A stretch of 64,000 bases of DNA from Vermamoeba vermiformis (lineage: Eukaryota). Below, piece after piece: positions 1 through 64,000 of this stretch. Each line of letters opens with the position of its first letter. Within the stretch, counting starts at the first letter, position 1. A program made the position numbers and the translations under genes. The stretch lies in contig JBEWZL010000101.1 in NCBI GenBank assembly GCA_045837725.1, forward strand, positions 186,001-250,000. The letters are read 5' to 3'. The notes under the pieces are model-generated. The model made no database searches. It was given only the letters and a program-made list of their open reading frames with translations, and was not told the origin of the DNA.

Positions 1-376
1 GGCTATTAAGATTAAAAATCGTCGCGTAAAATTCCAGATCGGATTTTGAGATCCAACTTTTTTTGCATGGATCTGTAGTTTAAAAAATATTATAAATGTT
101 TAGCGTACCTTTTCAAAGTGAAAATTATTTTTTACGTTCCAGATCTCGAGATCAGGATGTCGACAAACAATCAGCCGTTCATGTTCTGAAGTCAAGGCCA
201 TGCATTGGACACTACCAATCTCTGCCTTAACAAATTGACAAATATTTACTTGCATGGCTGTATGGTGTTGATGTCTCTCTAAAATATTGAAATAAAATTC
301 ATAAATCGGATCGCGATCTGATTTGTCGAGTAATTATTTTGCCTATTTACAAATTCAACACGGTACAATAGACACA

Positions 377-2687
377 CTACACCTGCTTCTTTTCATCGAG
401 CTTGTCAGTGCTAGAGCTCAGTCGTTTGATCGTCGCTTCCAACATGAGTCGACGACGCGTGTCTGGATCTGGTGTCACCTCGCTGGGGGTGTCGGGGCTA
501 GTGGGGCTCATATTAGCTGTGTTTGTATGACTAGTGCTTGTATGAGTAGCGGTGTCAGGGGTGTCTGTTGCAGCGGTACTGCGGTCAGTGTCACTCGGCA
601 CTGAGGGCTGACTGTTCACACGCGCATTAGTGTTGTTACTGCTCGCTGTGTGCTGAGTACTGGTGTTTGTGTTGTTACTAGTGTTCATATTGTTACTAGT
701 GTTCATATTGTTACTAGTGTTCATATTGTTACTAGTGTTCATATTGTTACTAGCACTAGTATCGGTACTACTCGGCACGGTGTTGTTAGTCGCATCGCTC
801 CCCTCCGCACTCTGCTTGTGCTTGTACAGACTGCACACAACGCCGATCAGTATACCTGCGCATTCACTGAACGGTATATCGCACTTACTCGCGAGCTATT
901 TTTAGCATGGCCTGTTTACGCATTTGAAAGCGGTCGTGTCGCTCCTGCGAGCTGCTGCCAAATTTGTCTTTGACTTGTGGTGGCAACATGAGCGGTGTCG
1001 ATGTGGTGGCACTTGGCACTGCACTCGGCGTGACAGGTGTCGGCGAGGGTTGAGGAGCGACAGGTGTCACAGGTGTATCACGTGATTGAGCAATGACAGG
1101 TGTCACAGGTGCAGGCTGTTGGATGACAGGTGCCACCTCATTATCCGGTGCATCGTTGTTGTTGTTGACAGGTGTCACAACGCGTCCTTCAAGAATGTTG
1201 TTGATGGTCTGATCCACACTCAGCGTCACACTCAAGTCCTGCACGATGCTCTCCACGGCCATGGTCGGGAACACGTCTTGCACCGCACGAATCATCTCCG
1301 CACTCACTGCACCGCGCGGCACTTGATAGGCCGGGGCACGAATCACCTGCACGGACATGTTGGGCAGCCAGCCCCAGCCATTCTGCGCTCGACCAGGGCC
1401 CTGCTGACGTGGCGGGGCAGCATTGGTGGGCAAGAGCGAGCGACGACAGGTGGGACACGAGTGATGGTACTCGAGCCACGAGCGGAGACAGTTGCTGGCA
1501 GAGTGTCAGTACTGACATTCACTGAATGGCGTTCACTGAAACACTTACAAGTGGAACATGTGGCCGCACGGCAGACGACGCGCACCATCGAGTCGTTCGC
1601 GACAAATAGCGCAGCTCTCGTTCATGGTCGCGAGTTGTTCCGCAGTCACGTGCTCGTAAGTGCGCTCCATGTTCTCCGCGAGCTGCTTGTAGTTGCGATA
1701 GGCCTGTATCTTGTCGCGCAGATTGTTGAACACGATGCGTATGTGCAGGAATATCAGCATGTCAATCAGCGTGAACGAGATGCCGTGCAGAATCAAGATC
1801 TGCACGTAATGCGCGAGGGTGGCGAGCAGAATGATGGCGTCAGTGAAGAACTCCACCATGTACATGTACTTGCCGCGCTCCTCCCACGTGCCATTGCCGT
1901 GCAGATCCCACAAGTGGATCGTGTACTTGCCGAGGGTCTGCAGCGTGTCCACGAACAGCGTGAAGCACTCAAAGGTGAGCAGCAGCAGCACAGCAGCCCC
2001 TGCGTCCCAGAACACGGTGAGACAGAGCGCGAACCAGCTCAGATTGGCGAACAGGAGCAGCAGCTGCAGCGTCAACATGCGTCCGTGCACCGCTGCGGGG
2101 GCATTGGGCGAGTAGGTGACGAGCTGCGCGGTGTGGTGAGTGCGAGGCTCAGTGAAGGGGTTGGGACTTACATTCTGAAAGCGATCTTTGGACAGGAAGC
2201 TGAAGAGGTGCATGAATCCGACAATCGAGAACCAAATAGTCCAGATCAAGAGTTCTTTAATACTCGGTTCGAGAATAGCGCCGATAAATATGACTTTAAA
2301 TAGCGCATAATTCGTCAGTTTTTCCCACACTCGCTGCAAAATGAAGTCAAATGAGGGCTGGTGACGTGTAACAACGCGGATGTATTCTCGACGTACCTTG
2401 CTTTCAGACTCCAACAATCTGCCAAAAAATACATATTGCAATAAGGTTCCGAAGAGGACGAGAATATTTATCGCTTGGTTAGCCAAAATCTAGAAAATAC
2501 GAAAATTAATTAAAGAAAAGCAAATTAAGCAGCAACAACTAGCACGTACAATCAAATAGGTCTTGGAGCGCAGTACGAGTGCGAGTGCGGAGGAGAAATT
2601 GCCGTCGACTTGCTGCCACACATTCCACAGACTGAGCCCTGTAAAGGCGAGACTCATGGCAGAGTACCACAGCACAAACGAGTTCAT
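377..2687 (-). CDS. AMFR: gp78/AMFR-type ERAD E3 ubiquitin ligase (multi-exon)
   Basis: N-terminal TM region; RING-H2 CAICRERLDGARRLPCGHMFH; CUE domain (MIRAVQDVFPTM...DLSVTLSVDQTINNILEG); G2BR-like SSQERHDRFQMRKQAMLKIAR; C-terminal VIM-like RRRLMLEATIKRL. Confidence 0.9.
672..753. repeat. 18-bp tandem repeat (ttgttactagtgttcata, about 4.5 copies) encoding (SNNMNT)n in the gp78 disordered tail
   Basis: Perfect tandem copies seen directly. Confidence 0.95.
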
Positions 2688-2849
2688 TATTGTTACGCTA
2701 ATATAGTCTATTATACTACAATGTAGTAGCTGTGATCATCTGTGTTTGTTGATGCTGTCAGCGGAATTGAAATGAACTCCGAAGCTGGGCCTGGAAAAGT
2801 TTTAAGTGACGCCATTCACGCACACAGCACTCAGAGTGACATATAGACC

Positions 2850-3464
2850 ATGATGAATAAAGAGATTATTGATGTGAGCACACGGCAGGGCGAGATGTTC
2901 GTCAAGGTATGCTGGAGTCTGATCTGATCACCCCAACTAATGTCGTTCTGTCCACTAGGATTTTTATTATGTAATGTACGACTCCCCTCAGCGTGTGGTA
3001 AGTATATAACTGCATTGGAGCCGTCTGGTGAATTTAAATAATTAATATTCAATAATAATAATATAATTATTGCTAGTCCATCTTCGGACTGTACAAAGAC
3101 GATTCAGTGATCGTGTGGAATGGCAATGTAATTACAGGCATGAACAACATACAACAGTTCTTCAAGCAACTGCCGCCAACCAGCCACTCCATTGAAACAC
3201 TCGACTGTCAGCCCATATTAATCGGTGCGTATACCAAGCAGTAGTGCAGTTATCCAATGCGCGGTACTGAACACGAGTGCAGGCCCCGGCAATGCGATGA
3301 TATCAGTGGTGGTGTCGGGCAGTGTGGACTACTACCTGTCGAATCAACAGGCGCAGCAGTACAGCTTTCACCAGACCTTCATTCTGCAGCAAGACCTCAG
3401 CTCGCAGGCCAAGAAGACGTACTTCATTGCGCACGATTGTTGTCGCTTCAACAAGAAGAATTAA
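2850..3464 (+). CDS. NXT1: NTF2-family protein, NXT1/p15-like (multi-exon)
   Basis: Spliced translation MMNKEIIDVSTRQGEMFVK/DFYYVMYD...LYKDDSVIVWNGN...LPPTSHSIETLDCQPI...VVVSGSVDY...FHQTFILQ...YFIAHDCCRF. Confidence 0.8.
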
Positions 3465-3629
3465 ACTCCTGTACAGTACTACGCGCATCATCACTCGTTC
3501 TAGTGCCGCAGTATCTCTGTAAATATGTAATCACCGAGCTGTGGTGCAATCGAGACATTTATTAAGGGAGGCTGTACAAGGGAGGGTGATTCGTATTTAC
3601 ATCGTGTGCGACTAGGACGCACTAGTGAC

Positions 3630-4172
3630 TCATTTGCTGTTGCTCTGCTCGCTGGTGCAGTGTGCGCGCAGTTGTGCGTGCAGCTGTTTCATCAGTTCGA
3701 GCTTGACCTCGCTCGATGCCATCGCTAGCAAGAGTGTGAGACACATAGTGTGAGACACATAGCATGGGTACACTATCGACTACTTACCTCGCGCATCATT
3801 AGACACTGCGGAGAACAGTTCTTCGAGCGTAATGTTGTCAAATCCCTTGGCTTTGATGATTTCTGTCATAATCACGTTACATAATGCGATATTGATAGCC
3901 AATGACATACAAGCACTTACCCACGCAAGAGTTCGTCACCATTTCTCTCCAGCCGTTCTCCGTCAGCTTGCTGCGTGCCCAATTTTTCAATCTACAAATT
4001 TAATCATCAACTTCCATCAAATAAATCATTTAATATTCTCCATAATATTTTGAAATTTAATCACTCCAGTGATTTTGACAAATCAATGGATCAAGAACGA
4101 CTTTTACTTTTCGCGTTCCCCAGTTACAGCAAGGTGTTCATTAAAATCAGCTTTTATACTCTCTGCATCCAT
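3630..4172 (-). CDS. ENY2: ENY2/Sus1, SAGA DUB-module and TREX-2 subunit (4 exons)
   Basis: MDAESIKADFNEHLAVTGERE/RLKNWARSKLTENGWREMV/EIIKAKGFDNITLEELF/SEVKLELMKQL matches the ENY2 pattern; GT-AG junctions. Confidence 0.85.
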
Positions 4173-4340
4173 ACTATGGTTCAGTACAAAGCGACAGGTC
4201 CGATAAATAACAATTTTGCCCCCAAAGAATACAAGCCACAAAAATTCAGGCAGAATGAGTGCAGAAAATTCGCCGCGGCGAACATGAGCATTTAGCTTGT
4301 ATTTAATAACAGACCAGCACACTACCTTCAATTATCAATA

Positions 4341-6595
4341 ATGTCGGATAAAAAGGAGTACGATGTTAGCGAATTGGCCGCTTACGACAGCGATGAAGAT
4401 GTTGCTGTTGCCGAAGCAGGAAACAAAGACGGTGACGTCAAAAAGTATGCACAACAAAATAGAGAGTGAACATATGCATATATTTTCGCCAAATAACGAA
4501 TTAGAAAATTATAATAATTTTATTTTCCACATGCACCAAAATCTAAAAATAATTATTTTTTAGGGACACACACGTCGCAATTCATAGCTCTGGTTTCAAG
4601 GACTTTTTGTTGAAGCCGGAACTTTTGAAGGCCATTCAAGACTGCGGTTTTGAGCATCCTTCTGAAGGTAAGTCGCATTTGCACTTTTTACGAAAGAAGC
4701 CTTAACGAAAGTTTAAACTACAACTGATACCACGCCATATAACTGAATGAGTCACAATTAACACCTATTCGCTCCCTAGTGCAACACGAATGTATTCCCG
4801 TAGCTGTGTTGGGTCGCGATGTGATCTGCCAAGCGAAGAGTGGTATGGGCAAGACAGCAGTCTTCGTCTTGTCTATTTTGGATCAGTTGTCTGGTCTCAA
4901 GGATCAAGCTACTGCCACGCAAGACAAGAGCAAGGACAAGGCACGCTGTTTGGTCCTGTGTCACACTCGCGAGTTGGCGTACCAGATCTGCCACGAATTC
5001 GATCGCTTCAAGAAATACATGCCCTGGATCAGAACTGCCGTGTTCTATGGTGGCAAGCCCATCACTGACCACCGAAAGCTGCTCAAAGAAGAAGTGCCGC
5101 ACATTGTCATCGGCACTCCTGGCCGTGTGTTGCAATTAGCCACTGAAGGTGCGTTGGATCTGAGTCAGATCAAGCACTTCATTCTCGACGAGTGCGACAA
5201 GATGCTCGAAACTCTCGGTAAGTCCATTTGAAAAGCACTTCTGTGGCAGTCACTCATGTTCTCGTCTCAGAGATGCGCCGTGACGTGCAAAAGATCTTCA
5301 AGTTGACGCCGCACAACAAGCAAGTGATGATGTTCAGCGCGACACTGGCTGAAGAGATTCGACCCATCTGCCGCAAGTTCATGCACAAAGTAATTATCTT
5401 CCCGGCTGCTTATTTAAATATATATATCAAATCGGGCCTCGCTGTTGGATTGGGTGATCGGCTAGGCACTGCAACTGAACGACGACGTGGTTAATAATAA
5501 CTAATAATGATAATCACCTACCGCTCTGTTGGTTCAGCAAAGTGCGAATCCACTCCCGCGACATATGAAACCAATGTGACACGGAGGCTAAGAGACATAG
5601 AACAAAGAGAGAAGTGATGTGCACGCGTTGCTGACTGCTTAGACACTGCGCATCTCCCCCAATCGCGCGAAGAGAGAGAGAGCAGATCCAGAGTAGAGAT
5701 TAGAGCTTCAAATTATGCATCGCAATTGCTGAGTCGGTTTCGTTAATTTTAATCTTAAATCACCCGCATTTTTATATTCAAATATTCCCGCTCCTCCAGT
5801 ATTTGCAGAATAACGAAGCCTTGGAACCCGTCACCGAATATTAACAGCACAGCCCACCAATAACAATATTATTCAACTCGCACGCAGTTCTGCACCTCTA
5901 CCTGCCGTATAAAACTAATCGATTGCTTTTTGTCATCAGCCTATGGAAGTGTACATCAACGATGGTGCCAAGCTGACCTTGCACGGTCTGCAACAATACT
6001 ACGTGGAACTGACCGAGCAAGAGAAGAACCGCAAGCTGATTGATCTGTTGGACTCGTTGGAATTCAATCAAGTCGTCGTGTTCGTCAAGTCCGTCAGTCG
6101 CGCCACCATGCTCAACAAGATCCTGCAAGAGATCAACTTCCCTTCTGTCTGCATTCACGCTCGCATGAGTCAAGAGGAGAGGTAGGTCATTGCACATTAT
6201 TATGGCGCGTGTGATATAGAGTGCTCACTTGCTTGGCAGAATCGATCGTTACAAGAAGTTCAAGGACTTTGGCTCGCGCATCATGGTCGCCACTAACTTG
6301 TTCGGTCGTGGTGTGGACTTTGAGCGCGTCAACGTCGTGATCAACTACGACATGTCTGAGGACCCTGACACCTACTTGCATCGCGTTGGTCGTGCTGGTA
6401 GATTCGGTACTAAGGGTTTGGCCCTTTCATTCATCTCATCGAAAGAGGATGCCGAAGTGTTGAACCAAGTTCAAAAGCGATTTGTTGTCGATATTCCGAC
6501 CCTGCCTGAACATATCGACACATCTACTTACAGTAAGTCTTGTCGATCGAGTTTTAGCATTTCAAATCTAATGTTTAATTACAGTGAACGCTTAA
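4341..6595 (+). CDS. DDX39: DECD-box RNA helicase UAP56/Sub2 (DDX39)
   Basis: [39 protein letters not shown] motifs. Confidence 0.97.
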
Positions 6596-6840
6596 AACCC
6601 CATATCGCCTAGAATGCACCGGTTGTAATTGCTTGGTCTTAATAAAAGAGTCTTTTGTTGTACACCGCAAGTAGCCGTTATGCCCAAACCGCGCCAAAAA
6701 ATTTAAATTATTTTGAGTCACACAACGCTGCACTGCCATTTGTTCTGTGCTGCGCCTTGCGTTAATACAAAGGCATTCATATATTTGTCGCACCTTATGC
6801 CTAGGTAGTATTTGTTTAGTTGATTGAAACGTTAAATAAA

Positions 6841-8175
6841 ATGAAGAAGACCCCTTCTAGAAGAGAAGACGAAATTAATACGGATAATAATGATTATAAT
6901 AACAACGAAAATAATAACAGTGATGGCATGTATTATCCAGAGGACGAGGAAGATTATGTGCCCAGCTGCACTCCGTTGCCGAGCGAAGAAGAACTTCAAC
7001 AGCCGTTTGTTGTCGATCAATTATTTGAATTCGATGCACCACAGTACTTTGATTTCGATGAATTCGACAATCCTAGTTATCAGCAACAGTACTTCAATAT
7101 CTCGATGAATCCACTCACTGGGGACATTACCACCACACGACGACTGTAAGTGATGCAAGAACCATTTCAATTTATTATCGAAACTAAATAACTTGCTAGT
7201 CTTAATGACGTCGATTGGTTTTTGAACGAACATCCAGAACTAGAGCCGCTAGACGAAGTGGATTTCAGTTACGAGAGTGCAAGTCGTGAGAGCATTGACC
7301 AATCACCGCGCAGTCGTGCTGATACACCAACTGATGACAATATGAAGACTCCACCCACGAGTTATCACACGCCACCACACAACACACCAGATGCAGCACG
7401 TACCATGAGTCCGTTGATATTCAAAACACCTCAACGACGTCACATTGCCACACCGCTCTCACCTTCACTTGCCAAATTAGGAAAAGCAGTGCGAGTCGTG
7501 AGTGCCTCGCCACTAGCACCGCTGACACCAAGCGGCCTCGCGTCACCACTGCGCAGACCACTCACTGGCCCCGCAGCCAAGCCAGGCGTGAACGGTATTG
7601 TTCCGCCCTCGCCGATGCGCGTCACACTCACTTCGTTCACTGAACACCGAACTCAACCGCTGTTCACTGAAACGAAGACTCAGCCAGTCACTGCACCGTC
7701 CTCCCCTCCCAAGTCACTGATCCCTGTTGTTCCGCCCTCACCCAAGCCAGCAGCGAGCAGTATTGTTCCGCCCTCACCCAAGCAGTCCACACTGATCACC
7801 GCACAGCCCCGTCGCATCGTGCGCACCAGTCCGACCAGTGCCGAGACAAGTGTCACCACCAAGCCTGCGACACGTGTCAACACGAGTGCGGTGCGTGTGG
7901 CCAAAGAGAACAGACCTGTCAATCGCGTGGGGGCCGTGACGAAAGTGACAGTGCGCTCCTCCACGCAGCCCCGCCCCTCCGCGCGCAGTGAGAGCAGTGC
8001 CGAGCAAGACGTGCTCAAAGAAGTGACGCGCATGTTGGCCGAGCACAACAAGAAGATACGCGATCAACACCGCTCGCAGGTACTCGAACGCGCCAAGAAG
8101 CCGAGTGTGCGTCAAGTGAAGCAGTTTGCGAGCACTGAACGCACGCGCAGTAAGAGTACCTCGCCGCTGCTGTAG
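6841..8175 (+). CDS. Disordered S/T/P-rich protein with an N-terminal TPX2-like Aurora-binding motif (2 exons; intron 7146-7199)
   Basis: FEFDAPQYFDF...NDVDWF resembles the TPX2 Aurora-A-binding motifs; many SP/TP sites; the intron joins ORFs 6820-7149 and 7222-8175 in frame. Confidence 0.6.
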
Positions 8176-8304
8176 CCGTGTACTGGATGGCGGAACAACA
8201 ATTTGTCACGTGTCGAGTGAAATTTCACAGCACGTGATTGTACAGTGTGAAGAATCATGTAAAAATAAGCAATTAATCGGACACAAGCCCAAGCATCACT
8301 ACAT

Positions 8305-9061
8305 ATGCGCGCAGTATTGTCTATTGTAACGCGTAGAGTGTCGCGCGTGAGAGTGACTCGATCGCTGTTCTCCGTCACACGCACTGTTCCGAGCACTCAC
8401 AGCGCACTGTTAACTCGCGTAATTATTCAAATATATTTGATATATAATAGTGTGCCTTATTCACTTCTGTAGGAGCCTCTTTACATTACCCAAAGCTCTC
8501 CACTGCGTACTTGCATCAGATCTGCTTTGTACTCCACTGAAGACAAGAAATATAAGTGAGAACAGTACAACATTATATAGCGCCAATTATTCACAATTAA
8601 TATGATGCAGAAACACATTCGAAGAAGATCCGCACAGCTTTCACGAGGTCGTTGATGCGACGCTGCAGCACTTGCTCGAACAGTGCGAACAGCTCGAGAG
8701 TCGCGACATTGCTGGCTTTGACTGCGTGGAGCACGTGAGTACGAGGGGGCAGCGTGACAGCTCGTTGACTTGAATTGACAGGACGGCGTGTTTGAACTCA
8801 AGCTCGGCAGTCTAGGCACCTTTGTGATCAACAAACAGACCCCTAATCGACAGTTGTGGTTCTCGTCGCCCATCAGGTCAGTGCGGAGCTGCAGATCTGT
8901 TCGTAGTCTAACTATTTATCAGCGGTCCGAAGCGCTACAATTACGATATGGAGACTAAGACATGGCGTAACACACGCGACGGTCATAATATGTTTGTCCT
9001 ATTGTCTGATGAACTCGCGCGCTTGTTGGGTTTTGAATTCAAACTGAAAGAGCTCAAATAA
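8305..9061 (+). CDS. FXN: Frataxin with mitochondrial presequence (multi-exon, missed by the ORF track)
   Basis: R/S-rich N-terminus; [39 protein letters not shown] signature. Confidence 0.93.
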
Positions 9062-9095
9062 ATATCATTTAACCAAGCAACACTGCCACGCGAGC

Positions 9096-11015
9096 ATGAG
9101 TCTGCCAATTACATTAACAAAGCATCGGGATGTATACAAGTCCTCTTTGAATCGAGAACAAGAGAAATCGAACAGACTTCAACGCGTGATCCAGATCCGA
9201 AAGCAATTGCAACGCGACACCATTCATGCAAAGCGCTTTAAACCCGATCCAGGTAATGTGGAAATAACATTCTGTCAGTAATATATCAGTATTAACTGTG
9301 GATCGCAGAGCAAGAAAAAAAATTAATTGATAAAGCAGCATTGAAAAACACTCTAGAGCAGCTCAAGGTTCATCGATGACATATTAATATAGACGGTAAT
9401 TAACTTGATATGACAGTCCAAGCAGTACAAACAACGAGCAGCTGCGCTAATCGAGTTGCGGCGCGCGTTGTGTCAGGACGAGCACGTGATCGAGCACGTG
9501 ATCAGCGCCCACGCAGTACCCGCCCTGCTGGTGAGTGCACGACGCGCGAGGCCACTAGTAACGGATTGACAGGAGTTCTTGACTGACCGCGAAGAGCGCC
9601 TCAAACTCGAAGCAGTGTGGTGTCTGACGAGTGCGTACCAGTTATATACATAGATATATATATACTGAGAGAGATATATATGATGAACCACGACTGACTC
9701 TCTCTCCCACGGGCAGATCTGGCCAGCGGAACAACTGAGCAAGCCTCGCACGTGCTGAATGCCGCACCGTTCTTGCTGCAGTTCATCGAGCAGGGCAGTC
9801 CAGTGAGTGTTCAGTGAATGAGTGGTGTGTGAGTGCGACTGACAGAGTTTGACACGTGTCAGGAGTTGCGCTACCAATCGCTGTGGACCGTGGGCAATGT
9901 GCTGGTCGATGACGCGCACAACACACACCTCGCGCGCAAGATGAAGCGACAGTTGCTGGCACAGGGACTCTGGACCACTCTCTTGCACGCCATTGGTCAG
10001 GTAACGCTGCTGTCACCTGGGGCACTGTTTGACACTGTTGACAGCCCAATCTGACATCTATCACGCACTGGGTGCTGACCAATCTGCTGCGCGGTGTCAC
10101 GTGGCTAGCTGCACCGAGCAAAGGCCCTGCGCGATTGATCACGTGGTCCGAAATTTCAGCGCTGATTGAGCATTGTTTGCCTCGACTGGAGCTAGTGGAT
10201 GACACGTGTCAGAGTCCCGTGACCGAAGAGTGCTGGCTGTTGAGCGTGCTGTACCAACACCTCGATGTGACAGCTGTCACTCTCAATGCGGACATGTCAT
10301 TCGCTGCCCTTCATCGTCGCGTCATTCGCTGTGTGGTGCAACACATGACACGTGTCACTGATCAAGGGCAACATTTGCCACTGCTGCGAGGTAAGTGTAG
10401 TCGATGCCCAAATATGGTAATAACACGTTACAGTGCTCAATGTGTTGCTCGTGGATTGGCACGTGTCAGTGTGGCGTGAGTGCGGACTCGACGAACAATC
10501 ATTGCTGTCACTGATCATGTGCTGTCTCACTTCGAATGCTGCGTAAGTCTCACTTTGACACGTGTCACTAACTGATAAACGACAGGGTGCAATGCGAAGT
10601 ACTATTTTTAGTAGCAAATATGACAGCCAGCGAGGAATATTACCGCGAACTAGTGTCACGCGATGCAGCCCTGGTAAATGAACTGCGCAGAGCCCTGGTG
10701 AGTGGCACGCGTGATGTGACACGTGAGGCCATGTACTGCGCGGCACATCTCACGCTGAGTGGCACCCATGTGACACGTGTCATTGACCGTGCTGTAGTGC
10801 AGCATGTGATCTCCGTGCTGACCACTGCGTCAGACTCTGAGTCACAAGTCTTGGCGCTGACATTGCTGGAGATTGCAGCGAGATACATCGACCAGGGCCG
10901 TGCTTGGCTGCACGAGGCGCAGTTGACCGCACACCTCGCACAGCTCACCGCGCACTCGGAGGAGGTGTCGCGCGCTTGTGCGCTGTTTGCGACGTACTTG
11001 ACCCCTGACCATTAG
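9096..11015 (+). CDS. Divergent importin-alpha-like ARM-repeat protein (TMCO6-like)
   Basis: IBB-like basic N-terminus; LKLEAVWCLTNLASG, QSLWTVGNV and WVLTNL ARM motifs after splicing. Confidence 0.7.
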
Positions 11016-11192
11016 TGAGGTCCATGTTGCGGGTACTGGCCATTGGGAGATTTCGCAGTAGATTTCATATTTGCGCAAAATAATTATCAGCTGGCCCTTG
11101 TCGCTATTATTATTACTTGTAATTGTTGACAACAACATTCCCTTGTACATACTCATTGTCTTATTATATAATATACGGAGTGTAGCATAGTC

Positions 11193-12500
11193 ATGACAGA
11201 TCCCAGCAAACAAAACTTGGTAAAATATTTGTATTTGACCGGGTTAGTGCGTGTATTCATTATTATTATTGCAGATCAATCCATTCGAGACGGCAGACGA
11301 GATGAATCCGTTCTCGCAAGGTATTCAAGAGTACAATCCATTTCAAAATCAACCACAGCAACCTCAAGTCGTACAACCAGTAGTATCATCCTCAACTCCT
11401 CAATTTCAAAGTGCGTATCGCTCGCTGCATAATTATAATTAATTTAGAATATTTTTCGTATTTTTCTATTTTTCGAATTTTATTTCGTATAGATCTCACT
11501 CACACTCTGCTGCCTGCGAGCACCAATACTAACAACCAATAGCTCCTAGCCAGCCCGTCGCATTCAATCCCCCACCTCAACCCGACAACACTTTGACGGA
11601 CGTCGCCCTCGAGCCAGGTACTTGCTAACTGAGCCCTCTAGTCCTCTGACTCGCTACTCACCGCACTATACATATATATATACAGAGATACAACCTGGCT
11701 CGCCTGGTGTGACTCGCTATGTGGTCACTGAAGAGATGGATCAAGAACGACCGCAAACACGCTTCTACCAGCCCGAACACTACCGCCAGTTCTTCAATGT
11801 CGATACGAGCGATGTGTTCTTCAGATTAATACGCGCACTGTTCCCATTCAAGCGCGACTTTATTGACGTCGTGCGCAAGAACCCAGATTTGTAAGCTCGA
11901 GCCGCGTGACAGTCGCGAATGAGTACTAATCTCGGTGCATATACAGCTACGGCCCTCTGTGGATCACAACGAGTCTCATCTTTATGATGGCAGCTGCAGG
12001 CAATCTCGCTTCATCCCTCACATCCAGCAACACGCAATGGTCAGTACACAGCGCTAGTTAATGCAGATACGACGCGTATTGAACTGACAGTACCGACTAG
12101 GCACTACGACTTCAAGATGTTGACTTACGGCAGCATCATACTCTACGGCTACTCGTTCTTGGTGCCGCTGTTGTGGTGGGGTCTGTTGCGCTGGATGGAC
12201 ATTGAGATCACCCTCATGCAGCTGTTGTGCATCTACGGCTACTCGCTCTTCGTCTACTTCCCCATTGCGATACCCTGCATATTGCCCTACGAGTGGCTGC
12301 GCTGGGTGCTCGTGGGCATTGCGTGCATCATCAGCACCGTGTTCTTGGTGCTCAACTTGTGGATCCCCTTGCGCGCACAGCTGGGCAAGGCACTGTTCTG
12401 CTTGTTGGGCATCGTCGCACTGCATGTAGGTCTAGCACTGGTGTTCAGACTCTACTTCTTCGCTTTCGATGATCCCGATCAGGACATTACCACCAACTGA
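11193..12500 (+). CDS. Yip1-domain Golgi membrane protein (YIPF1/2-like)
   Basis: YRQFFNVDT, NPDLYGPLWI, LLCIYGYSLF motifs; multiple TM helices. Confidence 0.9.
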
Positions 12501-12612
12501 GCTGTTTGTTTGTAATAAATTCTTGTTTGTTTGTGTAACCACAGACCTCATCTTAATAACACTATGAATGCCTAGAGCACTAGTATTGCAGCAATAATAA
12601 CAAGTCCTCGCC

Positions 12613-13998
12613 ATGACCAACCTTAGCGCTGCAGCGTTCGATCACCTGCGCAGATCACTTGCTGCCGTAAGTCAAATGACGAATATTACAATTAATGGTC
12701 TAATTATTCGCATATTAGGAGGGTAATAAGATAATTCTAAATGAATTTGGTGAAGTACAAGTTACCACAGATGTGTTAGACATTATTCGCAGTTTGAACT
12801 CCAAACACCCCATTGTTAAGCTATTAGAGGAACATATCAAGTATATTTATGTAAGCTACGAATGCTATACTAAGTGCCTAGTGCTGAGTCGCATAAACAG
12901 ACACGGTGCCACATCTCCTCTCCGCTAGCAGTCCTGTTGCTCATCGCACTAGTAGAGCGCTCAACGACCCTCATCGAGCAGTATAAGATCACGCCCTATC
13001 AATTCGAGCAGTATTGGCAGCACCTGCTCGCCAACACACGCCAATACACGAGCAGATGTGCTGTGCAGCCAGACCCCGCACTGCTGCAGCGCTACAGCAC
13101 GCACTGTCTCAGCACGGCACTGTTGCTGTCACGTGACACGATTGGACACCTGTCAAACACTGCCCTCCAGCTCATTGGACAGCACTATCACGTGCTCGAA
13201 GTGACAGGCAGTTGCGTGTCAACCACCGTGCTGCATCACGTGACAGTGCTGAGTGACACGTGTCCAATCACGTGCTCAGACTTGCGTGTCATGTGCATGA
13301 GTGTCACACTCGAGCACGTGATTGCACCGCTGTTTGAGGCCCTGGTAGGCCTCGCGCCAGATCTGCTGTTGTGTCTGGCGATTGACACGGCTGTCAAAGC
13401 TCGACTCGCGCAGTATGGGGTAAGTGAGTGACACTGAGTGACACCTGTCTGACTCTAATAATAGATCACTGCTCTCGTGGTGACAGCGGAACAACTGACT
13501 TATCTCGCACTGAAGAGTGGCGGAACAATTCAAACAACAATCGATCACGTGATTAACCGCGATGAGAATCAGCTCGGGCACGTGACACGCATTGAAGTGG
13601 AGTCAGACGAGTGTTTGCAACAATATTTGATCTCATTCACTGAATTCCCCAACACACCACGCGATCAACTCGTTCATGAACCAATCACAGTGCTGATTCG
13701 TGCACCACATCTGTCACTCGCGCATCAGTGTCGCCGAGCTCTCTTCGATACCGTCGCACAACTGACACGTGTCAAACAGAGCACCGTATTGCTACTCACT
13801 GATGACACGTGTCAATCACTGGCACAGCTCGCCCCAGCAGACAACGAACTCTTGCGCGAGGTGTGGGCACGTGCGTGGCTAGAACTGCCAGTGTCACGTG
13901 ACGCGGTGCTGGACAGTCACGTGCTCAATCACGTGATTGAAGCCTCGCTGCACACCGCTCTCAAAATACTGCGCGTGGATCAAGTGCTGTCAATGTGA
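12613..13998 (+). CDS. Divergent TCP-1/chaperonin-like protein (possibly BBS6/10/12-type)
   Basis: GGNKIILNEFGEVQVTTDVLDIIRSLNSKHPIVKLL at the N-terminus, ITVLIRAP, and C-terminal TALKILRVDQV are group II chaperonin features; no GDGTT seen. Confidence 0.55.
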
Positions 13999-14083
13999 CA
14001 CGTGTCTTTATTTGGCAGTTAAGTACTAGAGACAGATTGAATGTCAAGCTGCAGTGTGACAGGTGTCAAAGTGAGCTCTGCGC

Positions 14084-15216
14084 TCATTTCTCGTGCACCC
14101 ACTTGTCGCGGTTGCTGTCGTAAGTGGCCGCTTCCTTTTCATTGAACCACAACGCAATCTCCTTCTGGGCCGAGTCAGCGCTGTCACTGCCGTGAATAAC
14201 TGCAAAGATTGGTCAGTCACTGGCAGCACTATATTAGGACACACGTACTGTTTCTGCCAATGTCAACAGCGAGATCACCGCGCACAGAGCCAGACTGAGC
14301 CTCGTCAGGGTTAGTTGCACCGACCAATCGTCTGCCACCAGCAATCACGCCGCGACCCTCCCAGATCATGGCCACCACGGGACCCGAGCTGAAGTAGTTC
14401 ACCAATGAGGGGAAGAAGGGACGCTTGGAGAGATCGCTGTAGTGTTGTTCAGCGAACTGCTTGGTCTGTCACGTGACAGGTGAGTGCGGAATAAATAAAT
14501 GCAATGTTTGACTTGAGTACGTACGGGGGTCAAGATCTTGATGGCCACCAACTTGTAGCCCTTGCGTTCAAAGCGAGCAATCACCTGTCACACGCAACGG
14601 TTATCTCTATTGTACTGCACTAGCATTCAGTACCACTCACCTCACCGACGAGATTGCGCTGTTCAGTGAACACGTTAGTACGCAGCTCAATACACTAGGA
14701 GTCAATCGGAGGACGTACCTGCACGCCATCAGGCTTGATAGCGATGAAAGTACGCTCGTACTTGGTGCCGGGCAAGCCAGTCAAAGGAACCTTATCACCA
14801 GCAGCAGCGGTGAACTTGTTGAGCAAAGGAGAGCTAGATTCAGATTGAGCAAGGGTGCTGCTGAACAAAACACCAGCGCCAATAACACCACCGGCAACGA
14901 GCAACTTGGTACCGTTGCGACGAGCAACTTGAGTGGTAAGGCGGCGAGAAGCAACTAAAAGACGATTTTTTCAGATTGGCCAAGAAAGGAAAACAAAAAT
15001 AAATCTTCAAATTATCTATTGTTGCAACCAAACAAGAATAATAATAGACGCTTGAGGATGTAAATTTTAATGTTAGTACTTACCCTTGAGGCTTCCGGCA
15101 GACTTGGAGCCTAAACAATAAGTCAGCCACAAAACTTGTAGAAGTGTGTAGTCTAAAAAGATATCCGAGTGCTACGTACCAATTTGAAGAGCACGACGGC
15201 AAGCGTTAGCAAACAT
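14084..15216 (-). CDS. Nucleoside diphosphate kinase with mitochondrial targeting extension
   Basis: [33 protein letters not shown] catalytic His; presequence [11 protein letters not shown] plus a hydrophobic segment. Confidence 0.93.
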
Positions 15217-15427
15217 GATGATGTGTAGTTGATGAAGTACGGTGAGTGAAAGACTGGCCAAAAATCAAAAATTTTTCACGCCACAAAGTGCCGCACACTG
15301 TGATTGGTCCAAATCACTCCATGGACTGTGCTGCGCGATGAGATGTGGGCGAATAGTGCCAGAGGAGCGTTACACTAAGAGTCATTACAATAACAAAGGG
15401 TTTACTGAGTGCGAGTACAAGGCAGCG

Positions 15428-16012
15428 TTATTCAGCCCCCAGAGGGTTGCGCAGGACCAATATGACAGAATCGCCGCGCAAAAACATCTTTGAAATGAAT
15501 CGCTCGCGCGTCACTGGCTTCACTTTGCCCTTGCTGCCCTTGGGTATCTCGGTCCAGATCTCACGCACATTCTCCAACACCATGTTGCAGTGACGATCAA
15601 AGGCCTTAATACGCGCCAACAGCTTCTTGTTGTTGCGCACATTGATGAGCACTTGTGTTTGATTTTTAACGCTTTGAGTGAGCAGTGCTAAGGGTCCATT
15701 CTCGAACTGATCTTGTTCTTCTTTCAGCTGATGTGAATGCATTATTAATACGCGTATTATTTATATTTATCATGGATATATTCGGCAATAGCGCTATTTA
15801 CTAATCGAAAAATAAAGAAAAAAATTAATAATAAATTATTATTTCAATTATTATCTGCAGGTCTATAACGCTGTTATAAATATGCTACATACCCTCTCTT
15901 CTTGAGTTTTTTCTGCTTCAGGTTTTTCTGGTCTACCGCGTCTATAATAAGGTTTAAAGCGATCAACACTTCTGCTCGGATTCGAAGAGTTAGCTTGAAC
16001 GTACCTGGACAT
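15428..16012 (-). CDS. SNRPD2: snRNP core protein SmD2
   Basis: [46 protein letters not shown]...[16 protein letters not shown]. Confidence 0.96.
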
Positions 16013-16218
16013 GTTGCTTTTACAAAAAAATAATGAGAAATTGAGCACAGTCGTGCAAAGAAGTGTGAATGTATTGCACGGCGTTCTTTCTCCTAGAAAC
16101 GGTGCGCCAATTAAGCCGCGCAATTGGTTAAGTCACGCCACTCAGTCACGCACTAGCTGACGCGCAGAGGCACACATAACACAAAGGCGATCAATATAGG
16201 TCAATGGAATAATAGTTA

Positions 16219-19200
16219 ATGGCTTCAGAAACTAATCAAGTGCGCGATGCTAGCGCGAGTCAAATCTCGGTAGATGCTGAGGATCAGTTCATGTACGGCA
16301 TCGCTCAAGAATTAAATAAAAAAGGAATATGGAACAGACAACTCCCACGACACGAATATATGATAGTAGAGGCAGCTCTAAAATCAGTGCAAGCGTGGAA
16401 AGAATTTTTCGAAATTACTCTTGACTTGGAGTCGAAAAATAAGAACAACAACTCCACCTCTGCTAAAGCTGCGAGCAAAAGTGCTAGTTCTAAGAAGAAA
16501 CGGCCCAAGAAAAGCAGCACTTCAAGCAGTAAGAAACGCACCAACAACAAGAAAGGTCAAAAGAAAGACGACGAGACAGAGCTCGACAACGAGAAGAGCA
16601 ACGACGCACCTGTGACTGACGAGCGGACAGACAAGACTGAGGATGATGATGCTGGCCGTTACGTGGAAATATTGAAATTTCGAGTGCGATCGATTGTGTT
16701 TGATTACATAGCTTCCAAGCATCTCTTTGACTCTCAGAGTACAGGTAATGACACACATATACGGAGTGCGCGAGCTGATTGTTGCGCCTAGCAGAGGACC
16801 ACAATCCCGCTGAAGACATCTTCGTGACGTACGACGAGCTGCTCGATGATGACGACCACGTAAGTCCAGTGCGTGCTCATGACGCGTGACTGACCACCCC
16901 TAGCTGCTGCAAGAGGAGGACGAGGACGATGAGGATGCAGAGCCCGTGCCTGCCTTTAAGATCGAGATTGCTGGCAACAAAGTGCCGCAAGAGAAGAAGA
17001 ACGTGAATGCGAACAGAGAGCTGCGCAGTCTGATGCCCGATGTGAAGCAGAGCACCACCAAGAAGTGGGTACGTCACTGGCTGTGCATCTGTTGATAGAC
17101 ACGCGCTGGTACTGACACGCGACAGGAACTCACCTCGTCTGAAGAGCTCAAAGATCTCTACGCGGGCATGGAGCGCGTGCTGCACGAGCTCAAGAACTAC
17201 AAGGTACTGCCTCGCAAACACTGTCGGTGTGCAGTAGCTGATCGGTCCTGTTGTTAGGAACACTCGTATCCGTTCTTGAAGAAAGTGTCCAAGTCCGAGG
17301 CCCCTGACTACCACGAGGTCATCAGCAATCCCATGGACCTCGCGACCATGACCAAGAACTTGCACAACTTGCAGTACGTACTCGCTGTGTGGTATGTTGT
17401 GTTCGCTCACCTCTTTGCAGCTATTGGAGCAAGGCTGAGTTTCAGAGTGACTTGGATCTCATGTACGCCAACTGTCGCAAATACAACACTGAGCCGGTAA
17501 GCAGCATCTGCACCATATGCAGCGCCATAACATTGCACTAGGAGGGCAAGATGTACTTGGAGCACGCTGATGCCATGGAAAAGCGCACCACAGAGCTTAT
17601 GAAGACCGTGAAGGACTACGATGTGAGTGCCGACAAAGAGCGCTTGTTGGAAGAGGTGAAGAAGCGCGAGGGACAGCGTGAAGAGCGCAAGAGTGACGAT
17701 GTGCCCAACAAACGCCGCACCGAAGTGAAGCAACGCATTCAATTCTACCACGAACACCCGTACGTCACGCACAAGAGGTCGCAGAAGAGTGCTCAAGTAC
17801 GTGCACTGTGCCTAGCGAGATCTCGTGTGCTGATTTGTTGTTGCAGGACCCAGTCACGGAGTTGCCGAGTGCAGCACAGCTCGCAGAAGTGCAGCACAAG
17901 GACTACATTGAGCTGCTGTTGAGCGGTGTTGATGCCCTCGAACTCACCGCGCCGTAAGTGCACTGTATGTGTGTATTCTGACGCGCTAACGTGTCCTCGT
18001 ATTAGCGCTGAAGAGGACGCAGATCTCTCCAAAATGTTACAACGCATCACCGCACAACATCAACAGCTATTCAACCGAGCAGATCCAGCCATCAGACCGG
18101 GCAAATTAGATCCGGTGGTGAATGAACAGGGCACGGAACTCGAACACGTCTCGGTGGCACTGAATGAAGAATTGAGCAAGCAGATCGTGAAGCAGTCCAT
18201 TGCAGTGATATTGAATCAAAACAACATTGGAGGTACGGCACTCGCCTCATATATACACAATTCTCTTGCTCGATACTGACACGCGCAGGCTGCGAGCACC
18301 AAGCACTCGATGTGTTGACTGACGTGCTCGAAGACTTCATGCTGCACATTGGACGAGTCGCGCGCTCGTATCTCGACTTGCCAGGCAGTGAAATGAGCAG
18401 TCTAGACGCGAGTGTGAAGGCAGTGAGTGATCTGGCTGGCGAGTGCACTGACGGCATCAGAGAGTGGCTGTTGGAGAAGAAGCGCGACGAATCTCGAGCA
18501 CTGCGCGAGGCACTGATTGAAGAGGGCAGTCGTCAGGCCCTGCACCGCGAGATGACACCGTTCATTGCCTTCACGCGCAAGTCCAAGCCCGCACCGCAAC
18601 TGTCCAATCACCACATTGGCTTCTATCAACATCAACAACAAGCACAACAGGCCTTGCAACAACAGCAACAACAAGCGCAGAATCAGCTGCAACAATTGCA
18701 ACAACAACAGGCACAGATGCAACAGACGCAAGGACTCACGCAACATCAACTGCTGCAGCTGCAGATGCAACAACGAACCCGCATGCAACAGCCACAAATG
18801 CACCCGCAAATGCAAGGTGCGCAAGTCAAGAAAGAAGGCATGCCACCGCAAGGAGCACCACAACGCTTCCCACCCACCGGACCTCCTGACATGACCAATC
18901 CCCATGCTCCACGCATCAACAGTTTCCCGCCTAATTTGCCGCACAATCCTGCAGGCACCCCTGGCGCTGACAATGCACTACGTCGCAGTGCTAAGCGACG
19001 CAAAGGTGAGGGAGGAGAGCCGATACCAGTGGGTCCTACCATCCCCAGTCCCGAGACAGATGCACGACGAGTGCGCCCTACACGCGGTCGTCGCTCCTAC
19101 CCCGAAGAGGACTACTTGGATGACTCGCAGCTGCGGCACTTGGATGAGATGGACAAGCCAGGACACGGTGCACCTGAGATGCCAGCGCATCACATCCCTG

Positions 19201-19508
19201 CCTCCTATCCTCCCCACGCAGCAGCCCCTGAGATGATGCAGCCGATGAATGCAATGACTTATCAGCCCCCGCCTGGTGCGCAAGTGCCTGTTGGACGAGG
19301 ACGAGGAGCACCGCCCATGAATAGACCAGTGCCCATCACCAATCCACCACCAATGCCGCCACAACCTGTAGCTATGCCGCCTCAACCTATGCCCGAAGAA
19401 GACCCTAATGCCAAGGTAAGTTTGTTAACCCTTGCTTGCATGCTTGTTCTAACTCTGCGAATCTAAAAGCGAGGCAAGAGGACACCGCGAGGACGAGGGA
19501 AGAAGTAA
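16219..19508 (+). CDS. SPT7: Spt7-like SAGA subunit (bromodomain, histone fold, Q/P-rich tail)
   Basis: [44 protein letters not shown] bromodomain resembles fungal Spt7; histone fold [13 protein letters not shown]. Confidence 0.8.
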
Positions 19509-19903
19509 ATTAACTTACAGATGTTTTATTTTTGATGTATGTAAAGTAAACTCGTTGCGAACTGTAGCCAGCTCGGCGGTCTTTGGGGATGGTACACGGC
19601 AAAGTGAACGAAACACCATTTCAGCTGCTTTCCCGAAACATACGGAATTACCGATTGTTAACAACAAGACTAACAAGGTGTTTTAGTTGAGTTGGGTTAG
19701 GAGGTGATCTAAAAATGTAACGCGTTGACCAATCGCGTACCGTCACCGGAAATTTCTTGCTTTTTGTTCAGCGAAGCGAGATTTTGCGAACAACAATCAA
19801 TTAGTTCCAGCGAAAACAGGTTAGTTACCACAAATTATTTATTGGTTCTTTTGAGCGTTTGTTTAATCAAGAGTAATTTAGAAACAACACAAACACATTT
19901 AAA

Positions 19904-20939
19904 ATGGCTATGCAAAGTGTTAAGTTGGTGGTTGTCGGCGATGGTGCCGTTGGTAAAACCTGCTTGCTCATTGCTTACACTAGCAACTCATTCCCCAAGG
20001 AATACGTCCCTACTGTAAGTATTGGGTTGGTTATAATTAATATTTACAAGCAAATACCCAATTTTTTGAATTCGAATTCAAATCTAATTCCATTTCTTTA
20101 CCGACTGCAGGTCTTTGATAACTATTCTGCCAACGTACGTGTTGCCGATAAGACAGTTTCTCTCTCACTTTGGGATACTGCCGGTGAGTTATTTTATATT
20201 CAAATTGTAACGATCAAATTTCAAATCTTTTTCTTTTGCTCGAATTTAACTAATAATACTTTGCAATTATAGGCCAAGAAGATTATGACCGTCTTCGACC
20301 TCTCTCTTACCCTCAAACTGATGTATTTTTAATTTGTTTCTCTGTCATCAGCCCTACATCTTTCTCCAACGTTAGAACTAAAGTAAGTTGTTTTCAATTT
20401 GACAAGGAGAATATATATTGATTTTATTCCTTAAATAGTGGTGGCCCGAGGTTACTCATCACTGGTAAGTTGCTCAATTAAATTGAATCAAAACAAAAGG
20501 AGTATCCGCGACGAATTGAAACAGTCTGCCGATAACCAATAGCGATACATGCTATTTATTACTGTTTAATACAACCGATTCCGTGAGGCACAGTAGTGCC
20601 GAAAATTGTATTCAGCTAAGCAGCATCTAGAAGCTAACACTTTGCTTTCATTACAGCCCCACTGCTAAGATCATCTTGGTCGGTACTAAACTCGACTTGC
20701 GTGAGGACCCCGAGAAGTTGGAGAGCTTGAAGGAGAAGGGTTTGTCTCCCATTTCCACCCAACAAGGTGAAGACTGTGCTCGTGAGATCAAGGCCGTCAA
20801 GTACATGGAATGCAGTGCCCTGACACAAAAGGGTTTGAAAGAAGTGTTCGACGAGGCTATCAAGGCCGTCATCATTCCCAAGCCTAAGGCTGCTACCACC
20901 GAGAAGGCCCGTCGAGGACGTGGTTGCTTGGTCATGTAA
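19904..20939 (+). CDS. Rac-type Rho GTPase
   Basis: [44 protein letters not shown]; polybasic tail and CAAX (CLVM). Confidence 0.96.
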
Positions 20940-21229
20940 TAATATTATCCCTTTCTTACTAGAGCTTGTATAATTGAGTGGCTTTAGTCGAATTAATATA
21001 TTTGTCATTATAACTCTTATTTATAAATACCTTGTTTTTTGTTTTGTAAACTAACCATCAGATCTGTTTTCTGAGGTGTACCTTTGTAATTAAACCACCG
21101 ATAATACCTCAAAATATAACGTGCAATGTCAAATTCTATTCGAGTGCTGTTGTGCTTGTGATTTGTAGGGTGGCAAGTTCTTGTTGGTTGTATTGGCCGA
21201 TATTTATTTATTATTTTAAATTGACAACA

Positions 21230-21870
21230 ATGCTACGTCGTGTCACAACTTTGTTAAGACCTGTTGCTACTAAGCGAACAACTAAAACTGCTAGCTTGTT
21301 CAGTGTCAGATCGAGCCGAACAAAAACGGCATCGAATCTCATTCAGACAAGAACCCTTCTCGGATTATTTAATAAGAAAAAACCTGTCGAGGTATACATT
21401 GTTAACTAGAATTTATGATGTTTTCTTGGACGGTTGTAATACTGAAATAATAATTATTTTATTATTTGAATTATTTGCCCTTCTTATTTGGCCTTACGTA
21501 ATTATACCGTAATAATATGGTATGCAGTATTTTAATATTTAATTAAAAAGCACGAGGAGCCTGGCCAAAAGACAGCCATGGAACTGATCGCCGAAGTACC
21601 TCCCATTGAAGTTGATGGTCGCGTTGCTGCTTGCGACGGAGGTGAGTATAGAAATATCATATATGCATTGAAGTGCTTAATATGCGGTGTACAGGTGGTG
21701 GACCATTGGGTCACCCGCGAGTGTTTATCAATTTAGATCCGACTACCCCCGAACAAGCAGTGCCCTGTGGCTACTGTGGCTTGCGATTCATTCAAAAAGG
21801 TTACTATCGCGGCTTAAAGGCGAAGAAGGACGAAGTATTCACACGCAAGACTGATCAAGAGGAGTTGTAG
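21230..21870 (+). CDS. NDUFS6: Complex I zinc-finger subunit NDUFS6
   Basis: Presequence; [37 protein letters not shown]...CGYCGLRF. Confidence 0.93.
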
Positions 21871-21999
21871 AATGTGTAACTAATTAGTGCTATGTAAAGA
21901 ACCGGTATGCTCAACCCTGCATTGTATTGCGCGATAGACATCGAGGAGTGAGAACATTAGAGGAGTATTTACAATCGATTGAACACTGTACACGGAGCA

Positions 22000-23759
22000 C
22001 TAGTCGTCAGTCATCACCGTCACATCGGGCTCGTCTTGTGTGAGCAGTGACTGCTGTTCTTGTTGCACCAATCGACGTTGTTCGCGCACGCATTGCAGTT
22101 CGTAGCTCTTCTCGGCCACTAGCTTTTGCAGTTCAAACATAATCAGCAGATCATTGCGCAGCTCATTGAACGGTGCAAACAGCGGCGAATATGCTGTAGG
22201 ACGTGCGTCTAGAGGGATATTATTAATGCGAATACTATGCATGGTGATTATAAGCTTACAGATTTGCATCTGCTCAAAGGCGGAGAAGATGCGCAATTGC
22301 ATTTGATAGTGTTTCTCTTTCATATTCGCAGGGGTCAGGGGTGCTGCTGCATTCTCTGCCTTAGTCTCCGTCTTGTGCTCAGTGCCTTCACTCGCTGACT
22401 CGACAGCCATCGATTCGGGCGCTGCTTCACTCGCTGGCTTGGTCTCAGTGGCTGCGCTGTCACGTGACTCCACTGGCTCGGGCTCAGGTCGCGTCAAGTA
22501 CTCGTCAAAGTTGAGATTGTTGAACCACAGCGCTGCACGTATAGCTTTCTTTTTCTTTTTCTGTGTCGAACTGGTCAGACATGCAGCTCACTCACTGACA
22601 CGTGTCAAATGCATACCTCGACGACCTCTTCTTCACTCGGAGTGAATTGTGCCACGCTCTTGCGCGCGTGTTTGAGCACTTTTTCAGCCTCTTTCTGGTG
22701 CTTGTTCATGCCCTGTTCGAGTCGTTCATATTCCGCCATCACCTCTGCCTCTTCATCTGCCTCGCGCTTGGTTCTGCGCCACATCTTTTCAATCTGTCTC
22801 TTGCGCTCCACTTCTTGTTCTGCGCAGTGTCAGTCGCAACTGTGGTGCCTCACTGTGGTACTTACCTCGATTGAACGGGAACTTCAGCAGCGGATGGTCC
22901 TCAGCGGTGTTCGCATCGAGTTGCAGCAGCTTTCGTTGTACGCTGTAGAACCGCTCTTTCAAGTCCTCTACGGTGCGCGGTGTGCGCTGCCACCGATCTT
23001 GAATGATGATGAATCGTGTGTCGTATTGGCGACACATGGCTAGCAAGTAGTCAGTCTCGTCTTTGCTCCAATCGGGGTCTTGAAAGTGTTGATCGTATTG
23101 CTCTTTGGTGTACTCGAGGATGACTGGCGACTTGTTGAACTTGGCAAACTTGTAGTCTGCAGCGCGGTCAGTACTAAGACGAATAATAACTGCACGGCTG
23201 TACTTACCGAGGTGCTCGTCGCGCGCTTTGATCCAGTGCCGAAATGTAGCGCCATCTTTGCGTGCACTGTTTCTAAAATTGCACCACACCCTGTAAATAC
23301 TGGATCAGATCCAAGATCTCGGATCTTCATCGCTCTGCTGGCACATACCATTTCTCTGCTTTCTTATTTCCGAGTTTTCTCTTTTGTTTGAATTCTATTG
23401 TTTTAGTAGCGACACGTACTGTGGGGGCTAGGGGAATGCTGAGTCCTTCTGTCAACTGACTAATCTCCCGCGATAACCCCGCTATAATTAAGCATATTAA
23501 TTATCATGCTGATTGGTATGTGTTGGGTCATATTAAAAGGATAAAGGAATTAACACAAATAATATTACAACTTTCGCGGCTTGCACATTGAAGCGGCGAC
23601 CGATTTCACTCCACGCATCCCCTACAGCATTAAAAAATACTTACTAGATTTTTTAGGTTTGTCTTTATCGGGTGTGTTGGCTGGATTCAGCTTCTTCGGT
23701 TTTTTGCCAGGTTTTGCAGCTGCTCCTTTGAGTCCTAATATCTCCTTTACATCAGCCAT
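22000..23759 (-). CDS. DMAP1: DMAP1/Swc4 SANT-domain subunit of NuA4/SWR1
   Basis: MADVKEILG; FRNSARKDG; DYKFAKFNK; WSKDETDYL...RFIIIQDRW...RTVEDLKERFY. Confidence 0.92.
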
Positions 23760-23939
23760 GGTGGTCTAGTCAGTGCGCTAACAAACAAGTGCTTCCAAGT
23801 CCGCGCAGTCGTGGTTAAGTCTCGCCGCAAAATTGCCTCCCCACAACCAGCCAAAAATCCCGTTGCAGTTACAAAAACTTTTTTTCGCGCCATTGCAGCA
23901 TTCGTCGACGAAGTATCGAGTGAGTGCAACAACTGCAAG

Positions 23940-25688
23940 ATGTCGGAAGGTAAGAAGAACAATAAGAAGGCTGCTTCAACTAGCTCCCCCACCAAGAAGT
24001 CTCAGTACCAAATGTACCAAGAGTTGGAGAAGAACGTCGATGTCGGTAAGACTTAACTCATCTTCTTGTGTTGTAATGAGACCCTCGCCCCAACAATTTA
24101 AATGCCCCTCTAGCGGCAACTTTCGTACTAGGGGTGGGGCCACGCAAAAATATTCTAGATATTTTCAGCGCTGAATATTTTTGCTTTAAAAATATTGATC
24201 GACCGAGACTCTAACTCCGTTTAAAATAGATGCTCCTCGTGCTCGTCGAGAGAATAGATCCGCCCCGAAGCCATTCGATGAGGGTCCCAAGGAAGAGTTT
24301 ACTGTCGGCGAGGTAAGTTAGATCAAGTTGCGAAGATCGACCGATGCAACATCTAACTTTGCAAACTAGGGTGCCGGTACCAAGCTCGGTGATATTCCTG
24401 AGAGTAAGTAGTCGTTATACAAAGACGTGAATAATTATTTGAATAAAATCTAATCGTGTACAGTCGCCAAGAACATTAAAACTTTCAAGAAGGCTGAGGT
24501 CGCTGTGCTCGGCAAGTTGCACCGCGTGATGTTCAACAGACCTGCCACGGTATGTACCGCCAGCTAGTGTGCGCCATTGACTCTAACTCCCTTGCAGCAA
24601 GCCGTTGTGAGACACCACATTTTGGCCTTCTCTGGCTTCAACGAGGAGGTGAACAAGGTACACTATCACGTGCTCGCATTTGACTCGGTGACTCACTCGC
24701 TGTTGACAGATGAACAAGACTCGCGCCAAGGAGAAGTTGGACACTCTCTTGACTGTTCCTGAGCTCAAGCAAGTCGCTGAGATGTTGGGCTTGTTGCGCG
24801 GTGGCAAGAAAGTAAGTACACGGACTAGGACTGCAAACAGTTACTAACAGGTGTTAATTAGACCGAGTTGATCGACGCCATCGCTGACTTCTTGAACAAG
24901 CCCAAGTCTTCCAAGGTAAGTGTATTATAGCGTTGTAGTGCCCTGAGCTAAGTCGTGTTGTTTCAGAAACGCAAGGAGCGTGAAGACGATGAAGAAGAAG
25001 AGCCCGCCAAGAAGAAGCAAAAGACCGAGTCTCCTAAGAAGTCTGACAAGAAGTCCGAGAAGAAGGACGACAAGAAGAAGTCTGACTCTAAGGACAAGAA
25101 GTCTGAGTCCAAGAAGAAGGACGAGAAGAAGAAGGACGACAAGAAGTCCGAGTCCAAGAAGGAGGAAAAGAAGGACACTAAGAAGGACAGCAAGAAGAAG
25201 GACGACAAGAAGTCTGAGTCGGCAAGAAGAAGGACGAAAAGAAGGAGGACAAGAAGTCTGAGTCCAAGAAGAAGGACAACAAGAAGAAGGACGAAGACAA
25301 GATGGAAGTCGACGAAGAAGCTGTCGAGAAGAAGAAGGACGACAAGAAGGAGACCAAGAAGAAGGAGGACAAGAAGCCCGAGTCTCCCAAGAAGGACAAC
25401 AAGAAGAAGGACGACAAGAAAGAGACCAAGAAGTCCGAGTCCAAGAAGGAGGGCAAGAAGGACGAGAAGAAGTCTGACGCCAAGAAGAACAACAACAAGA
25501 AAGAGGCCGCCAAGAAGGAGTCTGAAGCCGAAGAGAGCGAGGAGAAGAAGGAAGAGGCTGAAGACAAGGACAAGGAAGAGGGCTCTGAAGAGAACAAGGA
25601 CGACAAAGAAGAGGCTTCTGGCGAGGCTGAACACAGCGAGAAGGATGACAAGGACGCCAGCGAGGAGCAAAGCGGTGAGACTAAGTAA
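23940..25688 (+). CDS. DEK-like chromatin protein with K/D/E-rich tail; apparent +2 frameshift at about 25221
   Basis: GAGTKLGDIP, LGKLHRVMF, HILAFSGF, SAP-like LTVPELKQVAEMLGL..GGKK..LIDAIADFL. Confidence 0.75.
25040..25510 (+). repeat. Low-complexity coding repeats (aagaagtc[ct]gagtccaagaag / KKSESKKKDD)
   Basis: Imperfect repeats seen directly. Confidence 0.85.
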
Positions 25689-25782
25689 ACAGCTTGCACA
25701 CGGCTGAGCTTTGCATTGCGCGTTCATTTCATTTATTTGTTTTTATTTGTTTGCCATAATAAAGTAGTATTAGTTACAACTG

Positions 25783-27256
25783 TCACCGTGTATTCGCTCC
25801 CACGCTGTTCAATCTGCGCAGATGACGCTCGTGCTCATCTTCACGTCGAGCCCAGTTGACGAGTGCAGTGTTCGAGCTGACTTCTTTCGGCAACACTTCC
25901 CAAGGCTGCTTGTTATCAGCGATGCAGGCACTCAGTGCGGTGCTCAAGAACGGTGCCAAACTGAACCCGCGCCCTCTCAGCCCAGTGTACAGCCACAGAT
26001 TCTTTTTGTAACACAGCTCTGGGTCGCTGACTCTGCCACCTTTCTTCAGTTTGTGACCGTACTTGTGCAGCACTTGTTCAATGTCCAAGCAGAGACCTGA
26101 TCCGTGTCAGCTCTACACTGGGCAGCAGGCAGTACTTACCGACGAGTGGATAGTGGTCTTCAGTCGTCGCTCGCACACCACTGCGCACACTAACAATCTG
26201 TCGGCTGGTTAAACGCGAGCTCATTTGACGGTATTACTTAAGATACTTGCACGTGCGTCTTTGAGAGGATAGATTGCTTGTGCTTGCGACAAGAGCTGTG
26301 CAAATCTGTCTTCGCGCAAGTCAAATTGGCGCTGGTCATTCGGCTGCACATGAGTGGCACCAATCAACACGTGCCCATTGCCTAAAAAGGAGCTCGGCGA
26401 TATGAATACATTGGGGGTGCCACCAGAGATGGAGTGTGGCACGTGACTGCTCGTGCTCACCTCCAACAGATCACCGTGTACTGGCCGAATGTAATTCTTC
26501 AACCAGGGCTGATCAACCAGGGTCGTGTCTTGTGCCGTGCACAGAATGACATGTCGTGTCACGTACTGGTCGTTGACTAGCCAATCATCACCATGCTGGG
26601 TGAGTTGAGTGACAGGCGTCAATTCGAAGACGTCATCAGCCTGCAGTGTCAATCGTCGACAAGTCTCGCGCGGATCCAACATGAATCCAGCGTGCAGCAG
26701 TGCGCCATCTGCAACACGTGTGTACTGACTCGGAGCATGGCTGGTCGAGGTCAGAGAATGACACTTTGACACTTGCACGTGACTTACTCTAACCACTGCT
26801 GAAACAGTGCATCAGTCACGCGCGCAGGTTTGAGTCGGCGCGTGCCGCGCTTGTGCACCAGATCTGGCACGTGACGCGTGTAGTACGCAGCACTGAACTC
26901 AAAGCCCTGGTTGACAAATGCGTTCCACTTGTTGGCCTTGCTCACCACTGGATTCACCCACGCCCCTGCTGCTGCCCTGTGTCACGTGCTGTCAGAAAGA
27001 TCGCTCTAAATATGGTAATCTGGCTGAAAACTCACGTGCCACCAGAAGCTAGTTTGTTGCGATCGAACAGCGCTATTTTTAGTCCGCGCAGTTTCAGTGC
27101 ATGTGCGACAGTACTGCCAGCAATTCCGCTGCCTGTGCAGGTGAAGTAATAATTAATTAATTAAATAATAAAATCAATATTTTAATTTGGTACAGCTTCA
27201 TTGTTGGTGCAGCACATACCGACAATAATAGCATCGTAAATGCGTTTTGAAATCAT
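25783..27256 (-). CDS. FAD-dependent oxidoreductase of the DAO family, resembling the MnmC C-terminal domain
   Basis: YDAIIVG.GIAG Rossmann motif; GVRATTEDHYPLVG; YTGLRGRGFSLAP. Confidence 0.75.
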
Positions 27257-27500
27257 ATGAAGTTGCTAATAGCTTCGACTACATTCAACGAGTTGTGTTT
27301 GTTCGACAGGAACGAAATGAACGAGTGCCAAACAAGACTTAGTGCCTCCCAGTCTGTTACTGTAGCCGTGAACGAACCGTACCTTTACTCAATAAGCGGC
27401 ATTCGTTATTGAGTAGCATGGCAACAAACGATGTTGTCCAAGCCGAGATCTGCTTTCTTATTCACAATTTACTACTCGGACAATACTACAGGTGCTATAT

Positions 27501-28558
27501 TTACATTTGAATCAAGCGTCGCTTCTTGCGCTCTTCTTTCTTCTTTTTGAACTGCTCAATCACCTTGCGCTTGTTTCGCACTTTTTTGAGCGGATCTTCA
27601 TCTTTCAACATGCCCATCTCTTTTTGATACTGTCGCTGTCGCATGGCCTCTTGATATGCATCAATGTCCATGTAGTGCGCGAGCAGACGACCCTCGCGAT
27701 CAGTCGGCAAGCTCTTCTTGTCCCAATACGTGCCCCCTGAAGTGCCACCAAAGCGTCCGTTGAGTCTGTTGAAGTACGCGACCTGTGTGTACTCTTCTTC
27801 CTCGCCTGGCTGCACGGCCTCACTCGCGTACTGGTCTGTTGGTGTGTACTGCCCTGATGGCGCGTACTGGCTCGTTGGGGCAGTGCTCGTGCTCGGTGCA
27901 GCGATGATCTCAGTGCGCGTGATGAGCGAGCTGAAACTGTCCTCTGCGACCTTCTTAATCTTGTACAATAGCGTTAAAATGATAGTATTGGTGCATATAG
28001 TGCACGGTTGTAGAAGTTGAATGCATGTTACGCCAATAAAGCTCTCTCAGATCTTACCTGCAAATCCGCATGAAAATAACCACTTAGCCACCAGGCTCTA
28101 ATCTCTTCAGTGGAGAATGGCCCTTGCTCTTGATTGTTCGTGTCGATGTAGATCCACTTGTCTCCTGCTTTGTCGGTTGCGTCGTTCTATTCGAATATAA
28201 CAAAATTAATATATAATTATTGTATTGACGAATACATTAATATAGTGCTGCGCAATCAATTTTCCGAGCATTAAGCACGAGGCTGGAAAAATAAATTCTT
28301 TTTCTTTTGAATATTTTTATGGTCGCTAGAGGGACCTGTCCAGACCTAATATCATCAGCTAGTGTGTGGATATATATTTAATAATAATATGGCAACATTA
28401 GTGGAACGATTAAGGTACTTACTTTCTCGTTGGAATTGCTCATCGCGATCGTGTCTTTAACTTACTGACGAGATGACCACAACGAGTAGAGTTCAATTGT
28501 GTATAATCACTAGTGAGTATAATATAACAATACGGTCGCTATTCTTGTCGCTGGCCAT
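27501..28558 (-). CDS. GYF-domain protein with a basic C-terminal domain
   Basis: WIYIDTNNQEQGPFSTEEIRAWWLSGYF at about 28080-28160; start codon tentative because of several small 5' exons. Confidence 0.75.
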
Positions 28559-28678
28559 AAATTTCGCGAGTTAATTTTGATAAACTATTGTGCTGACGCG
28601 TCACACCTCCAATCCATCAAGCACTGTATTTGGCGACCACAAGACACTAATACAATAGTATAACACATATTGATCACA

Positions 28679-29935
28679 ATGAGTGACTCAAAGCCACATT
28701 ACAATATGAACAATCCGTCCGTGCGACGAATTATGAAAGAAATTAAAGAAATGCAAGCAGAAAAAAGCACATTATATACAGCCATGCCCTTAGATGTGCG
28801 TATTTCTAATATTTACTAATAAAGTAGCGACGTAATTTCAGAAATTAATAATGAAATATTAGGACAATATATTTGAATGGCACTTTACTATTCGAGGACC
28901 GCGCGAATCAGATTTTGAAGGCGGAGTGTACCACGGCAAGATTATGCTGCCCTCTGAATACCCCTTCAAGCCTCCTGACATTATGTTCCTCACCGTACGT
29001 ACTGACGAGGCAATCTCGATTCAATTATACATTATTTATGAGCTCCATCATCTGGTATAATATTGTACTGCCTATTAATTGTATTTACAGCCCAATGGTC
29101 GCTTTGAAGTGGGCAAGAAGGTGTGTCTCACTGTCTCGTCGCATCACGAAGAGACTTGGCGCCCCTCGTGGAGTTGTACGTGCAACAAATACGAGCACTA
29201 TGATATATGCATATACTTACATTACATTGCGTGACAGTGCGCACAGTGCTCATCGCCATCATAGCCTTCATGCCCACCAAAGGTGACGGTGCCATAGCCT
29301 CGCTGGACTGGCCCAAAGAAGAGCGCCACAAGCTGGCAGTCAAATCGATCAGCTGGAAGTGCGACAAGTGCGGCACTCACAACATGACTGCACTGCCGCC
29401 TGAGGACTTGCAAGAGGTGGCTGATGACCCTGAGGCACGCAACATTGTGCTCAAGAACAAAGAGCAGCAAGAGCGCGACGAGAAGAAGCCCCTCGCAGCC
29501 TCAACCAACACCTTGACTGCGAGCAACAACAACATTCTGATGCAGAGCAGCGAGATCACTGAGCGCTTGACACTCAGTCAACAAGTGGCGCGCTTGCAGG
29601 ACTCGGCTGTCATCCCCCACGACACTGTCAATGCTAGCGACACCAGTGCTAACAACAACAACAACAACGCACCTCTTGACACCCCTAATGCTGCTGACAA
29701 CAACACTCAGCCCGCGCAGGACACACCACTCAATGCGGTGCAGCCAGTCCCTGTGCCCAACACTGCCATCACTACGATTGATCACAGTCACGTTGAGCTG
29801 CCGCAGAATGTGCAACGTCGCGATACAAATAAGGAAATAGTGTCGGTGCTGGATCGCGTGATTTGGGTGGTGATTGCACTCATACTCGGTCTGATTCTGC
29901 GCAAGATGATCGTCAGCGCGAATATGACGAGGTAA
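28679..29935 (+). CDS. UBE2J1: Tail-anchored ER E2 ubiquitin-conjugating enzyme Ubc6/UBE2J1
   Basis: FEWHFTIRGP, EYPFKPP, TPNGRFEVGKKVCLTVSSHHEETWRPSW; C-terminal TM helix. Confidence 0.92.
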
Positions 29936-30124
29936 AGGAGGCAGTTACTTGTAGTCGGTGTACATCTGTTCAATAAACTGTAGAGTCGTATTATGTATAT
30001 TGTTATTTTCGTGTTACAGTAGTTCAATGAGCTCTACGCGCCGAAAATCGAGCGCAAAGAAAAGTTGGCGACAATGACCGAGAACAATTGTCACCCTATC
30101 TTGCAACTAAAGACCATAAGTACA

Positions 30125-31154
30125 ATGGGCGACGAAACAGAAACATTCAATGTCGTTGATGATTCAGTCGACGCTCAAAACGAGAGCGGTGATCTCAGCG
30201 TGGATGTAAGAATCGTATTGTTGTTTATAACCAGAAAATTAATTTTAAAAATTACTAATATTTAAATATGAATACACTTACATAATTGTGGTATTTTGAA
30301 CCCAAGAAATTTAAGTAATAATTTTTGAAAAATAATTTTAATAACGCAACGTGTGCTAGGCCGACGAGAAGGCCTTAGAAGAAATGCGCAAACAAGTGCA
30401 AGAGATGGAAGAAGAGGCACGAAAATTAAAAGAAATGCAAGATCAAGTCGAGAGCATGTCTTCGGCTGTCAGCGCTGAGAACAAGGAAGATATTGACTCG
30501 CGCTCAGTATACATTGGCAATGTACGTTATTAAGAGGTTATATATTGCAGTAAGCACTAGAGTTCTGATCACTTAATTTACAGGTCGATTATTCTTCTAC
30601 GCCCGAAGAACTTCAAGTACGTAATTGATGACAGTGGTTATATGGCCCTGCACGGCTAATATAGCGCTTATTCTACGATATATATATATGCATGTCCTAA
30701 CAGTATTGTAGCAACACTTCCAAGCCTGTGGTACAATCAATCGAGTGACCATTCTCTGCGACAAACACACTGGCCATCCTAAAGGGTAAGTAGCACTGCA
30801 ATAGTGGTGAACTGCTGCTATTATCAACGATATATAACTATCTCTATAATATATACACTGTACCGTCACTCACAACGCCACAGCTTTGCATACATTGAAT
30901 TTGTCGACAAAGAAGCAGTGCCCCGTGCCCTCGAACTCAACGAGTCCATGTTCAAGAACCGCGCACTCAAGGTACTATTGGCATTGAGTATAGTAACAGG
31001 GTGGTGTATTAACTCTGTCCTGCAGGTCACTCAAAAGCGAACAAATGTGCCCGCATTTATGTTGCACAGATCCAGGCCACGCTTCAGACCTCGCGGCTTC
31101 AGAGGTCGAGGCCCCCCACGAGGACGACGCGGCTATTATCATCCTTATCAGTAA
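30125..31154 (+). CDS. PABPN1: Nuclear poly(A)-binding protein
   Basis: Coiled coil [55 protein letters not shown]; RG-rich tail ending YHPY. Confidence 0.94.
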
Positions 31155-31395
31155 AGAGGATCCCCTTGTGCAGTACATGTAACTAATAAACCGAACAATT
31201 CCCTTGAAATTACGCCAATTTGATATGATGACTCATTAATACAACACACAATGTACCACGAGTGCTGCCAGTACGCGGTGCACATTGACTCCCCGAGTGC
31301 AGTTAGGGAGGAAATTGCTGCGTAAAAGTGTCCGTTAATGTCGTGCGCAATTGTTGTCGAACTTCAAACCAACATATTAAACACAACTCATAGCT

Positions 31396-32559
31396 ATGAG
31401 AACGATACTCGCTTGCCTCGTGCTCTTGTCCCTTGCTTTGAACTCCATTGCCCAAGATTTGGACTGTGGTATCAATGTCAATGGCGTTGTTGTCCCTAGC
31501 GCCAACAAATGTATTACTACTGGTGCCGTAAGTGATAGCAAAAATATTACTTGCTATTCTCAATTACTAATATGCCCTAGCCTGCCTGCGTTAACGTGGG
31601 TGAAGGAGACGAACTCGTTTACAGATGCAGACAATGCTACTCCAACTGCGACTGCGACATTGGCACCTACTGCATTAAGAGCCCCGTAAGTTCATAATTG
31701 TAAATTAGAATTTAAAAATACCGGATCTTTTCTTAATTAATGAGAAAAACGTGGTGCCCAGCGCTGTGGTTACAGTTTTAATTAATGTCACAAAAATAGG
31801 GTACTGACAAGGGTACTTGCCGAGATATTGAAGACGCAATTTTGAGCCGTACTTGCAACCGGTAAGATCGCGTTTTTTACAATAATAATAATTTTCCGAA
31901 TTAACCATTTTTATCTATCCTCCTTTCTCACTTTTTGAGCACGTAATTTACTTGACAAGTGGTGTTAATCATTTAAGAATATTAGGGCCATAATTGCTTT
32001 TACCCGTGCTGCGATCGTAATCTAATCCGCTTTTTTCAGATTCAACACCGAGAGCGACAGAGCTCGTGAGTACCCCGGAATTCTCAAGTTCCCTCAAAAG
32101 GGCATCGATGAACAAACTGTTTGCGGTCTTGCCATGTTTGACGACTCTGGCAACTTCACCGGCTACGAGTGGTTCGGTTACTGCGATGCTGTAAGTGTTT
32201 GGCCGTATAAGCATACATATAACCGCTTTATTAACGATGACAATGGCTTAGGGTGAGTGCTCTGTCTGCGCTAACCTTGGTGAAGCTTTTGACCAAAATA
32301 TCGCCTTTAACATCCGCGCTGGTGATCCTGGCAGCTTGTTGTGCCCTGTAAGCATTCAAACAACTGCGATGCACCACACAATACTCATCGATAATAGGGT
32401 CGTGCTTGCTACGCTGGTAAATTGATCAAGGCTACCTTCGCTAGCGACAGCATCTACGACAAGCTTGATGTTGGCACCTCCGTCAGCGCAGCTATTCTCG
32501 TGTTCGTCATTCTCATCGCTATTTTGTCGCTCGTTTCTACCGCTGTGGTCGTCAAGTAA
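31396..32559 (+). CDS. Cys-rich secreted, C-terminally membrane-anchored protein of unknown function (6 exons)
   Basis: Signal peptide; spliced CRQCYSNCDCDIGTYC...YEWFGYCDA/GECSVC; hydrophobic C-terminus AAILVFVILIAILSLVSTAVVVK*. Confidence 0.75.
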
Positions 32560-33178
32560 GTTCTATGTTTGATTGACAAGCGTAAAATTGCAGAAATATC
32601 TCCTGCACTTCATCGATCATCACAACAGCCCAAAATATCTATCTGCGCTATATTTACCTTTATGTTTATTTTGTTCACTGAATTCAAAGTTTCAATTATT
32701 GACATATTCCCCACGTGCGCTAATTCGCGTTTCTTTACTTATTATAGGATCAACAACGCAAATAGCTTCAAGCGTGTTGGTGACAGAATCTAAACTAAGA
32801 TAATAATCAATAATAACAAGAGAACTAAGCTCTTTCAGTTCACATAATGTAGTTCAAACTGTTTCAGGTGGATCTGAGAAAACCATTCAACGCGCATTTG
32901 AAACAATAAATGATTTGTACAAACGGTATCTCGGAAGCATTAGTATGAGCGTTACTCGTTCAACCGCTGCATTGCGGAGTGTAGCGGTCTGAAATTGACT
33001 CTTTCAGACCTTGATTGTGAGTTGGCGTTGATTGAAAGACCAAAGAATGAGGCTTGTATCGAGGGAAATGGGTTTATTTTACATGAGGTGTAGGGTATAT
33101 ATTACAGGCACCAGGATATGAACAAAATTGGCTATATTACAGTTGCAGGAGTAATTCTAAATCGTGGTCTAAAATTCT

Positions 33179-33607
33179 TCAGATCTCATACTCGACAGCC
33201 TGAGAGTACGCGTACTTGCTCTTGATTGGCTTCATACCAATAAGTGAGATGTCGGCTAAAGCTTGGCAGACCTCGTCTTTAGTAAAAAGTTTGTCAAACC
33301 AAGAGTTGTTTGATTTGGCCCAGTCCAATTTCTTGAAACGTTTGTCATGGGTAGGATCAATAATCTCTCCGTTTTCATAGAAGGTAAGACCATATTCTTC
33401 GACGATTTCTTCTTTCTTGCCAACACTTGTGATGACGGGCAAGCCAGTTCCTTTGGGCACGACGACAGATTTGGTTGGTTTAACCACGCGTTGTTTCATC
33501 CAGCAGTAGATAACGAAGTCTCCGAATGAAAGAGGGCAGAAGAAGTTGTATTTGTCTTCACCAATGCGTCTTTGGCAGTCGATCTCGAACAACAAGTCGG
33601 ATTCCAT
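33179..33607 (-). CDS. Intronless 142-aa hypothetical protein
   Basis: ATG-started ORF with protein-like composition, in otherwise gene-free DNA; no family recognised. Confidence 0.55.
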   Translation of the reverse strand: MESDLLFEIDCQRRIGEDKYNFFCPLSFGDFVIYCWMKQRVVKPTKSVVVPKGTGLPVITSVGKKEEIVEEYGLTFYENGEIIDPTHDKRFKKLDWAKSNNSWFDKLFTKDEVCQALADISLIGMKPIKSKYAYSQAVEYEI

Positions 33608-34156
33608 TGCTAGCTATGTGCGATCTGTGTTTTGTGTTGCCGCGGTTGAACTTGAAGACCCTTCTTGAGTGTCCTCGCGTGGTTGTGTTTTTGGTAAATA
33701 AGAGTGAATGCCTGTTTCTGCTTTTTTATGTTTTTTTCTTTGTCGCCCGATTTAGTTCGTCGTGCAAAATCATTCACAAACTCGGAATAATAAAGATCAC
33801 GCTGAAAACTAGCTCATTTCTCTATGTTTTCGCCACAAGCAATGCCTATCTTTACAATTAGTATACGCTATTGACTCAGCGTAAGTTAACGCTGGTTCTT
33901 CTGTAATTCGCTAAGAATGCTAGATCCTGCTCTGGATCTGCAAGTCTAAAAGTCTGTAGCTAGGTATTCACTATCTTCAGTCAATCAAGTGTTCGTACAG
34001 TTCATCTATCTACAATTGCTGCAATTCTACGATTGGCACTCTTCATGAACCATTCGTCTGTTTCACAGTCCAAATTTTGATTTTCTTTCTCTCGCTCCCT
34101 GAACGCCACTCCGCACTCTTCACCGAACCGACGCTTTCCCTGTTGTACATCTAGCT

Positions 34157-35704
34157 ATGGATAGTGGTTCGTACCTCGTCCGTCGTTTTAGATTTCCGCT
34201 CCGTTTCGTTGCAATCTGATCGGATTGTTTAGGACAACAAAAATCGAGGCCCATTCTTGCAATATTAATTTTCTTGGCTGCTATTGGTGCCATTATATTC
34301 GTATTTGCTACTTTCCCGCCATTCACTGCGTAAGATGTCAGCAAAATAATTTTGAAATATTTTTCGCATTTTTGAAAGTTTTTTTATTTAACCTCGCTCT
34401 TGTTAGAGAACAAAAACAGCGATTAAGGCTACCGAGTAACATTGAAGATGTTAAAATAATTGGCGAGATCATGTCAGAATACAAAGACAAATACTACTTC
34501 ACTGTCCTGCTGGGCTTTTCTCTCGTGTATTTATTGTATCCTACTCCACAACCGTATTGTTTTATTCATCGATGAATATAGAAGTAGAGACCTTAACTTA
34601 GTGCAGCTTGCAGACCTTTACAATCCCAGGCACGATATTTTTGAACTTTCTCGCTGGTGCATTGTTTGGCATTTACGTGACAGTGCCGCTCTGTTGCTTT
34701 GTAGGGCTAATAGAGTGCTTATATGTGCACATTGTATTAACATGCTGTACAGTTGGCTGCTACGGGAGCCTCAGGTGCCTTTATGATGTCGCATCTGATC
34801 GGTCGTCGTATTGTCATGAAGTTCGCACCAGATCGCCTTCGCTACTTCAATGACCAGGTACTGCTGCACTACAAATAACCTAATATAGTCGCTGCGGAGC
34901 TAATCCGACTGCACACAGATCCAACAGCACCGCCACAACCTCTTCAATTACTTCCTATTTCTGCGCATATCACCACTGCTTCCCAATTGGTTCGTCAACT
35001 TGGCCTCGCCCATCTGTTCAGTGCCCTTCAAGACCTTTTGGATAGGCACTTTCTTCGGTGAGTACACCCAATTTGCGCCTATTCTTCCCGAGATTTCAAA
35101 TCATAGAAAATGTTGCTAATTTTCTCAATACGCCTCGTGATTTGCGTGTTTTATTGCGCACGAGTATACCGGACAATAATTAATTTTGCAGTTTAATTTT
35201 CTCAACCGCGGGGATTAACTTGCGGAAATTTCACGTTAATTTCCTTATTCGACTTTAAGACTACCGCCTTGCAAACTAATGTCCGAGCGTGGATCTGTGT
35301 TTTGTGGCAGTGTGAGTGACTTGCAGACTAGGCAGACCATGCAAGCAGAATCTTACAACCGCTTGTCGAGCACTGACATTGCCCTAAATTTGTTGCAATA
35401 TTCGCATTGAATTCGATTCTGTGCTTAATTTAGCTCGCGAAATCTTCCCCAAGATATCATGTAATAGCGGCGCGTTTATTATGACTGACACGGTGTTGCA
35501 GGAGTGATGCCCCAGACCTTCATTGTGGTGCGTGCAGGACTCACGCTGCAAGACATCAAGTCGCCCAGTGACGTGCTCGACATCCGCGCCTTCATCACCC
35601 TCGCACTGCTCGCCTTCTTAGCGCTCATTCCCACGCTCAAGCCCGTGCAGAATGTGTTGGATCGTCTGCTCACCCGCACTGACAAGAAGTCCAAACACCA
35701 CTGA
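34157..35704 (+). CDS. TMEM41B: TMEM41B/Stasimon (VTT/DedA, SNARE-associated) membrane protein
   Basis: YLFLQTFTIPGTIFLNFLAGALFG; FLRISPLLPNWFVNLASP; GVMPQTFIVVRAG. Confidence 0.9.
34536..34606 (+). other. U12-type (minor spliceosome) GT-AG intron
   Basis: 5' end GTATCCTA; branch site CCTTAAC at 34591-34597, 9 nt before the intron end; removal restores YLF/LQTF. Confidence 0.85.
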
Positions 35705-35727
35705 AATGTCACGTATAAATAGCACTT

Positions 35728-36954
35728 CTATTTAATAGCTGCAGGATGGATGGACTCGCGCGGACCAATCTCCCAGCGCGTGGTGTATGAGATGCAGTTG
35801 TCGAGTGATTCGACGTCGTGCCACCAACAGGGCGGGATGTACAGCCTAGATCTGGTTAGTCACGCTGATTCAGACCTGTATAATCACGTACGAGTCACCA
35901 GGTCGCAGCACTGCGGTGTATTTAGTCGCGTGTTGCATCTTGGGGTACTTGCTGCGCACGGCTGGATCTTGCTCCCATTCACGCAGATCGACTTGACTCG
36001 TGTGAGGATTGGCCGTCAACGCTAATTATGACAGCGTTAGTACTATTCAAGAGGCCCAAAGTGGTGGTTAATAACATACATGAGTGCGGGTAGAGCAGAT
36101 TTGAGTCGTCTGGGTGGAACATTGCAACTTTTTTGTCGCCCACGATTTGTGTGAGTATCCCGTGCCACATGTCAAAGTGGATAGGCGTCAGATTCCCTGC
36201 AGTCCTATATTTAACTCCATAATTGAGTATCTTATATGAAACACAGATCTAGTTCAAGGCTCTTACCCGATCCACACGCCAGACATGCGCTCTGAAAACT
36301 GTTCGTTCTTATCGAGTACAAAGGTCGGTGCTGGATCCAAGTCACTCATTACCTCATTGAGCGGTGGTCCTCGTAAATACAAGCGTTTTTTGCCTTGAAA
36401 TCGCGTCAGATCAGATCCAGCTTCAATTTAAACGCTTACCTTCACTGTTATCGCAGAATACGCGATCGATCAGCTCATTAAATGTCATAGGTTCGATATC
36501 TACGGCATCTTTTGCCAGAAAGCGCAGATTGTCCTTGGCTACAAAGACAGCAAACTTTTCATCTGCTCTTTTAGCGCCGATCTGCTCCTTCAAATAGGCC
36601 AAATCTTTCCATAATGTAACGGCCTTCCAATTTGCAGCGACATCTAACAGATTAAAATAGTAAATATTGATGGGACGTCATAATAATGGTTCATGAATGG
36701 CGGTAATAAAAGATCTGAAATATTCAGAAAAATCGAATTAAAAATTAACTGCAACCCAATCACAATTAATTACGCTACTCATATAGTAATATTGCGCGAT
36801 AATTTAATTAAATTGTTCCAATGTATTTTCCATAACCGCACAATTAGATCTGGATCCACCTACCATTAATTATGACCGGCCGTTTGTTTCTATAAGACTC
36901 TAAGAACTCTGCGTTCGTCAATTTATCGACTCGTTTGATGGGTATTGTGTCCAT
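35728..36954 (-). CDS. JmjC-domain 2-oxoglutarate/Fe hydroxylase (JMJD5/FIH-like)
   Basis: RPVIING/DVAANWKA; VWIG..GNLTPIHFD (HxD); PGDSLYIPPCWWHDVES (distal His). Confidence 0.9.
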
Positions 36955-37024
36955 ATCGCGTGTTAATAATGAAATGGTGCTGCGTTGATTTTTTAGTTCT
37001 TTTACCTCTCACCAAATAGATCAG

Positions 37025-38468
37025 ATGAGCACCGAAGCGACTGATAACTACACAATTACTATTGTTGGTGCAGGTACATAGTTGTGGAAGCTAGTACAAT
37101 TGGAACAGTTAACTGATCGGGTTTAGGACCTGCTGGCGTCACTGTAGTGGCTGCACTGCTCGACAAAGGAGTGCCTGCATCAGACATATTGTGGATTGGT
37201 ATGTGCTGCTAGCCCTCCAACTTTTCTGAAATTATGAATAATAATATCGCGGATCTGATTGCAACCGCTCGTTAAATAATTGCATAAAATTCATATTAAT
37301 ATTTAAATATGCACCACCAGACCCTGAATTCAATGTGGGACGACTGTGTAAGTTCGGCGAGGTGCCCAGCAACACCAAAACCAACAGACTGGTGGCGTAC
37401 TTCCAGTCCTCGCGCACATTCCTCGAATTGCTCGCAGATCCCACACTCGGTGCGTGCAGTGCGTGGCAGTACATGTTGAGTTATCCGCCCACTGAGTGCT
37501 GTGCATTCGGGTACACGGCGCAGGTACTCGAACACATCACGCGCGGTCTGTTGCGCCGAGTACCGCACCGTCGCACTGTGGTGACTGAGTGTCGCCAAGT
37601 GACACTTGATTCACTGAACGAGGTGTCAAACAGTGACCAGGGCTGGCACCTGTCACTGGCAGACAGCACCACCGTCAGAACAGCGCGCGTCATGTTCGCG
37701 ACTGGCTGCACACCGGCCACACAGAACTATCACGTGTCCGCGGACCAATCACAGCACAGCACAGACCAGTCACGTGATCCAACAGTTATTCCGCTCGAGT
37801 CCACATTCAACGCCACAGAGTTGACACGTGTCATTCAGCAGCACACACGCGTGGCAGTGATTGGCTCGAGTCACTCAGCGCTGCTCGCACTGATGAATGT
37901 GGTGCGACTCATCGACCAGGGCCTCTACCAGGGCGAGGTGTGGCTCGTGCACCGCTCGCCACTCAAGTTCATGACACCGCTGCCCAATGGCGACGCACTG
38001 CACTTCTACGACGGTCTCAAGGGCCCGGTCGGGGATTGGTCACGTGATCAGCTCTTGGCTGGGAAGTGTCCCAGAACACGTGTGGTGACACTGCCTGATG
38101 ACACGTGTCAAACATGGCACCGCACACTGCAGCAAGTGACAGGTGTCATCTACGCGGTGGGCTATGATCGCACACCACTGCCACCGCTCTGGTGTCACGT
38201 GTCAGACGAGTGGACCCTGGTAGATGACACGCAGCTCAGACACGACTGTGACACCTATCAACTGCTGCACCCACGTGTCACTCTACCAGGGCTCTTTGGC
38301 CTCGGTGTCGCCTTCCCCGCGCGTCACGTGGACAGTACTGGTCACGTGCAGGCAGCGATTGGACTGCCGAATTTCATGAACGCAGCGATTGCCAATTATA
38401 GACTGTGGCTCGGGAGTGAGTCACGTGACTGTTCAGTGAACGCGAGTGCTGCGCAGGCAAACGAATGA
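37025..38468 (+). CDS. Pyridine nucleotide-disulfide oxidoreductase-like flavoprotein
   Basis: IVGAGPAG; GRL...EVPSNT; ATG; VAVIGSSHSA; IYAVGY; GLFGLGVAFP. Confidence 0.8.
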
Positions 38469-38690
38469 ACTTGTAAAATAAAACACCTGTATTATAGCTG
38501 CACTGCTCGGAGTACCCTCCTATATATAGACCACTCATCAGTACGCTGTTCATGAATGAGTTTGAGTCAGATCTGGTTCTAATCGCAGCACGTGACTGAA
38601 GCTGTTATTTGTTCAAGAGACGCGCAGATATTTCATAATTTTTTAACTCACAACCAACACGCCTCTCCTTATTTAACTAGGCCTGTTAAT

Positions 38691-40939
38691 ATGTACAGCA
38701 TTGCGAGGGCTTTTGGTTCGCTTGCTAAGCGCGGATCTTCTATCAGCAAAAAGACGTCGAGTGTAATGGTATGCAATTATTATTATTTTTAATACCGATT
38801 ATATGCTATAATGAATGTCATGTAGCACATGTTTGGATTGTTAAAATTATTGAAAATTATTGATTGATTTTTGAAATTAATTACAGATCTGCTCTCGCGC
38901 CTTGACTACCCGCCCTATCAATATTTTGGACGGTAGTGTTGATAAGAACAGCACTGAATATAAGGTAATTAATATTACTAAGTGGTTCTATGTGTCACAC
39001 ATCCACGCCTCTCCAATTGATTTCATCCTTTATTCTAACAACAATATTGACATTAATATGCAACAGGAAAATTATCAAAAAATGAAGTCTTCAGTCGATG
39101 AGCTGCACAAGATTATCCACAAGATTAAGCTAGGTGCGCTAACACTCTTGCACTCTACAACAGCAGATCTGACCCTTACTGCTAGGTGGTGATGAGACCG
39201 CGCGCAAGAAGCACGTGGCACGCAACAAGTTGTTGGTGCGCGATCGCATTGGTGCTCTGCTCGACCAGGGCTCACCATTCGTCGAGTTCTCGCAGTTGGC
39301 AGGCTACAACTTGTACGACGAGGAGGTGCCCGCTGGTGGCATTGTGACAGGCATGGGTCGCGTGCAGGGGTAAGTGTCTGTGGCCCTGGTATATTTGCAG
39401 GTGTCGGCGCATTCTTTGCACATCGCTGATGACGTCCTGTCACGCAGACAAGAAGTGGTGATCGTGGCCAATGACGCGACAGTGAAGGGTGGCACGTACT
39501 ACCCCATCACCGTCAAGAAACACATTCGCGCGCAAGAGATTGCACTCGAGAACCGCTTGCCGTGCATCTACTTGGGTGAGTACGCAGACCACTGAATGAC
39601 ACGTGTCACTGACTGACTTACACAGTGGACTCGGGTGGTGCCAATCTGCCGCGTCAAGCTGATGTCTTCCCTGACCGCGATCACTTCGGCAGAATTTTCT
39701 ACAACCAAGCACAGATGTCTGCCAAGGGTGTACCACAGGCACGTGATCATTGGCCATTCACTGAATCTCATTCGCTGAATCTTATTCACTAATCACGTGT
39801 CCAGATTGCAGTTGTCATGGGCTCGTGCACAGCAGGTGGTGCCTATGTGCCGTGCATGGCTGACGAGGCTGTCATTGTCAAGGGCAACGGCACTATTTTC
39901 TTGGGCGGTGAGTGACGTCACTTTGACACTTTGACACTGTGATTGACACGTGTCACTGACTGCTCTGACAGGTCCCCCACTCGTCAAGGCCGCTACAGGT
40001 GAAGAAGTGACTGCAGAAGACCTCGGTGGCGCAGATCTGCACTGCCGCGTGAGTGGTGTGACCGATCACTACGCGCTCAATGACCACCACGCCCTCGAGA
40101 TCACGCGTCGTATTGTCGCCAATCTCAACTACAAGAAGGCACCGCAGGGCAATGTGACTGCCGCGAAAGAGCCGCTGTTCGACATGGACGAGATCTACGG
40201 CGTGGTGCCCGCAGACATGAAGAAGTCGTGGGACATTCGCAAAGTGATTGCTCGCATTGTGGATGGCAGCGAGTTCGACGAGTTCAAGCAGCACTACGGC
40301 ACCAGTCTCGTCACGGGCTTTGCGCGCATCTACGGCTATCCAGTGGGCATTGTCGCCAACAACGGCATTCTGTTCTCGGAGTCCGCGGTCAAGGGCACGC
40401 ACTTCATTGAGCTCTGCAATCAGCGCGGCATACCACTCGTCTTCTTGCAGAACATCACGGGCTTCATGGTCGGTCGGTCCTATGAAGCAGGAGGTATCGC
40501 CAAGGACGGTGCCAAGATGGTCCGCGCTGTGGCCTGCAGTCACGTGCCCAAGTTCACCGTGCTCGTCGGCAACAGCTTTGGTGCAGGCAACTACGGCATG
40601 TGTGGTCGCGCATACAGCCCGCGCATGTTGTGGATGTGGCCCAACAGTCGCATCAGTGTGATGGGCGGCGAACAAGCTGCATCAGTGCTCGCGACCATTC
40701 AGCGCGACAACAAGAAGGCGCAGGGTGTCGAGTGGCCGCGCGAGGACGAGGACAAATTCAAGGCTCCTATTGTCTCCAAATACGAGAAAGAGGGTCATCC
40801 GACATTCAGCAGTGCACGCCTATGGGACGATGGCGTGATTGACCCTAAAGACACTCGTCGCGTACTGGGTCTGGCGCTGAGTGCTGCTCACAATGCCCCG
40901 ATCCCGCACTCCACTGAATTTGGTGTGTTTAGAATGTAA
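38691..40939 (+). CDS. MCCC2: 3-methylcrotonyl-CoA carboxylase beta subunit
   Basis: [54 protein letters not shown]-terminal FGVFRM. Confidence 0.97.
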
Positions 40940-41029
40940 TGCAAGCGATAAATAGAGTATTCAGCATACTGGTGTTAATGTCGCAAGTTTATATTTGGTT
41001 TTAAATACTATATACAATTCGAGATATAT

Positions 41030-42809
41030 TTACAATAACAAAACGATCGAACCGATCAAAATAAAGATAAAAGAGAGTGACATAGCGGAAGCCGAGTTAT
41101 TATTGTTGTGGTTGAATTTGCTCGGAGGATAAGTCACTGGCACTGGCGGATCAAAGTCGTGCAATGGAGGGTCGGGCAAGGGAGTGGGATTCCAATCAGA
41201 CAGAATGGTCTGTGCGCGGCCAATCAACGACCAAACATTGGCGTTCATGTTGTAGGGCTTGTTCAAGTAGGTACCATTCATCAGCGAGGCAAAGATATTG
41301 TCTTTCGGCGTAACCACATCCGGCGTAAAGACGTTCTCGTCCAAAGAACTAGAACCGTCGCTGCCATACCAGACAGTGAAGTTTACCACACCCATATAAT
41401 GTTGTTCAGTGCAGTTGCTGCAGCCCTTGTAAGGCTCGTCGTTGTACTCGAAGAAAACAGATCCGATCACCGAGCTGCTGTCGACGTGGTCCATCAAGTC
41501 CTTCCATTGCTGGTTGAACCAGTTGGGATAGACGTAATTGACGTCTTTGTCAGCTGGGAAACCTTGTTCACCAATCAGAAGAGGAATGTTGTACTTGGCG
41601 GTCAAGTTCATGAAGCCGCTGAAGTTGAGCAGTGGATCGCCAGCCCACAGAGTACCAAAACCTTCGGGACCACGATATCCGGCATTCGTAGTGAAGACAT
41701 CGACGTCCAGTTCAGGTACTAAGGTGTCGTAAATCTCCGGATCATCGACCACAGCGCTGGTGACGGGCACTACTCGGTTGTGCAGCTCCATTGTGACGTT
41801 GCGGATGATGGCCAAGTGCTTGTTAATGAAGCTGAGCATGTCAGGGTTCTTCTTGAAGTTGAGTTCGTTACCCATAGCCCACATGAGCAGTGCTGGGTGG
41901 TCCCCGACGTCAATAATTTGACTGCGGATCCAATTTTCAACCTTGTCCGAGGGATTGTTTGTAAATGTCGCTTCATCACTCAGAATCGGAAAAATGACCT
42001 TCATGCCGTATTTGTACGCCATGTCTAAGAACGGACGATGTTGAGGTCCGTAGTTCGTGACTTGAATGTCGGGATCTGTGCTACCGAACTCGCGCACGTA
42101 TGTCGCGGAAGAGGGATTAACGTTGTAAATGCGCACGGTATTAATACCCAGACCTATTAAAGGCAGAATCTTAGTTAAGTTCGCAAATCCAACAAAAAAA
42201 TGAGATTTCTATGTGTATTCGAATTAAATTGTTAAGTGAAAGTATCAAATTGTGGTCAAATACATACTCTTCATTATAGGAAAGTCTCTTTCCCAAACTG
42301 GAGCCCACCAGCCACCGGCGGGGCCAGGAGGATATCGCGTTGGATCGACACCTCCATCTGCAAAGTCGCTGTCGTGGCAAGCTGATTTCCATTCATTGAA
42401 TACGGTCTGTAAGGTATATCAGTAAGTTTGTTACCGAATTCTAAACAGTTTACACCCGATTTGCGGTCGAAATATTTAAAAAATTCGGATTTCGCTTCGT
42501 CGTTCCAAATCTGTTCAGTTTCCAAAATAATACTTACACGCTTGGGAGAGCAGAATCCTCCGCCACCCCAACCATCAGCGTCCATCTTTTGATAACCGAG
42601 TGGCACGGGATTGTAAGCCATGCCTTTTACAAAGAATTCCTTGCTGCATCCAAAATGTCAGTATGAAGGAATCTTGAACGTGCTTGCTTGACTTACCCGT
42701 CGACATATAATCGCCTATCTTTTACAATCACATCTCTGGCATTATAATCAGCGCTGCATATTGTGAATACAGCAGCACTGAGCAGCAGGATAGCGAACAA
42801 GTATCGCAT
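41030..42809 (-). CDS. Secreted, probably GPI-anchored clan GH-A glycoside hydrolase
   Basis: Signal peptide; LYVDG/EFFVKGMAY; NTVRIYN; WAMGNE (acid/base); IGEQG (nucleophile); FEYNDE; hydrophobic C-terminus. Confidence 0.8.
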
Positions 42810-43542
42810 CTGAAATATTTTCAAAAAGTTTTTTTGAGCTACGTCTCTCCTGTTGGAGCAGTTGATGAAAACAAACAATTTTCAAGTTTCATGTTTTTTA
42901 TGTCAAAAGGTGAGCTCGATTAATTTTGTCGAATAACTTCAGCTGTTTTCATTAAAATTTTTGCTAAATTTCTAACGTGAAAAAATTCACTCTGCATTCT
43001 CATGCCAAATATAGTAAAAATCTGTGCGCAATGACAAAACTGCGTGAGTTCTCGTGCAAAAAGATAACAGGCGTAACAAAAGATTGTTCGGCGGTGACAA
43101 ACCCGAATGAATTTGAGAAACAGATCTTCGGCCGAGCGGATTCCGCCATTGTAAGCGCGTTTTCTATTGATTAGCATCTATATTTAGCAGCACGAGTAAT
43201 TTGGTGATACGCACCTAAGTTTTGCCAACTTCTCAGCTGATTTTCGGCGGATTCGGCCTTGTATGGGGTTGGGATACGGACACTCGTGACACTATCGATA
43301 CCGATGAACTAAGATAAATATCAACGGATAATATCTATGTCTTTCGCTCACTGGTCTTAAAGCCTATTTGTTGCAACTCTCTATCATGACTTTATCGGGA
43401 TCTAAAACTTGAATCAACAATGATTGTAAACCCAAGTGGCAGATTACATTAATAATGCTAATACAATCGCAACGTGAGTGAAGATATAGTATTTAAACCA
43501 AATTTGAGCTGTTTTCTCAACGCTCAACACAGATGACAGCTC

Positions 43543-46500
43543 TCAGTAAAATGCGAATTTGTGTTGTGTAGAAGAATGAAGTTCTATATATTTTAGCAAT
43601 ATGGAGATATAAACTTACCAAGTCTGGGAGTTGATGGACTAATTCTGGCGCCGATCCATGCATCAAATTTGGCTAGGTCCTTGAGCAGAGAGTTCTCGTC
43701 TAAAAGTGGTTATTATATTTATATACCACTTACCACTGCCATACTGAGATAATTGTCGTTTATTATAACGCAGTTTTGTACAAAAATGTCTTAAAGAATG
43801 AGGCTGTAATGATCTGCAGCCAAAGGTCAGTTATTTGAATCAAATAGAGAACATCAATACTTACGCGAGCCATCATTAAGCAGAGGACTCTTATCTTCCT
43901 CAACAAAGTTGTTTGTTTTGGTATCGATCGGTCTCGCCCTAAAATGGTTTGGATCAGTAAAAAGCATGACTACTTATAGTGCAGTAATTACCCGAGATAA
44001 TAGGGTGAGTTAGGAGTGCGTTCAAGCTTCTGAATGATCTGATAATAGTCTGGCAGGTAGTTGAACTTGATAGCCTTGATGAACATGACTGGCGCCATAG
44101 CAACAACGGTGATGAGCTGCATCGATAGTGAGTAATATGATACTTGTCTCATAGTATTGGCAGTGTCGAGTACTCACCACTTGAGCGAGCCAGAACTCCG
44201 GTAACTCGTACAAGCGGAACATAGTGCCGTAGAAGGCAGAGTGACGCCAGTAGTTGAGCGCGGCCATTGATGCAAAGTACAGCGCGAGTGTGCCGTGAAT
44301 GACGAGGTGATTGATGTAGGTCACGTAACTATCAAGCAGTCAGCATTCATAGTCGACTGCAACACGGAGGACTTACTGAGACTCGCTGAGGATGGTGAGT
44401 GTTTGAATGACCACACAGGCCGTGTAAGCCACCATCGAGAGCTCTTCTTGGTCCATCCACTCGCCGAACCAGTCAATCGTGATCCAGAACACTGCTGCGG
44501 CCTAGCTGGGTGATTAGTCCTTGAATTTTCACAGCAATGTCTGATAATATCTTTGAACATGCCTGCAATATCGAGCGAATGAACCAATAGATGAACACTT
44601 TGAAGTTGAGGAACGAGGCTCGTTGTGACTCGAGATAGAGCTTGGGATTTTTCATCAAGGTGGCATTCGACACGTCCTGATCCAACGAGTAGAACACGAT
44701 AGGGAAGCCAGTGAACACTACGTTGTATGAAACGAGTGCAATAGTATTGAAGAAGGTGTGGCCTGAATAGCCTGAATAGAGTGCAAAGCTTTGAAATATT
44801 ATTAGTCTTGTCACCACCTGTCAATGACTTTGCAGACTTACAAAACTTGAATAAAAGCAATGAATAGTGACTTGTGGAAGCAGTACAGTGTCACAAAGGC
44901 TGTGCGGCGATAGGACTGTCTGCCGTGCACGAACAACAATCTTGGCAAGAATTTGAATTCTGACGAAAATACGTGTTAGATTACCGTGTAATAATTGTGA
45001 CACGCGTCACTTACTGGCAAATGAATAGTCCGAGGCACGAGCTGCTTGGAGACCTTCTTTGCCGTGAATGCCGACACCGACATGTGCCATTTGAATCATG
45101 GAAACGTCATTGCCTCCGTCACCAATGGCAAGTGTGACCTTTTTGGTACCTTTCTTGATCAGCTCCACGATCTAAAATTCGATTAATATGGCTTGATATT
45201 AAGAGGCAATACTCACTTGAGCTTTTTGGTGAGGAGTTGTACGGCAGCAAATTACAGACTTGCAACGAGTGACAACTGAGAGAAAATTCTGCTTGTTGTC
45301 GCCCAACGCAAACGGCAATACTTTGCCATCGATGAGCACCGAAAATTCACCGCTTTCAGTGTAGAGAACGCGCTCTAGAGCCTCGTCGATGACATCACCG
45401 ACCTCCATCGAGTTGTTGCCTTCGATGATGATCAAGTTCTGGTTGTTGGGACTCTCAGCCAGCAAGTTGGTCTGCTTGGCAATCTGAATGGCAGTCTCGG
45501 CCTTGTCACCAGTGATCATCCACACCTTGATGCCTGCTTGTTGCAACATGGCAATGCTCTCAGGCACGGCGTCTTGTAACTTGTCTTCGATGGCTGTCAC
45601 ACCAACAAATGTCAAGTTATTTTCAACCTCAGCGTAGCAAGCAGCGAGTTTGATGTCGCGGTCTTCAAGAGAGGTGTTGGCCTCTTGGTAGATGTTGCTC
45701 CAGTCCTCATACTCGCGCAGGGACATACGCTTGTACGCGACGCACATGGTACGTAGACCAAGCTTGGCAAACATGTCTACTTGTGTTGTGGCCATTTCCA
45801 CGTCTTCCTCTGTTGGTACGTGTTATTAGTGACCTCACTAACGAGATGACTTACTGTTGTGAATGAGCGGCAAGATCTTGTCATCAGCACCCTTGATGAA
45901 TAGCAACACTTCATCAGCATCGCCCTTCATTTGAGCACTGCTGCGCTTGTTGTGAATGCGACGCAGCATGACAGACATTCTTTTACGGTCAGAGCTGAAC
46001 TCGAGCGTGTTCAACAGTTCATAGTGCTCGGTCTCACCGCAGACATTCAGTTCAAGAGTTGACAAGTGTCGGCGACGGAACACAATGTTAAAGTGCGCGG
46101 CTGCATTGACCATCGCTTCTTCATCGGGCGAAGAAGATTTCCAAGCCAACTCCTCGTCACTGAAAATTGTTAGATCGGCATAAAATAAGTCGGGATGTTA
46201 CTTACTTAGGATGTGCGGGCACGACGGTGTTGCACAGAGTCAATATCTTGAAGAACAACATGACGTCATCTTGACGCTCAACAATGCGTTGACGAAGTTT
46301 GGAGTCTGCAGGTAAGATTGTGTTAATAAGGGTCATGACATGTCACTACTAAATCCGTACCAGAGAGAGCATTGCCAGTCTCCAAATTGTGGCCATAAGT
46401 CGTTGAGCCAATAGTGCACTTAGCGAATCTCATCACGTTGTCGGTGAGCGTGCCAGTCTTGTCGCAGAAGATGTACTCGACTTGGCCCAAGTCCTCGCTG

Positions 46501-48177
46501 ATTGCAGAGCTAATGACATGATATTAGGACAGAGGTATAATTGAGTGCACTTCACTTACTTGGCCGCACGTGCGCGCACTGAGGTCTCTTCGTCAAAGAA
46601 CTCGAGGTCCCAGCCAATGAACATGGCGTAGGCGTACTTGACCAAGTCCATGGAGACTTTGAGTGAGATTGGAATCATCAGCGATAACAACAACACAAAG
46701 CGAAGAGGCACAATAATCCACGACCACCAATAGGTCACACCTGAGAAGTGATCGAGGTACCAGTGCTAATGCAGGTATTAGTGACTGTTTGATAGGTGCT
46801 ACTAAAGATGCTCGTACCTCAGAGGTGAAGTAGACCGACCAAACATTGCCGAGGACACCGAGCACAATGACAATCAGCAGCTGGAAGATGAACACAAAAG
46901 CGACTAGTTTGTTCACAAATCGATCCATTTGCGTCCACTTGATGGGTGGGTGACTCTTGTTCTGACCAATCTTCGTGTCATTGCCCGTGTACACTGCAAC
47001 ACCAATCAACCAATCAGTGTTGCGTAAGTGTGTGGCCTGCAAGATGACATTGTTGACGGAAAGCGAGATGTATTGTTGGTGCGGTAAGTCTTTAAGAGAG
47101 TAATTATTCGAGCCTTCGGAACCCGCGGAGAATGATTCGCGAGACTGATTACCGGTCATTAGAGCGTGGCTGTCCTCCGCCATAATCATGCGCGAGTCAA
47201 ACTTGTAAATCTCACCGTTGGGTCCCGCACACTCAATCAAGGCCTGATCAACACTGTGAGTATTGTGCTTGGCTAGTGCATTCAAAAGGTACTCACTTGC
47301 ACACGATACAACTCCTCGTTGTTCAAATTTTGAGTGCGCAACACAGCTTGACGTGACTTGTAGTCTGTTTCACCGTCGAGATTTGCAGTCTAATAGGACG
47401 TGAGTTAAAATAACACAAGTTGTGACTGTGCTATTAATGTACCTGAATATAGGCTCCTCCAGTCTCGTCAGATGTTTTCAAAATGACCAAGTCACACGGG
47501 GCCTCGTTATTGTTCTCCATATAGACCAAGTCACCGACTGAGATGTCGCAGGACGGGATTGACATTTTGACACCGTGACGAATAACATAGTACGGCCGTT
47601 CGTTAGCCTTCTTATCAGCTTTGTAGCGGAAATAATCATCCGCAGCTTCTTTTGCAGCAGTCAACGAGAAAATGAATGCCAAAGGGAACCTGTGTTAGCA
47701 ATCAGATCTGGCTAGAATCAGTTAAGAAACCAGACGTACCAGCTAGTAATTGGGTTTACAGGTGTAATGGAAGGGAAGAGTTGCAATATGGCAATAAATA
47801 AGAAATACAAGTTCATGAACCTCCTGTAATTAAAGTACTGTTAGCCTGATCCGAACTTTCCGTATTATTTTCGCTTTTTCGAAATTAAAGCAACATCCTA
47901 ATATTATAAATTTTGTTAAATACGGCACTTACATAAATTGTTCGAGAATGTTCTTTGGCAGGAAACTCCACACAGTATATTTCGTGTTTGAAATTCTGTT
48001 ATCAGAATACTGCGTATTTCCAGTAGGATCATTTACTGCAACTAATCTTTTTGATTCTTTCCGCCTCTATAATAATATTGAAGTTAAAAGATAAATAAAC
48101 GAGCGATCTCAAAAAATTAAGAATAACGTTAAGGAAATATCTTTTAGCTTTCTCACGTAAGCAACATTTTTGATCAT
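43543..48177 (-). CDS. P4-type ATPase (phospholipid flippase, ALA2-like); alternative stop at 43791
   Basis: [48 protein letters not shown]. Confidence 0.95.
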
Positions 48178-48436
48178 ATTCCAACAATAAATTTGATTAT
48201 AGTATTAAAATTAAAGATTAAATTGCAATTTGGCAGCGGATCTGCACTATACCTTTTTACAATTGCAGCTCCAAATTGACTTTGGCATTCTTAATATGGT
48301 CGATATACAAGTTAAATATGGAGATACATAAATAAAAGGGTGATGTGTCCTTGATTTTTATGAACAAAAATAAATGTCGGTGGTTCACATCCGCTTTGTT
48401 TTACAGAGTGCAGTATGGTACAAATAGTTATTTACA

Positions 48437-51400
48437 TTATGCTTTGATGTCAAATAGAACTGGCCGCAGCATGTCGAACACGGTGTCCCATTCTTCCTGG
48501 CTTAGATAATTGATCGAGCTGACATCCAGTTCCTACAAAGAGGTGAGATTATGAACTCTAATAAACAAAGTATAATATTCCGTACCTTTATAAAGTTGCT
48601 CCAGAGCTCGTCGTGTATTTTGTTCTCAGAATGGCGGAACAATATCTTACACGCACTGAGCGCTACGTGCATCTCAACGGTGCCGTGCAGGGGGTGTTTG
48701 AACTCGTCGAACAGACTCTTGTAGTACTCTTCAATCAGTTCTGCATCGTACACTGCGTGTCTGAGCTCGTCTTCCATCAGTACGAAGCGTGTCATGCATT
48801 CCTCGCGACACCACGGCGTGTTGGTCACTTGTTTCACACGTCCATCGCGCTCATAGACGTCAAAATATCTGTAGACATCACCGTCATATTGCTTTAAGTC
48901 TTGGTTGATGTGATGCGCGAGCTTGGTCATCCACACGGCCAAGAACTCGGTGGTGTGCTTCTGTTCGGGGTTATTTACATAGAGCTTGCTCAGCTCATTC
49001 AGCACACGGCCTGATGATAGCAATTAGTCGAGAGTGATGCAGTGACCCGTGTTGTCATACCGTAATTGTGCAAGGCAAAGTCGTTCATCGAGCACATCTC
49101 AAGACACTTCAAGTACATGTCGCGCGACTGCTCCAACAAGTTGATGTGCGTCTCGAGGTCCAAGGCCTAAAGGCTGGCGTTATATCCAGGACCTTATAAT
49201 CACGCTATTCGTACCTTATTGGCTCTAGCCTTCAAAAAGTATCCGTGCTGGAACAGATTCAAGAACAAGTGCTTCACTTTGGGTGTGTAGTCCTGCACAT
49301 CTTCTTCGGCGAGTGTTGCGTGACCGCCTTGAGACAGCAAGAGATCGATCTCTGCCTTCTTGTTGGGGTTGATAGTAATGGACATCATGGAAAGCAGTCT
49401 ATCGGCTAACGCTGCCAAGTCAACCATATGCTTTTCGATCACTGGAGGCGGCATGTTGGGCAAATGTGCAGGAGATTGCGGTTGATTCAGTGAACTGCTC
49501 AAAGAAGCTGCAGGTGTGCTCTGTTGGGACTGCTGCGAGATCGGTGTCGTTGTGCCTTGGGACTCGGTTCTGTGCGGAGAGGCAGGAGGCGTGTTGGTGT
49601 TGGAGGGCACTTTTCTTGAGTCGCGTGCCTCTCCATATTCGCGCAGAGGTGATGAGGGCACTGACGTTCGAGAGCCACGGCGAGATCGTTTGCCAGCAGG
49701 AGCTCCATCGTACTCGTGCACATCACTCAGATCGACGTTGTCTGCGTGAATAGTTGACGTGCGTCGTGTTCTTGTGCTACGTCTGGTGGGAGTGGCAGGC
49801 TGATCAGATTGCACGCTCTCAGTTAGGGCCTTAGACTCGCTCACTTTCTCGGCATTGTAGTCCTGGTCTTCATATTCGCCAAGATCTTTGTCATCGTAGG
49901 CAGAGTCAGTGAGTTTCTTCGACGGCGTGGCTTTGCGACCTCGTCCACGACCTCGTGTGCTCGTTGACTTCTTTGGACTGGCACGTGGCTTCTTTTCTTC
50001 GGGGTTCTTTTTGGGTCGTGGAATGTACTTCCCTTTGTAATAGTTTGAATAGCGAGGGATGTACGGTGAATAAAGCTTCTCCGTCAAGTCGTCAATCTGT
50101 TGCATGACTTGATTGGTCTGTTCAGACAACACATCCAGTGGTGACATATTGCCTTCTACAAGAGAATGTGACATGACAACAAATGTGCTGTCAGGGCAGT
50201 CAAACCACTTGGTCACTTCATTTTGCAGTGTTTGTGTCCAGAACTCGTTGTTGTTCGGTCCAAAGGCCTTGTTAAACAGCTCAGCAATCAGTCGGTGATA
50301 AGTTTCACTCATTGTTGCTCCAGAAGCCCGGAAGGAGTCATTGAGCATGTGCTTCAGTGTGCGTGCCACCATCTCCGTGTACAACAGCCTGTTGCAGGGA
50401 TTAGATTTAGAACAAGCACGACTAGTAGTAGTCTACTTACCGTTTAAAGTCGTCGCGTTTGAGCAAATGAGCGAGTAACCACGTGTATCTGAAGTTAATA
50501 CCACGCTGATGTATTAACACCATCAACTCGCGAACAGATAAGTGACAGGGGATCTTTTCAAACATGACAGCTGTTTGAGGGATCAATTGATAGAGCAGGT
50601 AATTCGTGGCTTCCATAATTTCACCGTTGTTAGTCTTGGCATCGACTAATTGCTTCAAAAATCCATCAGCAACGAGCGGCTTGAAGTACTTGCGACAGAA
50701 CTCGAGTCTGAACAAGCGGTACAAGAACGAGCCACGCAGTTTTGGATCAGGTCGTACTGGTGGCAGCACACGTGCAAAGTCACAGCTAGCACGACATTAG
50801 TATCGAGGCAAGTTACGATCGAATGCACGTACCAGTACAAGTGTCCGTCAGTACCAATGTGTCCCTCGAGATCAAATGTGATGCACACGCGCTTGAGTAC
50901 ACCGTTGTAATTCATCTCGTGCGGTTTCAAGTTCAAATATCTGCCCCATGCTTGCAACAACTCTTCTAATTGCACGGCACTGGGTCGTTGTGGATCTGGT
51001 GTGTTGAATGTTTTGCCGCCGTCAGGTGAGCCATAGACGAGCGTTTCTAGCGACACAGTGATTAGTAATTTTGAATGATCTCAATTGGCTGACATACTCG
51101 AGTTGAGTGGCAAGATGGTTGTGGCGACCAATCTGAAGCCGCGGTAATCGATCACAGCGGTCAACGGGAATTTGATCGTGAACAGACCCACGCCCTTGAA
51201 CTCCCAGTCAATCAGCGCTTGAATGCCTTTCAACTCGTGCGCGGCTGCTTTGCTCGCTCGTTCAACGCTGCCACCGTAAATGTTGTGCTCATCCAACGCA
51301 AGTTTGAAGAAAATTCCGCGGTGAATGTACTTGACACCTCCTGCGATACCTCCCGCATTGATGGGCAGAATGGTTTGTTTGCCCTTCGGTAAAAATCTAT

Positions 51401-52652
51401 CGTCGAGTTAGTAACTCTCGATACAATAAGTCATTATGTGACGTACTTCTCTTCAATGATTTGTTGGCCCACTTCGAGTGCTATTTTGGCGAAGTCTTCA
51501 GCGATGTCAATGAAGTCTTGAGTGGTGTCAATGTCAGCTATAGGCTCGAGACCACTCGTGGCAATAGGACCCTTCGTGTTAGTGACTTTGTGGTACAGCC
51601 TGTGCGCGGTACATTAGCTCGAGTGTCGTTGTAACAATTATAGCGTACTTGTTCTGCAGACTGAAGTAATCAATGGTCCAGTTCTTCAAGTCAGGCAGGG
51701 GTGTCGGTGTCGAGGTAGAGGCCATGGGCCTAGGCTTCTTGAGGTCATCATCGTGTTTCGTGCTCTTCTTATCAATTGTTGGCTGGTGATAGTTTGCGTT
51801 GTCAATGTACACGCTCTCAGATGTGTCCTCGCTGTGTTCATAACTGTAGCCACTTGCTGTCTCTACGTCAGTCTTATTTACATTGCTAGTATTGATCGTG
51901 TTCTTTAGCGAGTCTTCGTGCTGTGAATTGTCCACGTAGCCATCAGAGCTCTGTTCACTCGTCACTGGTTGTGCGCTCTTGTCTTCACTGTCATGCTGCG
52001 TATTGTCCACATAAGAGCTATTACTATCATCTTCAGCATTGTAGGAATAGCCTGTTACGCCCTCAGAACTTTGCTTGATTGAATTAGATCCGCTAGTGTT
52101 AGCTGTTGAGGGCTTGGGTAGCGAATCAATCTCACTTGAATTATATGAATATCCTGCTGCTGAATCCGATGCACCATTAGAAGCGGTCATATTGTTATTT
52201 ACGGGTGTGGATAAAGGTGCGGATTCGTCAGCTACGTGATTGTACGCGTATCCTGTTGATGAGGCATCTGAACCAAGCTCTTGACTTGATATCAGATTAT
52301 AATTTAATAGTTTAGGTACACCCGTATTCTTGTTCTCTGATGTCACTGTAGTATTTGTTGCAATCTGGAATTCAAAATATGAAGCTGGTCAAAACGAGTG
52401 CCAGTAATACTCAAAATATTAACTATCAATTTATAACATACCAAATCACTACTGTAACGCAGCGCTGTTAATTGTTCTTCGGTGAGCGGTTCACTGTCTT
52501 CGTAAAAATAATACGAGGAATATTTATCGAGTTCATACTCTTCATGCCCATGACTGTCTTCCTATATTTAATAAAATTTCAATTTAATAAATTCACAATT
52601 TAGTTGCAGAAAATGTTGCGGATTTATGAGGCTAATTGAATCAAGTTACCAT
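48437..52652 (-). CDS. Clu-domain (CLU central) protein with a long disordered insert
   Basis: GGIAGGVKYIHRGIFFKLA..KAAAHELKG; IDYRGFRL; LVYGSPDGG; DLEGHIGTDG; HQRGINFRY; first exon appears to be ATG alone. Confidence 0.8.
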
Positions 52653-52771
52653 GCCAGGCGACTGGTACACGAACAGTACAATAAAAGCAACAGAGTATTA
52701 TTGGTTGGTGGTGATGTGGTTAACGAGAGACAAAAAGTCTTTGAGCGCGGGAAATTGCCATAAATTTTCGA

Positions 52772-54581
52772 ATGTCAAGGCAGCAACCACAACAGCGGAA
52801 GAAGAATGTACGGAACGCTGTTCCATAGTATTATCTACTAATTATTACTACAGAATCCTGCGCCAGTAGCGCGGTCTAATGGCAATAGAGGGAAGGATCT
52901 ACCCGCGAACAAAAAAGCACCGATCCAAAACAATAAAAAAGAGGAAAAGCCAGTACCACCTCCTCAAAATAACAATACAAATGTAACGAATACAGTACCA
53001 CCAACACCACAGCCAGCCCCTCCAAAAAAAGAAATAAAGTCGTGGTCAGATCTCTTTGCAAAAGAAAAAGCTGCGTCACAAGCAGCAGAAGAGCAAGCAC
53101 AAACTAGGAAAATATTAGCTGCGATCACTCTCAAAGGTAATATTTTAATATAAAATAATTGTGAAAATTTGATAATTCGCGCTTATTTACCAAACTATTT
53201 TGCGCGTTGACAAACAATTATTATGATTTATTAAATATAATACAGCCGTATAAAAATAATTTCAAAATTGTGGAAGTTATTTCTGAAATTTTTCACACTT
53301 CAGAGGCACTCGACAAGAACCAAGTGGCCCCTGCGCCGATTTATTTCGTGCCTCGTGGATTGAACAACAAAGACACCAAATGTTTTTTGAACGTTTCTGT
53401 GCAGTCTTTAATGGCCTGTCAACCATTTGTGCGCTGGCTCGCAAGTTTGGACAATGTAAATATCACACCCAACGAGTTCCCAGCCCTCGGACGAGTGTAC
53501 GTACCACTGCTTAGCCCTTGATTATCATGTTATTAACCTGTCATTAACAGAGTGCAATTCTTCCGAGAGTTTGAACGCGTTGAACCCAAGCCCAAACCCG
53601 CCGTCAGTGCTTCAAATGCTAAGGGCAACACCGCCAAGAATACGAACAACAGCGGTCCACTCAGTGAAGAGATGATTAAATTAGGCTTTGCATTCACGCC
53701 TGATTACTTGCACGAGCTGTTAACAACCTTCAATCCTATTGCAAGTGATTTTCAAGAAGACACGCAAGAGTTTATGATCTTCTTGCTGGATATGATGCAT
53801 TCAGAGCTGTTACGAGCTGTGGGGCCTAACAAGAAGACCATCACGATATCACAAACTACTGCTGACGAGGACGATGAATGGGAAGAGGTCGGCAAGAAGA
53901 ACAAGAGTGCTGTGGTGATTACGAAAGCCGACACATTTGACGAGTCAAAAATCTCAGAAATGTTCTCGGGCAAAATGCGCAGTATCGTCAACAAGAAAGG
54001 TCAAAAGTCCTCTGCCAGCATTCAGCCCTTCTATTGCTTGCATTTAGACATCGAGGTACGATATAATCAATTTTACTTTAATACAATGTGTCTCATAATA
54101 TGCCTTAAAGTTCCCACAAATCAACAGCGTGGAAGACGCACTCGATTTTTTGATGACAAAGGAGCGCTTAGATGACTTCCACGACTCGAAGAACAAGACT
54201 GAGATTCGTGCCTCGAAGCAAATGTCAATTGAAGTGTTGCCACCAGTGCTCATCTTGCACTTGAAGCGATTCAGCTTTGGTTTGCAAGGTGCTGAGAAGG
54301 TCCAAAAGTCAGTCAGTTACCCGCTCTCGTTGAAGATCCGTCCAGCGTGGCTGTCTAGCGAAAAGAAATATACTGCACAGCAACGTACTTACAGCCTCGT
54401 AGCAGTAGTGTCGCACTTGGGTCAAGAGGTCGCAGGTGGTCATTATACTTGCGATATTAGACAAGCGAATGGCCAATGGTTGTACTTCGACGATCATCGT
54501 GTCACGCGATCTAGTCCTGAAAGCGTTACTAACCGCAAGGCATACATCTTAGTCTATCAAATGAGTACTTACGATGATTGA
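52772..54581 (+). CDS. USP10: Ubiquitin-specific protease, USP10/Ubp3-like
   Basis: KSWSDLF; Cys box PRGLNNKDTKCFLN; QEDTQEF; LHLKRF; His box SHLG...GGHY; FDD. Confidence 0.88.
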
Positions 54582-54746
54582 TGTATGGTGGCTAATGTAC
54601 AGCGAATTCATGCAAATAAAAGGAGTCAGAAAGTTCCTTCGATTCATGAAAAACAGTTCCAACACATTCTCTTTTTTGATTGTTTAGCCAAACAATGTAC
54701 AATATCGCGAGGCTATTGTAAATATTTACTTAATTGATTATTTAAA

Positions 54747-56516
54747 ATGGAGGACGAAAGGCCGCTCTTGATGCGAAGTAAATTCGTAATAATCATTTAT
54801 CAATATAATTATAATTAAATATTATAGGCGTATTGGGTTCGCATAGAAAGCTTGCGAATATACAAGGCGATGAAGAAGATAGCAAGCCTTCGTTAGATCC
54901 AATTGTGCAAGACGTTGAAGAGGAAATCAATCCTCGCAAAGTACACAGGGTACGAAATATTATGAATTATTTTAATATATATATTATTTGATAAAGCCTT
55001 GTCGCTTACGGTATTAACCGATCTGCTATTTTTCGTAGGGACGTCAAGTATTGTGCATTGGTCTTGTAATTTTAGCAGTAGCAGCAGTAGTTGTAGGATG
55101 CATATCTTTAGTATTGTTATTTAGGTACGTCAATCAACTGAGTAACGATCCAGATCTGATCGCAAAATTCAGACACGAGTCTTTACTGCACGGCTATCAC
55201 CGCAATGTCACGCAAGTAGATTATCCAGAGTGGTTGCAAGATGCAATTACCACGACGAATGTTGTCCGCTTGGAAGGTGGCAGACCTATTCGCCTGTCAG
55301 CTAATGCCATTCTCTGGTTAGTACCGGGCCAAGTATAATAGTCAAAGTCATAACACACGCTTTAGGATATTCGAAAAAACAGATTACAATACGAGTTCAG
55401 GCCTGCGGAGCGTGTCTAACTCGGGACTGTTAGCGCGACAAGATCTGATGACGGGTGAAATCACGAGTGCTGCCTTCATTGCCAACGAAGAGGGTCATCC
55501 TCAACCAGTGATTTCACTCACTGACAAGCAAGTGCAGCAAGGGTAAGTCCTTCACCGAATAAGCTAACACTTGCTAACATTGCTTCACAGCTTTGAAGTG
55601 CTGCCCTTGGCAAATGTGTTCGTGGACAACATGCCATTCCAATATCTCGAGGTCGCTAAAGGGCACATGGTCAATGGCACGCGCGAATACATCCACGAGG
55701 CATTTGGATTGAGCTATTACGACAATTTCTTTGACCGCTGCTCGTGCTCACAGAACAGTTCTGCACCCGCACAGCCCACCGTCTATTTCAAGCGCGCATT
55801 CAATGACACAGCTTCGAACAGAGCACGAGGTAAGATTATTGTACTTATACCAACGAATACGATATTGACTGACATGTTTTAGGACCGATGGGCAGTATAT
55901 TGTATCACGGCAAGGTGGACTACATTTACTTCTTCTTCTTGTACGACTTCTACTACAAAGATCAGAAGAACGAAGTCTATGTCGCACGATTGCCTGCAAC
56001 ACCGAGTGAACTCATCAATCCCGAGCTGACGTTCAAGTATGCAATCTCTTTACTGGCCTATAGGTGTGCTAACTCTGTGACAGGTTCTGGAAGGAGGCAG
56101 ATATCTGGGGTGCATTCGATCAAGCCAAGCCAGTGGTCTACGATCACGGCTACGACATTGACTTGGAGTGGAACAGCTACTTGAGTGCTTATGTGATGCT
56201 CGATCCTGGTGTCAGCAACACGATCAGACTGCGCACCTCGCCCGATCCCTACTTGTCGTGGAGCGATGCAGTTGGAGTGTATGATTACACGGGCACAGGG
56301 TACATTGACAGGTACGTCTTGTCGTCTTCTCTACTGACAATATGATTGAACTAATGTGCTCGTTCTCACAGCGCACAATTCCATCCTGAACTGTCCGAGG
56401 ACGCAGGTCGAGTGATCTACCTTACGTACACAGTGGTCGATGAATTAGACTCGCACCGACTGCCCTACCTGCTACGCATCGAGTTCAGCAAAAAGGGTGA
56501 TGGTGGTGTCATTTAA
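54747..56516 (+). CDS. Type II membrane protein with a DUF4185-like beta-propeller
   Basis: Single TM helix near the N-terminus; EWNSYLSAYVM, LRTSPDP..WS, AQFHPEL...IYLTY. Confidence 0.6.
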
Positions 56517-56778
56517 ATCACTTGATATTGTAAATTTCATAATAGTGTTATGTCGCGTCGTTGTGTTTTGCGTGTCGTCACGTTGCGGGTAAAAATTCAG
56601 CGTGGTTTCACCAACTTCTTTTGTTCCCTGTGCAGATCTTGGAGAATAGAACACGTTAATATTTTCCAATAGCAACGTTGTCCTTAGATTAATAGTAAAC
56701 AAAAGATATGACAGATCGAGCGCAGTTCTAAAGGGATTCCAACAAACAAAAGCAAAAATATTAGAAAATATTAGAAAA

Positions 56779-58608
56779 ATGTCCACATCATTTATATCAA
56801 GAGCATTATTACAAAGGCAGTGTCGAGGGGTAATCAAATAATTCAAATAATTTTTACGTTACCATCAAAATTAATAACAAGCCAGGCCTTATAATTATTT
56901 TAAAATAATGAGCATCGTATACTATTTTCTATAATATCCAAAATGTTGATAATTAATTGATGTCGATCTCTGCGATCTAGCAACTGACAACTTTCATAGT
57001 TATTCTCACGACGCAAACGAAGGAATTACTCAACAGATTTACGAGGTGAAGCACTGAAAATAGTTCAACGATTAAAACAACGCACCTTTGAAGAAGCACA
57101 GTCGAATGGATCTACCCCACTCGTTGAAAACAGCACAAATACAGCGAGTGCCACAATCAATGCGGCTGTCAATGCAGCTCTGAATGACATTATGACACCG
57201 CACAGTCCTCACTTGACGCAAGAACAAATCAGAACGCTGCAGCAGAGTATCGCACAAGACGCGGCCAATCTGAAGCAGCACGTGACACAAGCCTTCGAGC
57301 TGTATCACCGCATTGAGCGCCATCAAGACATATTGAAGCAGAGCAATGTCTCAGACATCGGGCCCAACATTCAAGCGTGGCTCAAAAAGAGTGACACGAG
57401 CGATCAAGTGCTGACCATGCACCGCGATCTCATGCAGCAGCTCAGCGTGGACGATATTTTCAACGAGACTGGTGTAACTGAGACACGACCTGAGCCCACC
57501 ACTGCTACGTCGGTCATCAAAGACGCCAACACATTTGCAGCTGTTCTGGGCCTCGAGAAAATGGCCACCTTTCATCACATGTCCACACCTGCTGTCACGA
57601 AACACTTGCAAAGTCTGATGCTTGCAGGTGATGTCAAGCAAGCTGTCGTGCATGCGTCCATTGCACTCGACCAAGTACGTTACTGCTAAATTAAGAAAAC
57701 TTATTTTGACACGCTCTACTAGGTCAAAGCAGCGGACATCAAATTTTTCACCATGTTGTTGTATATATTCAGAGGACGCAAGAACACCATGTTGATTCGC
57801 AAAACAGTTGATCGAATCAAGCGTGAGTTCCCAGACCCCTTGCAATACGACGCCAAGTTGTGCACGCTGTTGCTGCAAGTCTACGGTGAACTCGGTGATC
57901 TCAAACAACTCGCGGCTCTCATGCAAGACATGCGCAGACTTAACATTCCTATTGACATTCATGTGTATAATACTTTGATCAACATCTTCATCAGCTACAA
58001 TGACCGCAACAACGTGCTGCGCATCTTGGAAGAAATGAGAAAGTCGAACATTGAGCCCAACTCCGTGACATTTGCCGCGCTATTGAAGTACTTCGCAGAG
58101 CAAGGTGCGTCAAGTTATAATAGTATAATTATTACGGAGACTAATAGTGCGCAGGTGACATTGACCAGACGATCAGTCTCGCGCTACTGGCCTCCAAACA
58201 AGAGCTGTCACTCGACACCCTTCTGTCCAAGCTGTTGGTCTATTTCACGCGCACTGGTCGACCAGGCACTACCATCAGATTGCTGCGCGAGTTGTATCAA
58301 AACAAATTGAGAATTGGCGTGTCGTTCTACGTGCCAGTAATGCAACGTAAGTCCGTTCATCCTTGACATATTTATCTGACACTTCTTTAGGCTTGCGTGA
58401 GTTGAAAAATATCCGCGACTTGTTGGAAGTGTATGCCATTGCACGAGAGAACGGAGTTGAATTGCCTCAAGAAGCGTACATGTTCGTGCTCGATGTCGCC
58501 ACAGACAAGGACAATCGAGACATGGCGATGTCGGCTTTTGGTTACGGCAGCAAAGAAAAATCAAGCAATAATCTTCTCGACAGAATTCGAGACAAAGTGT
58601 TGAAATAA
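56779..58608 (+). CDS. Pentatricopeptide-repeat (PPR) protein, probably mitochondrial
   Basis: DIHVYNTLINIF...EEMRKSNIEPNSVTFAALLK 35-aa PPR pattern; presequence-like start (tentative). Confidence 0.85.
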
Positions 58609-58641
58609 AATCCGCGTTATTTATTTAAACAGGTTTCTTTT

Positions 58642-60273
58642 TTACTTGTCAGATTCGCCGAATGTGAATACTAAGTGCTCTTCATACTTTTCCTTGTGCA
58701 GCATGTCTTGTACGGCCGTAGCAAAGCCAGTAGGGCCACAAATTAAGATTTGTGTGTCGTCACTTGGTCGCGGCAAATGTTCACGCAATAGCGCACGATT
58801 GATTCTGCCACTGCCGTTAGTCAGGTGCAAGTTGAGTCGTTCTGGGAATTTTGCACTGAGTTGCAGCAATTCATCGCGGAAAATTATGTCTCGTTCGGCG
58901 GAGTTAGCGTAGATGAGTGAAAATTTGGTTTTGTCGTTCGAATTTGCTAGCGCTGTCATGAGCACACTCAGTACTGGTGTGATGCCAGTGCCACCAGCAA
59001 TCAATCCAATAGAGTGATATTCATTGGGGTAAAAATAGAACCCGCCCATGGGTCCCATCATCTCCACGGTGTCACCAATGCTCAGCGAATCGTGCATCCA
59101 CGAAGACATAGCACCATTAGGGTACTTCTTGACAGCCAAGGCAATCGTGCCACTAATATTCATGGCTTGCATCATGTGGTTGTCGTGAGCTCCATTGCCA
59201 AAGTATCGCACGAGTGACGTGACGGGTGTGTAGGGACGAAGGACGAGTTGATTGTTGATGCGCTGTCGTAGCACCACGTGATGGCCAGGGAACATCAGCA
59301 GATTCGCTTTGACGGGCAGTTGAAAGACAAAAAGTGCCGTGTTGTGCGTCAATTCTTGTTTTTGTACGAGTTTGACTGGCACGAAATCGCGTCTGTAAGT
59401 GACGAGCTGATGTTCGTAGTCTTGGTCTTGTGCGTCGAATGGCGCTTTGGGCAGGGAGATGTAATGTGATTCGGTGTTGACTTGATTGCCTCGCTCGCGA
59501 CGAATATGGAATTCTATAATAATGATGGCCAAGGTGAAGAATAAAGGAGCAATAATCGCGAGTCCTTCTCCCGGTTTCAGGCTTGGAGCCATAGCCAGCA
59601 ATGCAACAATAGCGGGTCTCATAGCAACTATTACATAAGACAAAAAGTACGCTCTGAACATCCACTCGCGGTGTCGATCCACATTGTACTGAAATTTAAT
59701 GTAGTACCAGCCAAATGCACCCTGGCAATATGTGTCAGTTACATGTAATATAGCTAATATTCAGGAGTACTTACGCATACACCCCAGCCAATGAACATTA
59801 CAACACCATCGATTGCTAAAGTTAATCCTCCTTCAGTTTCACCGCTGAAGCAGATGATAAATCCACCAATAATAGATATGAATAGACAAGGCAATGCAAT
59901 GTAACCCATCACTCGATGCGCTGTCGGGTTTTTGGCGCGGATGTAAGAGAATTGTTGAAGAGCGCCCAATATAAGCCACACACTTCCGGGAAATGCATGG
60001 ATAAAAAATCCAACTTTACCCCAAAGCCCAGGATAGGCTACTTCTAGGTTGGATATAGGGGGCATGAGCATTAAAATGCCAACGTAACCGATGGCAAACA
60101 GGACGGCCACAACTAACAAGATCCACCGCAGTGCTGCCCACATTCGGAGACGGTGCTGAAGTGGTATATAGACACTTAAGTGCCTTTTAGCTTTTTGCTC
60201 TAAGTGTCAACCGTTAACTACTGTCAGATCTTAACTAATTAAACTTACTTTTAATGTCGTATTCAAAGTTCAT
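58642..60273 (-). CDS. DUF2306-like membrane domain fused to an NADH-cytochrome b5 reductase domain
   Basis: HAFPGSVWLILGALQ...AHRVMGY...HREWMFRAY, then RPYTP, KKYPNGAMS, IAGGTGITP, ICGP. Confidence 0.85.
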
Positions 60274-60712
60274 CTTGTGGCTTTCGTATTAATATTGATT
60301 GGAATAATGCTCGATACACAGTATTAAATTGTAAATTTTCGCAAAATCTGAAACGGACATTTTTTCGCTATTTCGTAAATTTGATCTGGAGTCCACCGAA
60401 TGCACTTTTGGTCTCATATCCGAATTTGACAAAAAAGAAGCTATTATAATATAAGGCCATACTTACGTGGGATTACAAGCGCGCTGTTCCGTCGTACTAT
60501 CATTGCAACTACTTAATTAATTAACGGTTACCGTATTTGGAAAATTTTGTCCTTCTATTACTTCTTGACGTTCGTGAAAGTAGGCGAAAGAGCCGAACAG
60601 ACGCAATCTTACCAAATTGCGCAAAACAATTGTTTTGTGATACTATCCAGGTTTTTCTTGATGCAGAAAAGATTGGGTTTCGGCTAGATCCGTTTTATAC
60701 CTTTTGATGAGC

Positions 60713-63700
60713 TCACTTTGAAGGCTTCTTCACAAAATATTTCTTGACATCAAGCAACTGACCGTTCTCAATCGAGTCCAACAGCCACTTGCTGTGCACA
60801 ACTTTGAGCCGCGCGTTCGTTGCGAGACAGGCGTCGATCATGCCATCCCACTCGTCGTCAGTCACGAGGTGTGTGGCCACTGTGAAGTCGTCGTCTTCTT
60901 TCATCACATCGCCTCCGTCACTGCACAGTTGCGCGTTAGTCACGTGTTTGGCTGGGGCAAGTGTATTACTCACGCTTGAATGGCCCCACTGAGCAGATCC
61001 TTGTCGTTGTCACAGCTGCCATAGAACATGACGTGCACATTCGAGAACAGCTCTTTCTTTTTGCCGCTGGACTTGGCTGTCTTGGCTGGTGTCACATCCA
61101 CTTTGGCTTTCTTTTGAGGTGGTTCATCGCTGTGGTCGTCTTCATCCAGCGGTCGTTTTACCTAACGTCGTATTAGTCAAGAACAATAACACTAGGGTGC
61201 ACGTACTCCCGTCACTTTCTTCGCTGCGGCATTGTTAGCACCGTTGTTGTTGACAGCTTTGACAGGTGACTTGGATCCGAACTCGTACACGTAGACTGCA
61301 ATGCCGTGCGAGGCAAGCGTCTCGTTCAATTTGCGCTCGACTTGTTTCCAGTCCATATTTGGAATAGCAGCATCGAATTTGGGCACGTGCACGGATGTAA
61401 TTTTCTTGTAATCAGCCAGTGATTTCACCTATTTTGTGCGTCAATTAAGTGCACGGTCTTCATGTAAACAGCAATGTACTTACACCAAACAAACACCGCT
61501 CGAATTCTTTGATATCAAATGGAGGAATGCCGCTCTTGGTTTGACTCTGACACACGAGGGACAACACAAACAACTTGCCTTCATCTGCCGTAGTGCGTTA
61601 GTTAGGAGTCAGCATAGTGCATCATTAACGTACCTTGTGCATTGGATACTTTTGATGTGACAATGCTGCCGAGCTTGAGAGTGGCCGTGCTCGTGTAAGC
61701 TTTTTCAGGCTCAGGATAAGCACGTGAAATAGCACCAAAGACACCTCGTTGCGGCCACTTGCCCGAGTTATCTACAATGTGCATGATGGCACGTGCTTCA
61801 TTGGCTTGGTGCACTTGTGGCCGAGTCACATCTCCTTCAACTTTAATGATGGAAGCGTTGTCACTCACATCGGCCATCTCTTCGTCATCGTCGTTAGTGA
61901 TGGTGTTCGCTTTGCTCGTTGCATTGTTGTTGTTATTATTGTTGTTCTTAGCAAACGCTGTGATTTTTGGTTGGTTCTTTGGTGCTGCAGGTGTAGCTTT
62001 GGTCTTGGCGGGTGTTTTTTTCTTTTCTTTGGGCTCATCGTCTTCATCACCATTCTCTTCAATGTCCTCTTCTTCACCTTGCTCCTCTTCTTCTTTCGGA
62101 TCCGAACTAAAATGAAAAATTAGAACATGAACTGCGACAAAAAGGGCACTACTTACTCGACAATAATTGACTTGGAGACAATTAAATCGAACTCCTTGAG
62201 GTTCGTAGCGTTCTCAGGGTCTTTGTCGTCTCTGATTTTAACAATTCTCGGGAATCGAATTGACACTGCATTAGCGGTGTGCTTGATTGATCGAGAGAAA
62301 CTCGTGCCTCGAATTTCAAACACAAATGATCTGTGCAAGGTTAGACTTAATAAAACATCTTCTAGCTACTCACTTTAGCGGGTCTTTCACGACGTAATCA
62401 GGGGCCAGTGTTGAGTTGCAATCGAGCCAATAGGGCACTTTATCTGCTTGGCGCTCAATCTTCTCGAGATCAAATTTGTTTTGAATGTCTTTGAGTGTTT
62501 TCAGATCAAATCCACTGCCTGCCTTGCACACTGTCTTCCACTGCCCAGATTTCTCGTCAAATGTGGCCATTAAGAAAGTCGATAACAAGCCGGCCTAGTC
62601 ACTGAATTAGATTCACTCATCGTGCAAATAATCAGCACGTACCTTGTTGCCCTTGCCATAATACAGACCAACTACTACAAGGTCTACTGAATCAGCCATG
62701 GCACCGCCCTCCAAGTAGTCCTATTTGTCGTTAATAAGGACGTTATGGTAATGACAGCCTGTACCTTTTTCAATTTGAGCCAGTGTCGCATGTTGGGTTT
62801 GTAAATGCCCTTGGTATCTTTGATCACGAGACCTTCAAGGCCATCAGCCATCACACGGCGCATCTCCTTGTCGACTTCTTCAGCTTTAGTGGCCTCGACG
62901 TACTCGCCGATTTCAATTCTGTCTTGGATAACTTTGACATTTTCAGCCAACAACTTCTTTCTCTTGTCGAGGGGTGTATCGATCAAGGACTCGCCGTTGA
63001 GGTACAGAATATCGAAGGCAAAGAAACAGATCGTTGCATTGGTGAATTTCTTCTTTTTGTTCTTGCCGATGGTACCAAACGGCAGCGGTTGATGCTTGAC
63101 TGTGTCCATCAACAGAATTTCACCGTCGAGAATAATCGTCTCTGCTTCAACAGCCTGAGGAAGGGACTCACGGACCTCTTCTACTTTGTCTTCTTTTACT
63201 GGCTTCAAATTACGCGAATAAAATGCCAGTTCGTCGCCGTTCTTGTGGATTTGCACACGTTCACCATCGTATTTGATTTCAACGTACATTCCATTCTTGC
63301 ATCGCTTCACGCACTCCTCGGCACCGTCACAAGGCCTATAGTATATTAGATCGGTAATAATAACGTGGTGAGTGATACGTACTTGGCCAACATGGGCTTG
63401 ATCGGTGACATGACACTCGTGCCCACGCTGAATCCTTTCTTAAGCGCTGGCTTCTTTTTCTTTCCGTTGCCTCCCTCTTCATCCTCTTCGTTATCGTCAT
63501 TATTGTTGTTATTCTCTTCGTCATCAAGTTCTTGTTTTTGAACTTTTTCTATGACTTTCTTCAAGTTATGTGAGTGCGTGTACGCTGAAATAATGTTAGT
63601 CAACAGGTATGTGAATAGAAAGCGAGACCTACCATCGAAAGCCTTTGGATGGAGGGCATTCAGTACGAATTTTGAACCAATATTGATCTTCAAATCGTGT

Positions 63701-64000
63701 GCCATGATTTTGCAGATGAACTTCAGATCCACTAAGAGACGTTAGCTATTGAGCATTGTGATGCGAAAATATCTTACTTGACGTGCACTTAGGTAAGAAT
63801 TTAGCGAAGTGGTGGACTTGATCGTCTTCTTTCGTTATTTTGGTCAATTCCTGGAATAATTGTTAGTGGTTGCTCGCTGTAGCTGCAATCGTACCTCTAA
63901 CCATGTATCAACTTCTTTCAATGTAATTGTACTTCTTTTTGCACTAGTCTCGCTTTCTTCGAAGAACTGCAAAATTGAATTAGAGAAAAATCGGGCAGAT
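60713..64000 (-). CDS. LIG3: DNA ligase III-like ATP-dependent ligase with macrodomain and BRCT; 5' part lies outside the window
   Basis: KPMLA, EIKYDGERVQIHK, ILDGE, GLEGLVIK, RHWLKLKKDYL, SIRFPR..RDDK; C-terminal BRCT (VHSKWLLDSI). Confidence 0.9.

Follow-up and report, generated by a model that had tools for sequence, protein, structure and literature searches.

Why a single 12-nucleotide palindrome, TGACACGTGTCA, should recur in the introns of some genes and in the coding sequence of others is the question raised by a 64,000-nucleotide stretch of Vermamoeba vermiformis DNA (the window; contig JBEWZL010000101.1, positions 186,001 to 250,000). The window contained 12 exact and 10 one-mismatch copies, where 50 first-order Markov simulations gave expectations of 0 and 0.22. 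The 43.3-Mb genome contained 2,793 exact copies, compared with 4 for the reversed control. The features of the window are listed below.

1..45000: right part of a GC-rich, intron-poor zone of the contig, its peak stretching from about 20 kb before position 1 to about position 20000
1031..1177, minus strand: five variant sites clustered in a RING/CUE ubiquitin ligase gene, within its linker, giving VTPV-type repeats
9096..11015, plus strand: divergent ARM-repeat gene, 9 predicted exons, 499 aa; five exact copies and one with one mismatch
9850..9861: exact palindrome at the 3' end of intron 9803-9862, not exonic
10200..10211: exact palindrome, exon of the ARM-repeat gene, codes DDTCQ
10346..10357: exact palindrome, exon of the ARM-repeat gene, codes MTRVT
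10556..10567: exact palindrome in intron 10543-10585 of the ARM-repeat gene
10771..10782: exact palindrome, exon of the ARM-repeat gene, codes VTRVI
12613..13998, plus strand: divergent chaperonin-like gene, 377 aa; matched Cpn60_TCP1 only weakly (E = 4.6e-4, short of the cut-off)
13763..13774: exact palindrome, exon of the chaperonin-like gene, codes LTRVK
13803..13814: exact palindrome, exon of the chaperonin-like gene, codes DDTCQ
13996..14068: two one-mismatch copies, at 13996 and 14057
22596..22607: exact palindrome within DMAP1 (gene 22000-23759, minus strand), in its intron 22561-22616
36974..38468, plus strand: flavoprotein-type oxidoreductase with distant homologues only (24-30%, prokaryote-like); two exact copies, 37822 (LTRVI) and 38099 (DDTCQ), and two with one mismatch, 38137 (VTGVI) and 38193
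39597..39608: exact palindrome within intron 39576-39625 of MCCC2
39944..39955: exact palindrome within intron 39908-39971 of MCCC2

The sequence-only reading of this locus proposed that a DNA-level force creates the motif, which then alters divergent proteins in exons and is confined to introns in conserved genes. The recurring peptides on which it drew were found: DDTCQ occurred once in each of three proteins (10200, 13803, 38099), and in the ARM-repeat, chaperonin-like and oxidoreductase products, respectively, (V/L/M)TRV occurred 2, 1 and 1 times, SRD 1, 2 and 3 times and HVT 1, 2 and 0 times. SRD and HVT, which had been attributed to the palindrome, are in fact encoded by the related word TCACGTGA/GTCACGTG. 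Gene models upheld the intronic position of the copies in MCCC2 (39597, 39944) and DMAP1 (22596). Peptide-coding exonic copies were present in the divergent genes as claimed, but two of the five exact copies in the ARM-repeat gene were intronic (9850, 10556). The last A of copy 9850 and the following G form the splice acceptor, and splicing at 9862 preserves the ARM frame. The ARM assignment came from ESM Atlas features (0.97); no Pfam Arm match was obtained on four pieces, two exon queries found no homologues and a PDB sequence search gave no meaningful match. From its N-terminal and ARM motifs we take the product to be importin-alpha-like.

Position of the palindrome in genes

Gene models came from a self-trained finder, which reproduced all five clean GT-AG/CT-AC RNA joints among 15 listed (with 118 further); among the listed joints, none spans a motif-bearing intron. 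Of the 72 copies in a 700-kb sample, 52 were intronic, and palindrome density was 33.9 per 100 kb in introns and 3.2 per 100 kb in exons. Intron location had been read as a mark of conserved genes; in the sample, introns held most copies in fast- and slow-evolving genes alike. None of the 75 near-exact intronic copies in the sample lay less than 600 bp from the start codon. A held-out check of this 600-bp rule was weak, being made on 57 pieces of 3 kb with genes cut at their ends; it gave one duplicated intronic exception (482 bp) and exonic exceptions at 321 and 577 bp. Within introns the place of the palindrome was unrestricted (donor distance 3-385 nt, acceptor distance 1-394 nt), and copies were also present between convergent genes. 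Genes with at least two exact intronic copies were not in excess (11 vs 7.4, p = 0.056), and no short-range periodicity was found up to 1.5 kb.

Among exact exonic copies (n = 14), nine coded xTRVx and five xDTCx. The claim that different exon frames are used held for these two frames, the only ones possible because the third starts with TGA. Near-exact exonic copies lay outside Pfam stretches (31% of bases) in 25 of 27 cases (p = 0.004), and four of four control words showed no depletion in Pfam stretches. Motif density was thus lower in constrained sequence, as had been predicted. The proposed confinement to introns in conserved genes proved to be a tendency: one-mismatch copies were found within a TruD and a WD40 match, and exonic copies in a DNMT1-like gene.

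Conservation between relatives and cost to proteins

In MCCC2 of the relative L022, copy 39944 was kept exactly and copy 39597 with one mismatch, although the introns were otherwise scrambled and fourfold sites were 46% diverged. Across 18 orthologous intron pairs no shared word was longer than one of these kept copies (15 nt), and the other was one of only two shared words of 14 nt. Because sites persist in orthologous introns, they are maintained and not merely created, and the notion of a force that creates the motif requires amendment to that extent. Exonic copies partly turned over between relatives. Four oxidoreductase copies within one mismatch were compared: one was unchanged in the relative, two were one base further from the consensus and the fourth had decayed further, while the relative carried one better copy elsewhere. 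The 80% identical orthologue of the chaperonin-like gene retained LTRVK, DTCQ and SRD. Fourfold sites inside words differed in 11 of 32 cases in L022 orthologues and in 362 of 780 elsewhere, the numbers inside words being small.

The peptides appeared to be lineage-specific where homologues of the bacteria-related oxidoreductase were checked, being absent from 10 of 10 distant ones. In columns of this protein that are near-invariant among distant homologues, word-coded residues were changed in 9 of 11 cases, compared with 24 of 79 others (p = 0.0016). Among near relatives word-coded residues were no better conserved than other variable residues (33/52 vs 154/237, p = 0.87). The two outcomes named beforehand as telling against the proposal, peptides conserved in distant orthologues and motif density unrelated to constraint, were both examined, and the idea survived. 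A DNA-level force filtered by protein constraint is therefore supported but incomplete, since position also decides where copies sit.

These results show that the palindrome is a genome-wide gene-body element that persists at orthologous sites, is scarce in the first ~600 bp of genes and prefers introns, and that its exonic copies occur in tolerant proteins, for the most part within GC-rich zones of chromosomes. Position, a factor absent from the sequence-only reading, strongly predicted copies: they lay over 600 bp beyond the start codon and inside a GC-rich chromosome zone.

Variant spectrum and candidate reader protein

Counted by half-site pair, the genome contained 2,793 CC, 1,060 CG and 124 GG variants, the last against 101 predicted from independent half-sites. 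The CpG-transition variant numbered only 62 copies genome-wide and the bZIP-type variant 57, and the central C>G change made up 22 of 56 single-mismatch copies. This spectrum points to a sequence-reading protein, not to mutational bias or decay. The palindrome is very probably the site of a dimeric DNA-binding protein that reads two TGACA(C>G) half-sites. Given such a reader, a TALE homeodomain protein would be the likeliest candidate, with rather better than even odds, and a bHLH protein the next.

All three main variants contain CANNTG, and CACGTG without TGACA flanks was also enriched in distal introns (25/6.6, 19/5.2). A bHLH reader of the E-box would be expected to leave half-sites outside it without enrichment, but TGACAC outside E-boxes was ~2-fold enriched in distal introns (57/24.0 and 28/13.4) and the direct repeat TGACACTTTGAC occurred 8 times vs 0.0. 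As TGACAC outside E-boxes was equally enriched in proximal introns (21/7.0, 12/5.2), half-sites alone disobey the 600-bp rule. The genome contained five HLH matches and 10 Homeobox_KN matches, seven of the latter with WFINA (Ile50), a residue linked to TGACA recognition. Besides MEIS3, TALE dimer-site proteins include PKNOX, TGIF and yeast Cup9. The motif given for MEIS3 in the extract of PMC5449588 is TGACAGGTGTCA, identical to the second commonest variant of the palindrome. Both have two inverted TGACA half-sites two bases apart, which here vary independently. Unlike TALE dimer sites, the palindrome favours CG at its centre, not GG or GC, and the predicted sites number thousands and lie in gene bodies rather than promoters.

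The same data bear on two other explanations. The palindrome is mostly intronic, a 4-bp stem is possible and its asymmetric variant was unevenly oriented (16 antisense vs 5 sense), all of which could suggest a transposon end or footprint relic, a splicing signal or an RNA hairpin. We consider this very improbable, and its transposon part is largely refuted: flanks share no extended sequence, intron position is free, the space separating convergent genes also holds copies, one transversion variant outnumbers transition variants 17-fold, and of the 16 antisense cases 11 lie in exons, where tolerance of TPV in linkers accounts for them. An extended 20-base motif gave no matches in viral contigs.

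A perfect palindrome with CG at its centre could also be marked by a methyltransferase, with methyl-directed repair turning near-matches into matches, as in the model proposed for HIP1 in the portion of PMC4390886 cited here. The commonest variant, however, alters the central CG, where HIP1 deviations are described in that portion as lying at outer bases (PMC4390886). CpG was not depleted in introns (o/e 1.25-1.47), and unrelated, partly CG-free words follow the same rules. The genome does encode DNMT-like proteins; four C5 methyltransferases were found by catalytic motif in a search restricted to that class, and we label them two DNMT1-like, one DNMT2-like and one DNMT3-like. Taken together, an explanation of the HIP1 type is improbable here.

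GC-rich zones and other words

The top enriched tripeptides in GC-rich, intron-poor zones were motif-coded (SRD 40 vs 7.9). The enrichment, ~3-6-fold, was limited to distal exons of these zones; in low-GC distal exons SRD occurred 11 times vs 11.0. Other factor-like words obey the same rules as the palindrome. In high-GC distal exons, counts against synonymous-shuffle expectation were 88/18 for GTCACGTG, 16/2.2 for CArG, 23/0.3 for the MEF2-type word, 24/6.8 for GCCCTGGT, 18/4.0 for GCGGAACA and 14/4.1 for TTCACTGA, and five of these six words co-clustered with the palindrome (p < 0.05). Three vocabulary words were selected by eye from the window, and the window itself belongs to the sample. 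In distal introns, 26 of 49 MEF2-type words consisted of branch point plus acceptor and were removed by trimming. Patches of words decayed across ~0.6-0.9 kb, and no helical (10.5-bp) or nucleosome-scale phasing between words was found. The chaperonin-like gene had the densest vocabulary among listed genes on this contig and contig C3, at 43 words per kb of distal gene.

Along contigs, exact copies were fairly even. Degenerate sites and exonic copies crowded in the GC-rich zone. Exact copies in distal introns reached 13.2 per 10 kb at high GC and 4.6 at low GC, only a 3-fold difference. Among matches listed, degenerate-site zones tens of kb wide were seen on contigs C3, C8, C11, C12, C13 and C30, that on C8 lying 48-108 kb from a telomere repeat. 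GC3 climbed from 0.47 to 0.56 across the first 800 bp of genes, and intron density halved at chromosomal GC peaks (5.3 to 2.7 per kb CDS, rho -0.31). Differences between near strains were higher in motif patches (21/1,131 vs 32/6,174 bases; 15 longest usable pieces, one repeat piece dropped). The genome contained two Spo11/TopoVIA-type matches.

Proposed mechanism and its rivals

We favour a gene-conversion drive for protein-bound alleles where recombination is high as the best mechanism, with a probability of about 0.4. A bound allele would be cut less and would serve as template in break repair, so that the site-carrying allele would be over-transmitted, reversing the hotspot paradox. The strength of such a drive would follow local recombination, not gene function. 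Any strongly bound word could then spread in ~1-kb patches of distal gene bodies, most of all in zones where GC is raised and introns have been lost as well. Purifying selection would purge what the protein cannot tolerate, and weakly constrained genes would be partly rewritten.

High GC and few introns may reflect high recombination. The independence from gene function, the several unrelated words, the ~1-kb patches, the hallmarks in GC3 and intron density and the residues replaced in the oxidoreductase would count for the drive. More tentatively, sites may be fixed by drive with no regulatory benefit, the vocabulary accumulating in high-recombination zones and overwriting even conserved residues. 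More efficient selection in such zones should guard proteins and sites equally; drive would not. The known bound sites of PRDM9 and fission-yeast M26 are eroded, not spread, and no described case of a drive favouring bound alleles was found in the literature searched. The 3-fold contrast in exact copies between high and low GC looks more like a required element than a recombination-scaled drive.

The main rival, which we regard as rather doubtful, is that these are functional sites under selection, intragenic enhancers or chromatin-organising clusters (TALE, bHLH, MADS) in a genome with very short intergenic gaps. They would perhaps repress cryptic initiation past promoter-proximal nucleosomes, with exonic copies dual-coding and tolerated where the protein permits. 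Mixed-factor clustering, the usual grammar of enhancers, was seen here, the spectrum is graded in the manner of an affinity profile and exact copies are fairly evenly spread. Retention of both MCCC2 intronic copies despite 46% fourfold divergence counts for selected sites, but intronic conservation fits selection and drive equally well. For HIP1, conservation is interpreted as selection in the extract of PMC5861425 cited. The ~600-bp boundary agrees with the first three or four nucleosomes, which carry 6mA in several protists as given in part of PMC12695648. Against selection, strong words were rarest near promoters (0.42 per kb in the space separating divergent genes, ~1.7 in the distal part of gene bodies) and the host genes have no common function (glucan synthase, ABC transporter, Dus, Suv3, kinesin, kinases, MCCC2 and a bacteria-related gene). 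Redundant regulation would hardly repay a weakly expressed gene for carrying six copies within 930 bp, or for the replacement of conserved residues, and the chromosomal zoning is left without a reason.

A reversed arrow, in which bound sites position recombination or pairing, as factor-defined hotspots or pairing-centre-like zones, and raised GC and intron loss are consequences, is unlikely. It would suit the wide degenerate-site zones, including that near the C8 telomere repeat, the ~1-kb patches and their excess of near-strain differences, but weak constraint on those genes also predicts more strain differences. Break-triggering sites should be converted away (the hotspot paradox), and orthologous copies nevertheless persist, the exonic ones in part.

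Comparison with known systems

Among known systems, bacterial uptake sequences and HIP1 come nearest. The part of Findlay and Redfield (2009, PMC2817400) cited here describes ~2-fold tripeptide enrichment proteome-wide from uptake sequences in Pasteurellaceae and Neisseria, and molecular drive opposed by selection on proteins. As in that account, short words are present in hundreds to thousands and read by a protein (here predicted), motif-coded tripeptides are enriched and poorly conserved genes and residues are favoured. By contrast, the host here is a eukaryote, with spliceosomal introns and TTAGGG telomeres, several words are involved, copies are mostly intronic and avoid the first 600 bp of genes, and the enrichment is ~3-6-fold and limited to distal exons of GC-rich zones. 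Any drive here would need recombination repair, not DNA uptake. The palindrome thus resembles a DUS in its effect on proteins, as far as the analogy goes, yet is not a DUS.

Like HIP1 of cyanobacteria, as portrayed in extracts of PMC5861425 and PMC4390886, it is a hyper-abundant short palindrome found within and between coding sequences and kept at orthologous sites; it differs in its ~700-fold excess over control, its graded half-site spectrum and its variation at the centre. Literature matching the exact 12-mer consisted, by title, of Ebola virus papers only; among the Vermamoeba papers listed, none dealt with a host genomic motif as judged by title or opening of the abstract. The literature searched yielded no eukaryotic equivalent of motif-driven proteome rewriting, which is known in competent bacteria.

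Duons are dual-coding exonic factor sites that shape codon choice, and in gBGC-accelerated genes a recombination-linked bias fixes amino-acid changes. Here, in contrast, whole specific words accumulate, not single GC changes, and they head the tripeptide ranking in a chromosomal zone. In GC-rich zones the palindrome has altered weakly constrained proteins, much like bacterial uptake signals. Whichever mechanism applies, protein divergence depends on chromosome and gene position, and some "fast-evolving" genes may owe their speed to this force, which would mislead phylogenetic and selection analyses of this lineage. If drive is responsible, conserved factor-site clusters can arise without regulatory function, which would undercut the reading of conservation as function, and the system would offer a testable counterpart of the hotspot paradox. 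If selection is responsible, a compact protist genome would hold thousands of conserved gene-body elements under a sharp promoter-distal rule.

Further observations on the window and its zone

RNA depth over the ARM-repeat gene was 0.1-1.3 per direction, with reads from a ~92% identical strain. Silencing of motif-rich genes was unsupported: this low depth is similar to that of the motif-free 16-18 kb region, MCCC2 and DMAP1 carry sites, and the reads come from that other strain. P0031, the sole longer match to the chaperonin-like exon, was not upheld in BLASTP. A centromeric reading of the GC peaks was disfavoured by continuous gene density, with no gap above 2.3 kb among listed genes. The one-mismatch copy at 14057 falls where the convergent NDK gene has its 3' end, in a predicted 3' UTR or last intron, and that at 13996 is the source of the stop codon of the chaperonin-like gene.

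Abundance and position of the palindrome

In the window the palindrome TGACACGTGTCA is found 12 times without a mismatch (0 expected) and 10 times with a single one (0.22 expected). The 43.3-Mb genome (309 contigs), that of a compact, short-intron eukaryote whose telomeres are TTAGGG, holds 2,793 exact copies, compared with 4 of the reversed control. The phenomenon is real and genome-wide, and wider than the sequence-only reading had proposed. Near strains were present in one water and one soil metagenome, both of which mapped onto the window.

Gene models come from a finder self-trained on a sample of 699,810 bases, made up of the window and further stretches of the genome; of 15 RNA splice joints listed, 5 are clean, and the finder recovered all of these. 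This sample is not random: two GC-rich zones are over-represented, with exact copies at 10 per 100 kb versus 6.4 genome-wide. Of its 72 exact copies, 52 were intronic, 14 exonic and 5 intergenic, and 1 lay across a stop codon; densities per 100 kb were 33.9 in introns, 3.2 in exons and 4.8 in intergenic DNA. Placement of the word inside introns was unrestricted. The 600 bp downstream of the start codon hold 64,204 of the 153,315 intronic bases, yet all 75 intronic copies that are exact or one mismatch away lie further into the gene (P about 2e-18). GC3 climbs from 0.47 to 0.56 across the same stretch. The 600-bp rule is strong without being absolute: a held-out test of 57 3-kb pieces, weak on account of truncated genes, turned up one intronic exception (at 482 bp, duplicated) and others in exons, at 321 and 577 bp.

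Another family of words, CAGATC/AGATCT, possibly a GATA-type site, was over-represented across the whole sample in intronic, exonic and intergenic sequence alike; it ignored the 600-bp rule and was scarce in high-GC distal introns.

Protein rewriting and its limits

The features concerned are:

9096-11015: divergent ARM-repeat gene, motif-rich
9850 and 10556: intronic copies in the ARM-repeat gene
12613-13998: chaperonin-like gene, motif-rich
22596: intronic copy in the conserved gene DMAP1
36974-38468: oxidoreductase gene, motif-rich
39597 and 39944: intronic copies in the conserved gene MCCC2

The recurring peptides first read from the sequence were confirmed, DDTCQ occurring once in each of the three divergent proteins. 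Confinement to introns in conserved genes held for MCCC2 and DMAP1, but two copies in the divergent ARM-repeat gene, at 9850 and 10556, are likewise intronic. The 14 exact exonic copies encode xTRVx in 9 cases and xDTCx in 5, and the third frame opens with a stop; the peptides are fixed because the word itself dictates the reading in each usable frame. All five xDTCx copies read DDTCQ, and the required GA flank was found in just 7 of 114 flanks of non-coding copies; protein context therefore selects or seeds which exonic copies are seen. Divergence leaves the ARM-repeat and chaperonin-like genes barely or never detected by Pfam, and the two share an identical 15-base word (~9726, ~13486).

The proposal that a DNA-level motif changes proteins and is filtered by constraint was borne out by domain avoidance and by tripeptide enrichment in the zones. 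Pfam stretches cover 31% of bases in 137 distal exons (beyond about the first 600 bp of the gene) of high-GC zones; of the 27 near-exact copies there, 25 lay outside them (p=0.004, with one protein's coiled-coil hits excluded). Half-sites, TGACA(C>G), were likewise depleted (p=7e-8); four control words were not. The top enriched tripeptides in high-GC distal exons included SRD (40 vs 7.9), HVT (22 vs 3.8), TPV (27 vs 6.4), HVI (15 vs 2.7) and VTR (23 vs 7.4), as well as RDK and DKE, for neither of which any word accounts. Low-GC distal exons gave 11 vs 11.0 for SRD and 6 vs 4.6 for HVT. The filter leaks: near-copies were found inside TruD and WD40 matches and in a DNMT1-like gene.

The oxidoreductase has only prokaryote-like distant homologues, 24-30% identical; it was probably acquired horizontally, with introns gained later at its 5' end. 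Its peptides are lineage-specific, as anticipated, being absent from 10 of 10 distant homologues. In columns where at least 9 of 10 homologues agree, 9 of 11 word-coded residues were changed versus 24 of 79 others (p=0.0016; 3 of the 9 sit in a poorly aligned stretch), for example C-x-K-V-I to V-T-G-V-I.

Maintenance and turnover between relatives

The oxidoreductase and MCCC2 genes of a relative differing at 46% of fourfold sites lie on one metagenome locus (L022). Across 18 orthologous intron pairs, the motif accounts for the single longest word in common, of 15 nt, and for one of the two of 14 nt; the two MCCC2 intron copies were present there, one exact and one with a single change. Judging by these alignments, the palindrome is maintained at orthologous intron sites. 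Exonic copies turned over: 37822 was lost by a synonymous change and 38099 by D to A, 38137 persisted, and a better oxidoreductase copy stands at 38249 in the relative. All 17 close oxidoreductase sequences, many from near-identical strains, retain LTRVI, and 14 of them retain DDTCQ; the chaperonin-like orthologue retains LTRVK and DTCQ.

A candidate reader and a wider vocabulary

Besides the exact copies, 1,060 sites carry one central C>G and 124 carry both changes (independent half-sites predict 101), compared with 62 CpG-transition and 57 bZIP-type variants. Relic decay or deamination would favour transitions, and this C>G-dominated spectrum is therefore the one expected of a dimer that reads TGACA(C>G). 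Relic or RNA readings fit worse than drive or selected sites and are very improbable; the word is very probably read by a DNA-binding protein.

TGACAGGTGTCA is a listed MEIS3 motif (PMC5449588), and the genome has 10 TALE homeoboxes, 7 with WFINA. A bHLH protein is a possible reader: CANNTG lies inside all three main variants, the genome has 5 HLH matches, and the table that lists the MEIS3 motif also gives similar motifs of HES5 type. Half-sites were enriched outside E-boxes, an 8-bp direct repeat among them, which favours TALE over bHLH as the putative reader. One TALE gene is present in two inverted copies on contig C263 (L071 1284-1731, L078 2260-2707), with exact palindromes lying about 600 bp ahead of the predicted homeobox exons and about 400 bp behind them.

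The phenomenon involves a vocabulary of several words, not a single one. Relative to synonymous shuffles, high-GC distal exons were enriched in GTCACGTG (88 vs 18), MEF2-type (23 vs 0.3), CArG (16 vs 2.2), GCCCTGGT (24 vs 6.8), GCGGAACA (18 vs 4.0) and TTCACTGA (14 vs 4.1), three of the vocabulary words having been picked by eye inside the window; the factor names are our presumption. CArG boxes were enriched in distal introns (28 vs 3.6) but not proximal ones (4 vs 2.8). Five of six words co-clustered with the palindrome. Patches decayed across 0.6-0.9 kb with helical phasing absent, and words were rare between divergent genes, where promoters lie. No common function was found among host genes; the scan covered 72 of 108 listed exons, which belong to 27 of the 29 genes of lower-GC regions.

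Chromosomal zones and mechanism

The window's contig (C101) and C3 each have one broad GC peak, about 0.50-0.52 versus flanks of 0.37-0.40; the initial 3 kb of C3 is GC-rich too. The zones lie at ~166-206 kb on C101 (window part 1-45000), ~420-480 kb on C3 and ~560-770 kb on C11. The window holds the right part of the C101 zone, hence the motif richness noticed there. Peaks are tent-shaped in GC and GC3, with fewer long introns and dense genes throughout; intron density halves from 5.3 to 2.7 per kb CDS (243 genes, rho -0.31, p=6e-7). Among the first 100 of 1,060 places, TGACAGGTGTCA clustered on C3, C8, C11, C12, C13 and C30 in zones that each span tens of kb, the C8 cluster lying 48-108 kb from a telomere repeat. 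The start of C101 (L090, 1-3000) is the reverse complement of the last 3 kb of C3 (L107; 2,960 shared 25-mers), perhaps a shared, subtelomeric terminal repeat.

We infer that the GC-rich, intron-poor zones recombine more. Drive is the best account of the word's spread, at a probability of roughly 0.4. A protein-bound allele would be cut less at recombination breaks, would then act as repair template and would spread in proportion to local recombination, blind to gene function, until protein selection halted it. Drive would account for several observations: unrelated words occur in the same patches, GC tracks words at two scales, a bacteria-related gene is filled with words, and rewriting is at its strongest in zones, the places in which more efficient selection ought to protect proteins. 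Against it, exact intronic copies are just 3-fold denser inside zones, and bound hotspot motifs known so far erode. Selected functional intragenic sites, somewhat unlikely overall, would account for the conservation and even spread of exact copies; the 600-bp edge also resembles the three to four 6mA-marked nucleosomes that follow start sites in protists, as described in PMC12695648. Both may operate together, exact intronic copies being functional and degenerate exonic clouds driven. Hotspots defined by the site itself fit worse than either and are improbable.

The palindrome acts like bacterial uptake sequences, yet it is not one of them; for those sequences PMC2817400 describes enriched tripeptides, a bias toward residues of low conservation, and a drive that selection on proteins opposes. 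It is like HIP1 in abundance and conservation (PMC5861425, PMC4390886), yet is not HIP1; a HIP1-type methylase again fits worse than drive or selected sites and is distinctly improbable. A literature search, with hits seen mainly by title and most subscription journals outside reach, found neither the motif nor a eukaryotic parallel. The phenomenon is apparently new to the literature; that a new mechanism is at work we suggest tentatively, at somewhat less than even odds.

Catalytic motifs identified two DNMT1-like, one DNMT2-like and one DNMT3-like cytosine methyltransferase (L084, L086, L087, L089). CpG is not depleted despite these genes, and the C11 DNMT1-like gene itself has exonic motif copies.

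At 23940-25700 in the window, a lysine-rich gene, which we take to be DEK-like, is split in the assembly near 25221. At that point 22 of 28 and 44 of 54 RNA reads of a related strain lack 2 bases, reflecting either an assembly error or a strain difference.

Follow-up and report, generated by a model that had tools for sequence, protein, structure and literature searches.

In the stretch of Vermamoeba vermiformis DNA analyzed here (64,000 nucleotides, positions 186,001 to 250,000 of contig JBEWZL010000101.1, assembly GCA_045837725.1; called the window in the following), a gene was identified that encodes a DUF2306 membrane domain fused to a cytochrome b5 reductase-type flavoprotein. Judged by its sequence, the fusion protein is a member both of DUF2306 and of the b5 reductase-like group and belongs neither to the NOX nor to the cytochrome b561 family, and it would work in a flavocytochrome b-like manner. 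Tentatively, we read it as a self-contained membrane flavocytochrome that could act as an oxygenase, using O2 on a lipophilic substrate.

The gene lies on the minus strand (60273-58642) and consists of three exons with 1530 nt in total, encoding 509 amino acids with a single terminal stop (Table 1). An alternative Met to the probable start codon is present at position 60143. A first-pass annotation of this DNA had stated that the upstream exon joins in phase 0 and that the second part of the membrane domain shares an exon with the reductase. Both statements agree with the gene model: exons 1 and 2 comprise 450 nt, which places intron 2 in phase 0, and HREWMFRAY (59673-59647) as well as the entire reductase are found in one stop-free frame on exon 3.

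Table 1. Coordinates of the fusion gene and of the domains, motifs and residues of its product (positions within the window; counts refer to the rows of the conservation analysis)
Feature	Position	Strand	Description
Exon 1	60249..60273	(-)	25 nt; probable start codon at 60273
Intron 1	60200..60248	(-)	49 nt, GT..AG
Exon 2	59775..60199	(-)	DUF2306 helices 1-3 and most of helix 4
Intron 2	59722..59774	(-)	53 nt, phase 0, GT..AG
Exon 3	58642..59721	(-)	End of helix 4, helices 5-6, linker, reductase, stop codon
His76, helix 2, outer membrane half	59997..59999	(-)	30/30 fused, 67/68 unfused; putative sole ligand of the open site
Gln90 (His76+14)	59955..59957	(-)	29/30 fused, 68/68 unfused
Arg96 (His76+20)	59937..59939	(-)	30/30 fused, 66/68 unfused
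His103, start of helix 3, cytosolic side	59916..59918	(-)	30/30 fused, 68/68 unfused; putative heme ligand
Gly133, start of helix 4	59826..59828	(-)	Gly in 23/30 fused, 53/68 unfused
His167, start of helix 5, cytosolic side	59671..59673	(-)	30/30 fused, 67/68 unfused; putative heme ligand
Arg185 (His167+18), outer half of helix 5	59617..59619	(-)	29/30 fused, 64/68 unfused
Cytochrome b5 reductase-type FAD and NAD(P)H domains	58645..59391	(-)	Pfam; RPYT 59238-59227, GGTGITP 58995-58975, CGP 58740-58732
C-terminal motif hydrophobic-G-x-x-D/G-basic	58645..58662	(-)	Typical of the fused family

Among four runs aligned to the gene, splicing was followed with the contigs of run X2, which stem from a close relative (95–99% alike) and are presumably of RNA origin. 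One of these contigs skips 58 bases at intron 2 with five letters in between, corresponding to a net gap of 53, and another ends at 60249 with a loose end of nine letters that equals 60191-60199 across intron 1. Furthermore, a GT..AG intron of 46–51 nt is present at the codon of intron 2 in four paralogues (C264, C81, C98, and C44). Two raw-read runs (X9 and X11) placed 14 and 27 reads on the gene, mostly less than 90% alike and too divergent to show expression.

In favor of a modeling artefact, by which two genes or a chance read-through would have been taken for one gene, no single contig among the pieces aligned to the gene joins the membrane and the reductase part. Nevertheless, helices 5-6 and the reductase share one open frame, the genome contains three fused copies, and both domains occur together in 27 unspliced-looking or database proteins. 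An artefact is therefore extremely improbable, and the view of the first-pass annotation that the fusion is real is confirmed; the fusion is also conserved.

The genes around the fusion were also noted. A pentatricopeptide-repeat gene (57000-58608, (+), PPR_2 E 1e-15) ends with its stop 33 bases from that of the fusion gene and contains a 44-nt GT..AG intron (58347-58390), which is skipped in one contig. An ATP-dependent DNA ligase is encoded at 60713-63741 ((-), E 1e-56), whose downstream exons resemble macro and BRCT domains. A ubiquitin carboxyl-terminal hydrolase gene is located at 53537-54581 (+).

The N-terminal region is indeed DUF2306, as the first-pass annotation had proposed. A profile built solely from 49 bacterial DUF2306 proteins, obtained from a genome search, matches the spliced protein with 89.9 bits (E 8.4e-27); the alignment is colinear without a gap at the splice site, and the best of 1000 shuffles reached 8.0 bits. 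Exon 2 alone scores 46.6 bits on this profile and 27.7 bits on PF10067 (E 3.4e-6), which is below the Pfam cut-off of 31.6 because the intron interrupts the domain. The relative P0006, 54% identical over the membrane part, is above this cut-off with 44.7 bits. A search of the ESM Atlas with exon 2 returned DUF2306 clusters and, with these excluded, nothing usable. A search of the PDB sequences with a membrane-only profile of 52 rows gave 0 matches up to E 10.

Six hydrophobic segments are located between residues 35 and 221 of the 509-residue protein. AlphaFold models of two relatives, not of the protein in the window itself, likewise display six helices, namely P0006 (pLDDT 85.5, modeled with a read-through intron) and the full-length P0041 (pLDDT 91.2, pTM 0.86; 34%/39% identical). 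A complex prediction of the P0041 halves with heme and FAD, run without alignments, scored 0.01 and speaks neither for nor against an interaction.

Conservation was counted over 30 fused and 68 unfused rows covering both halves, after seven cluster mates or truncated rows and nine partial rows had been dropped. The three histidines of the membrane part singled out by the first-pass annotation (IHAF, AHR, and RHRE) correspond to H76, H103, and H167; each is invariant in the fused rows (30/30), and all three are present in 49/49 independently chosen bacterial DUF2306 rows. Within DUF2306 a fixed spacing is seen, consisting of His, Gly at +4, Gln at +14, Arg at +20, His at +27, and Gly at +31, and the motifs H-x3-G-x9-Q-x5-R-x6-H-x3-G and HR-x-W-M-x-R are present in the protein of the window. 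Gly107 is kept in 30/30 fused and 68/68 unfused rows and Glu220 in 28/30 and 48/68, respectively. No further His or Cys column occurs in at least half of the fused or of the unfused rows, Met varies at columns 171 and 184, and across these rows no fourth conserved His, Met, or Cys is seen on the outer side. His222 was considered as a ligand and rejected, since it is found in only 2/30 rows.

The counts of Lys and Arg are high at the N-terminal flank, in loops 2-3 and 4-5, and at the C-terminal flank, and low in the remaining loops, which would place both termini as well as loops 2-3 and 4-5 in the cytosol. His103 and His167 would then lie on the same, cytosolic side as the reductase and His76 in the outer half of the membrane.

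The reductase part of exon 3 is above the Pfam cut-offs for FAD_binding_6 (E 1.9e-20) and NAD_binding_1 (E 2.1e-21), and together with RxY[TS], GGTGxxP, and CG these two domains mark it as cytochrome b5 reductase-like. Its best solved sequence relative is yeast Cbr1 (7ROM, E 7e-35). R312, G394, G396, and G479 are kept in 28–30 of the 30 fused rows and RxY[TS] and GxGxxP in nearly all of them. The C-terminal motif is shared by 25/28 fused relatives and both fused paralogues.

NADH had been named as the electron donor, which does not follow from the sequence. The loop with the NADH-selecting Asp239 of rat b5R is deleted, leaving a 9-residue gap relative to 1I7P, and four relatives carry Ser-Arg at this place. 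The exchange D239T is described as a switch from NAD to NADP, and S920D/R932S in Neurospora nitrate reductase as the reverse (PMC5817062). The donor is therefore best termed NAD(P)H.

A PF10067 search of the 43 Mb assembly revealed six DUF2306 loci, three of them fused and three unfused. The fused paralogue C264 is 74% identical in the membrane and 71% in the reductase part, the fused paralogue C81 59% in both; relative to C264, 79/134 changed codons of the membrane part and 93/166 of the reductase are synonymous. No reductase was found within the 6.5–7 kb around each of the unfused C98, C44, and C235. Two other b5-reductase-like genes exist in the genome, so the fusion is not its only such reductase.

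Some details of these loci deserve a record of their own. C235 (L021:3864-4946, (-)) is a multi-exon unfused DUF2306 gene of a different subfamily with all three His motifs visible. Just beyond the stop of C81 (L022, about 1630-1780) lies a run of about 150 T, possibly an assembly artefact. C257 (L024:2076-5131, (-)) gave a PF00970 match, and the gene resembles a complete nitrate reductase with molybdopterin, cytochrome b5, and reductase parts. Another FNR-type domain is present at C179 (L025:2124-3817, (+)), presumably preceded by a pyridoxamine-phosphate-oxidase-like FMN domain.

The fusion is not restricted to this amoeba. Longer proteins were first sought by a word-based comparison with exon 2, which gave none in 761 candidates; a later full HMMER search gave many. 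Using an exon 2 profile from five paralogues, 155 proteins were obtained at E ≤0.001 among 1.84 billion representatives; among the matches listed 28/150 are fused relatives, as are 13 of the best 25. The domains were scanned in the 39 listed proteins of at least 294 residues: 27 have DUF2306 above the cut-off together with FAD_binding_6, and a 28th has a divergent reductase recognized by a custom profile. Organism names were obtained for 11 of the 27, covering chytrids, blastoclads, and oomycetes (Nowakowskiella (2), Rhizophlyctis, Chytriomyces, Rhizoclosmatium, Cladochytrium, Allomyces (2), Blastocladiella, Aphanomyces, and Saprolegnia), and three more stem from eukaryote transcript sets. No bacterial name appeared among the 27 fused proteins looked up, which are labeled in the databases as hypothetical, FAD-binding FR-type, or b5 reductase.

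The tree computed from 77 membrane domains places all 30 fused rows to one side of a branch with an SH-aLRT of 98, with the unfused C98 and C44 as well as P0006 nested on the fused side, and the corresponding branch of a 134-row tree has an SH-aLRT of 91. Both are quick, unrooted trees without bootstrap, and their sample was drawn with a profile from the fused clade. One old fusion with later losses fits this topology.

Among the fused proteins, P0033, P0048, and P0052 (748–798 amino acids) are extended at the N-terminus by about 190 Cys-rich residues, a region without a Pfam match. Other arrangements noted are a tandem duplication of DUF2306 and DUF2306 with extra unannotated membrane regions (P0038; P0072; L043:799-2028; L101:2475-4055).

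In the DUF2306/PF10067 literature covered, to which most subscription journals do not belong, no description of a fusion of DUF2306 with a reductase was found, and the accessible parts of PMC12895699, 10.64898/2025.12.11.692455, PMC12525009, PMC12502698, PMC8239418, PMC13344008, and PMC8262933 do not mention it.

In bacteria, DUF2306 is above the Pfam cut-off in 83/401 and 41/201 sampled genomes of two phyla, the former tally including one unpublished genome. The gene neighborhoods of the bacterial members, suggested by the first-pass annotation as a source of information, yielded no partner: in a profile search of 367 kb, a reductase lay near DUF2306 in 0/80 loci, using a profile of 36 rows that may include a non-reductase row and that recovered 4/4 control loci. 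Also, neither FAD_binding_6 nor NAD_binding_1 was found among the 150 of 178 neighbor frames searched at 52 bacterial loci. Long bacterial DUF2306 frames were considered as reductase fusions and rejected, as they contain extra membrane helices or unannotated extensions. Since bacteria yield no reductase partner, the fusion looks eukaryotic, and the empty bacterial loci together with the two close paralogues lacking a reductase indicate that DUF2306 can work without a fused partner.

AraC-type regulators flank 8/17 proteobacterial DUF2306 loci (32 frames scanned), with otherwise mixed neighbors, which suggests an inducible single-gene response. The AraC-adjacent subfamily comprises proteobacterial DUF2306 proteins of 270–310 amino acids (L104, L106, L108, L109, and L111-L114). 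In one phylum, YARHG-domain genes adjoin DUF2306 in 6/23 loci (L081, L082, L083, L085, L089, and L090).

For the working of the membrane domain, cytochrome b561 offers a guide. Here, four histidines (H1-H4) are located in helices 2-5, and H2 and H4 hold the cytoplasmic heme; an Arg at H1+20 binds the propionate of this heme (Arg70 in Dcytb), and a Gln at H3+14 as well as Gly residues at H3+4 and H4+4 help to position the hemes (PMC10691727). Residues of this type are found in DUF2306, namely Arg at His+20, Gln at His+14, and Gly at His+4; the basic residue at H1+20 is Arg96, and the helix 2-3 hairpin mixes marks of both b561 hairpins. In either b561 register, His103 and His167 would form the cytosolic pair, His76 would stand alone, and Gly133 would occupy the place of the fourth ligand.

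Based on this, a sequence of three steps can be proposed for the fusion protein. Very probably, NAD(P)H would reduce the FAD, from where the electrons are passed on to the membrane domain. A bis-His heme b of the b561 kind is likely to be ligated by His103 and His167, with Arg96 contacting one of its propionates. The last step is the least certain and makes the whole scheme tentative: His76 alone may ligate another heme, five-coordinate and located in the outer leaflet, so that the enzyme could act as a monooxygenase, either an epoxidase or a hydroxylase. A Gly at the place of the fourth b561 ligand would leave room for O2 and the substrate, and this room is what would allow a monooxygenase to work. 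By analogy, such an enzyme would resemble a P450 with its reductase attached, but built on a b561-like scaffold.

The first-pass annotation had listed DUF2306 as a family of unknown function, which is outdated. The fungal DUF2306 protein PraC, described in 2026, is needed for the epoxidation of pramanicin-A in Aspergillus nidulans, and PraC alone turns pramanicin-A into the epoxide in vivo (PMC12895699). Its authors leave the redox partner open and also allow a scaffold role, and the accessible text makes no mention of heme or histidine (PMC12895699). PraC (EKG19783.1) has 393 amino acids and five predicted helices and is described without a reductase, and its likeness to the fusion protein is one of the shared domain; it may be far from the fused clade. 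Functionally tested DUF2306 members other than PraC were not found in the literature covered. A structure-prediction screen lists DUF2306 among the predicted heme-binding families (preprint 10.64898/2025.12.11.692455), and a catalytic heme held by one His is known from the membrane enzyme styrene oxide isomerase (PMC12502698).

In a wider and somewhat more speculative sense, DUF2306 proteins could be widespread membrane heme oxygenases with a three-His b561-like scaffold, comprising one electron-transfer heme and one open catalytic heme. The fusion would then represent the self-sufficient form, and a b5-reductase-type flavoprotein could be the missing partner of PraC.

Instead of an oxygenase, the protein might be an electron wire or reductase, which we regard as rather unlikely. 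Here, electrons would run from NAD(P)H via FAD and the His103/His167 heme to a quinone, a ferric chelate, the ascorbyl radical, or O2, with His76 either binding a quinone or flavin or sharing an outer heme with its counterpart in a second subunit. The NOX-like layout of six helices and a C-terminal FAD/NAD(P)H domain, alignable end to end with SpNOX, speaks for such a wire, as does the fact that b561 proteins are one-electron transmembrane oxidoreductases; MsrQ, with one heme, FMN, and quinone and fed by a cytosolic flavin reductase, would be a precedent (PMC12525009). However, the heme and FAD motifs of NOX are absent, the match to SpNOX has an rmsd near 9, and the only tested DUF2306 protein adds an oxygen atom. 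Moreover, with a single conserved His on the outer side and no fourth His, Met, or Cys, a two-heme transmembrane wire is not buildable by one chain from conserved residues. Even less probable is a one-His heme engaged in redox-neutral or peroxide-driven chemistry (an isomerase, a peroxygenase, or the detoxification of a small inducer), for which the reductase would only set the state of the heme. Unfused copies are the rule in bacteria and arise again within the fused clade, the AraC-type regulators stand beside nearly half of the proteobacterial loci, and styrene oxide isomerase provides a model. Nevertheless, the conserved cytosolic His pair and Arg96 would be unneeded in such an enzyme, and RxY[TS] and GxGxxP are retained in nearly all of the fused rows.

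The histidines could also bind a non-heme metal, copper or iron, for metal handling or reduction like the related DUF420/CtaM family. This fits to DUF420 matches at E ≤1 in 28/52 unfused members, which are weak (best 3e-10), and to the proposal that CtaM supports copper export (PMC13344008), but the three histidines do not share one side of the membrane, heme-contact positions are matched by Arg96 and the Gly/Gln spacing, and DUF2306 was picked by the heme-binding screen (10.64898/2025.12.11.692455). A metal site is accordingly considered improbable, more so than the redox-neutral heme. Finally, DUF2306 might do no more than anchor or scaffold an ordinary cytochrome b5 reductase whose acceptor is free cytochrome b5. 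The soluble domain is folded like a typical b5 reductase (Z 29.8 against 7ROM), and the scaffold role allowed by the PraC authors would agree with this. Against it stand the invariant buried His, Gln, and Arg residues, the two other b5-reductase-like genes of the genome, and the C-terminal extension of the fused family's own, which render a pure anchor very improbable.

A natural and conserved fusion to a reductase suggests that the DUF2306 family takes electrons, with the three histidines as candidate ligands. DUF2306 is common, yet it has one functional report, in which neither a cofactor, a catalytic residue, nor a redox partner is assigned; the fusion provides a one-chain enzyme that could be assayed with NAD(P)H alone. 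If the preferred reading with an open heme is true, a membrane oxygenase scaffold would exist besides the P450s and the di-iron enzymes. If instead the protein is an electron wire, chytrids, oomycetes, and other protists would possess a family of flavocytochromes b alongside NOX.

Compared with known systems, the analogy to NOX and ferric reductases drawn by the first-pass annotation is limited to the architecture. The architecture of six helices and a C-terminal cytosolic FAD/NAD(P)H domain stands, and the model of the full-length relative aligns with SpNOX from end to end (Z 19.6 over 337 residues, rmsd 8.9), although the rmsd indicates that mostly the reductase domain is matched. Two pairs of the form His-x12/14-His are required of NOX proteins, along with the motif H[PSA]F[TS] (PMC5676040). 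In the protein of the window, helices 3 and 5 lack such pairs and H[PSA]F[TS] is absent as well, and its reductase, unlike that of SpNOX (8QQ7) or NOX2, is of the b5-reductase type. The MsrQ/Fre system differs as well: MsrQ is a ferric-reductase-like domain whose partners are separate proteins and whose acceptor is MsrP, and its likeness to the fusion would be one of working. DUF420, proposed as the root of CtaA (PMC8239418), differs together with CtaM and heme A synthase by having four helices, a role in oxidase assembly, and no fused reductase.

The fusion protein resembles b561 (AtCytb561-B, 4O6Y/4O7G; Dcytb, 5ZLG) in its six helices, the inside location of both termini, and the histidines in helices 2, 3, and 5. 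In contrast to b561, a His is lacking where helix 4 begins, the presumed place of the third b561 His, any His in 124-142 being found in only 6/31 fused and 10/68 unfused rows, and a fused NAD(P)H reductase is present where b561 takes ascorbate as donor. PF03188 matches only 1/52 DUF2306 members (E 0.054). In Foldseek, the top three rows for the DUF2306 model are b561 chains, with weak values (E 0.08–0.15, TM 0.26), and VIA against b561 gave a Z of 7.3 and an rmsd of 5.4 over 159 residues, which is level with unrelated bundles. Aligning DUF2306 with b561 by hhalign resulted in a probability of 1.8%; as 301 bacterial genomes contained no PF03188 to deepen the b561 alignment, this is a weak test with three sequences, and the alignment retrieved no b561 from the PDB either. 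Outside DUF2306, the frame scoring highest on a helix 2-3 profile, out of 2272, is a b561 exon (E 1.3e-4, 18.7 bits, shuffles ≤6.1), over only 26 residues; the three other b561 frames of the genome had a background score or were not reported. A homology of DUF2306 and b561 is no more than plausible, and membership in b561 fails on the fourth His.

The reductase finds its counterpart in the NADH-cytochrome b5 reductases (yeast Cbr1, 7ROM; Physarum, 2EIX; human CYB5R3), with which it shares the FAD and NAD domains; the reductase of a relative's model alone superimposes on 7ROM with a Z of 29.8 and an rmsd of 1.8. In contrast to CYB5R, the Asp239 loop is gone and a G-x-x-D-basic C-terminal extension has been added, and where CYB5R has a single membrane anchor, the fusion protein has a six-helix domain.
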